This document shows, one piece after another, positions 1 to 64,000 of a stretch of 64,000 nt of DNA. Within the stretch, counting starts at the first letter, position 1. The number at the start of each line of letters is the position of its first letter. The position numbers and the translations under genes were made by a program. The stretch is from Gammaproteobacteria bacterium (GTDB taxonomy: Bacteria; Pseudomonadota; Gammaproteobacteria; Poriferisulfidales; Poriferisulfidaceae), in contig JAPOXW010000029.1 of NCBI GenBank assembly GCA_026706895.1, positions 28,335 to 92,334 of the forward strand, written 5' to 3'. Below the pieces are notes generated by a model, which did no database searches, was not told where the DNA came from, and worked only from the letters and a program-made list of their open reading frames with translations.

Positions 1-210
1 GCCATCTTCGTTCACGCCAAGCAGATCAAGGGGGCCGCTGTCGGTGGGGGTTTGACGACCGACTAACGTCAAACAAGGCATCAGCATGCTCGGATTTTCG
101 GCCAGAAGCTTCTCTAGCAAGTCTTCCGTCTCCATTCCTTTGATTGATTGCACCGGCTTCACGGCTTTCGATGCTTTGTCAACTGCCCATATCTTAATGT
201 TGTCGTTCAT
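1..210 (-). CDS. NucS/DUF91-like endonuclease domain protein, 5' part only (runs off the window)
   Basis: Manual translation from ATG at 210, preceded by AAAGAGAGG: MNDNIKIWAVDK...EDLLEKLLAENPSML...LVGRQTPTDSGPLDLLGVNEDG. The 'GRQ..T..G.LDLLG' stretch is typical of NucS-like PD-(D/E)xK domains. Confidence 0.6.
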   Translation of the reverse strand, partial: MNDNIKIWAVDKASKAVKPVQSIKGMETEDLLEKLLAENPSMLMPCLTLVGRQTPTDSGPLDLLGVNEDG

Positions 211-462
211 GCCTCTCTTTCTAGATTCCTTATCCTTTAGTCAGATTTAGCCGATTCTATCAGACATATCTCCTCCCTCAGCATCCCAGTATCCCCTTCA
301 GGCTCATCTCTCATGAGAAGAGACTGACACTGTAAATTTCCGTTATGTCTACATAATTTCCCAATTTTTGTTTTTCCGCATACGGGAGGCCGTCTGGTGT
401 GGATTCCCACGTAAAATTTGACAGGCGAGCGAGGTTCTGCGGAAATCGGGCATCCACTCGAC

Positions 463-1626
463 TCAACTCCCCGAAAGGAGCGCGGCCAGGCCGTTCAGGC
501 TGATGGCCTCGATTCCTTCGCCCATGGAATACGAATCCTCTCCCGCATATACGACGAAAGTACGCTCGGGTCTTAGGTCCTCTCTCGCATGGTGGAACCC
601 CTTGCGCAGTTTCGGCGCAAGGCCGTACTTGATCTCGACGGCCCACAGTTTCCCGTCCGGCATTTCCAGCACCAGGTCGATTTCGGCGCCGGCGGCTGTC
701 CGGTAGAAGGACGCCGTTGCCCGCGGGGGAGCGGCCGCTAGCAGGTTCTCCAGTGCAAACCCTTCCCAGCTGTTGCCCGCAACCGGATGCCCGAGCACTG
801 TGTCTCGATGGTCGAGGCCGAGCAGGGTGTGGACCAGGCCGCTGTCGCGCACATAGACCTTCGGGGACTTCACCAGGCGCTTGGCGACATTGGCATGGAG
901 TGGTGGCAGGCGGCGGACCAGCAGGAGGTCGACAAACAGGTCCAGGTAGCGGGCGATGGTTTTCCCGTCGACGTCCAGGCTGCCGGCGAGTTGCGCCGCA
1001 TTGAGCATGCCGCCCTGCGCATGGGACAGCATGGTCCAGAATCGACGCAGGGTTTCCGCCGGGATGCGTGGGCCCAGTTGCGGGATGTCGCGTTCCAGGT
1101 AGGTGCGGATGAAGTTGTCCCGCCAGATCACGCTGGCCTCGTCGTCCCGTGCGAGGAAGCTGTCTGGAAACCCGCCCCGGACCCAGAGCCGTTCGCGGGC
1201 GTCGCCCCCGACTTCCAGCGCGCCGAAAGGTTCCAGTTCGACATAGGCGATGCGCCCGGCCAGGGATTCGCCCGACTGCCTGAGCAGGTTGCCGGACGCC
1301 GATCCCAGGAGCAGGAATCGGCCGGCCCGAAGGCCGCGTCGCCGGCCTTCGTCGATGAGACCGCGAAGGACCTGGAACAGCTCCGGCATTCGCTGGATTT
1401 CGTCCAGGATGACTAGCCGGTCTTCATGGCGGCTGAGAAAATGCTCGGGGTCCGCCAGTTTCTTCCGGTCCGGCGCCCGCTCCAGGTCGAGGTAGACGCT
1501 GGGGCGTTCTCCGGCAACCTGTCGAGCCAGGGTGGTCTTGCCCGCCTGGCGCGGGCCGAGCAGGGCGACTGCCGGGAACTGTTTCAGCCTGGCATGGATG
1601 GCCGGCAATTTTTGGCGCGGAATCAC
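463..1626 (-). CDS. AAA_14 ATPase with C-terminal DUF4143 domain
   Basis: Walker A GPRQAGKT, Walker B ILDEIQ, KSPKVYVRDSGL, and the C-terminal EIDLV...AVEIK motif. Confidence 0.9.
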   Translation of the reverse strand: MIPRQKLPAIHARLKQFPAVALLGPRQAGKTTLARQVAGERPSVYLDLERAPDRKKLADPEHFLSRHEDRLVILDEIQRMPELFQVLRGLIDEGRRRGLRAGRFLLLGSASGNLLRQSGESLAGRIAYVELEPFGALEVGGDARERLWVRGGFPDSFLARDDEASVIWRDNFIRTYLERDIPQLGPRIPAETLRRFWTMLSHAQGGMLNAAQLAGSLDVDGKTIARYLDLFVDLLLVRRLPPLHANVAKRLVKSPKVYVRDSGLVHTLLGLDHRDTVLGHPVAGNSWEGFALENLLAAAPPRATASFYRTAAGAEIDLVLEMPDGKLWAVEIKYGLAPKLRKGFHHAREDLRPERTFVVYAGEDSYSMGEGIEAISLNGLAALLSGS

Positions 1627-1677
1627 CCTAGTAATTATGGCATATTATTCCATAAATACAAGGATAAGATCCTTTTT

Positions 1678-2343
1678 TCAGGAATTCGGCCAGAAAGCCA
1701 GTGCCACGACCCGGGGATGCGTCACGACATACACCCGCATGTCGATTCCGCTTTTGAGGAGGGCGCGGCCTTGCGCCAGGTTGACCTCGACGTCCTGAAA
1801 CCCCAGGGACTGCCCGGTTTTTGAATTGAAAGCCTTGTAGACGGCCTCCTTGGCGCAGAACAGGACACGGCTTTGAAGAAGGTCGGCGTCGTACCTGCGT
1901 TGCTCGCCGGGAGTGGAGATCTCCTCCATGACCTTGGGCGGCAAGGGTTCTGCCGGTTCAACATCAATGCCGACGAAAGACGAACCATCGGAGTGCATCA
2001 CGGCAGCCACGGCCACATCCCTGTCATGGGCGAGAGAGCCGGCCACGCCGTCCGGCCACTTGGGTGCGCCGTTCGGGAGCCGGGGCAACTCGGCATCGGG
2101 CAGGCCCAGTTGCTCCAGGAGTTGCCGCGCCAATATCCGCACCGCGCCGCTCTGCCTGTGAACCTTCAGGGTGGCTTTCTCGCGGCCTGCGCGCTCGGCA
2201 GGCGAAAGCGCATGCTCGTCTCCCGGCGTGATGACGCGATGCCCCAGCAACAAGCCGGGTGCCCGCAACGTTTCCAGGGCCTGCGCCAGCAGGGGGTCGA
2301 CCGCTGGCTCGAAGTCGGGAGGCCCTACTTTTCTTTCAGCCAC
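1678..2343 (-). CDS. 4'-phosphopantetheinyl transferase (EntD/Sfp-like)
   Basis: GAPKWPDGVAGSLAH, VGIDVE and FCAKEAVYKA motifs. Start moved to GTG 2343, which overlaps the upstream stop. Confidence 0.85.
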   Translation of the reverse strand: MAERKVGPPDFEPAVDPLLAQALETLRAPGLLLGHRVITPGDEHALSPAERAGREKATLKVHRQSGAVRILARQLLEQLGLPDAELPRLPNGAPKWPDGVAGSLAHDRDVAVAAVMHSDGSSFVGIDVEPAEPLPPKVMEEISTPGEQRRYDADLLQSRVLFCAKEAVYKAFNSKTGQSLGFQDVEVNLAQGRALLKSGIDMRVYVVTHPRVVALAFWPNS

Positions 2344-3007
2344 CCGCGAATCGCTCCTTTCCCGACATTTGTTCCTCCACTCCGTAGAGCCGGGACACGC
2401 CTTCGGCAAATGCCGCCTGTCCTCCATGACTGGGATGCCGCACCGGGTGATGCTCCAGGCCGAATTCCTCAAGCGTGTCATGGGCATCCTTTCCGATGGC
2501 CACGATACGGCGGGGCTGGAGGGCGTCCAGCAGGGCGAAGAACAAGTCCTGACAGGTTCGGCGCTCGGCTCGGGTATGGCGGCGGTTGGACAAGGGCCTG
2601 CCGGGCTCGAACGGGTGCAGGGGGAAGACGTTCCAAAGGAAGACGGGTTGATCCACTCGGGCCAGCATCTTCCAGATCACGGCCGCAGTCCGTTCGGCAA
2701 CGGGCAAGCCCTTGGTGGCGCGGCGCAGGGCGAGGCCGCCGTAGGCTTGGGAAAGGGCCGGGAGATGTTCTTCGTCGGTCAGCGGCAATCCGGTGCGGCG
2801 GCCGCCGCGGTAACCGAGGTCCCGGGCGACCCAGAGGGAATCGATACGCATGCGAATCGCCGCATCGAGCAGGGCACGCAAGTTGGCGCGGCGCCGGCGG
2901 TCCGCGTCGGCCCGGTCGCACAGGCTGCATCGCTCGCCATACGGATTGAATACTCCGTCGAGACGGATGCGGCTCAGGGCCTTGACGAAAGAATGGGGAG
3001 TCATCAC
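2336..3007 (-). CDS. Uracil-DNA glycosylase superfamily protein (UDG-like)
   Basis: FNPY, GYRGGRRTGLPLTDE, WNVFPLHP, SNR and VRHPSHGG motifs. Confidence 0.8.
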   Translation of the reverse strand: MMTPHSFVKALSRIRLDGVFNPYGERCSLCDRADADRRRRANLRALLDAAIRMRIDSLWVARDLGYRGGRRTGLPLTDEEHLPALSQAYGGLALRRATKGLPVAERTAAVIWKMLARVDQPVFLWNVFPLHPFEPGRPLSNRRHTRAERRTCQDLFFALLDALQPRRIVAIGKDAHDTLEEFGLEHHPVRHPSHGGQAAFAEGVSRLYGVEEQMSGKERFAGG

Positions 3008-3127
3008 TCCATTAAAGCACCAGGTCGTTTTCGCTGAGTTCAGGTCGTGGCCGCCCGAAATCCCGCATCCGTCTACAATCCGTTCACCACGTCAGTCCGG
3101 GTTCGCCGTCGGCGCCGGCAGATCGGC

Positions 3128-4186
3128 ATGGATGCAGAGACGCGACAATCGCTTTCCGACCCTATTCCCTTCGCATTCGAGGGGCGTGCCGAGGACTATT
3201 TCGCGATCTGGACCGTGAACCTGCTGTTCACGATTCTCACGCTCGGAGGGTATTCGGCCTGGGCAAAAGTCCGCCGATTGCAATTTTTCTACGGCAGCAC
3301 CCGTCTGGCGGGCGACGGGTTCAGTTACCTGGCGCGTCCCGTTGCCCTGTTGCGTGCCCGGCTTCTGGTGGTCGCCGTCCTGTCGCTTTACATCGCGGCC
3401 CTCTGGTTCTCGCCTCCGGTCGGCTTCCTGCTGACCCTCGGGTTCATTCCGGTCTATCCTTGGGTCATTCACCGCTCGCTGCGCTTCAATAGCCGCATGA
3501 CGGCATGGCGCACCGTGCGATTTGATTGGCACGGGACCTATCCGCAGGCATTCAAGGCGTTCGTCCTGTGGCCGGTTGCCAGCATCCTGACGCTGGGCAT
3601 CGCGTTTCCCTTTGCTGCCCGCGCCATGCGCGAGTACGTCGCCAACAGTCAGGCGTTCGGGCATGCAAGGTTTTCGGCGCGCACGGGTGTTGCGGAGTAC
3701 TACCTTGCTGCGGGAGTGACGCTTCTGGTCTTCCTGTTCGGTGGCAGCGTCATTGCGGCCGTGCTCAGCGTCGTTTTGGCATTGCCGGGATTCGGGTTGG
3801 CGTCTGATGCTTTCGTTATTGGGGGAGCCGAGTTGATCGCCTTGCTGGCAGCGCCGTTGGCGGCCTATGCCGGGGGCGAGTTGTTCATGGTCCTGACGCG
3901 AAACATCATCGTCAACCGGCTCGTCCTGCAGCCGGGGCATCACTTCAGTTGCAGCCTGTCCGGCGCCACGATCATCTGGATCAGTGTGACCAACATGCTG
4001 GCCATCCTGTTTTCGCTGGGACTGCTGTGGCCGTGGGCGCAGGTGCGCCGCTGGCGCTATCTGGCCGAAGCCATGGTCTTGAGGCCGGTCGGGTCACTTG
4101 ATCACTTCATCGACTCGCAACATGCCGCGGGGGTCGCCGTTGCCTCCGAATACGCGGATATTGAAGGCTACGAGGTCGGGTTGTGA
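3128..4186 (+). CDS. YjgN/DUF898 family inner membrane protein
   Basis: F.F.G...YF.IW.VNLL.TILTLG.YSAWAKVR signature and multiple TM segments. ATG 3128 chosen as start. Confidence 0.9.
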   Translation: MDAETRQSLSDPIPFAFEGRAEDYFAIWTVNLLFTILTLGGYSAWAKVRRLQFFYGSTRLAGDGFSYLARPVALLRARLLVVAVLSLYIAALWFSPPVGFLLTLGFIPVYPWVIHRSLRFNSRMTAWRTVRFDWHGTYPQAFKAFVLWPVASILTLGIAFPFAARAMREYVANSQAFGHARFSARTGVAEYYLAAGVTLLVFLFGGSVIAAVLSVVLALPGFGLASDAFVIGGAELIALLAAPLAAYAGGELFMVLTRNIIVNRLVLQPGHHFSCSLSGATIIWISVTNMLAILFSLGLLWPWAQVRRWRYLAEAMVLRPVGSLDHFIDSQHAAGVAVASEYADIEGYEVGL

Positions 4187-4650
4187 GCGTACGCGGGAAG
4201 TTGTATCAAGGGGGCACCACCCTGGCCCGCGAAGCGGCGCTCACCCGAACTGAAGGCGGGGAGTTCACCGCGGTCGTCGTCTCCGAAGGCAAGACCGTTT
4301 TCCTTGGCCACATGGAGGGCGTGACGGCCCGCGTCGCGGGTTCCGACCGGCTGATCTACTTTTCCAACGATTTCGCGTTCAGTACGAATGATCACGAAGG
4401 ACTTGACGCGCTGTTGCCGGAAGGGCAGGCGCGGCGAAACCGTTTCCTCGTGTTTTTCGAGCAGACCCGTATCGGCTATATGGTGGCTTTAGCCGTCCTG
4501 TTGATCGGGCTGGTGGTAGCCCACCAGGTCTTTCCGGCCTGGTTTTCCGAGATGCTGGAGGGCCTGATTCATTTCGAGTTCATCCCGTTCGAATTCGACC
4601 GGGACAAGGGGGCTTGGGCACTCTATCTCCAGGGGCAGGACCCGTGCTAA
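4183..4650 (+). CDS. N-terminal module of the M48 peptidase that usually follows yjgN; peptidase domain absent (possibly truncated)
   Basis: Overlaps the yjgN stop (GTGA). Beta-rich N-domain plus one TM helix, but no HExxH before the stop. Confidence 0.55.
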   Translation: MSVRGKLYQGGTTLAREAALTRTEGGEFTAVVVSEGKTVFLGHMEGVTARVAGSDRLIYFSNDFAFSTNDHEGLDALLPEGQARRNRFLVFFEQTRIGYMVALAVLLIGLVVAHQVFPAWFSEMLEGLIHFEFIPFEFDRDKGAWALYLQGQDPC

Positions 4651-4758
4651 ACTCCCGTCCAATTCACACGCCCTCCGAAAACGGACTTGACGAGGGCTTT
4701 CCGAATCAACTCAAGGTCGGAATAAATAAGGCTGACTGACCGGTAAGGGATCATCACG

Positions 4759-5025
4759 ATGATGGATGCGAACATATTCCAGATCGTCGCGGTGCTGGCG
4801 CTCCTCGGTTTCATGTGGACGCTTCATCGCGAGGTCAGCAAGTTGCACAAAGATGTCGGCAATTTCCGCAAGGATGTCGGCAAAGACATTGCCGATGTCC
4901 GAAAGGACATGGCGGATTTGCGTCAGGAATTCGGCCGGGACACTGCCGACCTGCGCGAGCGCATGGCCAGAATGGAAGGCCTGCTGGAAGGCTTCGTCGG
5001 CCGCCCGCAGGAATCACAGCCCTAA
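4759..5025 (+). CDS. Small membrane-anchored coiled-coil protein (DUF1640/CCDC90-like)
   Basis: N-terminal TM helix, KDV/KDI/KDM repeats and an LRERMARMEG end motif. RBS AAGGGA upstream. Confidence 0.65.
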   Translation: MMDANIFQIVAVLALLGFMWTLHREVSKLHKDVGNFRKDVGKDIADVRKDMADLRQEFGRDTADLRERMARMEGLLEGFVGRPQESQP

Positions 5026-5149
5026 GGAACGATGCCGCGCATTGGCGCGGTCGAGCATACCGGCGGACGAAATTCCCCCGCCGAAGCCCGACAGCGCCTG
5101 TAATATACTTGAAAGGCTAAACACGACATATGCCCACGGAAACGCTGCT

Positions 5150-9610
<4,461 letters not shown>

Positions 9611-9640
9611 GTTCAGGTCCGGCCCCGTTATCATTCCGCC

Positions 9641-11407
9641 ATGGCCGGGCGCATCCCTTCCGAATTCATCCAGCAACTGCTGGCTCGGGCCGATCTGGCC
9701 GACCTGATCGGCCGCTACGTCCCGCTCAAGAAGGCCGGGGCGGAGTTCAAGGCCTGCTGTCCGTTCCACAACGAAAAAACACCCTCGTTCACGGTCAGCC
9801 CGCGCAAGGGTTTCTACCATTGCTTCGGCTGCGGTGCGCACGGCACCGCGATCTCGTTCCTGATGGAGTACGGCCGGTATTCGTTTCCCGACGCAGTCGA
9901 GGAGCTGGCCAAGCAGACGGGGCTGGAAGTTCCGCGTGTCGGTGGGAGTGCCGCGCCGCGTCAGGAACTCGACCCGTTGTACGAATGCATGGAAACGGCA
10001 TGCCAGTTCTATCAGAAAGAGCTGACACGCTCCAAGCCGGCGCAGGCGTATGCGCATGAGCGAGACCTTTCGGACAAGATTCGCGAGGAATACCGGATCG
10101 GCTATGCGCCGCCAGGCTTTGAGAACCTCGGAGCGAAGCTGTCGGCACGGTTTTCCAAGGAGTTGCTGCTGAAGGTGGGCCTGTTGTCGGAAAAGGAAAA
10201 CCGGGTCTACGACAAGTTTCGCAATCGCCTGATGTTCCCGATCCGGGACTCGCGCGGGCGGGTGCTCGGATTCGGCGGGCGGGTCATCGATCCCGAAGAC
10301 AAGCCCAAATACATGAACTCGCCGGAAACCCCGCTGTTCCACAAGGGCCGTGTTCTGTACGGCGTGCACGAACTTCAGCAGCGCCGCGGCAAGATCAACT
10401 ACCTGATCCTGACGGAAGGGTACATGGACGTGGTCAGCCTGGCGCAGGCCGGAGTCAGGAACGCCCTCGCGACTTTAGGCACCGCCACGACCGAGGACCA
10501 CATCCGGCAGATGGGGCGTTTCTGCCGGACGTTCGCGTTCTGCTTCGACGGAGACAGGGCCGGTCGGGCGGCAGGATGGCGCGCCCTTGAGAACCTGCTG
10601 CCGGTTCTGCGCGAAGGCGACGAGGTTCGTTTTGCGCACCTGCCGGAAGGCGAGGATCCGGACAGTTACATCCGTGCCCATGGCACGTCCGGTTGGAAAG
10701 AATTCATCCGGGGGGCCGTGCCGCTGGAGGACTATTTCTTCACGCACTTGGAGCAAGACCTGAACCTGGGCCTGGCGTCCGGGAAATCGGCGTTGGTGGC
10801 AAAAGCGAGACCGTTGCTAGAGAAAGTGGGCGCCCCGGTTTTCCGCGACCTGATGATCCGGAAGCTGTGCGACACGACCGGACTGAGGGAAGATCAGTTG
10901 CGCCTGGAACCGGCGGGTTCAGGCCGGGCGGACGCCCGACGCTCCAGGCCGGCTCCGCCTGGGCGGCCTTCGGCGATACGCGTGATGATCCGCTTATTGC
11001 TGGAATATCCCGGGCTGGCCCGCCTGGCGCCTCCTCCTGAAGACCTGAAAGCCATCTCGGCTCCAGGGTTTGACCTGTTCGCCGGGATCGTGGACCTGGC
11101 GCAAAAGAACCCCGAAATCACGCCCCCCGGAATCATCGAGTCGTTTCATGGCCAGGACGCGGAAAAACACTTGAGGAACCTGATGCGCTGGACGCCGGCA
11201 GAGTTGTCGGGAGTGAAGGACGAGAGGGATGTGCATGCCGTCTTCGAGCAGGGCATGCGCCGGTTCAGGCTTCAGCGGGTCAGGCAGCGGATCGGCTCTC
11301 TGGAGGCCAAGCAGGCCGAGAAAGGAAGCCTAAGCCGGGCGGAACGGGAGGAACTGGCGAATCTGCGCAAGGGGCGCGCCGAACTTGCGCGGGCTCCGGG
11401 CGGGTAG
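9641..11407 (+). CDS. dnaG: DNA primase
   Basis: CPFHNEKTPSF...CFGC zinc finger, KYMNSPET, EGYMDV and the TOPRIM motif FDGD. Confidence 0.98.
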   Translation: MAGRIPSEFIQQLLARADLADLIGRYVPLKKAGAEFKACCPFHNEKTPSFTVSPRKGFYHCFGCGAHGTAISFLMEYGRYSFPDAVEELAKQTGLEVPRVGGSAAPRQELDPLYECMETACQFYQKELTRSKPAQAYAHERDLSDKIREEYRIGYAPPGFENLGAKLSARFSKELLLKVGLLSEKENRVYDKFRNRLMFPIRDSRGRVLGFGGRVIDPEDKPKYMNSPETPLFHKGRVLYGVHELQQRRGKINYLILTEGYMDVVSLAQAGVRNALATLGTATTEDHIRQMGRFCRTFAFCFDGDRAGRAAGWRALENLLPVLREGDEVRFAHLPEGEDPDSYIRAHGTSGWKEFIRGAVPLEDYFFTHLEQDLNLGLASGKSALVAKARPLLEKVGAPVFRDLMIRKLCDTTGLREDQLRLEPAGSGRADARRSRPAPPGRPSAIRVMIRLLLEYPGLARLAPPPEDLKAISAPGFDLFAGIVDLAQKNPEITPPGIIESFHGQDAEKHLRNLMRWTPAELSGVKDERDVHAVFEQGMRRFRLQRVRQRIGSLEAKQAEKGSLSRAEREELANLRKGRAELARAPGG

Positions 11408-11410
11408 GTC

Positions 11411-12376
11411 TCAGAACCGGTGCTTGAACCCGACCGTAACCGCCCAGTACTCGATGTTGTCCATCCGGACCTGGTCCCCGAAGGGCGTGATTCCGTCGAC
11501 GTCCACGGGCGCGTGATCGCGAATCCGGTCGTAAGTGGTGTGATCCCGGAACTCGTCGAATTGCGCCCAGCGGGCCTTGACGCCGACGGAACTCCGGTCG
11601 GTCAGGGCGTAGTCGATGCCGGCCAGCAGCTGGAACCCGAACAGCGTGTCGGACAGTTCGATGTCCATGGCGCTTAAGGTGCCTGCCGCGTTGGTCCGCC
11701 ATTCGCGCCACGAGCCGTCATCCCAACCGTAGCCGCTTTGGGCCGCCGGGACGTCCGGGGCCACGTCCAGGTAACCTTCGTCGATGCTCTTGCGCAGGAG
11801 CCGCCGCTTGTACTGCATCTTGGTCCGCGCCCATCCGGCGCCGATGCCGGCGTAGGGCGTCCACCGGGATTCCGTGGCGAAGTCGTAGAACACGTTGGCG
11901 AAGTACTGCCGGATGCGGAAATCCGAGATCCATTCGTAGGGCGGTTCGGTCTCGCTCCACTCGCGGTCCTTGCTGGCCAGGCCCGGGTGGGTCGAGGCGG
12001 TGACGATGGGATAGCTGGCCGAGCCGGGCTCGACGTGCATGAACTCCAGCTCGATGCGCCACCGGTTTCGGGCGTAGCCCGCGTGCAGGCCGGCGGCCAG
12101 GCCGCTGCCGGCGTCGAACCGTGAGTTCCATTTTTCCTTGATGCTGTCGTCTGTGCAGGCGGGATCGTTGCCGATCGCTGCGGACGGACGGGTCTCGTCG
12201 CCGTACATCAGAACGTCGCAGCGGGTCGGCTTGCTGTGCCCAGAGATTCTGGAATCCAGCGTGCGGGAGTCGGCCAGGCCGATGTCTGCGCCGACATAGA
12301 AGTCGGCATGCGCGATGGCCAGAGGGGTCATGCCGAGCACGAAAGAGCACAGGCGGAGCAGGGCCGGGCAGGGCAT
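11411..12376 (-). CDS. Outer-membrane beta-barrel protein (opacity/P44-Msp2-like), copy 1
   Basis: Signal peptide ending AHA|DFYVG, ANVFYDF, TPYAGIGAG, FGFQLLAG and a C-terminal Phe. Start uncertain (12376-12394). Confidence 0.75.
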   Translation of the reverse strand: MPCPALLRLCSFVLGMTPLAIAHADFYVGADIGLADSRTLDSRISGHSKPTRCDVLMYGDETRPSAAIGNDPACTDDSIKEKWNSRFDAGSGLAAGLHAGYARNRWRIELEFMHVEPGSASYPIVTASTHPGLASKDREWSETEPPYEWISDFRIRQYFANVFYDFATESRWTPYAGIGAGWARTKMQYKRRLLRKSIDEGYLDVAPDVPAAQSGYGWDDGSWREWRTNAAGTLSAMDIELSDTLFGFQLLAGIDYALTDRSSVGVKARWAQFDEFRDHTTYDRIRDHAPVDVDGITPFGDQVRMDNIEYWAVTVGFKHRF

Positions 12377-12504
12377 TTCGGGAATCCTCAGCAAGAAACG
12401 GTCGCCATTATATGGAAAGTCCGATCGATGCCAGAATAAAGATCAGGGGCCGACTCCCGCGCCGCATCCGCAGAAAGCCGCAATGGGGAAGGGGGCGTCC
12501 GGCT

Positions 12505-13476
12505 TCAGAACTGACGCTTGAAGCCGACCGTGACGGCCCAATATTCGATGCGCTTCATCCTGATCTGGTCCACCAGGGGGGTCACCCCGTCCGCGTAGAC
12601 CGGCTCGTGACCTCGGATCCGGTCGTAGGGCACGTCATCCCTGAAGTCGTCGAATTTCGCCCAGCGCGCCTTGACGCCGACGGAGGTCCGACCGGTCAGG
12701 GCGTAGTCCACGCCAGCCAGCAACTGGAACCCGAACAGCGTATCGGACAATCTGACGTCTGCGGAACTTGTCGTGCCCGCCGCGTTTCTCCGCCATTCGA
12801 GCCACGAAGCGTCGTTCCAGCCGTACCCGCGCTGTGCCGGGGGAATTTCCGGGGAGACTTCCAGATAGCCTTCTTCCACGCTCTTGCGCAGGAGCCGATT
12901 CCGGTACTGCATCCGTATCCGCGCCCATCCGACGCCGATGCCCACGTGGGGCGTCCACCGGGATTCCGAGGCGAAGTCGTAGAACACGTTGGCAAAATGC
13001 TGGCGGATGCGGAAATCGGAGATCCACTCATAGGGCGGCGCGGTCCCGCTCCACTCGCGGTCCTTGCTGGCCAGGCCCGGGTGGGTCGAGGCGGTGATGA
13101 TGGGGGAGCCGGCCGAGTCGGGCTTGACGTGCATGAGCTCTATCTCGACGCGGAGCGGGCCGCGGATATACCCTGCGTGCACTCCGGCGGCCAGGCCGCT
13201 GCCGGCATCGAATCGGGAACTCCAGGCGTCCCCGCGGCTGACGTCGCTGCAGGCAGGATCGTTGCCAATGGCCCCGGACGGCCGTGTCGCGTCGCTGTAC
13301 AGCCGGACATCGCAGCGCGTCGGATTGCTTTGCCCGGAAATCGTGGAATCCAGCGCGCGGGCATCGGCCAGGCCGATGTCTGCGCCGACATAGAAGTCGG
13401 CATGCGCGGCGGTCAGGAAGACCATGCCGAGCGCGAAAGAGCATAGGCGAAGCCAGGCCGGACGCGGAATTTTCAA
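12505..13476 (-). CDS. Outer-membrane beta-barrel protein, copy 2 (tandem paralogue)
   Basis: Colinear with copy 1 at a 1094-bp offset. TTG 13476 gives the signal peptide MKIPRPAWLRLCSFALGMVFLTAAHA. Confidence 0.75.
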   Translation of the reverse strand: MKIPRPAWLRLCSFALGMVFLTAAHADFYVGADIGLADARALDSTISGQSNPTRCDVRLYSDATRPSGAIGNDPACSDVSRGDAWSSRFDAGSGLAAGVHAGYIRGPLRVEIELMHVKPDSAGSPIITASTHPGLASKDREWSGTAPPYEWISDFRIRQHFANVFYDFASESRWTPHVGIGVGWARIRMQYRNRLLRKSVEEGYLEVSPEIPPAQRGYGWNDASWLEWRRNAAGTTSSADVRLSDTLFGFQLLAGVDYALTGRTSVGVKARWAKFDDFRDDVPYDRIRGHEPVYADGVTPLVDQIRMKRIEYWAVTVGFKRQF

Positions 13477-13634
13477 GGGTATTTTCGGTGGCAGACAACC
13501 GCCATTATAGGGCAAAATAGCCGCTCCGAGGATTAAAAAAACCTTATAAAACATTAGTCTACGGGGTGCGGCGAATGCGGTAGAATAAGTTTCGTAGAAA
13601 CCCCGATAACGAATCATAACCAGGGGTTGACCGT

Positions 13635-15545
13635 ATGGAGGGAGTCCTCGAAATCAGAGACGGGTGCAATACTCCGGAGCAACTGCTCCGGAGTCTCGCG
13701 TTTGCCCGCTACCTGAAAATCTACAAGGAAGAGTTCGTCACGGACCTGACGAGCCGCGAAAAGAATCGCGACGAAGCCCAGCACAAGGCGGAGATGATCC
13801 GCAACATCACGTTGCGGGACATCACGAAGATTCTGGACGCCAACCATTTTTCTCCTGACGAACTGGAACACGCGCGCTCGGTCGTCAAGTTTCTGGACGG
13901 CGGTTTTCATCACTTCCGGAACAAGAGTTACTCGCGCCTGGTGCGCCTGCAGAACGAAGTGGTCAGTTCCGGTACGGAAAGCCAGGGCACGATCAAGGAC
14001 AAGGTGACGGAGAAGGCCGCCGAGTTGAACGACTTGGTCTTGGAGACGCGCCGCCGGCTGCTGTCGCAAGTCGGGCTGGGTTACGGGGTCCGCCGCACGC
14101 CGGGCATGGATGCTTCGCCGAACGTGACGGCTGGCGAGATCTCCGGCCACTACTGCAACATCCCCGCCGCCTACAGCATCCTGTGCCATGTGCCCCTGAC
14201 CATGGCGGCGGACATCCGCACGGGAGTGGACTACCGCACGCCAGCCAACCGGCGCGCCTATCCGTTCTTCCAACTGGATCACAACCCGCTGCACCTTGAG
14301 CATTTCAACCCGGAAGAATGGGTGTCGGTCCCGTTGCGGGTCGGACGCTGGTTGATCATCGCGTATATCCACAAGTCGCGCGGCTGCATCGAAATGGAGC
14401 CAGGCCTGCTGAACCTGTTCCCGTTCGCCGATGTCGAACAGACTTTCCCGGCGACGCGCCCTGACGGGCTGTACTTCTTCGGGGATCCGAACGGGGTCTT
14501 CGGCGAGGATCTCGGCTACTACTGGGATGAGGACAATCAGTTGTTGATCGGCTTGGTTCCGCAGCATGACGAATACAAGTACTTCGGTTATTGCAAGAAA
14601 CCCATCCTGACCCTGCACAATGTGCTTTCGATCCGTTGCGGCGATGTTCCGCTGCACTGCGGTTGCACCCGCTATCTCGTAGGTTTCGAGGGCGACGAGC
14701 CGTACATTTCGGAGATGCTGATCAAGGCGGACGACATGGGTCGGGTCGTGCTGGAGCGCGCCAACGGGGCGTCTTTCCGACGGCCGATCTTCTACGGCAC
14801 CGAAATCGGCGCCTTCGCCTGCCTGGACGGCTTCAGCGAGCAGGCGAAGCTGGCCATGGAGGGTCGGGAGGTCGGCTACAACAACCACATGGGCTCGAAC
14901 GCGCGGCAGGTCGTGCCGGTGGCCGAGGAATCCGAAGTGGCGCTGGGTAGCAATCTGGATGTGCTGTTGTACCTGAACAACTTCGACATCAAGGAAGAGG
15001 GCGAGTCGTGCATTGATACGAAGATTCCGATTCCCGAAGCCATCGAACATTTCCGCAAGGGCGAACGGGTTGCCGCGGGCAGCACCCAGACGCATCGGGG
15101 CAAGAAGGAATCCAGCTACTGGGCCAACCCGTTCCCGGCCCTGATGAGCAACGACGGCGACGTGCTGCACCCCGACCTGTACGAGCAGTTCAGCGAGACC
15201 GAGGCCTCCTTCATGAAGGACGTCGAAGCGCTGGTGGAGCGCGAGGAAATGTATCTTGGCGTTGCCTATAGCCAGTTGATGGCCGGAGTGTACGAGGGCG
15301 TCGAAGACGACGACGTCACGCGTTGCGGTTTCGCCAACCGGGAGGAGATCGAGCAGGTCGCGCCGGAGCGCCTAGCGCTCGAACTGATCCAGATGGTCAA
15401 GCAGATTGCGGTGAAGAAGCGCGAACGGCTCGGCGGTGACGCCAAGGAAGTCGACGTGACGGTGGCGCTGGTCGGCGACAGCCGCACCGGCAAGTCGGAG
15501 ACCGGAGAGAAACTGGAGGCCGTCCTCGGGCTGACGCTGGTCTGA
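13635..15545 (+). CDS. PEP carboxykinase-like protein with the P-loop at the extreme C-terminus
   Basis: YFGYCKKPILTLHN..PLH, ADDMG, YGTEIGAF, NAR and ANPF motifs match the PEPCK-like fold. Walker A GDSRTGKS at 15474-15497. Confidence 0.7.
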   Translation: MEGVLEIRDGCNTPEQLLRSLAFARYLKIYKEEFVTDLTSREKNRDEAQHKAEMIRNITLRDITKILDANHFSPDELEHARSVVKFLDGGFHHFRNKSYSRLVRLQNEVVSSGTESQGTIKDKVTEKAAELNDLVLETRRRLLSQVGLGYGVRRTPGMDASPNVTAGEISGHYCNIPAAYSILCHVPLTMAADIRTGVDYRTPANRRAYPFFQLDHNPLHLEHFNPEEWVSVPLRVGRWLIIAYIHKSRGCIEMEPGLLNLFPFADVEQTFPATRPDGLYFFGDPNGVFGEDLGYYWDEDNQLLIGLVPQHDEYKYFGYCKKPILTLHNVLSIRCGDVPLHCGCTRYLVGFEGDEPYISEMLIKADDMGRVVLERANGASFRRPIFYGTEIGAFACLDGFSEQAKLAMEGREVGYNNHMGSNARQVVPVAEESEVALGSNLDVLLYLNNFDIKEEGESCIDTKIPIPEAIEHFRKGERVAAGSTQTHRGKKESSYWANPFPALMSNDGDVLHPDLYEQFSETEASFMKDVEALVEREEMYLGVAYSQLMAGVYEGVEDDDVTRCGFANREEIEQVAPERLALELIQMVKQIAVKKRERLGGDAKEVDVTVALVGDSRTGKSETGEKLEAVLGLTLV

Positions 15546-15804
15546 CGAAGTTTTGGAAGGAGTTACTGGGCTACCGCCTAGTATAGTCGGGGCAGTTCTT
15601 TTTGCCCTAATTTTTAGATGAGATTGAGTGGAGGCAACGCGAGTGTTCAAGGTGGACCTTTCGGAGAAGAATCTCCCCATTCAGCTTGAAGAACAGCGTT
15701 TCAGCGATTTGAATCCGCGATGAACTTGACCAGGTCGTCTGGTCGCTCCGCAGAGGTTTCTTTTGTTGGTTCCGGCAAATTCGAGTCCGGTGGATTCGTT
15801 GCCA

Positions 15805-16071
15805 TTATCGCGTGTGCGTCCCACCCATCTCCAAGCCTGAGATCGCTTTATTGAAATATTTGCGAATTTGGCGACGATCCTCGAGTCTTCCCGCATGCCC
15901 ATGAAGAAACTTAAACGAATCCACGTCTTCAGGTGCGGAATGTACTTCGGAGAAAATATCAAAAAAGGCTAGTCTCCGTGACATGAAAGCATCTGCTTCC
16001 GATGAGGCGGTAAAGGAATAGATGTTGTCTACATTGAATTTTTTTGTTTTTGATTTGTTCATGGGATCCAC
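15805..16071 (-). CDS. Small hypothetical protein in an AT-rich patch
   Basis: 88-aa ORF just downstream of valS; no recognisable motif. Confidence 0.3.
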   Translation of the reverse strand: MDPMNKSKTKKFNVDNIYSFTASSEADAFMSRRLAFFDIFSEVHSAPEDVDSFKFLHGHAGRLEDRRQIRKYFNKAISGLEMGGTHTR

Positions 16072-16123
16072 TTGGAGATTGCGGTTTCCTGCAGGAGTTC
16101 TTCATTATATCCCTCTTGACATC

Positions 16124-18904
16124 TCAGGATGCAGTTTGGTTTGGGGAACCTGTACGCGCAATCCGCTCGCGCTGTTCCGCGAGTTGTGCCTGCGCAGCTT
16201 CCAGTTCCGCCAGTCGCTCACGTTCCTTTTGCACAACCGCTTCCGGGGCTCGTGATACGAATTTCTCGTTGTCCAGCTTGCTGCGAACCGTACCAAGCGC
16301 GCTATCCAGTTTCTTCAACTCCCGGTCCAGCCTGGCCAACTCGGCCTCCCGGTCGATGAGGTCGGCGAGCGGAATCAGCAAGTGCATGTTCCCGATTAAA
16401 ACCGTGGCGGCTTCCGGGGCGGTTTCACCTGGTTCCATCCAATGCACCGATTCCGGACGGGCAAGGTTCCGGATCCAGGCTTGGGTCGCTTCAAAACGTG
16501 CCTGGTCTTGCGTCGTCCAGTTCTCAAGGAGCACGGGGACCGGGCGGCCCGGCGCAATGTCCATCTCGGCCCGGGTCCGTCGGATGCCGCTGATGAACTC
16601 CTGAAGCCAGTGCATCGTCTCCAGAGTTTCGGAATCCTCCTTGATGTCTTCCGCTTCGGGCCAACTGCGAGTCATCAGGAACGCATCCGTATCGTTTTGG
16701 CGCTGCGGCAATTGCTGGTGCAACTCCTCGGTGATGAACGGCATGAACGGGTGCAGCAGGCGCAGAATCCGGTCCAGCGTCGTGTAGAGGGTGTGCAGGG
16801 TGGATTGCACGGCATCCTCCGGTGCCTCTTCGTTCAGGGTCGCCTTGGTGAATTCCAGGTACCAGTCGCAGAAGTCGTGCCAGACAAAGTCGTACAGGGT
16901 TTTTGCGGCCAGGTCGAAACGATAGGCGTCAAGGTGTTCGGTCACCGCCCGGGTCACCGCCTGCGCACGAGCCGCAATCCATCGATCAACCAGGCTGGCC
17001 TCGGCTGAGGGCGCCGACCCATCCAGTCGCTCGGCATGGATCAGCGCGAAACGCACCGCGTTCCAGAGCTTGTTGCAGAAGTTCCGGTAGCCCAGCACGC
17101 GCGGCAACTCAAAGCGCACGTCGCGCCCGAATGTCGCCTGGGTGGCGAAGCAGAAGCGCAGCGCGTCGGCCCCGCACGCCTGGAAGCCGTCCGGGAATTC
17201 CTGCCGGGTCACCCGCTCGATCGAGCCGGTCTGCTTCGGGCCCATCAGGTCCTCGACGCGCTTCTTGATCAACGCTTCCAGGTCGATGCCGTCGATGACG
17301 TCGATCGGGTCGATGGTGTTGCCCTTGGATTTCGACATCTTCTGCCCGTGCGCATCGCGCACCAGGCCGTGCACGTAGATGTCACGGAACGGCACGTCCT
17401 CCATGAAGTGCAGCCCCATCATGATCATTCGCGCAACCCAGAAGAAGATGATGTCGAAACCCGTAACCAGCACGTCGGTTGGGTAGAAGCGTTCCAGCGC
17501 CGCATCCTTCCGGGGCCAGCCGAGCGTGGAGAACGGCCACAGCGCGGAGGAGAACCAGGTGTCCAGCACGTCCTCGTCCCGGCGCAGCGGCGCATCAGTT
17601 GGAATCCCGTACTTCTCCCGGACTTCCTGCTCGTTGCGCCCCACGTGAGGTGTGCCATCGGCGTCATACCAGGCAGGGATGCGGTGTCCCCACCATAACT
17701 GGCGGCTGATGCACCAGTCCTCGATGTTTTCCATCCAGTCGTAGTAAGTCTTGCTCCAGTTCTCCGGCACGAAGCGGATGCGGCCATTGCGGACTGCCGC
17801 CAGCGCTTTTTCGGCCAGCGGGCCAGCACGGACGTACCACTGGTCGGTCAGATAGGGTTCGACCACGGCACCGCTGCGGTCGCCGCGGGGAATGGTCAGG
17901 GCATGTTCCTCGGTGCGTTTCAGCAGGCCCTGCGCTTCCAGATCTTCCAAGACTTTTTCACGCGCTTGTTCCCGGCTCAGGCCCCGGTACGCTTCGGGCG
18001 CGCCCTCGCCGAGGTGCGCGGTGTCGGTGAAGATGTTGACCAGCGGCAGGTCGTGGCGCAGTCCCACCTGGTAGTCGTTGAAGTCGTGCGCCGGTGTGAT
18101 CTTCACGCAGCCGGAACCGAACTCCGGATCGACGTAACCATCCGCCAAGATCGGGATGTCGCGCCCGGCCAGCGGCAGCCGGACGAATTTTCCAATCCAT
18201 TCCCGATAACGGGGGTCGTCGGGATGCACCGCGACCGCGGTGTCGCCCAGCATGGTTTCCGGGCGGGTGGTGGCGACCACCAGCGCTTCGTCGGAATCGA
18301 CGATGGGGTAACGCAGGTGCCACAGGTGTCCCTGTTCCTCGGAAGCGACCACCTCGAGGTCCGACAAGGCGGTGCGCAGCACCGGGTCCCAGTTGACCAG
18401 GCGCTTGCCGCGGTAGACCAGATCCTGTTCGTGCAGTTGCACGAACACTTCGCGAACCGCCTCGGACAAGCCCTCGTCCATGGTGAACCGTTCGCGGGAC
18501 CAGTCGACCGACGCGCCCATGCGGCGAAGCTGCCGGGTAATGTGTCCGCCGGATTCGCGCTTCCAGGTCCAGACTTCCTCGACGAAGGCGTCCCGGCCCA
18601 GTTCCCGGCGCGTCCGGCCTTCGCGTTCCAGTTTGCGCTCGACCACCATCTGGGTGGCGATGCCGGCGTGGTCGGTTCCCGGCTGCCACAGGGCGGCACG
18701 GCCCTGCATGCGCCGCCAGCGGGTCAGGATGTCCATCAGGGTGTCCTGAAACGCGTGACCCATGTGCAGGGTCCCGGTCACGTTCGGAGGCGGGATCACG
18801 ATGCAGAAGGGCTCGCCCTCGGCATCCGGCGCAAACGCGCCGCTTTCTTCCCAGCGTCGTCGCCAGAAAGCTTCGATCCGTTCGGGGTCGTAACTCTTGT
18901 CCAT
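16124..18904 (-). CDS. valS: Valine--tRNA ligase
   Basis: [28 protein letters not shown] and a C-terminal coiled coil. Confidence 0.99.
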
Positions 18905-18945
18905 TTGTCGGGCCGCCCGGAGGGGGGCGGGAGGGCGCGGCCGCC

Positions 18946-19362
18946 CTATTTCACGATCTCGTGGAGCTCCGGCTCGAAGCCGAGTTCCCGGTACTGGCGG
19001 AAGCGCATGCGGCCATGGTTCTTGGTGACGTCGTCCGGTCCCACGACTTCGGCGACCCGGTTGAACGATTCATATTCTTCCGGCATGTCGTCGGCCAGGT
19101 TGATCAGGACGTCCCGCTCCTGCGGTAGCCATGCGTCGTGGATGGTGACCCGGACGTGCGGGCTCGGGCTTTCTCCGAGGCTGTGCGCAAGAAAACTCTG
19201 GTCGCGGAAGGTCCACATCTGGGTATTCAGCGATTCAGCGGCCTGCATGTCCGGGACCCGCACGTGCACGCGATGACCCTGGGCCACGGCCTTCTCCGCG
19301 ATCTGGCAGACGATCCGCTCGCGGTGGCCTCGCTTGATGACGTAGAAGTGGACGTTCTCCAT
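18946..19362 (-). CDS. holC: DNA polymerase III chi subunit
   Basis: LW-like [24 protein letters not shown]; conserved pepA-holC-valS order. Confidence 0.92.
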
Positions 19363-19366
19363 CGGT

Positions 19367-20860
19367 TCAGGACTTCTGGGCGTCCTTCATCAGGAAATGC
19401 GTCAGCAACGGCACCGGCCGTCCGGTCGCCCCCTTGCTCTTGCCGGTATTCCAGGCGGTCCCGGCGATGTCGAGATGCGCCCACGGCGTGTCGCCGACGA
19501 AGCGCGACAGGAAGCAGGCGGCGGTGGTGGCGCCCGCGTAGCGCTCCCCGATGTTCGCGATGTCGGCGAAATTGCTGTCCAGTTCAGGCTGGTAGTCGTC
19601 CCACAGCGGAAGCGGCCAGACCCGGTCCCAACTTTCGCGTCCGGCGGCGACCAGCGCGCGCTGCACCGAATTCTGGTACGTGAACAGCCCCGAGGCATGC
19701 TTGCCCAGCGCATGCAGGCAGGCGCCGGTCAGGGTGGCGATGTCGATGATCAGGCGGGGCTTGAAGCTGAGGGCGTAATCGAGAGCGTCGCACAGGATCA
19801 GGCGGCCTTCGGCGTCGGTGTTCAGGATCTCCACGGTCTGGCCGGAGGCAGTCGTGACCACGTCGCCGGGTCGGGTGGCCCGTCCGCCCGGCATGTTCTC
19901 GGTCGCCGGGATGATGCCGACCAGGTGCTGCGGCAGATTCAATGCCGCCGCCGCCTTGAGCGTGCCGAGCACGCTGCCGGCGCCGCACATGTCGAACTTC
20001 ATTTCGTCCATCGCGGAGCTGGGTTTGATGGAAATCCCGCCCGTATCGAATGTCACGCCTTTTCCGACCAGTGCGACCGGAGCCTTGGCGCGGACTCTGC
20101 CGCGGTATTCGATGACGATCAGCTGCGGTTCTTCCGGGCTGCCCTGCGCCACGGCGAGAAATGCGCCCATATTGCGTTTTTCGAGCTCACGGCGGCCGAA
20201 CGACTTGACGGAAAAACGTGAATCTTCACGAATCAGCGAGCGGGCTTGGCGAGCCAGGTAACTCGGTGTGCAGAGGTTGGGCGGCAGGTCGCCGAGTTGC
20301 CGGGTCCAGATCATTCCGGACGCAATCGCCACGCCTTGATCCACCGCCTTGCGGACCCCGGCCCGGGTCGCCGTGGAGGCCGTGATCGTAACGGATTCCA
20401 GAGGCGTGGCCGGAGGCTTGGCGGAGGGCTTGGTCTCTTGGAAGACGTAGGCCGCGTTCTCCAGGATCAGTGCGGTCTGGCGTGCGTTCCATTGGGCGTT
20501 CCTGCCGGCGACCCTGACTTCGCCGCTGGCGAGCGTCGCCGCGACCGTGGAGTCCTTGTGCAGGGTCCGGGCGATCTGGCGCACCGTCTTCAGGAAATCG
20601 TTTTCCCCGACCTTGCCGGATTCGCCGAAACCGGCCACCAGCAGGCGCGAAGCCTTCAGCCCGGCGGGGCGATACAATGCGTTGAGAGTTTCGGCCTTGC
20701 CGGCTGCATCCTGCTGGGAGAGAAGGTCGCTGACCGCCCCGCCCGTGATCCGGTCCACGGTTCGGGCACCGGGAGTCATCTGGCCGTTTTCGTAGACGCC
20801 CACCACCAGGCAGTCGCAAGCGATTTCCGCGGGTGAGGCGGTGACGACGGAATACTTCAT
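19367..20860 (-). CDS. pepA: Leucyl aminopeptidase
   Basis: GKGVTFDTGGISIK, MKFDMCG and NTDAEGRL motifs. Confidence 0.97.
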   Translation of the reverse strand: MKYSVVTASPAEIACDCLVVGVYENGQMTPGARTVDRITGGAVSDLLSQQDAAGKAETLNALYRPAGLKASRLLVAGFGESGKVGENDFLKTVRQIARTLHKDSTVAATLASGEVRVAGRNAQWNARQTALILENAAYVFQETKPSAKPPATPLESVTITASTATRAGVRKAVDQGVAIASGMIWTRQLGDLPPNLCTPSYLARQARSLIREDSRFSVKSFGRRELEKRNMGAFLAVAQGSPEEPQLIVIEYRGRVRAKAPVALVGKGVTFDTGGISIKPSSAMDEMKFDMCGAGSVLGTLKAAAALNLPQHLVGIIPATENMPGGRATRPGDVVTTASGQTVEILNTDAEGRLILCDALDYALSFKPRLIIDIATLTGACLHALGKHASGLFTYQNSVQRALVAAGRESWDRVWPLPLWDDYQPELDSNFADIANIGERYAGATTAACFLSRFVGDTPWAHLDIAGTAWNTGKSKGATGRPVPLLTHFLMKDAQKS

Positions 20861-20882
20861 GAAGAGAACCTAGAGGCCACGT

Positions 20883-22547
20883 GTGAAGAAAGCAAATTCT
20901 ATCAAACTGCGCCCTTCCGCCTCTTTGAAAAGCCGCCTGGGCCAAGGCCTGTCCGACCTGGACCGCTATCTGTCGTCGCTGGACCGCCGCATCGCCGAGC
21001 TCGACCTTCGGCTGAGCCGGAAGATTTCGCGCGGCACGGGCAGGCTGCTGTCGCTGATGCCGCACCTTGGACGGATCGGCGGGAAGGCGCGCGCTGCGCT
21101 GGCGTCGGGCTGGTCCGGCCTGGACCGCTATCTGTCGTCGCTGGACCGCCGCATCGCCGAGCTCGACCTTCGGCTGAGCCGGAAGATTTCGCGCGGCACG
21201 GGCAGGCTGCTGTCGCTGATGCCGCACCTTGGACGGATCGGCGGGAAGGCGCGCGCTGCGCTGGCGTCGGGCTGGTCCGGCCTGGACCGCGATCTGACGT
21301 CGCTGGATCGCCGCATCGCCGACCTCGACCTTCGGCTGAGCCGGAAGATTTCGCGCGGCACGGGCAGGCTGCTGTCGCTGCTCCTGCGTCTGGGGCGGGC
21401 TGTCGGCAGGGCGCGCGGCGTGCGAGTGTCGGGCCCGTCCGGTTTCGGTTTCCGTACGGCTGGCCTGCCCGGCTCGCGCCTTTCGATCTTGGATCGCTAC
21501 CTGGTGCAGGAGCTTTTGCGCGCTGCATTTGCCGTCACCGTGGTTCTGCTGCTGCTGATCGCCAGCAAACTCTTCATGCAGCAACTCGGCTACCTGACCG
21601 AAGGCAAGTTCTCCACGGGCATCGTCTACGAACTCCTGTTCAACAAGCTTCTCGCCTACTTTGTCCACATGCTGCCGTTCCTGATGCTCCTGTCGTCGGT
21701 GCTGGCGCTTGGCCGCCTGCACCGGGACGCCGAGGTGACGGCACTGCATTCCTGCGGCTACTCCGATACCCGGTTGCTGCTGCCCATGGCATTGGTCGGC
21801 ATTCCCCTGGCCGTCATGCTGGGGGTGATGAGCCTGTACGTCACGCCCAGGCTATCGCTCGAAGCGGAACTGGCCCATCATCAGGCCCGCCTGGAGGCGG
21901 GGCTGGACCTGATGCAGGAAGGCCGGTTCATGCAGACCCGGAACGGACGCTGGGCGCTGTACGCGAGCCGGACGAAGGGACAGGTTGCGGAAGACGTGTT
22001 TTTTGCCAGCTACGATGCGGAATCGCAGCAGGTTCATATTGAAACCGCAGCCCGGGCCACCCGGGCCCGGGACCGGGAAAACGGCGTCTACGTACTGGAT
22101 TTCGAGGATGGTCGTTGGCATAGCGGCTGGCCGGGCGACGCGGACTTCCAGACCATGAAGTTCGACCGGCATCTGCTACGGGTCAGCATGGCGCCGCCGC
22201 CCAACGTCTGGACACAGACCAAATACATGACGCCGGAGCAGTTGGGGGAGGACGGTTCCGCGGCAGCCCACGCGGAATTGCAATGGCGGTGGTCCCTGCC
22301 GATCTCGCTGCTCCTGATGCTGGCGCTCGCCGTCCCGCTGTCGCGCAGTTCGGTCCGGGAAGGGAAGTACGCCCGTGCCGTCTACGCGATCGTCATCTAC
22401 CTGGTCTATGCGCAGTTCCAGTTGCTGGCGACCAGCCAGGTACGGGGCGGGAATTGGCCTGCCTGGGCGGGCGTCTGGTGGGTGCATGTGCTGATGGCCG
22501 CGGGAATCTTCCTGTTGTACCGACAAGCCCGGCGGAGTCGGACATGA
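20883..22547 (+). CDS. lptF: LPS export ABC permease LptF, with a possible ~200-aa repetitive N-terminal extension
   Basis: Core ILDRYL...LGRLHRDAEVTAL...ELQWR; divergent from pepA and upstream of lptG. The true start may be TTG 21489. Confidence 0.9.
   Translation: MKKANSIKLRPSASLKSRLGQGLSDLDRYLSSLDRRIAELDLRLSRKISRGTGRLLSLMPHLGRIGGKARAALASGWSGLDRYLSSLDRRIAELDLRLSRKISRGTGRLLSLMPHLGRIGGKARAALASGWSGLDRDLTSLDRRIADLDLRLSRKISRGTGRLLSLLLRLGRAVGRARGVRVSGPSGFGFRTAGLPGSRLSILDRYLVQELLRAAFAVTVVLLLLIASKLFMQQLGYLTEGKFSTGIVYELLFNKLLAYFVHMLPFLMLLSSVLALGRLHRDAEVTALHSCGYSDTRLLLPMALVGIPLAVMLGVMSLYVTPRLSLEAELAHHQARLEAGLDLMQEGRFMQTRNGRWALYASRTKGQVAEDVFFASYDAESQQVHIETAARATRARDRENGVYVLDFEDGRWHSGWPGDADFQTMKFDRHLLRVSMAPPPNVWTQTKYMTPEQLGEDGSAAAHAELQWRWSLPISLLLMLALAVPLSRSSVREGKYARAVYAIVIYLVYAQFQLLATSQVRGGNWPAWAGVWWVHVLMAAGIFLLYRQARRSRT
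20958..21380 (+). repeat. 162-bp tandem repeat, about 2.6 copies (54 aa per unit)
   Basis: Units start CTGGACCGC at 20958, 21120 and 21282. The first two are identical; the third is slightly diverged and partial. Confidence 0.95.
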
Positions 22548-23650
22548 GTATCCTGACTCGCCACCTGATTTGGCGCGTGCTGGTCGGGATTGGGCTGGTG
22601 GCGCTGGCCGTGGTGACGATCTTGACCTTGGTGGACCTGATTGACGAGGCGCGCCGAGTGCGTCCGGGAGGCTATTCGTTTGCGGATGCCTTATGGGTGA
22701 TCGTGCTGACCATGCCGCAGCGCATCTACGAAGTGCTGCCGGTTTCGGTGTTCATCGGCAGCCTGCTGAGTCTGGGTCAACTGGTCGCGGACAACGAGAT
22801 GACGGCATTGCGCGCATCGGGGGTGGGCGTGTGGTGGCTGTCCAGGAGGCTGCTCTCGGTGGGCCTGCTCTTGGCGCTGGCGACCATTTTCATCGGAGAG
22901 AAGATTGCTCCGGTGGGCGGGGAATTGGCCTGGGACATTCGACAGCAGCCACAGAAGGGGGCCTCGGTCGGAGAGACGCAGGGGTTATGGGTTCGCAAAG
23001 GCGACCATTACCTCCATGTGCTGCGGGGAGATCGGCGCGACCGCCTGTCTCAAGTGCTGGCGTATCGCCTGGACGCCGATGGCGCCCTGGAGCATAGCCT
23101 GCATGCGAAGAGCGCGCATCTGGCGGGCGGGCGCTGGATCCTGTCTAACGTCCGGGAAAGCGTGATCCACCCGGACGGGAGCGTGACTCGTGAGGAGCAC
23201 GCACTAAGAACCGACGTGGCTCTGCCGGATGTCGACGTGTTGGATACGATGCTGATGCCTGCTGATGAAATGCCGATCACACGCCTGAACCGCTACCTAA
23301 ACTACTTCGAGGGCGAAGAACTGGATTTGCGCCCCTACCGATTCGCTTGGTGGCAGCGCTTCGCCACGCCTCTGGCCTGCGTGGTGGTCTTGCTGCTGAC
23401 GGTTTCGTTCACTTTCACCCAGTCCCGCGGCGGGGGGCTCGGGCAGCGCATCTTCATCGGCGTGGTCAGCGGCATTGGCATCTACTTGTTCAACCGGGTG
23501 GGCGGGCACTTTGGAATGCTGATGGACTTGCCGCCTTGGCTGGCGGCATTTCTGCCGCTGGTTTTGCTTTTCCTGCTCGGTTGTGCGGTGCTGCTGGCGC
23601 AGCAGACAAATACGCGTCAGCATCCGGGCAATCTTCCCAGCCAGGCATAA
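22544..23650 (+). CDS. lptG: LPS export ABC permease LptG
   Basis: MSILTRHL start, LGQLVADNEMTALRASG, and ATGA overlap with lptF. Confidence 0.93.
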   Translation: MSILTRHLIWRVLVGIGLVALAVVTILTLVDLIDEARRVRPGGYSFADALWVIVLTMPQRIYEVLPVSVFIGSLLSLGQLVADNEMTALRASGVGVWWLSRRLLSVGLLLALATIFIGEKIAPVGGELAWDIRQQPQKGASVGETQGLWVRKGDHYLHVLRGDRRDRLSQVLAYRLDADGALEHSLHAKSAHLAGGRWILSNVRESVIHPDGSVTREEHALRTDVALPDVDVLDTMLMPADEMPITRLNRYLNYFEGEELDLRPYRFAWWQRFATPLACVVVLLLTVSFTFTQSRGGGLGQRIFIGVVSGIGIYLFNRVGGHFGMLMDLPPWLAAFLPLVLLFLLGCAVLLAQQTNTRQHPGNLPSQA

Positions 23651-23672
23651 GATCCGGATTTCCCGCTCTGTC

Positions 23673-24089
23673 TCATTCTGTTGAAACCAGCCGGGTGGCG
23701 CTCCATTGGTCGTGCCAGCAGAGCCGCGTCGCGCCGAACAGGCTCCACAGGAAACCCACTCCAAGGCAGGCCCAGGACAAGACGGCGCCCAGGCCCCGAA
23801 TCACGGCAGCCCCCCAGCCGATCCTCTGGCCATCCACGGTCTCGATGCGGACCCGCCAGGCACGCATGCCGATTGTGGCGCTGCGGGCACGCCAGCACAG
23901 GACGAAATAAGCCAACCCGACGATTGAAAGGTAGGCTTGATACAGCATGCGTTCCGGCGAACCGGGCACGGACAGGTCCAGCATGGCGAACGGGATACTG
24001 GCAGCCCACCAGATGGCGGCCAGCGCCAGGAGGTCATAGAGGATGCAACCTAATCGCCGCCAGAGGCCGATGGTATTCGCGGACGGCAT
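23673..24089 (-). CDS. RDD family membrane protein
   Basis: [22 protein letters not shown] and WHDQWSAT motifs; usual position next to lptG. Confidence 0.88.
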
Positions 24090-24139
24090 TCAGCGAGTGT
24101 AACATACTGAAATGCCCGCTGTTGTATACTTTCCGCACC

Positions 24140-25033
24140 ATGTCCGACGTCGATGCAATCGATGCATTCCTTGACAGCAGCTGGGCGGAGCAGGGACTCG
24201 CTCGCTCGACGATGCTGGCGTATCGATCTGATTTAACAGGGTTTTCAAAATGGCTCAACGCTCAGGGCGCGAGCCTGCGCGCGGCGGATGGCGGCGACAT
24301 CCAGATGTATCTGGCCTCCCGGCTCCAAAAGGGCATGCAGGCCAGCAGCGTGGCGCGCATCCTGTCGGCGATTCGGCTGTTCTACCGCTATGCGAAGCGG
24401 CATGCCCTGCGCAGTGACGATCCCTGTACGCAGATCATTACCCCGAAGCCGTCCCGATACCTGCCCTCCGTATTGAGCGAACAGGAAATCGAAACCCTGC
24501 TGAACACGCCGGACACGGACACCCCTAAAGGACTGCGGGACCGCGCCATGCTGGAACTGCTGTATGCCTGCGGACTCAGGGTGAGTGAACTGGTCACCCT
24601 GAAACAGGGCCAGATCAACATGAAAACCGGAGTCTTGCGCCTGATGGGGAAAGGCATGAAGGAACGACTGGTGCCGATCGGCGAATGCGCGACCGATTGG
24701 CTGGAGCGTTACCTCCGGGATTCCCGGCCGGCGTTATTGAAAGACCGCCCCCGGACCGAGGATCTGTTTGTCACCCGCCAGGGCCGGGCGATGACCCGCC
24801 AGGCTTTCTGGCAGATGCTGCGTCAAGTGGCCCGGAAGGCCGGCATCACCAAACCGCTGACGCCACATACGTTAAGACACACGTTCGCCACGCACCTGCT
24901 CAACCATGGGGCGGACTTGCGGGTGGTGCAGATGTTGCTCGGCCACAGCGATCTCGCTACGACTCAAATCTACACTCACGTCGCCCATGACAAACTCAAA
25001 GACATGCACCGGGTTCACCACCCCCGTGGCTAG
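24140..25033 (+). CDS. xerD: Tyrosine recombinase XerD
   Basis: [47 protein letters not shown] and TTQIY; precedes dsbC. Confidence 0.96.
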
Positions 25034-25736
25034 ACGGGTCCTGCTGTTCGGCACCTTGCTGCTTGCGGCCGCGGTTTCCGCGGAAACGAACAGCGAGCAG
25101 CTCCGGGGACGCCTGCAACTGCTGATACCGGGCCACACGCCGGACCAGATCCGCCCCTCGCCGTCGCCGGGCTTGTACGAAGTGCTGTACGGCGCAGACA
25201 TTTTTTACATCACGAGTGACGGAAAGCACCTGTTCACGGACGGCAATCTGATCGATGTGGACAGCCGGATCAATCTGACGGAGATTTCCCGGGCCGAGGT
25301 TCGGGCGAGACTGCTGGACGCTTACGGCAAGGACAAAATGCTGGTCTTCCCGGCGACCATGTCGCGCCGCCATTCGCTCGTCGTGGTGACGGATATCGAC
25401 TGCCCGTACTGCCAGAGATTCCATGAGCATATCGAGGAACTCAACGATGCCGGAATCGAAGTCCGCTATCTGCTGTACCCGCGGGCCGGCGAGGGGAGCG
25501 AGAGTTATCGGAAGTCGGTCAGCGTCTGGTGCTCCAATGATCCCCTGGATGCGCTGACCCGTGCCAAGCGTCGAGAGTCGATCTCGCCGAAGACCTGTGC
25601 GAACCCGGTCCTGGAGCACATGGACCTGGTTGAGCGAATCAACATCCGGTCGACCCCCTCCATTTTCCTGTCGGACGGTTCGCTGATTCGCGGCTACCGC
25701 CCGCCGGCGGAGATTCTGGGCCTGCTCGGCGACTGA
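25026..25736 (+). CDS. dsbC: Disulfide isomerase DsbC
   Basis: Signal peptide, [16 protein letters not shown] and a cis-Pro TP motif. GTG start overlaps the xerD end. Confidence 0.9.
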
Positions 25737-25745
25737 TTCCGGGTC

Positions 25746-28700
25746 CTACGGATCAGGCATGTCGTGCAGCTGGCGGCTGCGCGTGAACAGCAGGGAGCAG
25801 CGCACCGGGCGGTCGGGGTAGACGAGGCGGATGTAGCGGGCGTATTCGTTCATCTGCCCCTCATAATGCTTGGCGATTCCAGCCAATTCTTCCGGGTCCT
25901 TTGTGGCATGGGACTTGAAGTCGATGATCCAGGCCATGTCTGGAGAGAGCAGTAGCCGGTCGATGATGCCGAATCCCTCGCCCGTTTCGGTCCTGCAGAG
26001 CACGGGGACTTCCGCGTACACGCGGGTCTCGGGATCGGGCCGGAAAACCGGATCCAACTCCGGGTCGGCGACTACTCGACGGGCTTCGTCCGACCAATCT
26101 TGGAAATCGGGATCTTCAAGGTCGTGGTTATAGTTATTTGCCAGGCGCTCGAGCTCGGCCCGGTCCGGGTCGCCGGCTTCCAGCAGTTCGATCAGGGCAT
26201 GGATGACGCGCCCGCGTTCCAGCGCGTGCTGCCGTTCCAGGATTCCGTCCGTGCCTCCGGTTTTTCCGGCTTCGTCCAATTCGTCGATCATGCTTGGCGA
26301 TGCCGTGCCCGGAAGTGCGAATGGTTCGTCCAGCCCGGTGCAGTCCGTCACCGGCCCGGAAGGGGGAGGCGCGGTCTCGGCAGATAGAGTGGGCGGCTTC
26401 GGGCCCCGGGCCAGCAACTTGGCTTCCTTCCCGGGCGCCCCGGGGAACAATTCCCGAAGTTCTTCGTGGAGTTCCTCGTACTGGCAGAGGATCAGCATCT
26501 GCCGGGCACGGGTAAACGCGACATAAGCGCGGTTAAGTTCTTCTGCCCGTCTTTTCTGGCGTGCCAGCTCCAGGCATTCCAGCGAGCAGGAATCCATGTC
26601 TTCCGTGCGGGGTCGGAACAGGAAACGCCGAGGGCGGGTTTCGTCGGCGGGCCAATCAAGCAGAATATCGCCGTGCCGGCCCTGCTTCCTGGGCTTGTCC
26701 AGTTCGGCGTATATGATGACTGGTTTCTCCAGACCCTTGGCTGCGTGCACGGTCAGGATCTGGACGCGGTCGTCCTGATCGTCTGATTTCAGGCTGACGA
26801 GATCGGGAGCGTCGTAGCCCTCGACGCGGCCGCAGCGCATTTCCTCGATGAAGTGGACGAAGGCTGCCGTGCTGGGGTAACGCCCACTGTCAAACTCCAG
26901 GGTCAGCTCGATGAAGCGGGTCAGGTTGCTGACCGCGCGCTCGCCGCGTTCTTCGTTCGGCCAAGCATCTCGGTAGCAGCGCAATGCATCCGTCTCGAAG
27001 TAAATCCGGTCCAGCAGGTCATGGGTGGGGATGTGACCGATCAGTTCCCGCCATTTTTTGAAGTCTCTGGCTGCACGCTGCAATGGATGATCCGGGTCTT
27101 TCTGTTGGGCTAGGATTTTCAGGCGTTCGGCCCAGTGTCCTGAGTCCGTGTCCGTGCGCGCCAGTTCCATCAATTCCTCATCCGTGATGTTGTACAGGGG
27201 GGAACGCAGCACCTGCACCAGGTGCAGGTCGTCTGCTGGGCGAATCAGGGACTGGAGCAGGGCCTGCATGTCCCGCACTTCCAGGTGGTTGAGCAGGGTC
27301 TGTCGGGATTGACGCGCGAAAGGGATCTTGAGCCGTGCCAATGCGTGCTCGATCTGCGGCACATGAGTGCGCCGGTTCACTAGAATCATGCAGTCGCGGT
27401 ACCGGGCGGCGCGGTCTCCAGACTCCCGGTCCTCGATGGCAACCCGTTCGTCGATGATTTGCCGGATCCGCTGGGCGATCTGGTCGGCCATCTGTTCCAG
27501 GTGGGTGGATCGGGTTTCGGGGCGGGGTTCGGTCAGGGGATTGCGCAGCGGCTCGCCGGGAAGACGCTCCGGCGGCTTGCCGCGTGACTCTTTCGGAATG
27601 AGCGGAAGCAATTCGACTCGTCCCCAGAGTTCCGCTAGATGAGTCTGGTGAGAGGGGAAATCTGGCAGAGGGAAGAGACCGTTCTCGCCGAAAGCATGAT
27701 TGACGAAATCGATGATAACCTTGGACGAACGGCGGGAGGCGTCCATGGAGGCGGGTTCGTCTGCCTGTAAATAGGACTGGAGATAGATGCCGGCCTCCTT
27801 TTGGATTTCCGGGTTGGCGCGCCGCCATTGGTAGATGGACTGCTTGGTGTCGCCGACGATGAACGCGGAACTGGGCTCATCTTCAGTTTCGTGCAGGGCT
27901 TCGAGGAAGACCTGCAGGGTTTGCCAGGACAGGGCGTCGGTGTCCTGGAATTCGTCGACCAGCACATGCCGGAAACGCTGTCCGAGCTTGTACTGGACCC
28001 ATTCGATGCCGCCGTTCATCAGCTGGTTCGCGAACCACAGCAGGTCGTCGTAGTCCATGTAGCCGTATGTCTGCTTCAGGCGCTGGTAGTTCTCGGCCAG
28101 CCGCCCGACGACTGTGTACCAATGACCGTTGAGTTTGCAGGCTTTCCGGCGCAGCAGCCCGTCCAGAGATTCGGAAGTTGACTGATGCCACGAATCAAGC
28201 TGCTGCTCGAGTTCCTTGGCATCGTTCTCGCCCAGGCGTTCCCGCACCGCATCTTGCGTCGGAATAAGCGAGTTCCGAATGCCTTCTCCCTCTGGATCGC
28301 CCAGGGCTTGGTGGATATGGCGGATCTGTTCGAGGCTCCCGGTCTCGTCTTCTTCAAGGGCACGGCACAGTTTGACCGCGGCTCGGGCCTGGTTGGACTT
28401 CTCCGAGGCGCCGCTTTTTTCCAAAAGGCCCGCAAGACGACGAATCCCCGGCTCGATTTCGGAAATCCGGACAGGGTCCGAAGCTTCGTTCAGGCGAAAA
28501 ACCTCATCGTGCAGGTGCGTGCGCAATTGTTCCGGGGTGAATTCGCCTTCGAAAGCGCGCCATTCCAGAATATGTTCCCGAAATCCCGCCAGGACGCGGC
28601 GCAGGTTCCATAGGTTCGGAACTTCCGCCATGATCGCGTTCATGGATTCGGCCAATTCGCTGCCGGGGTTGCGATGGGTCTCCTCGAAAAGCAGGTATTC

Positions 28701-29153
28701 TGCATCCTGGTGTAAGCGGGCGGCCTGTTCCCTTTGCGGGATCGCGAATCCGGCGGGGACCCCAGCCTCCAAAGGGAAGCGCTGCAGCAGTTCTTGGAAG
28801 AAGGAATGGAAGGTCGCGATGCGGATGCCCTGATCCGCGAACTGCACGGTTTCGAACAGTGCCCGGGCGCGATCCAGATGCTGTTCCGGTTCGTCGACGC
28901 CGATCTTCCTCAGGTCCTCAATCAGGTCCGGATCGTCGAGGGCAAGCCAGTCGGCCAGCCTCTCGGTCAGGCGCTGCTGGATTTCTGCCGCTGCCTTGCG
29001 GGTGAAGGTGATGGCTAGGATGGAATCGGGTTCGGCGCCCGCCAGCAACAGGCGCAGGATGCGTGCCACCAACAGCCAAGTCTTCCCAGTTCCCGCCGAC
29101 GCGAAGACAGCGACGCTTTTTTTCGGATCAGCGGGGGCCAGTGAGTCGGTCAT
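25746..29153 (-). CDS. addA: AddA/RecB-like UvrD helicase-nuclease
   Basis: ASAGTGKT, AITFTRKAAAE, LVDEFQDT, VGDTKQSIY, TVHAAKGLE, and the C-terminal nuclease motif GIIDRL...IIDFKS. Confidence 0.9.
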   Translation of the reverse strand: MTDSLAPADPKKSVAVFASAGTGKTWLLVARILRLLLAGAEPDSILAITFTRKAAAEIQQRLTERLADWLALDDPDLIEDLRKIGVDEPEQHLDRARALFETVQFADQGIRIATFHSFFQELLQRFPLEAGVPAGFAIPQREQAARLHQDAEYLLFEETHRNPGSELAESMNAIMAEVPNLWNLRRVLAGFREHILEWRAFEGEFTPEQLRTHLHDEVFRLNEASDPVRISEIEPGIRRLAGLLEKSGASEKSNQARAAVKLCRALEEDETGSLEQIRHIHQALGDPEGEGIRNSLIPTQDAVRERLGENDAKELEQQLDSWHQSTSESLDGLLRRKACKLNGHWYTVVGRLAENYQRLKQTYGYMDYDDLLWFANQLMNGGIEWVQYKLGQRFRHVLVDEFQDTDALSWQTLQVFLEALHETEDEPSSAFIVGDTKQSIYQWRRANPEIQKEAGIYLQSYLQADEPASMDASRRSSKVIIDFVNHAFGENGLFPLPDFPSHQTHLAELWGRVELLPLIPKESRGKPPERLPGEPLRNPLTEPRPETRSTHLEQMADQIAQRIRQIIDERVAIEDRESGDRAARYRDCMILVNRRTHVPQIEHALARLKIPFARQSRQTLLNHLEVRDMQALLQSLIRPADDLHLVQVLRSPLYNITDEELMELARTDTDSGHWAERLKILAQQKDPDHPLQRAARDFKKWRELIGHIPTHDLLDRIYFETDALRCYRDAWPNEERGERAVSNLTRFIELTLEFDSGRYPSTAAFVHFIEEMRCGRVEGYDAPDLVSLKSDDQDDRVQILTVHAAKGLEKPVIIYAELDKPRKQGRHGDILLDWPADETRPRRFLFRPRTEDMDSCSLECLELARQKRRAEELNRAYVAFTRARQMLILCQYEELHEELRELFPGAPGKEAKLLARGPKPPTLSAETAPPPSGPVTDCTGLDEPFALPGTASPSMIDELDEAGKTGGTDGILERQHALERGRVIHALIELLEAGDPDRAELERLANNYNHDLEDPDFQDWSDEARRVVADPELDPVFRPDPETRVYAEVPVLCRTETGEGFGIIDRLLLSPDMAWIIDFKSHATKDPEELAGIAKHYEGQMNEYARYIRLVYPDRPVRCSLLFTRSRQLHDMPDP

Positions 29154-29184
29154 GTGGACCGGGCAAGGTGTTGGAGAGGCTGGG

Positions 29185-29207
29185 ATGGTGCGATGGCCGG
29201 ACTTGAA
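29185..29207. repeat. Degenerate att-like copy of the tRNA-Leu 3' end
   Basis: ATGGTGCGATGGCCGGACTTGAA versus ATGGTGCCGATGGCCGGACTCGAA at 45214-45237 (one indel, one substitution). It lies exactly at the GC-to-AT transition. Confidence 0.85.
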
Positions 29208-29300
29208 TTTTTTAATAAACAACTATTAGGTGCAAGTATATAATTCCCATTATTAATGGGTCAGCCAGTGTAAATCATAAAAGTCTATACCAGTAATTTC

Positions 29301-29500
29301 CATTTTATCAATCCTGAAATTCACCAACTGGAACTGTTCCTTGCAGAACTCGCACGGCCATTGCGCCGCAGGAACCCGACCACGGGGAAATGGGAACTGG
29401 ACAAGCGCGGCGGGGACGAAAACGCAGAGAGCCCCGACACCTTCGACGCGGCGTGCCTGGCGTATTGCAGGGATTCGGACTACGGGCTAAAGGCCCGCGG
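29301..29500 (+). pseudogene. Phage terminase large-subunit C-terminal remnant
   Basis: Manual translation FINPEIHQLELFLAELARPLRRRNPTTGKWELDKRGGDENAESPDTFDAACLAY resembles the 'ELS.P...GK...DK...SP..ADA' terminase tail. The N-terminal ATPase part is missing. Confidence 0.55.
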
Positions 29501-29776
29501 AGGGGTGATTTGGCGGCGTGTGGAACGCCCGACCTTGTCGCCGAAGCGTTCGGCAATGCTTTTCCGGGTGGCCTTGACCGGAATCGTCTGACGCTTCGGA
29601 TTGATGAATTTCAACATGGACGGGTAGCGGGCGCTGATGGCAACGTGTTCAAGGGCCGAGTGGCGGTCGTCGCTCAGAAGCTGGAAGACCGGCATATTCG
29701 TTTTAATTTCGCCGTAGGCGATATAAAACGTATCGTCGCCGTCGTCGAACTCAACCAGGTAGATTTCTTTCACCAT
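29480..29776 (-). CDS. Small hypothetical protein, possible phage relic
   Basis: ATG 29776 preceded by GCAGGACT; reads MVKEIYLVEFDDGDDTFY...; sits in the GC-richer patch next to the terminase relic. Confidence 0.35.
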   Translation of the reverse strand: MVKEIYLVEFDDGDDTFYIAYGEIKTNMPVFQLLSDDRHSALEHVAISARYPSMLKFINPKRQTIPVKATRKSIAERFGDKVGRSTRRQITPPRAFSP

Positions 29777-29861
29777 AGTCCTGCACCTATATATAAGCGT
29801 ATCATAGACGCAGTATTCCGAGTTTCCGTCCAGCCGGTAGGAACAATGCAGGGAATTATGC

Positions 29862-31211
29862 ATGTATGACGTTTTAATAATTGGTGCAGGAACCGCAGGT
29901 ATTGCAGCAGCCAAACAATTGGAAAAATTGAATGCCAAATATTTGCTGATAGAAGAGGGAGATGGGGGTACGACGTGTGCAAAGACGGGATGTATGCCAT
30001 CTAAAGGGCTAATTGAAATCGCAAAGAAGGTTAATAATATTCAGTCTTTAACTAAAGATAATTTTATCCAACAAAATCAATTCAAAATTGATACTGCTTC
30101 TGTGCTGAAAAAAGTACGTACACTTAGAGATCATTTTGTCAAGAGAGCAATTAAAGGGAGTGAAAAATTTCCTCGAATCAAAGGAAGTGCAAAATTTATT
30201 GATACCAATACCATTGAAGTCAATGGGGAAAAAATATCGGCAAACAATATAATTATTGCAAATGGCTCAAGGCCGAGAATACCGGATGTATTTGAAGAGG
30301 TAAAATCCAAAATATTAACTACTGACAATTTTTTTGAACAAGAAAAGCTGCCAGATAGCATAGCTGTTGTCGGGCTGGGTATTATCGGGGTAGAGTTTGC
30401 TCAAGCTCTTGCAAGATTGGGAGTAAAAGTACAAGTATATGAAGAATATAAAACAATAGCAGGAATACAAGATGAAAAAGTTTTTCATCATGCACTTTCT
30501 CTTCAACAGCAGTACTACCCGATTCACTTTAATACCAAGATCGAAAAAGTAACTGAGCAAGCAGGGAAGTTCTTGATTGAGTGGAAAAATGGTCGATTAG
30601 AAGTTGACCAAGTATTGTTGTGTGCTGGAAGAGAATCCAATATTGATCAATTGAACTTGGGAAAACTAGGGTTAGATACTACGGACACAGCAAACACGTT
30701 ATATGACCCCTGCACGTTGCAGATAAATGATTTTCCAATTTATGTGGCCGGTGATGTTAGTTCCAAGAAAATGGTGGTGCATGAAGCCGCGGAAGAAGCA
30801 AGAGTTGCGGTATACAATGCGATGCATACTAAAAAGAAAAAACTTGCAAAGCCTGCTTTAAATATAGTTTTTACTGACCCGCCCATAGCAAGAGTAGGCC
30901 AGTCATTAAATGAACTCGACCAGGAAAAGTGTGTTATTGGTGAATTCGATTTTGCTCTGCAAGGGCGTGCAACTTTAAAAGGGGAAAATCATGGCGTTGT
31001 ACGGGTTTATGTGAATTCAAGAAACGATCATATTCTCGGTGCAGAAATGATAGCCCCAGGTGCGGAAAATTTTGCACATTTGTTAATGATGGCCATTCAA
31101 AATGAGATTCCATTACACAAGCTATTACGACTACCTATCTATCATCCGGTTTTGGAAGAAGGATTACGCCAAGCATTAGTTAATGCAAAAAGCAAGTCAG
31201 CAGTTACATAA
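29862..31211 (+). CDS. Dihydrolipoamide dehydrogenase-like disulfide oxidoreductase (stand-alone)
   Basis: GAGTAG FAD motif, CAKTGC redox disulfide, GLGIIG and the YHPVLEE His-Glu dyad. Confidence 0.9.
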   Translation: MYDVLIIGAGTAGIAAAKQLEKLNAKYLLIEEGDGGTTCAKTGCMPSKGLIEIAKKVNNIQSLTKDNFIQQNQFKIDTASVLKKVRTLRDHFVKRAIKGSEKFPRIKGSAKFIDTNTIEVNGEKISANNIIIANGSRPRIPDVFEEVKSKILTTDNFFEQEKLPDSIAVVGLGIIGVEFAQALARLGVKVQVYEEYKTIAGIQDEKVFHHALSLQQQYYPIHFNTKIEKVTEQAGKFLIEWKNGRLEVDQVLLCAGRESNIDQLNLGKLGLDTTDTANTLYDPCTLQINDFPIYVAGDVSSKKMVVHEAAEEARVAVYNAMHTKKKKLAKPALNIVFTDPPIARVGQSLNELDQEKCVIGEFDFALQGRATLKGENHGVVRVYVNSRNDHILGAEMIAPGAENFAHLLMMAIQNEIPLHKLLRLPIYHPVLEEGLRQALVNAKSKSAVT

Positions 31212-31259
31212 GCTTTCCCGTTGCGCGTGAGGCACCTGGGACACCCGCCGCAGGCCCGC

Positions 31260-31394
31260 CGGCAATGGGCCAAATGGGAGGCCGCCTACAACCGTGTCCG
31301 ACCTCACGAAAGCCTCGACCTGATGACTCCGCTAGAACACGTCAAGGTGCATCCGCCAAGCGAGGCTTGTTCCGATATGTAGCGAACCTGCACA
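31260..31394 (+). mobile_element. IS481-like transposase 3' remnant with probable right end
   Basis: Frame QWAKWEAAYNRVRPHESLDLMTPLE...SDM* contains the YNxxRPHxSL integrase-core tail. It is followed by ...CGAACCTGCACA (ACA terminus) in a GC-rich patch. Confidence 0.75.
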
Positions 31395-31486
31395 GGGACT
31401 ATCTTTTAATATTTAAAAGCATAAACTACAACCTAGTACTTGATAGTACTTAAGAATTTAGAGGTCAACCCAAGAGAGGCATCATT

Positions 31487-32599
31487 ATGAAAATCAGAGA
31501 TGAAGAGGTGCTTATACCTACCAGTATTGTAGGTAATTATCCTAACCCGCGTTGGTGGGATACGTTGTGGGCGACCAATTTTTCGGGAGACCAGGCGCCA
31601 CCGGATGCGAAAGAGCGAGAAGCATTGGAGGACGCAATAGCCACTATGGCGCACGATCAAGAAATGGCAGGGCTGGACATTATTTCGGATGGCCGGGTAC
31701 AAGGCGATAATTATGTTGATCAAATCGTGTACTACTACCTTAAGCGTCTTGGCTACAGCATGCATGGGGAATACCTGGCCACACCACTTTATAGTGACTT
31801 ACACTCCGCGACCTGCCATCAAGAAATCAAACGCTACGGCCCAATCATGATTCAACAGGCCAGGGCATTGAAACGGGCTACTGACAAACCGATTAAAGTG
31901 CAATACACGGGGGTTCAAGCTTTGGCTCAATGTACAAATGATTATTACTACAAGTCCAGTTATGATCGAGCGATGGCAATTGCCACAGCACTGAACGAAG
32001 AACTCCTTGAATTAGACGAGATGGGTGTAGACTTCATTCAATTGGACGAGTTTACATGGCCTTACCTTTTTGAAGATTGGGCGATAGAGGCCTACAACCG
32101 ATGTGTGGCAGGTGTCAAAAACTCCAAGATTGTCACACATGTCTGCTGGGGAAACTACAAAGGTACTTACGGGTATTACATGGAAGAAGGAGCAGACGAT
32201 TTTGATATCACCAAGCGAGCAGGTGAAAATCCAACGAATCGAGCTGAATCCATCATACCGAAATGTTATGAGGCGAACCTGGATGTCATTAACATAGAAA
32301 ACTGTGGCAGATGTGAGGGCGAACTGGATGTTCTGGAAACACATCCGCTGCCGGATAACATGTACTTTTGGGCAGGGGTCATCGATATCAAGAGCACGAT
32401 TGTTGAAACCGCTGACCAGGTAGCTGATCGTATCCGGGGCCTGCTCAAGTATGTTCCTGCCGACCGCCTTGGGGTTACAACCGATTGTGGTCTTATTCAC
32501 TTTTGGCGCTACATCGCCTATGAAAAAATGCGTGCTCTTGTTGAAGGAACAAAAATCGTGCGTGAAGAATTGCAAAAGGAATTAAAGAGAGCTGCATGA
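31487..32599 (+). CDS. xecA: Epoxyalkane:coenzyme M transferase (2-hydroxyalkyl-CoM lyase), MetE-like Zn enzyme
   Basis: IPTSIVGNYPNPRWWD, DIISDGRV.GDNY, KVQYTGVQAL and DEFTWPY.FEDWAIEA closely match Xanthobacter XecA as recalled. Zn ligands HVC...TTDCG. CoM synthesis genes lie downstream. Confidence 0.88.
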   Translation: MKIRDEEVLIPTSIVGNYPNPRWWDTLWATNFSGDQAPPDAKEREALEDAIATMAHDQEMAGLDIISDGRVQGDNYVDQIVYYYLKRLGYSMHGEYLATPLYSDLHSATCHQEIKRYGPIMIQQARALKRATDKPIKVQYTGVQALAQCTNDYYYKSSYDRAMAIATALNEELLELDEMGVDFIQLDEFTWPYLFEDWAIEAYNRCVAGVKNSKIVTHVCWGNYKGTYGYYMEEGADDFDITKRAGENPTNRAESIIPKCYEANLDVINIENCGRCEGELDVLETHPLPDNMYFWAGVIDIKSTIVETADQVADRIRGLLKYVPADRLGVTTDCGLIHFWRYIAYEKMRALVEGTKIVREELQKELKRAA

Positions 32600-32639
32600 T
32601 GCACTGATCGAAAATAAAGTTAATGGAGATTCTGTATCC

Positions 32640-32849
32640 ATGCCGGTTCTAACCTTATGGTGCGCGGATTGTGAACGGGAGTTCAAAGGCATGGTTATGA
32701 CTGGTGCGAAAGTTCCTGATGTGTGGGTTTGCGTGGTCTGTAAAAGTGATCGCGCAAGTCCAATACACGAAGATCATCATTCACATCCCTGGGCGAAAGA
32801 TCCATGCGATCATGATTCTCATAGGACCTGCCCTTGCTGCGTAGTGTAA
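32640..32849 (+). CDS. Small Cys/His-rich zinc-ribbon protein (XecB-like position and size)
   Basis: CADC, CVVC, CPCC and a His cluster; RBS GGAG; directly after xecA. Confidence 0.7.
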   Translation: MPVLTLWCADCEREFKGMVMTGAKVPDVWVCVVCKSDRASPIHEDHHSHPWAKDPCDHDSHRTCPCCVV

Positions 32850-32853
32850 TCGT

Positions 32854-33798
32854 GTGTTGACTCGCCACTCGACCGCAGAGAACAAATCTACCAGCATTGA
32901 AGCACTAGCTTCACAAGTTAAATCCGGAGATTGTGTAGCAGTCGGAGGTGGCTTGTCATCACGTGAGCCGATGGCTCTGATCCGTTCAATCATCCGCAAT
33001 CGTGTTAACGGTTTGACAGTGGTCGGTTCTGCACACGGAATTGACATCGATTTGCTGTGTGGTGCAAATGCGGTTTCTGCGTCTCAAGAAAGTTATGTAG
33101 GGTTTGAACAAGATTTTGGCATGGCGCACAACTATCGACGAGGATGTGAAAGTGGCGAAATAGAAATTCAGGACAATTGCTGCTATACGCTTGTTCAACA
33201 ACTTCGTGCCTCGATACAAGGCTTACCATTTATGCCCATTCAATCAGTAAGAGGCACCGATTTTGAAAAAAATCATCCAAGTTATAAAACGATACAGAGT
33301 CCTTATTCGGGAGAGGACATATTAGTTGTTCCACCTCTTACACCGGATGTGGCAATTATTCATGCCCAATATGCCGACTTGCATGGCAATTTGAGGATTG
33401 AAGGTCCTCCAGTCGTTGACTTGCTGTTTGCGCAGGCATCAAGAACAGTATTGGCAACAGTTGAAAAGATCGTAACAAATGAAGAATTGAAGCGTCTCGG
33501 TGGTGCAAATATTCCGTACTTTTATGTGTCATACATTGCTGAAGCACCCATGGGCGCTCATCCGACCGCTTGCTATCCATTTTATGCCTATGATCGTGAA
33601 CATACCGAGTTATACATGTCTGCTGCGAAAGAAGGTTCAACAGCGTTCAAAAAAAAATATTTGAAAGATTTCGTATATGAATGTGAAAGTCATGAAGAAT
33701 ACCTGCATCGCATTGGCGGAGAAGATACACGTGTAAGACTATCTAGCTGGAAGGAATCAACTGATGCTTGGATGGAGTTATACAAGGAAAGTACATAA
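32854..33798 (+). CDS. Class I CoA-transferase alpha subunit (GctA/IpdA-like)
   Basis: GD.VAVGG...R.PMALIR, DIDLL, GLPFMP...RGTD, PDVAIIHAQYAD..GN and PMGAHP motifs. Confidence 0.88.
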   Translation: MLTRHSTAENKSTSIEALASQVKSGDCVAVGGGLSSREPMALIRSIIRNRVNGLTVVGSAHGIDIDLLCGANAVSASQESYVGFEQDFGMAHNYRRGCESGEIEIQDNCCYTLVQQLRASIQGLPFMPIQSVRGTDFEKNHPSYKTIQSPYSGEDILVVPPLTPDVAIIHAQYADLHGNLRIEGPPVVDLLFAQASRTVLATVEKIVTNEELKRLGGANIPYFYVSYIAEAPMGAHPTACYPFYAYDREHTELYMSAAKEGSTAFKKKYLKDFVYECESHEEYLHRIGGEDTRVRLSSWKESTDAWMELYKEST

Positions 33799-33800
33799 AT

Positions 33801-34655
33801 ATGGGCAAGAATTGCACGCTGGGCGAGCTACTTATCGATCAACTGGCGCGAACTGTTGAAGATGACACATTAGTGTTCCATGGATTTGGATCACCATTAG
33901 TTCAGATTGCATTGCATGTTGCCAAAAGGGTATACACCCCTAATTTGGTGCTGGTAGCTGGTGCTACCTATGGAGTCAATCCAGATCCTCCTTTCATAGC
34001 TCCCACGACTAACGACTGGGTACATGACCGAAACTCTGAATGCCACCTAAGCATTGGTGAGTTATTCGATTTGTCTGCAAGTGGGCGCTTGGGGAGAATG
34101 TTTTTATCAGGCCTGCAAATCGATCGTTGGGGCAATACCAATGTAACTCAGCTGGGCCGTAAAACCTTAAAGCTGAAACTGCCGGGGGGTGGCGGTGCTT
34201 GTAACCTGTCATGTAATGCAAAAAATATAACATTGTGGACCGCAGCACATCGTTCAGAGCCAGTAAAAGGAAAGCGCCGCTATCGGATCGTCTCGCAGTG
34301 TGACTATGTCACCGGTTTTGGCCACAAGAACGCCGATGGGATTACTCGCAGGCAACTTGGGTACCTGGGTAACGGCCCACAGTGTCTCGTTACGGATTTA
34401 GGCGTTTTTGATTTCGACCAGGACGGGCATTTGCGATTGAATGTTCTCTATCCGCACACCACTGTAGACGATGTTCTGGAAAATACTGAATTTGAACCAA
34501 GAATGAAGAAAGAGGTTAAGACAGTTTCGCTTCCTTCTTTAGAAGTGCTTTCGATCATCCGAAAACTTGATCCACTTCGTATTCATGAAAAGGAATTATC
34601 ACCCGGGGACCGCTCATTGACATTGGAAGAGCCTAAAAATGCAGCAATCTGTTGA
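33801..34655 (+). CDS. Class I CoA-transferase beta subunit (GctB/IpdB-like)
   Basis: FLSGLQIDRWGNTN, LPGGGGA, VTDLGVFDF and V.ENT.F motifs. Confidence 0.88.
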   Translation: MGKNCTLGELLIDQLARTVEDDTLVFHGFGSPLVQIALHVAKRVYTPNLVLVAGATYGVNPDPPFIAPTTNDWVHDRNSECHLSIGELFDLSASGRLGRMFLSGLQIDRWGNTNVTQLGRKTLKLKLPGGGGACNLSCNAKNITLWTAAHRSEPVKGKRRYRIVSQCDYVTGFGHKNADGITRRQLGYLGNGPQCLVTDLGVFDFDQDGHLRLNVLYPHTTVDDVLENTEFEPRMKKEVKTVSLPSLEVLSIIRKLDPLRIHEKELSPGDRSLTLEEPKNAAIC

Positions 34656-35583
34656 ACAATCCCAAACGAGCATGAAACAAGTAGATTTCTCGGCTAAGTA
34701 TCGAGACAAAAACAATATTGTTCCCATTCCTTATCGCAAAACCAGTGTTCAGAAATACGCTGGAGAGATGTCCGAGAAAGCGGTGCAGTCATACTTGTTG
34801 GGGAAAGAAGCGTATCGGCGTACAGAATTTATTGTGCTCAAAGGGGGCAACCAGGAAAATGCAGTCGTTGCCATTCAAAAGTCTGACGATCAATCGCTAT
34901 TTTCAGATATAACTCATGTTGAAATTCTAGGCCTTCCGGAAAACTGCATTTACGTTCAAGACAGCAGTGTTGATTGCGCGAATCGATCTGCCATGGCTGA
35001 AGCTGCTTTTCGCAATCAAGTAAAAAAAAGTGGAATATGCATTGTTGAAGGCAAGTATGACCATATCAACTTCATATGTCGTCCTGACCCGCTTGTGCTT
35101 CAGGTACTGGAAGTCGAACCACCTTCTCCACCAAAATTATATGACATGGTAGTACAGGCATTAAGTTATGCTGATTTGCCTCCCATTCTTGTTGAGTTCA
35201 AAGCAATTGATGTAAGAGAGCTATGTCACAGTGTAGATCCTGAATGTTACTTGCTGCCTTGTAGATCAGGTGGGATGGATCAACTACAAAAGCCTGTATA
35301 TTTCTTGGACGAGCGTCCCAAGCAACGCAAAAACTGGGTTTTAATAGGATGTGAAAGAAGTCTTCAATTTCATCGACACTATTATGGAGATGAGCCACCC
35401 CAGGTTGAGATGTGTCCACGCAAGCTTCGACAAGAATCTGGAGTGCCTACACTATTGAAGTGTTGTCTACTTGAATTCGAGATTGAAAGAGATGGGGACC
35501 TGATGGTTGTTCCTTGGGGTGCTGATCTCACTATGGTAGAACAAGCTTTGCGGGAAATTTCGAGTGAGGTTGAGTATGTCTAA
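34639..35583 (+). CDS. Cys-rich protein, probable XcbA (CoM biosynthesis)
   Basis: PCRSGG, GCERS, MCPR and KCCLLE motifs; overlaps the comA/xcbB start. The call rests mainly on gene position. Confidence 0.55.
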   Translation: MQQSVEQSQTSMKQVDFSAKYRDKNNIVPIPYRKTSVQKYAGEMSEKAVQSYLLGKEAYRRTEFIVLKGGNQENAVVAIQKSDDQSLFSDITHVEILGLPENCIYVQDSSVDCANRSAMAEAAFRNQVKKSGICIVEGKYDHINFICRPDPLVLQVLEVEPPSPPKLYDMVVQALSYADLPPILVEFKAIDVRELCHSVDPECYLLPCRSGGMDQLQKPVYFLDERPKQRKNWVLIGCERSLQFHRHYYGDEPPQVEMCPRKLRQESGVPTLLKCCLLEFEIERDGDLMVVPWGADLTMVEQALREISSEVEYV

Positions 35584-36460
35584 GTCTGCTTGGGATGGGA
35601 TTCAAGTCATAAGTGAATTCATGAAAGAGCGTGTAGAGCGGCAAAAAAACGTTGGTATGACGATGGTTATCGATACGTGTATGGGGCCGCAGATGTTGCA
35701 GGATATGCTTCTAGTTTCGAATGAGCATATTGATCACTGGAAGTTTAGTTATGGAGTATCTGCCGTGATGCCTGCAAACATACTCCGTCAAATGCTCGAT
35801 ACACTAAATCAATACAACATCAATGCATTTCCTGGAGGTACGCTGCTAGAGGCTGCGATTATTCAGAAAAATTGTCAATCGTACATGCTGCGTGCCAAAG
35901 AGATTGGATTCCGTTCAGTCGAAATTTCAGATGGAACGATCACACTGCCCATTAAGCGCAGGCGTAACGCAATCTTGTGTGCGCTAGACAATGGATTGAT
36001 TCCAATTACAGAGGTAGGTAAAAAGGATCCCGCAAAGCAACCAAGCCCTGAAGAACTCGCAGACCTGATTCTGCAAGATTTATATTTTGGTGCTGAGTAT
36101 GTAATCTTGGATGCAAGAGAATCCGGGCGCGAAATCGGCATATTTGACCAAAATGGAGATTTGAAGCTCGAATTATTTGATAAAATCTTATCGTTAGTTG
36201 GGCAAAAAAAAGAAAAGGTCATTTGGGAAGCTCCCCTAAGAAAACAACAGGCCGCCCTGATCCAACAAATTGGTCCAAATGTAAACCTTGGGAATATAAG
36301 TCCCATGGATGTCTTGTCGTTAGAGTCACTACGCTTGGGACTTCAATATGAATCCTTAAGAGAAGTTGCCGACGAGTCTACCCAGCGTGGAATGTGGGAC
36401 CCGGATTCAGTAGAAAACTCTGATACAGCCAAGATGCCACAAGAATCTGCAAAGAAATGA
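35576..36460 (+). CDS. comA: Phosphosulfolactate synthase (ComA/XcbB)
   Basis: GMTMVID, ID.WKF, PGGTLLE, VEISDGT, TEVGKKD, ARESG, WEAP.RKQQ, GPNVNLGNI and LESLRLGL motifs. Confidence 0.95.
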   Translation: MSKSAWDGIQVISEFMKERVERQKNVGMTMVIDTCMGPQMLQDMLLVSNEHIDHWKFSYGVSAVMPANILRQMLDTLNQYNINAFPGGTLLEAAIIQKNCQSYMLRAKEIGFRSVEISDGTITLPIKRRRNAILCALDNGLIPITEVGKKDPAKQPSPEELADLILQDLYFGAEYVILDARESGREIGIFDQNGDLKLELFDKILSLVGQKKEKVIWEAPLRKQQAALIQQIGPNVNLGNISPMDVLSLESLRLGLQYESLREVADESTQRGMWDPDSVENSDTAKMPQESAKK

Positions 36461-37974
36461 GTGACAGATTTTCAGACTCCGATGCTGTTTTGTGTACCAA
36501 TGGCCGTTTATCGCAGCCTCCCGAAGATATATTAGTTACCAGTGCTTTTAAGAGTGAGCTTCAAGAACAGCTCTGCTTGTCAGAAGAAATGAATCGGGTG
36601 GATATTGCACATGTAATAGGATTAGTTGAGGCCAAGGTTATCAAGAAAAAAGTAGGCGCTGACCTGTTGAAGGCATTGCAAAAATTACAGGAGAATCCAA
36701 CGGATTTCCAACCTGACCCTAAATTCGGTGATTTATTTACAAATCGAGAAAATTGGTTAGAGCAACACTCAAGCGCAGTAGGCTGGTTATGTGCAGGCAG
36801 AGCGCGTAGAGAAAGCACTACGGTCGCTTATCATTTAACAATAAAAAAGATTTTGCTTGACCTTGCTGATGAAATAACAGCCTTGATGCGGGTAATGATG
36901 ATACAGGTGTCGGCGCATAAGGCATCAGTTATGCCGGATTACACGTATATGCAGCCGGGACAGCCAACGACATTCGGGCATTATTTACATTCATTTGTAT
37001 TCATGCTGATGCGTGATCTTGCGCGCATCGAATCACTTTATGGAAGGGTCAATTGCTGTCCAGCAGGGTGCGGAGGCATAAACGGGTCAACTCTTCAGAT
37101 TGACAGGGAAAAGCTGTCAAGCTTATTAGGCTTTGCGAGGCCTGTCATGCATGCAAGAGATGCGATGTGGCAAGCTGATATTTCCATCGAGATCGCGTCA
37201 GTTTCAACTTCAATTTTAGTTACGCTGGACCGCTTTTGCGAAGATGTACTGTATTTCGTGACGGAAGAATTCAACTACATTGAGTTGCAAGATTCTTGTT
37301 CACGAGCAAGTAAGATCATGCCGCAGAAAAAAAATCCTTATGCTTTAGCGTACATTCGAGCGCTGGCAAATAAGGTTATTGGTATACAGAGTATGGTGGT
37401 TGTGTCGCAGCGCACACCAACTGGACAGATTGATAATCGCCTGTTCTTGTACGGAGAAATTCCATTCGTGCTTAAGAAAAGCATCGAAGGAATTGGCTTG
37501 TTGAAAAATGCGGTGGAGGGATTGCAGTTCAAAACTTCAAATGCAGTAAACAGAATAAGGGAAAGCTACGCGATGGCCGCGGAACTAGCTGAACAAATTT
37601 CAGTTGAAAATAATTTGGATTATAGAACCGCCCATAAGATTGTTGGAAAAATTGTCCGAAATTTTCTACACCTTAAAAAACATTTATTCGAGTTAACGGA
37701 ACTAGAATTAAATGAAGCTGCAAGCGATGTAGTAGGTCGCCCAATTTCATGCTCCAGGCAGACCCTCGAGATGCTGAATTCTCCGCATGTTGCGATTGAG
37801 AAAAAGTCCGGGTTAGGAGGCACGTCTAAAGAAAGGATCAAGGAGATGATCGAACACAGTAAACAAGAGATTAATTATTATGAAAAATGGACAGACAATG
37901 AACGGGAAAAAATAAAACAAGCAGAAAGTGCATTGTCACAACACATGCATACCATTATCAATCAAGCCCAATGA
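36457..37974 (+). CDS. Argininosuccinate lyase-like enzyme (XcbC-like)
   Basis: MPDYTYMQPGQP and a variant signature ASKIMPQKKNP; follows comA. Confidence 0.8.
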   Translation: MSDRFSDSDAVLCTNGRLSQPPEDILVTSAFKSELQEQLCLSEEMNRVDIAHVIGLVEAKVIKKKVGADLLKALQKLQENPTDFQPDPKFGDLFTNRENWLEQHSSAVGWLCAGRARRESTTVAYHLTIKKILLDLADEITALMRVMMIQVSAHKASVMPDYTYMQPGQPTTFGHYLHSFVFMLMRDLARIESLYGRVNCCPAGCGGINGSTLQIDREKLSSLLGFARPVMHARDAMWQADISIEIASVSTSILVTLDRFCEDVLYFVTEEFNYIELQDSCSRASKIMPQKKNPYALAYIRALANKVIGIQSMVVVSQRTPTGQIDNRLFLYGEIPFVLKKSIEGIGLLKNAVEGLQFKTSNAVNRIRESYAMAAELAEQISVENNLDYRTAHKIVGKIVRNFLHLKKHLFELTELELNEAASDVVGRPISCSRQTLEMLNSPHVAIEKKSGLGGTSKERIKEMIEHSKQEINYYEKWTDNEREKIKQAESALSQHMHTIINQAQ

Positions 37975-39323
37975 CTTCATTATTCGTAGAATCCTCTATA
38001 TACCAGAATTCCTGGAGTACGGAATCCTTGCGAAAAATTTTTGATGAGAAATCAAGAATCAGAACTTGGCTGGAAATATTGGCCGTCCTAGCAGAAGTCC
38101 AGTCAAAATTTGGGTTAATACCAAAATCAGCAGGAAATTCAATTAAGGAATTCTGCAGTCAAGTTGAGATCGATAGTGAATTACTTAATGACATCAAAGA
38201 AGGATTTGAACAAAGTGGTCATTCCATGCAGGGCCTTATCAATGCTTTGGCAAAGCGTGGAGGCGAAGATGTAAGAAACTGGTTGTATTTTGGCGCAACT
38301 GTACAAGATGTAACAGATACCTGGTTTTCGATCGCTTTGAGGGATGCCAGGGAACAGTTTTTGCTGGATATAAATGCAATATGTTCTATTACCAAAAATC
38401 TCATGAGCGAGCATCGCGACACGATCATGCCAGGGCGTACGCATGGACAACACGGGTTGCCTATAACATTTGGATTTAAGGTCGCGGGTTGGGCGTGTGA
38501 ACTGGACCGTCATCGAACTCGGTTATCGCAATTGGGCAACCGAATGGACGAGGGGCAGTTATGTGGAGGCGTTGGATCACTTTCATCGTTAGACCGCCAC
38601 GGTCTAGAAATTCAAAAGGAATTTTGTAATCGCCTTGGATTACGTGACCCCACTATCTCCTGGATTTCAAGTCGGGATGTATTTGCAGAATGGGGCCAGT
38701 TATTGGTGCTGATAACTGGAACTGCAGATCGTATCGGTCATGAAATTTATAATTTGCAAAGAACAGAAATTGCAGAACTCATTGAGATTACGCCCATAGA
38801 AACCGTAGGCAGTATTACGATGCCGCATAAACAAAACCCAGAAATATCCGAACATCTGGGAACGCTTGCCAGGGTCGTTCGCCATAATGCTGCAATTCTT
38901 CTTGAGGGCTTAGTCACTGATCATGAACGAGATGGTCGATCTTGGAAAAGTGAATGGCATGTCCTGCCGCTCATAACTTTAGTATCGGGAAAATCTCTAG
39001 AGTTACTGAAATTAATATTGTCAAACCTGGAAGTACAAACACTGAAAATGAAAGAGAACTTAGAAATCAGTGGCGAACAGATATTTTCAGAAGGTGTAAT
39101 GCTGGCGTTAGCAAAAAAACTGGGGAAAAACCAGGCTCAAAAAATAGTCTACAAGGAAGCCATGAATGCGCGTAAGAAAAGAATTTCATTCAAAGAGGCT
39201 GTTTTGAATAACTCTCAAATTTCATCCAATCTAAGTGCTGAAGATATCGATGAGATTTTTAAAAATGAAAATCGTCTTGGTCTATGTACAGCGATGGTTG
39301 ATAGAGTGCTAAACAAAATATGA
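37971..39323 (+). CDS. Adenylosuccinate lyase-like enzyme (XcbD-like)
   Basis: GATVQDVTDT, GRTHGQHG.PITFG.K, GSITMPHKQNP and HERD motifs. Confidence 0.8.
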   Translation: MTSLFVESSIYQNSWSTESLRKIFDEKSRIRTWLEILAVLAEVQSKFGLIPKSAGNSIKEFCSQVEIDSELLNDIKEGFEQSGHSMQGLINALAKRGGEDVRNWLYFGATVQDVTDTWFSIALRDAREQFLLDINAICSITKNLMSEHRDTIMPGRTHGQHGLPITFGFKVAGWACELDRHRTRLSQLGNRMDEGQLCGGVGSLSSLDRHGLEIQKEFCNRLGLRDPTISWISSRDVFAEWGQLLVLITGTADRIGHEIYNLQRTEIAELIEITPIETVGSITMPHKQNPEISEHLGTLARVVRHNAAILLEGLVTDHERDGRSWKSEWHVLPLITLVSGKSLELLKLILSNLEVQTLKMKENLEISGEQIFSEGVMLALAKKLGKNQAQKIVYKEAMNARKKRISFKEAVLNNSQISSNLSAEDIDEIFKNENRLGLCTAMVDRVLNKI

Positions 39324-40312
39324 GTACTCAAACACTCGCGCCTGATGACTTGCCCAAAATCAGCCGTTGTGAGTTCGCACAATTTCCCACTCCTTTGCAG
39401 CGGTTTAAAAAACTGGAAAAAAATTTCAATGGCATTGAGCTATGGGTTAAACGCGATGACCTAATCGAATTTGGTTATGGGGGGAATAAAATCAGGGCAC
39501 TTGAATACATAGCGGCAGACGCATTAAAGAGGGGGTCGAAAACGTTAATTACGGGTGCAGGTGTACAGTCCAATCATGTACGTGCAACGGCAGCAGTGGC
39601 AGCTTATTTAAATCTGAATTGTATCGCTATCTACTGGGGCAGCCCCCCAAAAGAAGTTACAGGCAATTATTACCTGACCAAATTGTTGGGAGCAGAAACC
39701 AGATTTACACACGATACTGATCGAAGCTCGGTGGATACTATGATCCAACTTGTTGAGCAAGAACTGATGCATGGTGATGCCCTTCCTTATTCAATCCCGC
39801 GAGGAGGAGCATGTGCACTAGGGGTAATCGCTCACATGTTTGCGGCGAAAGAATTATTTGAGCAGTGCCAAAGCAAAGAAATAAATGTCGATCTTGTAAC
39901 GCTTGCAGTGGGTTCTGGAGGGACTATAGCTGGTTGGGTACTTGCACGAATCTTGTATGACCATCCTTGGCGAATCGAAGGCTTTACTGTGAGTCGGCCT
40001 GCCAAGGAGTTAAAGGAAATTGTTCATGATCTAGTACAACAAGCCGCCATAGTATTGAATGTTGCAGTAAACATAAATTTGGAGGAGATAGTAATCCGTG
40101 AGGGCTACATTGGTGATGGATACGGGATACCAAGTATTGAAGGGAATGAAACCATTAAAGATGTTGCAATCAAGCAAGGTGTTTTTTTTGATCCGACGTA
40201 TACAGGAAAAGCATTTGCTGGACTTTCAGATTTAATAAATAATGGTTTCTACAAGGACATTCGAACAGCCGTGTTTTTACATACAGGAGGAGAGCCCGTT
40301 TTGTTTAGTTAG
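39320..40312 (+). CDS. PLP-dependent D-cysteine desulfhydrase/ACC deaminase-like enzyme (XcbE-like)
   Basis: PTPL, KRDDL...GGNKIR, QSNHVR, GSGGT, DPTYTGKA and FLHTGG motifs. Confidence 0.85.
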   Translation: MSTQTLAPDDLPKISRCEFAQFPTPLQRFKKLEKNFNGIELWVKRDDLIEFGYGGNKIRALEYIAADALKRGSKTLITGAGVQSNHVRATAAVAAYLNLNCIAIYWGSPPKEVTGNYYLTKLLGAETRFTHDTDRSSVDTMIQLVEQELMHGDALPYSIPRGGACALGVIAHMFAAKELFEQCQSKEINVDLVTLAVGSGGTIAGWVLARILYDHPWRIEGFTVSRPAKELKEIVHDLVQQAAIVLNVAVNINLEEIVIREGYIGDGYGIPSIEGNETIKDVAIKQGVFFDPTYTGKAFAGLSDLINNGFYKDIRTAVFLHTGGEPVLFS

Positions 40313-40326
40313 TATAAGGTCAACAA

Positions 40327-41772
40327 ATGACAGAAGTTAAAACTACAACTATTCCTGATTTGCAAACAAATGCAATGTCGACGGATAGCGATGAGCGCGA
40401 AATTTTAAAATTGGTGGAGAATGCCAGATTTGCACAATTGCAAGTAAATTCCTATACGCAAGAACAAGTAGATGAATTAGTGACATCAATTGCCTGGAGC
40501 GTTATCAAAAATAGAGAAGAATTAGCACGCATGGCTGTTGATGAGGGTGAGTTTGGAAATTACGCTGATAAAGTAACAAAGATTTACAATCGCGTAATAG
40601 GAACATTGGCGGATATGCGTTCAATCAAGACTGTTGGCGTAGTTGAAGAGGACCCTGAGACCGGAGTGACAAAGCTCGCTAAGCCCGTGGGTGTAATTGG
40701 CGCACTTATTCCGGCAACAGGTCCTGATGCAACGCCGCCCGTCAAGGCATTAGGCGCGATTAAAGCAAGAAACGCGTTGATCATAGCGCCACACCCAAGG
40801 ACAAAAAGAAGTTCAGCTAGAGTAGTCGAATGCATACGAGAAGGTTGTACTCGCGTTGGTGCTCCTGAAGACCTGGCACAAGTGATAACCAGCCCTTCAG
40901 TTCAAAAAACGAAAGTGCTAATGGAAAATGTAGATCTCATCGTGGCAACGGGGGGCATGAGTATGGTAAAAGCTGCATACAGCTCAGGGAAACCTGCATA
41001 TGGAGTAGGTGTAGGGAATGCGGTACATGTAGTGGATGAAACCGCAGACCTCAACGATGCCGCTGATATGATTGCAAAGGCAAAGACATTTGATTTTGCA
41101 ACAAGCTGCTTGGCGGATAACGCCATAGTAGTTCATCAAGATATCTACAAAGTACTAGTAAACAAGTTGATAGAACTTGGTGGTCATTTATGTAATAGAG
41201 CAGATAAAAATAGCCTCGAAAAAGTTATGTGGCCAAAAGATGCCCACATCCCATCTCCTGAAATCATCGCGAAATCTGCAGAGTCAATTGCAAAGAAGGC
41301 ACAAATTGATATTCAGCCTGGCAAAAGCTTTCTGTTAGTAGAAGAAACCGGAATTGGAGAAGGCCATCCGTTCTCTGGAGAAAAACTGTCCGTTGTTTTA
41401 GCCGTCTATCAATATTCGGGTAAGATTGAAAATGCGGTAGATGTCGTAAATAGAATTACGAATTATCAGGGCTTGGGACATACATGCGGAATACATTCAC
41501 AATCTGAAGCAAACATCAACTATGTTGCCTTAAATACAAAAACAGCAAGAGTCATCGTGAATCAAAATCTTAATGAAGGAGCAGGCAGCCCCAGAAACGG
41601 ATTGCCCTATACATTGTCACTTTCCTGTGGGACATGGGGAGGGAATATCACAACCGAAAATGTCAATGTTAGAAACTTTATGAATGTAACCTGGGTTTCA
41701 CGTCCAGTACGTCCTCGTGCGTTTAACGAAGAGGAACTGTTTGAAAATTATTGGAACAAACATGGCAAGTAA
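40327..41772 (+). CDS. CoA-acylating aldehyde dehydrogenase (SauS/ACDH-like)
   Basis: KPVGVI, ATGG..MVKAAYSSGKPAYGVG.GN, FDFATSC (catalytic Cys), EKLS, GHTCGIH and LSCGTWGGN motifs. Confidence 0.88.
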   Translation: MTEVKTTTIPDLQTNAMSTDSDEREILKLVENARFAQLQVNSYTQEQVDELVTSIAWSVIKNREELARMAVDEGEFGNYADKVTKIYNRVIGTLADMRSIKTVGVVEEDPETGVTKLAKPVGVIGALIPATGPDATPPVKALGAIKARNALIIAPHPRTKRSSARVVECIREGCTRVGAPEDLAQVITSPSVQKTKVLMENVDLIVATGGMSMVKAAYSSGKPAYGVGVGNAVHVVDETADLNDAADMIAKAKTFDFATSCLADNAIVVHQDIYKVLVNKLIELGGHLCNRADKNSLEKVMWPKDAHIPSPEIIAKSAESIAKKAQIDIQPGKSFLLVEETGIGEGHPFSGEKLSVVLAVYQYSGKIENAVDVVNRITNYQGLGHTCGIHSQSEANINYVALNTKTARVIVNQNLNEGAGSPRNGLPYTLSLSCGTWGGNITTENVNVRNFMNVTWVSRPVRPRAFNEEELFENYWNKHGK

Positions 41773-41815
41773 GAACAGTTATTGAGATTTTATCAACTAT
41801 ACATGGGCGCATGAC

Positions 41816-43321
41816 ATGAAACATTATGAGTTAGGGACTGTAGAAGACCTAAAAAATTCTACCCGATTAAAACGAGAGGGTTTTGATGAAAATTCTTTAA
41901 AAAGAAAACGCCCCTCACCGATCGAACCGGTACAGAATGTCATGGATTTGGCCGATGATATTAACAGCAAGAAATATGATGCCGTAATTGTTGGAAGTGG
42001 TCCGGGAGGATCAGCTGTTGCAAGAGAACTGGCAAGGGCAGGAAAAAAAGTAGTTGTACTGGAGTATGGGAAAGATCATCGAAGTAAATGGTATTACGGA
42101 ACTGTCGCAGGACCTTTTATCTACACCGAAAAGCGTGGCTTTTTAAAATCTAAGGAAGGAGTAACAATTGTCCGCCCGATGCTTACTGGGGGGGCAACCA
42201 ACATGTTTGCAAGTGCTGCTTCAGGCCCTCCATCTTGGTGGTTTGATAAAACGGGTGTAGATATAGAGTCTGAAGTTAACGAAACCATTGATGAACTTCG
42301 GATTGAGGCGTTACCTGAAGAACTCACTGGCGCTGCATCACAACGTATTGGAGAAGCAGGCAGAGATCTAGGCATGGACTGGGTGCCCCAAACAAAATTC
42401 ATTCATCCAACGCGGTGTTACTCTGAATTAGATTGCGGCGACAAATGCATGTTTGGTTGTCGATGTGGAGGCAAGTGGACTGCAAATGAATATTTGGATC
42501 AAGCTATTGAGGCCGGTGCGTCCGTTATTACCGAGTGTAACGTTCATAATGTTGAGATTGAAGATGGCGTAGCAACCGGAGTATATGCTGAAGTACACGG
42601 GAAAAGATTCAGACTGAATGGCCAGGTCGTTATTGTTTGTGCCGGAGGAATTGGCACACCTAGAATTTTACAAAATTCAGGCATCCATAATGCTGGAGAT
42701 GCACTGGGTGTAGATACTACATTTGTTGTATATGGTGTCATCAAAGAGAAAGGAAATACTGGTGATCCACCTATGACGATCAGCTATTGTGACGATGAGA
42801 ATGGTTTGATGTATTCGACACTCACTCAGCCATTTGGGCTATTTGCGCTTACTCAATATTACAAAGGTTGGAGGCATTTAAAGAAAGTGCCCAAGTTTCC
42901 GCGCATGCTAGGAATTATGGTTAAGATAAAAGAAGGTCTTAAAGGCTATGTGGCACCGGATGGACAGATCAGTATGCCTTTGCTGCATGATGATTTCCTC
43001 CGGGCAAACATTGGGTTCAGTACTAGCAAAAGTATTCTTATGAAAGCGGGATGTGATCCAAATACTATTTTTTGGAACCCCCCAAGAGGAACACATCCAT
43101 GTGCAACAGTACGGATAGGTGATCACTTGGATTCCGATCTAAAAACTCTTGCATTTGATAACTTATATGTCTCGGATGCGAGCACTTTCCCATTACCCCT
43201 AGTACGTCCTCCGACACTTACAATTATTGGGCAAAGCAAGAGGTTGGCAAAGCATCTTATTGGAACCAAACTCAAAGACACTCAAATTCAGAAAGAGGAA
43301 AATGTGGCATTGGCACAATAG
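41816..43321 (+). CDS. GMC-family FAD oxidoreductase
   Basis: IVGSGPGG, GGAT, C..KC.FGC...GKW, CAGGIGTPRIL, GTHP and NLYVSDAS motifs. Confidence 0.88.
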   Translation: MKHYELGTVEDLKNSTRLKREGFDENSLKRKRPSPIEPVQNVMDLADDINSKKYDAVIVGSGPGGSAVARELARAGKKVVVLEYGKDHRSKWYYGTVAGPFIYTEKRGFLKSKEGVTIVRPMLTGGATNMFASAASGPPSWWFDKTGVDIESEVNETIDELRIEALPEELTGAASQRIGEAGRDLGMDWVPQTKFIHPTRCYSELDCGDKCMFGCRCGGKWTANEYLDQAIEAGASVITECNVHNVEIEDGVATGVYAEVHGKRFRLNGQVVIVCAGGIGTPRILQNSGIHNAGDALGVDTTFVVYGVIKEKGNTGDPPMTISYCDDENGLMYSTLTQPFGLFALTQYYKGWRHLKKVPKFPRMLGIMVKIKEGLKGYVAPDGQISMPLLHDDFLRANIGFSTSKSILMKAGCDPNTIFWNPPRGTHPCATVRIGDHLDSDLKTLAFDNLYVSDASTFPLPLVRPPTLTIIGQSKRLAKHLIGTKLKDTQIQKEENVALAQ

Positions 43322-43368
43322 AAAATGCATGCAATTTTTTGTGCATTAAATAATTTGCAAAAAGAAAA

Positions 43369-44031
43369 TTGGAAGAACTAGAATTAATCAGCTTAAAACT
43401 ATGTCCCTTTGTACAAAGGGCGGTGATAGTTTTAAATCATAAAAACATAAATTATAAAATCACTAATGTGGACTTGGAGAATCCACCAGGCTGGTTTAAT
43501 AAAATCTCACCATTAAAAAAAGTTCCGCTTCTAAAGATAGGTGAAAAAGATATCCTGTTTGAATCAGCGGTTATCTGCGAGTACATAGATGATGTTACGC
43601 CAATCAAGTTACGGCCAGAAAACCCGCTCCAGTTGGCACACAATCGTGCATGGATTGAATTTGGGTCTACATGCATCGTAGATCAGTACATGCTGCTTTT
43701 AAAAAAAACAGAAAAAGAGTTTAAAGAGCAAGCTGATCAAATCATTAGTAAACTGCATTTGGTAGAGAATACTTTGAATAATCAGCCATTTTTTAATGGA
43801 GAGCAATTCTCGCTTGTAGATGCCGCATATGCTCCATTACTGATACGATATGAAATCATAAATAATATTGTTCCAATATTTAATTCTCAGAGCTTTAAAA
43901 AGCTTTCAAGCTGGTCAGATACGATTCTTGGGTCAAGCGCTGTACAAGAATCAATAGAATCAGATTTCCTCACCCAGTATAAAGATAAAATTACAGGCTT
44001 CGACGGATACTTGTCATCCCATATTAGCTAG
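43369..44031 (+). CDS. Glutathione S-transferase (Cys-type, CPF motif)
   Basis: LCPFVQR, ISPLKKVPLL, LFESAVICEYID and FSLVDAAYAP motifs. Confidence 0.92.
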   Translation: MEELELISLKLCPFVQRAVIVLNHKNINYKITNVDLENPPGWFNKISPLKKVPLLKIGEKDILFESAVICEYIDDVTPIKLRPENPLQLAHNRAWIEFGSTCIVDQYMLLLKKTEKEFKEQADQIISKLHLVENTLNNQPFFNGEQFSLVDAAYAPLLIRYEIINNIVPIFNSQSFKKLSSWSDTILGSSAVQESIESDFLTQYKDKITGFDGYLSSHIS

Positions 44032-44060
44032 AAAAACTCTACTCTAAAAAACTTTCTTTT

Positions 44061-55282: not shown

Positions 55283-56518
55283 TCAGGTCACGGCGCCCTT
55301 GAGCGCCAGCACCACATCCATGACATTGGTGCCGGTCGGTCCGGTGGTAACCAGTGCGCCCACGTCGGCAAGGTAACTTCCGGCATCGGCGCGCGCCAGC
55401 GCTTGTTTGGCATCCAGCCCTGATTCCTGACCGTGCAGCACTGTCCCGCCGTCGACTTCTCCACCGGCATCTTCAGTCGGGCCGTCCGTGCCGTCCGTGC
55501 CGCAGGCGAGCAGCCGGATGCCCTTGACGCCTTCCAGCGCCGTGGCCGCAGCCAGGGCAAGGTGCTGGTTGCGTCCGCCTCGCCCCGGGTTTTCTGGCAG
55601 CCGGACGGTGGTTTCACCGCCCCAGATGTGCACGCCTGGGGGCGTATCTATCTGCTTCAAATACTCCGCCAGCGCCACTCCTGTCTTCCCGGCTTCATCT
55701 TCCAGGAATTCCGGATGCCGATGCACCGGGAATCCGAGTTCTTCCGCTCGGCATGCTGCCGCTTCCTTGGCATCTTCCAGCGTGGCGATGATGTGGGTCT
55801 GCAGGTGCTGGAAGGCTTCGGGCGGCGGGACCGGCATGCGCTCGGCCTTCTCGATCAGCTGGCGAGTCCCGTCGGACAAGGTCTCGGGCAGGACTTCGCC
55901 GCGCACCGCGGTCAGCGGGCCGGATCCGATCACGGCCGGGTCGTCCCCGGGCACGTCCGAAATCATCAGCGCGCAGGTGGAGCGTCCATCGAGATAGTGC
56001 GCAAGGCGCCCGCCCTTGATGCAGGAAATGGAACGGCGCACGGCGTTCATTTCGGTGATGGCCAGCCCCTCGGCCAGCAGCTGCTCGGTCAGTTCTCTCA
56101 GCCCCTGCAGGTCCAAATTGGGTGCCAGCACTTCGACCAGGCTGGAGGCACCGCCCGAGATCAGCGCAAGGAAGCAGGCGTCAGCGGGGGCCTCGCCCAG
56201 AAACTCCACCAGCCGCTGACCGGCCCGGAGGCTGGCGTCCCCCGGCACCGGATGGTCGGACTCGACGCATTCGATCTGAGAAAAACCGTTCAGTTCGTCG
56301 TCCAGATGCCCGTGCTTGGTGATGACCAGCCCGTGCCGGGGCGCCGGCCGTGCACGCAGTGCGCCGAGAGTCATCGCCGATGCGGCCTTTCCGAACGCGA
56401 TCACGTGGTCGTACTCGACCTCCGGGTGTCGATCCAGCCATTGGGCCACGGCTTCCGTGCCGCGCACCCGGGCCAGGGAGGCTTCCAGAATGTCCTGGAG
56501 CAGCGAATCAGCGCTCAT
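55283..56518 (-). CDS. Glycerate 2-kinase (MOFRL/DUF4147)
   Basis: GKAA, HPVP, LISGGASSL, SDVPGD, GGETTV, GGRNQ, TDGTDG and TGTNVMD motifs. Confidence 0.93.
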   Translation of the reverse strand: MSADSLLQDILEASLARVRGTEAVAQWLDRHPEVEYDHVIAFGKAASAMTLGALRARPAPRHGLVITKHGHLDDELNGFSQIECVESDHPVPGDASLRAGQRLVEFLGEAPADACFLALISGGASSLVEVLAPNLDLQGLRELTEQLLAEGLAITEMNAVRRSISCIKGGRLAHYLDGRSTCALMISDVPGDDPAVIGSGPLTAVRGEVLPETLSDGTRQLIEKAERMPVPPPEAFQHLQTHIIATLEDAKEAAACRAEELGFPVHRHPEFLEDEAGKTGVALAEYLKQIDTPPGVHIWGGETTVRLPENPGRGGRNQHLALAAATALEGVKGIRLLACGTDGTDGPTEDAGGEVDGGTVLHGQESGLDAKQALARADAGSYLADVGALVTTGPTGTNVMDVVLALKGAVT

Positions 56519-57087
56519 GGCAGAATCAGCACCAGCGTGTCGACGGAGACCCGGGCGAACAATTCAATCACATCGATGCCGCGCATGCGGACACAGCCGA
56601 TCGAGGCGGCTTGGCCGATCAGGCCTTCTTCATGGGTTCCGTGGATGTAGATGTAGCGTTGGTGAGAATCCATGTCCCCGTCCTTGTTGACGCCGGGTTC
56701 GAGCCCGTCCAGCCACAGGATGCGCGTCGTGATGCATTCGCGGCCGGTCGCACGCGGTTCCGTCTCGATCTCGGCTGCTTCCGACTGGGCGACCCGGCCC
56801 TTGAAAACCGTATGCAAGGCGGCATCGTCGCCGATGCATTCCGCGATCCGGTGCGCACCGGTCGGGGTCTTCATGCTGTCGTTCTGCCCGCCGATGCCGT
56901 AGCGGGAGGTCGAGACGGGCCAGGAACGGATCACTTGATCCTCTTCGAGCAGGTGCAGGGCCTGTTCGCGAATGCTGATCAGGCACATCGGGCGGGATTG
57001 GCATTGCGGGAAGCGTTGGCGCGCCTCCGCCGCCCGTGCCAGGTCTTCGGCCGTGGGATCGGCCACAGGAGGCAGGGCAGGGCACAT
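56515..57087 (-). CDS. L,D-transpeptidase (YkuD family)
   Basis: TPTG.H, RYIYIHGT and SIGCVRM motifs. Confidence 0.9.
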   Translation of the reverse strand: MCPALPPVADPTAEDLARAAEARQRFPQCQSRPMCLISIREQALHLLEEDQVIRSWPVSTSRYGIGGQNDSMKTPTGAHRIAECIGDDAALHTVFKGRVAQSEAAEIETEPRATGRECITTRILWLDGLEPGVNKDGDMDSHQRYIYIHGTHEEGLIGQAASIGCVRMRGIDVIELFARVSVDTLVLILP

Positions 57088-57090
57088 GGC

Positions 57091-58587
57091 CTAGGCTGCC
57101 CGGTTCTGGGGGCTGGGGTCTCGAGTGTCGGTCCCGGAACGCCGGCGCAAGGCCAGTTCGTCCAGGTAGCCGTCCGGTACGCCGGTCACGTAATCCCCGG
57201 TAAATACGGAGCAGTCGAAATTCTGGAGTTCGGGGTTTCCGTCCTGAACCGCGGCGATCAGGTCCGGCAGGTCTTGGTAGATCAGGCGGTCGGCGCCGAT
57301 GGCCTCGCACACTTCGGAAATATTGCGCCCATGCGCGATCAGTTCCTCGGCGCTCGGCATGTCGATGCCGTAGACGTTGGGGTAGCGGATCGGCGGCGAG
57401 GCGGAGCAGAAATAGACTTTTCGGGCTCCGGCATCCCGTGCCATCTGCACGATTTCGCGCGACGTGGTGCCGCGCACGATCGAATCGTCGACCAGCAGGA
57501 CGTTGGTGCCTTCGTACTCATTGCGGATCGGGTTGAGCTTGCGCCGCACGGACTGACGGCGGACCTGCGCCTCGGGCATGATGAAGGTCCGGCCGATGTA
57601 GCGGTTCTTGATGAAGCCCTCGCGATAGGGGCGGTTCAGCCGGTAGGCCATCTCCAGCGCCGCGGTGCGGCTGGTGTCGGGGATCGGGATGATCACGTCG
57701 ATGTCGTGATCGGGCCACTCCCGCAGGATCTTGTTCGCCAGGCGCTTTCCCATGCGCATCCGCGAGCGCTGCACGGAAACCCCGTTCATCACCGAATCCG
57801 GCCGGGCGAAGTAGACGTACTCGAAGATGCAGGGCGCATAGGTTTCCCGGCTTCCGCAGATTTCGCTGTGCACCGTGCCGTCCAGGCTGATGAACAGGGC
57901 CTCGCCGGGTGCGAGGTCGCGTTCCAGGGTGAAGCCCAGCATGTCCAGCGCCACGCTTTCGGAGGCGACGATGTGTTCGGGTCCTTCGTCGGTGTCCCGG
58001 GTGCCGTACACCAGCGGGCGGATGCCGTAGGGGTCGCGAAACGCCAGGACCCCCCAGTCGGCGATCAGGCACACCGCCGCGTACGCGCCGATGCAGCGAC
58101 GGTTGACTCCCCGAACGGCCTGGAACAGTTCCTGCGGGTCGCGCGTGGTCGGTTCGGGCCGGGCCAGCAGTTCGTGCGCGAGGACGTTGAGCAGGATTTC
58201 GGAGTCGGATTCCGTGTTGATGTGGCGCCGGTCCTCGCGGAACAGTTCCTGCCGCAACGCTTCGGTGTTCACCAGGTTGCCGTTGTGCCCGAGCGCGATG
58301 CCGTAGGGGGAGTTGACGTATAGCGGCTGCGCTTCTTCGGATTTTTCCGTCCCGGCGGTGGGGTAGCGCAGGTGGCCGATGCCGGCTTCGCCGCGCAGGC
58401 GCAGCAGCCTCTTGCCGCGGAACACGTCGCGGACCAGGCCGTTGCCCCGCAGCTGATGCAGCCGCCCCTCGCGGTCGTAGGTGGTCAGCCCCGCGGCGTC
58501 CTGGCCCCGGTGCTGCAGCACGTTCAACCCTTCATGCAGGTCCTGCGCGACGGGCCGATGGCTGACAATGCCGATGAGTCCACACAT
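57091..58587 (-). CDS. purF: Amidophosphoribosyltransferase
   Basis: MCGL, QHRGQDAAG, PCIFEYVYFARPDS and VDDSIVRGTT motifs. Confidence 0.98.
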   Translation of the reverse strand: MCGLIGIVSHRPVAQDLHEGLNVLQHRGQDAAGLTTYDREGRLHQLRGNGLVRDVFRGKRLLRLRGEAGIGHLRYPTAGTEKSEEAQPLYVNSPYGIALGHNGNLVNTEALRQELFREDRRHINTESDSEILLNVLAHELLARPEPTTRDPQELFQAVRGVNRRCIGAYAAVCLIADWGVLAFRDPYGIRPLVYGTRDTDEGPEHIVASESVALDMLGFTLERDLAPGEALFISLDGTVHSEICGSRETYAPCIFEYVYFARPDSVMNGVSVQRSRMRMGKRLANKILREWPDHDIDVIIPIPDTSRTAALEMAYRLNRPYREGFIKNRYIGRTFIMPEAQVRRQSVRRKLNPIRNEYEGTNVLLVDDSIVRGTTSREIVQMARDAGARKVYFCSASPPIRYPNVYGIDMPSAEELIAHGRNISEVCEAIGADRLIYQDLPDLIAAVQDGNPELQNFDCSVFTGDYVTGVPDGYLDELALRRRSGTDTRDPSPQNRAA

Positions 58588-58592
58588 GACGA

Positions 58593-59210
58593 CTACTCGG
58601 GGAGCGCCTCCGAGATTGTCTCAGAAACTGTCTCGGAAACCGTCTCGGCAAGTATTTCCGAAGATCCCGGGTAGTGGAACAGGTCCTGCCAGTCCTCGGG
58701 CATCCATTCGATGACCTGCTGGGCGGCTTCGACGAAGTAGGGGATCAGCGTTGACTCTTTCCAGAACCCTGCTTCGGGAATCGCGGTGGTGCCGGCGATC
58801 AGCACCAGCACCAGCACCAGCAGGCCGCCGCGCAGCAGCCCGAACAGGAACCCCATGACCCGGTCGCTGCGCTTCAGGACACCGCTGCTCTTGTCCTTGG
58901 ACATCCGGGTGAACAGCCGGTGCAGTTGCGACACCACGACGAAGGTGAGGAGGAACAGCACGATCCCGGCGACCGGCGCGTGAAACCCGGTGAGGCCATA
59001 GGTGCGCTCGCCGAGGGTGACCTCGTCGAACAGTTCGGGCACGAACTGCGCCCCGAACTCGGCGAACTGGAAGGCCACGATGAGCCCCACCACCCAGGCC
59101 AGGATGGTGACCAGTTCCTCGGCGAAACCGCGCAGCCAGCTCAGGATGCCGGAGACCAGGATGATCAGTGCGATCACCACGTCGATCAGGGTGGCGCCGA
59201 GAATGGTCAT
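58593..59210 (-). CDS. cvpA: CvpA family protein
   Basis: D...RGF..E and DRVMGFLFGLLRG motifs; upstream of purF. Confidence 0.92.
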   Translation of the reverse strand: MTILGATLIDVVIALIILVSGILSWLRGFAEELVTILAWVVGLIVAFQFAEFGAQFVPELFDEVTLGERTYGLTGFHAPVAGIVLFLLTFVVVSQLHRLFTRMSKDKSSGVLKRSDRVMGFLFGLLRGGLLVLVLVLIAGTTAIPEAGFWKESTLIPYFVEAAQQVIEWMPEDWQDLFHYPGSSEILAETVSETVSETISEALPE

Positions 59211-59695
59211 GGTTGCCGCACGACCCAGCCCTGGTGCACTTCTGTGAGGTTCTTCTTGGCCTTGATGCCTTTCAGCACGTGTTCAGCCGCCTGCCGGCTG
59301 GGATAGGGGCCGACCCAGATGCGCTGGTGGGTCTTGCCGTCGGATATTTCTTTCGCGAACAGGTTGGTGCGATAGCCCGCCTGGCGCATGGTGTCTCGGA
59401 TCTCGGTGGCCTTGGCGGCGTTCCGGAACCGGCCGACCTGGACATACCACTTGTCCTTCGGCGCCAGACCCGCGGGTTCCCCGGCGTCCGGACCGGGCAT
59501 GGCCTGGACCTCCGGCGCGTTCATGTCGGCGGGAAATGTCTGGTGGGTAAAGACCAGCTCCTTCGGCGCGGCGACATCCTGCAGCGGCCGGACCAGGTCG
59601 GGACGTTGCGTGTCGAGCAGCATCGGGATCACTAGAACCCCAATGAGAATGAGCAAAACGGCGCCGAGGAGCCGTTGTTTGAGTGCGAGTTCCAA
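59207..59695 (-). CDS. dedD: SPOR domain protein DedD
   Basis: LKQRLLGA-TM-PMLLD start and SPOR motif WYVQVG.F...VGPY. Confidence 0.85.
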   Translation of the reverse strand: MELALKQRLLGAVLLILIGVLVIPMLLDTQRPDLVRPLQDVAAPKELVFTHQTFPADMNAPEVQAMPGPDAGEPAGLAPKDKWYVQVGRFRNAAKATEIRDTMRQAGYRTNLFAKEISDGKTHQRIWVGPYPSRQAAEHVLKGIKAKKNLTEVHQGWVVRQP

Positions 59696-59904
59696 CGCCA
59701 GAAATCGGGAGCTGTCGCGGGGAGGCCATTATAGCCTTTTAGCGGGGGTTTTGCCGGTTCTTGGGCGGCTTCTAGCAGTGTATCGTTCCGGAATTTGCGT
59801 CGATGGTGTGCCTTTTTTCATCCAAAAGGCTATTTCAGCGTATTGCTGAAAACCGCGTAAAAAATGAAATCCGCCGAATCGGGAGTCGTCCCGACTTGAT
59901 AGTC

Positions 59905-60825
59905 TCACATTCGGAATTCTTCTGCGGCCTTCACTCCGTGAAGTCCCTGCTCCAGTTCCTTGAGCAGCCCGACCACGGTCTGAGTCAGGAATCCTTCGAA
60001 TTTTTTCTCGCCGAGTGTTCGGTCGTAGACGTCTGACGGCAGGAAGCGCCTCATTTCGTTCTTGAACTCCGTGCCCGCGATGATACCGGGGAGCCTTCCC
60101 ATCATGTCATCCAGCATTTTTGTGCTGCCGGACAACCGGTAGTCTTCCACTTTCCGCCGCACCAGGCCCGGCCGCACGGTTGCGCCTTTCTGCTTGAGCC
60201 ATCCCAAGTCCCACACATCCCGGTGCCGGACATACTTTTGCGTCGCCGGGAGTGAGATCAACTTGTCGGCCATGACTTCGTCAAGCGTTTCCGCGAAGAT
60301 GAGCGTGTCGTCGTAACCGTCCGGGAGGAACGCGTAGTTTGTGCGCAACGGGACGGCTTCCTTCGTATAGGCGGGGACACTGGCCACCTCGATCTTGATG
60401 CGCTGCTGAGGCAGGTCTTTGCGCTGTGGCGCGGTGATGACGGAGACCTGCCATTTTCGGATGTTCAACCCGGCGTATTTCGGATCCTTTTCCAGTTCGG
60501 CAGGTTCCTTGACTCGAACTTCCAGATCATATCTCGAACCGATGTATCCTTCGATGCAGTCTTTCATTCCGGCGAGCATGGCCGACGAGAAATCCCGGCC
60601 TCCGGCGAAGTCCAGATCTTCGCTGAAGCGGTTGCCGCCCCGGCACAGCCGCAACGACGTGCCGCCTTGGAAAACGAGATTGTCCAGCAGATTTGCCCGC
60701 TCCAGGCAGAACAGGATGTCGCAGTGAAGCAGTTCCTTTTCGATCACCGGGCGCATGTTCGCGACGCCCGCGTCCTGCATGACGCGGCCGACCAACCGGG
60801 AGAAGTCTTCCCTAGTGACCTTCAC
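59905..60825 (-). CDS. AbiEii/AbiGii nucleotidyltransferase toxin
   Basis: IEKE, FQGGTSLRL, RFSEDLDF, ADKL and RDVWD motifs. Confidence 0.92.
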   Translation of the reverse strand: MKVTREDFSRLVGRVMQDAGVANMRPVIEKELLHCDILFCLERANLLDNLVFQGGTSLRLCRGGNRFSEDLDFAGGRDFSSAMLAGMKDCIEGYIGSRYDLEVRVKEPAELEKDPKYAGLNIRKWQVSVITAPQRKDLPQQRIKIEVASVPAYTKEAVPLRTNYAFLPDGYDDTLIFAETLDEVMADKLISLPATQKYVRHRDVWDLGWLKQKGATVRPGLVRRKVEDYRLSGSTKMLDDMMGRLPGIIAGTEFKNEMRRFLPSDVYDRTLGEKKFEGFLTQTVVGLLKELEQGLHGVKAAEEFRM

Positions 60826-61351
60826 CGACCCTCTCCTCTTGGATCAGGTGTGTATTGCGGCCGACCCGCTTCAGGTCCCTGCAGGCGGTGGCTGGGCTGG
60901 CCATCCTCAGCGGCCTGCCCACGGGCCGGATGCCGTCGAGGATGTCGTTGGTGGCACGCGCCGTGTGGGTGAACTCAATGACGCCGAAAGGGGTCTTGTA
61001 CTCGCCTTTCCGGCCGGTGGTCATGACGGTCAGCCGGTCCATCAGGATCTGCGAGATGATGCCGTACTCGGAAAGCGCCGATTCCAAGCTGACGTAGTTG
61101 TACTCGCCTCGACGAATGGTTCGGGCGATCTGTTCCAGCGTGTCACTGCCGATGTTTCGGGACAATGCGTATACGTAGATGCGCCGGGCGACGCGCAACA
61201 AGATGTTCTTCGATACCAAGCGATCAAGGCCGGCCTGAAGGGTGCGGGGGCTGTCTTCGTGGAATATCTTGGTCAGGTCGGCGCGGGCATAGACATAGTG
61301 CCCGCGCGCGTCGAATTCCGACAGGCGTCGAACCGCGGTAATCTGATTCAT
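60812..61351 (-). CDS. AbiEi-family antitoxin
   Basis: N-terminal wHTH and YVSLESALSEYGIISQ; overlaps the toxin start. Confidence 0.88.
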   Translation of the reverse strand: MNQITAVRRLSEFDARGHYVYARADLTKIFHEDSPRTLQAGLDRLVSKNILLRVARRIYVYALSRNIGSDTLEQIARTIRRGEYNYVSLESALSEYGIISQILMDRLTVMTTGRKGEYKTPFGVIEFTHTARATNDILDGIRPVGRPLRMASPATACRDLKRVGRNTHLIQEERVGEGH

Positions 61352-61372
61352 TAGAAGCTATATATAAACTAT

Positions 61373-61394
61373 AAAACTATAATAAAATAGTTTT
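61373..61394. promoter_or_regulatory. Inverted repeat, candidate AbiEi operator
   Basis: AAAACTAT-N6-ATAGTTTT in the AT-rich region upstream of the antitoxin. Confidence 0.5.
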
Positions 61395-61409
61395 TCTGTC
61401 TATATAATA

Positions 61410-61429
61410 GCATAATCAGCCGATTATGC
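61410..61429. promoter_or_regulatory. Perfect hairpin/palindrome between folC and abiEi
   Basis: GCATAATC-AGCC-GATTATGC. Confidence 0.4.
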
Positions 61430-61457
61430 AAGCGTGGCTGTCTGGGATGTAGTCTTT

Positions 61458-62753
61458 CTATACAGGCGGAGTCTGTTCCTGATTCGATTCCAGTCTTTCC
61501 GACTGATGCAGCAGGAATTCACCGACCGCAAACACCGAGCCGAACACCACCACGGTCCCTTTCTGGCCGGCTCTTGAGGCCGCTTCCCGGTAGGCTTCCG
61601 TGACGGAGGGATGGACATGTACCTCGGGCAGCCGGCACGATTCCGCCAGTATGCGCAGGGTTTCCAGTGGTATTGCGCGGGGGGAGTCCACTTCGCTCAG
61701 GTGCCAGCTTTTGACCAGCGGGCTCAGGGGCCCCAAGATGTTTGGCACATCCTTTTCCTGCAACGCGGAGAAGACCGCGTGCAGTGGTCGTCCGGGCCGG
61801 TAGCGGCGAAGGTTGCGGACCAGGTTGATCGCCCCTTCTGGGTTGTGCGCGATGTCCAGCACGGTGTCCACGGGTTCGTCCAGGATCTGGAAACGTCCGG
61901 TCAGGCTGACGTTTTCGAGTGCGTGCCGAATGGTCTCCGGATCGAACCGTCCCAGATGATGCAATACGGTCAAAGCACTGGCCGCATTGTTCAACTGCAC
62001 CCTTCCGGGCAGTCGGGGCGGTGTCGGCAGGTCCAGACTTATGCCGTCGCGGTGGCGGTAGCGCCAGCGGCCGGAGCCGAGAGGCTCCGCGAAGAAGTCG
62101 ATGCCGATACGCTGCAGCGGTGCACCCAGACGTCGGGCTTGGTCCGACAGGCTGACGGGCAGGTCGGGCTCTCCGCAGACCACGGGTCGTCCCGGGCGCA
62201 TGATGCCGGCTTTCTCCCGCCCGATTGATTCCCGGGTTCGGCCCAGCCACTCCGTATGGTCGATGCTGATGCTGGTGATCAGGGCGATATCGGCGTCCCA
62301 CAGGTTGACCGCGTCCATCCGCCCGCCGAGACCAACCTCGAGGATCGCGTAGTCGATCCCCCGTTCACGGAAGATTGACAGGGCGGCGAGGGTGCCATAC
62401 TCGAAGAACGACAGGCTGGTGTCGCCGCGGGCCTGTTCCACCTGTTCGAAGGCATGACACAGCGACGCATCGTCGACTTCCATCCCGTCGATGCGGACGC
62501 GTTCGTTGTAGCGAATGAAATGCGGCGAAGTATAGGTGCCGACCCGCCCGTGCGGGCGCAGCATGGCTTCCAACAGGGCCACGCTGGAGCCTTTCCCGTT
62601 GGTCCCGGCGGCGGTGATGATTTGGAAGTCGGGTGCTTCCAGCAGGTTCATGCGGCGGGCCACCACCCGGATCCGTTCCAGCCCCAGGTCGATGCTGCTG
62701 GTGTGCAGGCGCTGCTGCCAGTCGACCCACTCGGACAGGGAGGAGAATCGCAT
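61458..62753 (-). CDS. folC: Folylpolyglutamate/dihydrofolate synthase
   Basis: GTNGKGS, YTSPH, EVGLGGRMDAVN and DIAHNP motifs. Confidence 0.96.
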   Translation of the reverse strand: MRFSSLSEWVDWQQRLHTSSIDLGLERIRVVARRMNLLEAPDFQIITAAGTNGKGSSVALLEAMLRPHGRVGTYTSPHFIRYNERVRIDGMEVDDASLCHAFEQVEQARGDTSLSFFEYGTLAALSIFRERGIDYAILEVGLGGRMDAVNLWDADIALITSISIDHTEWLGRTRESIGREKAGIMRPGRPVVCGEPDLPVSLSDQARRLGAPLQRIGIDFFAEPLGSGRWRYRHRDGISLDLPTPPRLPGRVQLNNAASALTVLHHLGRFDPETIRHALENVSLTGRFQILDEPVDTVLDIAHNPEGAINLVRNLRRYRPGRPLHAVFSALQEKDVPNILGPLSPLVKSWHLSEVDSPRAIPLETLRILAESCRLPEVHVHPSVTEAYREAASRAGQKGTVVVFGSVFAVGEFLLHQSERLESNQEQTPPV

Positions 62754-62789
62754 GGCGGGCACCCGGGAGAAAAGACCGAACGGTAAGAA

Positions 62790-63662
62790 CTACGCGTCCC
62801 GTGCGCGGGGCGAGCGGTTCATCATCAGGCGCAATAGGTCGGCGATCGTGTCGCGCATCTCGCCGCGCGGCACCAGCATGTCGATGGCTCCATGTTCCAG
62901 CAGGAATTCGCTGCGCTGGAAGCCTTCCGGCAGGGTCTCGCGCACGGTTTGTTCGATCACGCGCGGACCGGCGAAGCCGATCAGTGCGCCGGGCTCCGCG
63001 ATCTGGACGTCGCCCAGCATGCCGAGCGAAGCCGAAACCCCGCCCATGGTGGGGTCGGTCAGCACCGAGATATAGGGCAGACGATTTTTCCGCATCCGAG
63101 CCAGCGCGGCGGCAGTTTTGGACATCTGGAACAGCGATACCAGCGCCTCCTGCATGCGTGCGCCCCCGCTGGTGGAGAAGCACACCAGAGGCATCCGCTC
63201 CTTCAGGCAGACGGCGGCCGCCTGCGCGAATTTCTCGCCGACGACCGAACCCATGGAGCCTCCCATGAACCCGAACTCGAAGGCTGTGCAGACCAGCGGC
63301 ATGCCGTGCAGTTGTCCCTGCATGACCACCAGGGCGTCCTTTTCCTTCGTTTCCTTCTGTGCCTGGTTGATACGATCCCGGTAACGCTTGCTGTCGCGGA
63401 ATTTCAGGAAATCGCGGGGCGCAAGCCCGACTATCAGTTCTTGCCGGGGCTGTTCGTCCAGGAACATCGCCAAACGTTCCCGGGCCGACACGCGCATATG
63501 GTGCTGGCATTTCGGGCAGACGTTCAGGTTGCGCTCCAGTTCGGACCGATACAGCGGGGTGTCGCAGTTCGGGCACTTGATCCACAGGCCCTGCGGGACT
63601 TTCCGGGTGCTGCTGCTCTCGATCCGGATCTGGGGCGGCACCAGGCGCTTGTACCAGCTCAC
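62790..63662 (-). CDS. accD: Acetyl-CoA carboxylase carboxyltransferase beta subunit
   Basis: WIKCPNC...[14 protein letters not shown] and GGARMQE motifs. GTG start at 63662. Confidence 0.97.
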
Positions 63663-64000
63663 GGGGCGCCTCCCGGATGGTCCGCGGTGTCGATGCCGGC
63701 ACGCAGGTCCTGCAGCAGTTCGGTTGCGGCGGCATGCGGGTCCGTCGCGGCTTGGATCCGGTCGATCAGCGCGCTGCCGACGACGACCGCGTCGGCAAGC
63801 TCCGCGGCGCGGGCCGCGGAATCCGCGTCCTTGATGCCGAACCCGATGCCGACGGGCAGGGTGGCGTGCGTCCGGATGCACTTCATGCGTTCCGCTACGT
63901 CCTCCATATCCAGGCGGTCCGCGCCGGTCGTCCCGCGCAACGACACATAATAAAGAAACCCTTTCGCCTGGCCGCAGATCTGCCGGATCCGCGTCTCGGT
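63659..64000 (-). CDS. trpA: Tryptophan synthase alpha subunit, 3' part
   Basis: [17 protein letters not shown] and VVVGSA motifs; precedes accD. Confidence 0.93.

Follow-up and report, generated by a model that had tools for sequence, protein, structure and literature searches.

The steps that follow the epoxyalkane:coenzyme M transferase (EaCoMT) in the degradation of ethene and vinyl chloride have been a matter of hypothesis since the early 2000s. In XecC (2-KPCC), an attacking cysteine cleaves the thioether of coenzyme M (CoM) next to a carbonyl, with the enolate as leaving group. The main propylene cluster of Xanthobacter Py2 contains xecA, xecC, xecD, xecE and the xcb genes, and it lacks a gene pair, CoATa/CoATb, that is found in other CoM-dependent epoxide clusters. 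In clusters of the ethene type (Nocardioides JS614, Mycolicibacterium NBB4 and the locus described here) there is no 2-KPCC beside this pair, which is accompanied by a CoADR-like or Lpd-like reductase and by an acyl-CoA synthetase or an acylating aldehyde dehydrogenase.

Several solved structures resemble the pair. GctAB (1poi) has the same fold and two-subunit architecture and carries its catalytic glutamate at position 54 of the beta subunit. IpdAB, the hydrolase that cleaves the ring of COCHEA-CoA in steroid ring C/D catabolism (6co6, 6con), has the same fold, and its catalytic residue is a Glu of the alpha subunit. According to PMC5380842, IpdB has Gly57 where GCT has Glu54 and the enzyme works via a thioester enolate; it showed no transfer activity. 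AibAB, the 3-methylglutaconyl-CoA decarboxylase of Myxococcus xanthus (5mzw), which is encoded in an alternative isovaleryl-CoA operon, likewise lacks the transferase glutamate. Here Cys56 of AibB stands in for the catalytic Glu of the glutaconate CoA-transferases, catalysis runs via a thioester enolate, and the NH of AibB Gly134 bonds this enolate (PMC7756340).

The locus and its genes

We analysed a stretch of 64,000 nucleotides (the window) in which such a pair directly precedes xcbA-E (34639-40312, + strand), the bacterial genes of CoM biosynthesis. The pair and its neighbours are:

29862-31211, + strand: Lpd-like flavoprotein disulfide reductase, candidate recycler of an enzyme/CoM disulfide (Pyr_redox_2 5.8e-45; NF004939 485 bits, cut-off 435)
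31487-32599, + strand: EaCoMT/EtnE/XecA-like epoxyalkane:coenzyme M transferase (Meth_synt_2 1.2e-23)
32640-32849, + strand: zinc-ribbon protein of 69 aa, equivalent of Py2 Xaut_4866 (alignment of 25 sequences)
32854-33798, + strand: alpha subunit, GctA-like, 314 aa (GTG start; CoA_trans 1.9e-26)
33801-34655, + strand: beta subunit, GctB-like, 284 aa, catalytic Glu absent (CoA_trans 1.7e-08)
34639-35583, + strand: xcbA (NCBIfam XcbA family 5e-134)
35564-36460, + strand: comA/xcbB (NCBIfam ComA 1.6e-85)
36457-37974, + strand: xcbC (NCBIfam XcbC 2.4e-171)
37971-39323, + strand: xcbD (NCBIfam XcbD 6e-187)
39320-40312, + strand: xcbE (NCBIfam XcbE 1.9e-133)
40327-41772, + strand: SauS-like CoA-acylating aldehyde dehydrogenase (NF047625 7.5e-148, 493 bits, below the cut-off of 600)
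41816-43321, + strand: GMC-family flavin oxidoreductase (GMC_oxred_N 1.4e-15)
43369-44031, + strand: glutathione-S-transferase-like gene (profile match)
44061-45200, + strand: MFS transporter (profile match)

Both subunits match CoA_trans (Pfam PF01144), which places them in the two-subunit fold of the family I CoA-transferases. At the place of the GTG start of alpha, the relatives L012 and L013 have ATG. Beta likely starts at ATG 33801, and its 3' end is overlapped by the start of xcbA. The preliminary description of this DNA had given the coordinates of both reading frames and of a beta motif at 33939-33974 exactly.

The EaCoMT shares 64.8% identity with Py2's 2-hydroxypropyl-CoM lyase and 47.7% with the JS614 homologue. 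Comparison of gene order places the GMC oxidoreductase, which is likely the alcohol-oxidising step, in the slot held by short-chain dehydrogenases in other clusters, and the SauS-like dehydrogenase likely makes a CoA thioester. This context is compatible with an enzyme that acts on the CoA thioester of a CoM adduct, as had been supposed. The reductase has the motifs CAKTGC (residues 39-44) and, at the C-terminal end, H-P-x-x-E-E; its best solved match is 3ic9 (1.6e-86), there is no 2-KPCC among the best 60 matches listed, and its identity to the CoADR-like enzymes of Py2 and JS614 is only 22-26%, over partial alignments. Since this disulfide reductase is encoded at the head of the operon or just upstream of it, regeneration of CoM need not fall to the pair by itself.

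The small Cys-rich protein had been proposed as thiol partner of the pair. It has invariant C8, C11, C31, C34 and H49 and a C-terminal C-P-C-C in an alignment of 25 sequences, and it is 50% identical to the 66-aa ORF between xecA and xecC of Py2. Of 51 loci, 48 have its gene next to that of EaCoMT and only 22 have it next to the alpha gene; because it tracks EaCoMT in this way, we do not favour a role as dedicated partner. A pattern search of four plasmid loci (L015-L018) found no zinc-ribbon/CPCC ORF. The predicted complex of alpha, beta and the small protein (score 0.02, mark 0.32) speaks neither for nor against binding.

Relation to solved structures

The alpha subunit matches GctA best (1poi_A, 5.1e-40), followed by AibA (2.7e-31) and IpdA (1.5e-28). 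For beta the order differs: by sequence AibB comes first (9.5e-21), then GctB (1.5e-18) and, more weakly, IpdB (2.7e-10). A Foldseek search with the AF2 model of beta (pLDDT 95.3, from a 143-row alignment) again put AibB first (4.5e-23, TM 0.78/0.91), before GctB (1poi_B, 4.6e-21) and IpdB (2.3e-17); a model from a shallow alignment of 24 rows had reached a pLDDT of 61 and was discarded. The closest solved relative of the pair is the decarboxylase AibAB, followed by GctAB and then by IpdAB, to which the pair had been compared.

The transferase glutamate of the beta subunit

Residues 47-58 of beta (PNLVLVAGATYG, 33939-33974) include V-A53-G54-A55-T where GctB-type subunits hold the catalytic Glu:

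33957-33965, + strand: codons of Ala53-Gly54-Ala55, the three candidate columns for the transferase Glu (HMMER and MAFFT alignments)

In the HMMER alignments, Cys56 of AibB (the position that differs among 5n00-5n03) stands opposite Gly54 or, for one relative, opposite Ala55; in the MAFFT alignment with canonical (Y/V)-E-S-G representatives the Glu falls somewhere in positions 53-55. The exact column is ambiguous because the family carries one extra residue in this segment. The equivalence is based on AibB Cys56, the literature and the canonical representatives, as the alignments listed for a 51-aa query against the PDB are to AibB variants only. The pattern P.....ESG, with which the loss had originally been described, is one residue short (the canonical Glu is at P+7), and this leaves the conclusion unaffected.

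Positions 53-55 are Ala-Gly-Ala, and we find no acidic residue in any of the three alignable columns or anywhere from P47 to N60. Of 121 close homologues in the database, 120 have A53 and all have G54; both residues are found in each of the 90 distinct proteobacterial-type sequences from the fetched loci. As these residues are fixed or nearly so, the loss of the Glu is neither chance nor a sequencing error. Among acidic residues that could compensate for it, none was both invariant in the clade and missing from the Glu-bearing sister clade; the sole clade-specific one is D139, and the window has Asn there. The parallel that had been drawn with IpdAB holds as well, since Gly57 of IpdB, set against Glu54 of GCT in PMC5380842, corresponds to a loss of the same residue (compare G54 of the window).

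Further along, the beta subunit contains a glycine loop:

34185-34214, + strand: G-G-G-G loop (129-132), then a helix with Cys134 and Cys138 (alignment, model)

G132 aligns with AibB Gly134, and the helix spans residues 133-139 in the AF2 model. Cys134 is found in 82 and Cys138 in 84 of the 90 proteobacterial-type betas. We considered Cys138 as a universal nucleophile and rejected it, since 6 of the 90 have Ala there. The proton relay of AibB, Cys56B/Glu72B, is absent, with Gly54 (or Ala55) and Asn71 at the corresponding positions. Judged by its residues, the pair retains the fold of the family I CoA-transferases together with the CoA/oxyanion loop, yet would be unable to perform ping-pong transfer through a glutamyl-CoA, which should rule out a classical transferase for the proteobacterial form. 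We found no statement in the literature covered (for PMC11507031, the article apart from its supplementary tables) that the pair is without this Glu.

A cysteine pair in the alpha subunit

The alpha subunit carries two adjacent cysteines:

33178-33183, + strand: codons of alpha Cys109-Cys110 (alignments)

The alignments place Cys110 in a column that holds Glu in the IpdA structures 6co6 and 6co9 and Ala in 6coj. We take the residue mutated in 6coj to be the catalytic Glu105. The window thus lacks the catalytic Glu that IpdAB has on alpha and has Cys110, preceded by Cys109, in its place; the two columns read S-Q in GctA and D-G in AibA. All 77 proteobacterial-type and all 3 actinobacterial alpha subunits share Cys109-Cys110 and the motif D/E-x-C-C around them, and a fused relative (P0133) has C-C at the same place. 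What appears to be new here is that Cys110 occupies the column varied in 6coj and that all homologues examined share the two cysteines. These residues would be better thiol candidates than the small Cys-rich protein.

Orthologous pairs in other clusters

By sequence, the pair represents CoATa/CoATb in its proteobacterial form. The genes of Py2 (Xaut_5072/5071), Methylohalobius crimeensis, Haliea ETY-M, JS614 and Mycolicibacterium NBB4 are orthologous and occupy the corresponding place in their operons, next to EaCoMT and xcb genes, which also distinguishes the window from the operon of AibAB and from the steroid setting of IpdAB. The identity is 59% (beta, Xaut_5071) and 64% (alpha, Xaut_5072) to Py2, and 45% and 48% to JS614; a tblastn search with beta against the Py2, JS614 and NBB4 pairs gave 58.8%, 45.0%, 46.2% and 42.9% over at least 93% of beta, and the tree joins the window with these pairs in one clade (support 0.999). 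The lineage of the window differs from the other CoATa/CoATb clusters in that it has no short-chain dehydrogenase, ADP-forming synthetase or CoADR-like reductase, and has instead the GMC oxidoreductase, the acylating dehydrogenase, the Lpd-like reductase and the GST-like gene.

Among the fetched stretches, 55 contain an EaCoMT gene. The pair had been described as lying where xecC lies in Xanthobacter. The order EaCoMT, small protein, pair does parallel xecA, 66-aa ORF, xecC in Py2, but the pair does not replace xecC: in 80 of 97 loci xcbA is its immediate downstream neighbour, and a true 2-KPCC is encoded in 19 of the 39 long loci that carry the pair.

A comparison with etn clusters at the Glu column gave a divided result. 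All 90 proteobacterial-type sequences lack the Glu, whereas the actinobacterial orthologues have it at beta 53 in 120 of 120 cases; they also differ from the window beta in having Ala138 and a C-terminal CxC tail. The relative P0176 has Asp at position 53. Given this Glu53, the actinobacterial enzymes of the same pathway may be real transferases. We found no assay of any member of the family.

A possible route of CoM release

Because the essential Glu is absent and a cysteine pair is present, the pair probably performs a different step in ethene or epoxide breakdown, and this step is possibly the release of CoM. Our best explanation, which we put forward tentatively, is that the pair is a non-transferase that acts on a CoM-acetyl-CoA thioester and sets CoM free through the chemistry of its thiols, which the reductase would recycle; we infer the substrate, the cleavage of the C-S bond, what the cysteines do and the partnership with the reductase as follows. 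In the two-carbon (epoxyethane) branch of the pathway, EaCoMT would join the epoxide and CoM, the GMC oxidoreductase would oxidise 2-hydroxyethyl-CoM to the aldehyde, and the SauS-like acylating dehydrogenase would convert the latter to (2-sulfoethylthio)acetyl-CoA. The pair would take up this thioester, the thiolate of alpha Cys110 would attack the thioether sulfur, and the G-G-G-G loop of beta would stabilise the leaving acetyl-CoA enolate. Cys109 would then resolve the Cys-S-S-CoM intermediate to give free CoM, and the Lpd-like reductase would re-reduce the vicinal disulfide with NAD(P)H. XecC would be a functional analogue only: it is a flavoprotein of unrelated fold, whereas here the attacking thiols and the flavin would be on separate proteins and the substrate would be a thioester.

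By analogy, the use of a thioester enolate in both solved relatives without the Glu (AibAB and IpdAB) argues for this proposal, and so would the disulfide-reductase CxxxxC and His-Glu motifs that the reductase of the window retains. PMC11507031 reports that in Methylohalobius crimeensis on ethylene the GctA/B homologues and an Lpd-like protein are up, and a CoADR-like protein is not. Several points count against it. The closest solved relative is a decarboxylase, the 2-KPCC of the 19 long loci could release CoM unaided, a single general-acid Cys would fit a decarboxylase equally well, beta Cys138, which swaps with Glu53, is missing in 6 of the 90 sequences, and the Ala in 6coj is presumed to stand for the catalytic Glu. 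The more specific claim, that the pair is a new enzyme type, a thioether lyase/reductase of CoA-transferase fold whose vicinal alpha cysteines cut the C-S bond of (2-sulfoethylthio)acetyl-CoA to acetyl-CoA and CoM while a separate reductase only recycles the disulfide, we regard as rather doubtful.

The main rival to CoM release is a malonyl-CoA decarboxylase similar to AibAB. The reductase would carboxylate 2-oxoethyl-CoM to malonate semialdehyde, an isostere of sulfoacetaldehyde, the substrate of SauS, which counts in its favour; the SauS-like enzyme would yield malonyl-CoA, and the pair would form acetyl-CoA with a cysteine as general acid. AibB being the best match in sequence and fold points the same way, as do the long loci with 2-KPCC and a published hypothetical route from malonate semialdehyde through malonate to malonyl-CoA and its decarboxylation (PMC8727900, citing Mattes 2010). 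However, 2-KPCC is absent from the island of the window and from the actinobacterial clusters, the reductase is an ordinary Lpd-like enzyme with its His-Glu motif kept, Cys56 and Glu72 of AibB have become Gly/Ala and Asn71, and an invariant vicinal cysteine pair exceeds what a general acid needs; we consider this reading unlikely.

The pair could also still transfer acyl groups or CoA by way of a non-canonical nucleophile, such as Cys110 forming a thioester intermediate. It would then activate carboxymethyl-CoM, malonate or acetoacetate, or swap acyl groups between CoA and CoM. In favour of this, the fold that binds CoA is intact, Glu53 occurs in the sister clade and Asp in P0176, and PMC6440738, PMC8727900 and PMC11507031 call the pair a CoA-transferase. 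This reading nevertheless seems quite improbable to us, with the Glu missing in 90 of 90 sequences and no compensating acidic residue found, and with the same loss in IpdAB going along with no transfer activity (PMC5380842); moreover, an ADP-forming acyl-CoA synthetase, an acylating dehydrogenase or both are already encoded in the clusters, so that a CoA-transferase would be redundant. Finally, the translational coupling of the pair to xcbA suggests an accessory of CoM biosynthesis or of XcbA, such as an electron or thiol relay. The xcbA gene comes directly after beta in those 80 of 97 loci, overlapping it in the window, and PMC9457059 gives the physiological reductant of XcbA as unknown. Yet the same paper has XcbA-E alone making CoM in one pot in vitro, and we set a role in CoM biosynthesis aside because these enzymes suffice. 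As the pair is also grouped with catabolic genes on the strand opposite to xcb in JS614 and NBB4, and is lacking from the main xcb cluster of Py2, an accessory role is highly unlikely.

The loss of the Glu and the two cysteines found where IpdA has its catalytic residue suggest other activities to assay, and make the missing CoM-release step directly testable. A cysteine-based variant would be the third addition to the repurposed CoA-transferase folds, after IpdAB and AibAB. If CoM release is correct, the chemistry of 2-KPCC would be divided over two proteins, with a reductase that is interchangeable (Lpd-like in the window, CoADR-like in other clusters). The metabolism of ethene, vinyl chloride and epoxyethane would then have its missing CoM-releasing step, and archaeal relatives may perform related thioether chemistry.

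Putative boundaries of the island

The genes are enclosed by a direct repeat:

29191-29207, no strand: left copy of a 17-nt direct repeat (16 of 17 bases equal to 45221-45237)
45215-45300, - strand: tRNA-Leu(GAG), right end of the island, holding the right copy of the repeat (tRNA call)

Since the partner of the repeat lies inside the tRNA-Leu gene, this is a putative island boundary, and the GC content drops from about 0.61 to 0.42 at the left copy. The tRNA was the sole match in a megablast search of the island against plasmids. The analysis shows a compact epoxide-handling island without a monooxygenase that is mobile among sponge-associated sulfur oxidisers, and genes of the island are present on contigs of RNA libraries.

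The beta subunit and its missing glutamate

The preliminary description had noted a pair of CoA-transferase-fold genes whose beta subunit has no catalytic Glu. The two genes are:

32854-33798, alpha (GctA-like), same direction as beta, GTG start, 314 aa
33801 (best start, ATG) to 34655, beta (GctB-like), same direction as alpha, 284 aa

Both products match Pfam CoA_trans (alpha 1.9e-26, beta 1.7e-08). The motif PNLVLVAGATYG corresponds to beta residues 47-58 and lies exactly at 33939-33974. The Glu is indeed absent: positions 53-55 read Ala-Gly-Ala, with no acid, although a Glu from another part of the folded protein might conceivably reach the site. The Glu of canonical (Y/V)-E-S-G representatives falls within these positions in the alignment, its exact column being ambiguous because the family carries one extra residue in this segment. 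Cys56 of AibB, which varies among entries 5n00-5n03, is placed by HMMER opposite Gly54 of beta and, for a relative, opposite Ala55. In AibB this Cys56 stands in for the catalytic Glu conserved in glutaconate CoA-transferases (PMC7756340); an excerpt of PMC5380842 equates GCT Glu54 with Gly57 in IpdB.

The solved chain nearest to beta in HMMER searches is that of AibB (9.5e-21), followed by GctB (1.5e-18) and IpdB (2.7e-10). A structure model of beta, built on a 143-row alignment (pLDDT 95.3), gave the same order in Foldseek (AibB 4.5e-23, TM 0.78/0.91; GctB 4.6e-21; IpdB 2.3e-17). The G-G-G-G loop of beta aligns in HMMER with the AibB loop containing Gly134, whose NH touches the enolate (PMC7756340), and in the model Cys134 and Cys138 of beta sit on the helix after this loop.

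Two clades of beta subunits

In a midpoint-rooted tree of 143 superfamily sequences, the clade of the window's beta (39 tips) joins a clade of 25 tips plus one relative with a support of 0.999. The sister clade includes the metagenomic sequence P0125, which groups with actinobacterial sequences in the beta alignment.

Beta residues in the two clades
Position 53: window's clade, Ala; sister clade, Glu (120/120)
Position 138: window's clade, Cys (84/90); sister clade, Ala (120/120)
C-terminus: window's clade, no CxC tail; sister clade, CxC tail kept in 119/120 actinobacterial-type betas (P0125, P0292-P0410; loci L016-L018)

Ala53 is fixed in the window's clade, occurring in 120 of 121 close homologues and in all 90 distinct sequences from fetched loci, which are 55-99% identical to the window's beta. 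Comparing the alignments, we saw no acidic residue shared by every member of this clade but missing from its sister; the one acid specific to the clade, D139, is replaced by Asn in the window. Glu53 and Ala138 are likewise present in the betas of JS614 and NBB4. The comparison across etn clusters that the preliminary description had proposed thus gives a split answer: the Glu is missing from the proteobacterial pairs but not from the actinobacterial ones, where one of the three ambiguous positions is a Glu. The Glu may have been lost in the window's clade or regained in Actinobacteria; the tree is compatible with either, since P0130, P0135 and P0136, the next outgroups, have no acid here and the canonical E-S-G group falls on the far side of the midpoint root.

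Proteobacterial clusters encode a separate small protein ending in C-P-C-C, and this end and the actinobacterial CxC tail may be trans and cis versions of one function. We also note a Glu-less relative of beta (P0135/P0276, 37% identical) in an assembly named Candidatus Methanofastidiosia, a CoM-using archaeon.

A cysteine pair in the alpha subunit

A single residue distinguishes two deposited Rhodococcus IpdA sequences; it is Glu in 6co6/6co9 but Ala in 6coj, and we take it to be the catalytic Glu105. HMMER aligns this residue, and likewise the Glu of Mycobacterium IpdA, with Cys110 of alpha. Cys109 and Cys110 are invariant in 77/77 distinct proteobacterial-type and 3/3 actinobacterial alpha subunits, and C-C also occurs in a fused alpha-beta relative (P0133, 41/37% identical); at the same columns GctA has S-Q and AibA has D-G. 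Judged by its sequence, the pair is a new cysteine-type variant of the Glu-less CoA-transferase fold.

Relatives and gene order

Using tblastn against plasmids, we found the same pair in named hosts: on pXAUT01 of Xanthobacter autotrophicus Py2 (Xaut_5072/5071, 64/59% identity to alpha/beta), on pNOCA01 of Nocardioides JS614 (48/45%) and on both NBB4 plasmids. Database matches include Haliea sp. ETY-M and methanotrophs. Excerpts of three papers on ethene, vinyl chloride and epoxide clusters name such genes CoATa/CoATb or glutaconate CoA-transferase subunits A/B (PMC8727900, PMC11507031, PMC6440738). The pair is a member of this named family, and any function assigned to it here is a candidate one.

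Gene orders
Window: Lpd-like disulfide reductase, EaCoMT (epoxyalkane:coenzyme M transferase), 69-aa Cys-rich zinc-ribbon protein, alpha, beta, xcbA, comA/xcbB, xcbC, xcbD, xcbE, SauS-like acylating aldehyde dehydrogenase, GMC oxidoreductase, GST-like gene, MFS transporter
Recurring order in 80 metagenomic and 13 genomic loci: EaCoMT, small Cys protein, 2-KPCC (some loci), short-chain dehydrogenase(s), alpha, beta, xcbA to xcbE, ADP-forming acyl-CoA synthetase, aldehyde dehydrogenase, CoADR-like reductase
Main Py2 propylene cluster: xecA, 66-aa ORF, xecC, xecD, xecE, frameshifted xcbA, other xcb genes

The pair is absent from the main Py2 propylene cluster. The xcbA there (15771-16642 of the fetched pXAUT01 locus L102) gives two overlapping matches in different frames and is apparently frameshifted, which agrees with the published biochemistry having used the second-locus copy.

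No 2-KPCC lies beside the pair in the ethene-user clusters (JS614, NBB4) or in the window. There the pair is accompanied by another reductase, CoADR-like in JS614 and NBB4 and Lpd-like in the window, and by an ADP-forming synthetase or acylating dehydrogenase. The CoADR-like reductases of Py2 and JS614 share 38% identity, and both lack a CxxxxC motif. Among the 39 loci of at least 15 kb, 2-KPCC occurs in 19, the Lpd-like type in 11 and the CoADR-like type in 9, while 4 have none of these within the fetched stretch. According to an excerpt of PMC11507031, homologous GctA/B, SauS-like and Lpd-like proteins go up in M. crimeensis on ethylene and the CoADR-like protein does not. In our reading, the two-carbon branch has a module of its own, made up of the pair, an enzyme that forms the thioester and a general-purpose disulfide reductase.

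Proposed function

The preliminary description had suggested a CoM-releasing enzyme, with the small Cys-rich protein as its possible thiol partner. The first part is retained here in sharpened form; the second is less favoured, the small protein tracking EaCoMT (it adjoins that gene in 48/51 loci), and we propose to move the thiol role to the alpha subunit. The pair would bind (2-sulfoethylthio)acetyl-CoA, whose thioether sulfur would be attacked by Cys110 of alpha in the manner of Cys82 of 2-KPCC. Cys109 would then resolve the mixed disulfide, freeing CoM, and the thiols would be restored by the Lpd-like reductase, in which two motifs typical of disulfide reductases, CAKTGC and H-P-x-x-E-E, are retained.

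This proposal draws on the absent nucleophile, on both solved Glu-less relatives (AibAB and IpdAB), in which a thioester enolate is stabilised as a group leaves, and on the redundancy of a transferase in clusters that, without exception, already encode an enzyme making a CoA thioester. One of the weaker rivals is a transferase that uses an unusual nucleophile. Another is that the pair is an accessory to XcbA: xcbA directly follows beta in 80/97 loci, but XcbA-E by themselves sufficed to reconstitute bacterial CoM biosynthesis (PMC9457059, excerpt), from which we conclude that it does not need the pair. The strongest rival, an AibAB-like malonyl-CoA decarboxylase, agrees with a hypothetical route in the excerpted PMC8727900 and with AibB as the top structural match; however, it requires a carboxylating reductase, and none is visible in the window.

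Genomic island and distribution

The pair lies in a 16-kb island of 41-45% G+C within a chromosome of 60-65% G+C, bounded as follows:

29191-29207, putative left bound, one copy of a 17-nt direct repeat, at the left GC boundary
45215-45300, tRNA-Leu(GAG), right bound, containing the other copy

This arrangement resembles that of a tRNA-integrated island; the 16 kb contain no integrase. A 275-aa ORF without family match (45214-46041) runs over the tRNA-Leu gene on the other strand and is unlikely to be a real gene.

Islands nearly identical to this one are present in assemblies titled Candidatus Porisulfidus, as well as in further gammaproteobacterial assemblies that are sponge or marine. The beta gene is absent from two genomes of the same genus and present in only 3/401 sampled genomes of the class, including the window's own and an unpublished one (G039). 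The source genome (1.69 Mb, 98.7% complete) has no soluble di-iron monooxygenase (PF02332) by a search that did detect this family on the plasmids of JS614 and Py2; searches for copper monooxygenase subunits (PF02461, PF04896), run without a positive control, also found none.

In two studies, RNA libraries yielded contigs that span alpha and beta with 95-99% identity, with DNA carry-over possible. Two contigs (X2 record 17 and X7 record 25) start at 31473-31474, 13-14 bases before the EaCoMT start codon, and the X2 contig continues past the small Cys protein gene to 32873. The start shared by these contigs, which come from the two studies, hints at a transcript 5' end there.

Elsewhere in the window, a second low-GC patch (50872-55119) carries a ThsB-like TIR gene and a ThsA-like Macro-domain gene (Thoeris-type defence), adjoined by a SacI-like restriction endonuclease and a D12-class adenine methyltransferase. 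At 59905-60825, amid housekeeping genes, is a gene for an AbiEii-type nucleotidyltransferase toxin.
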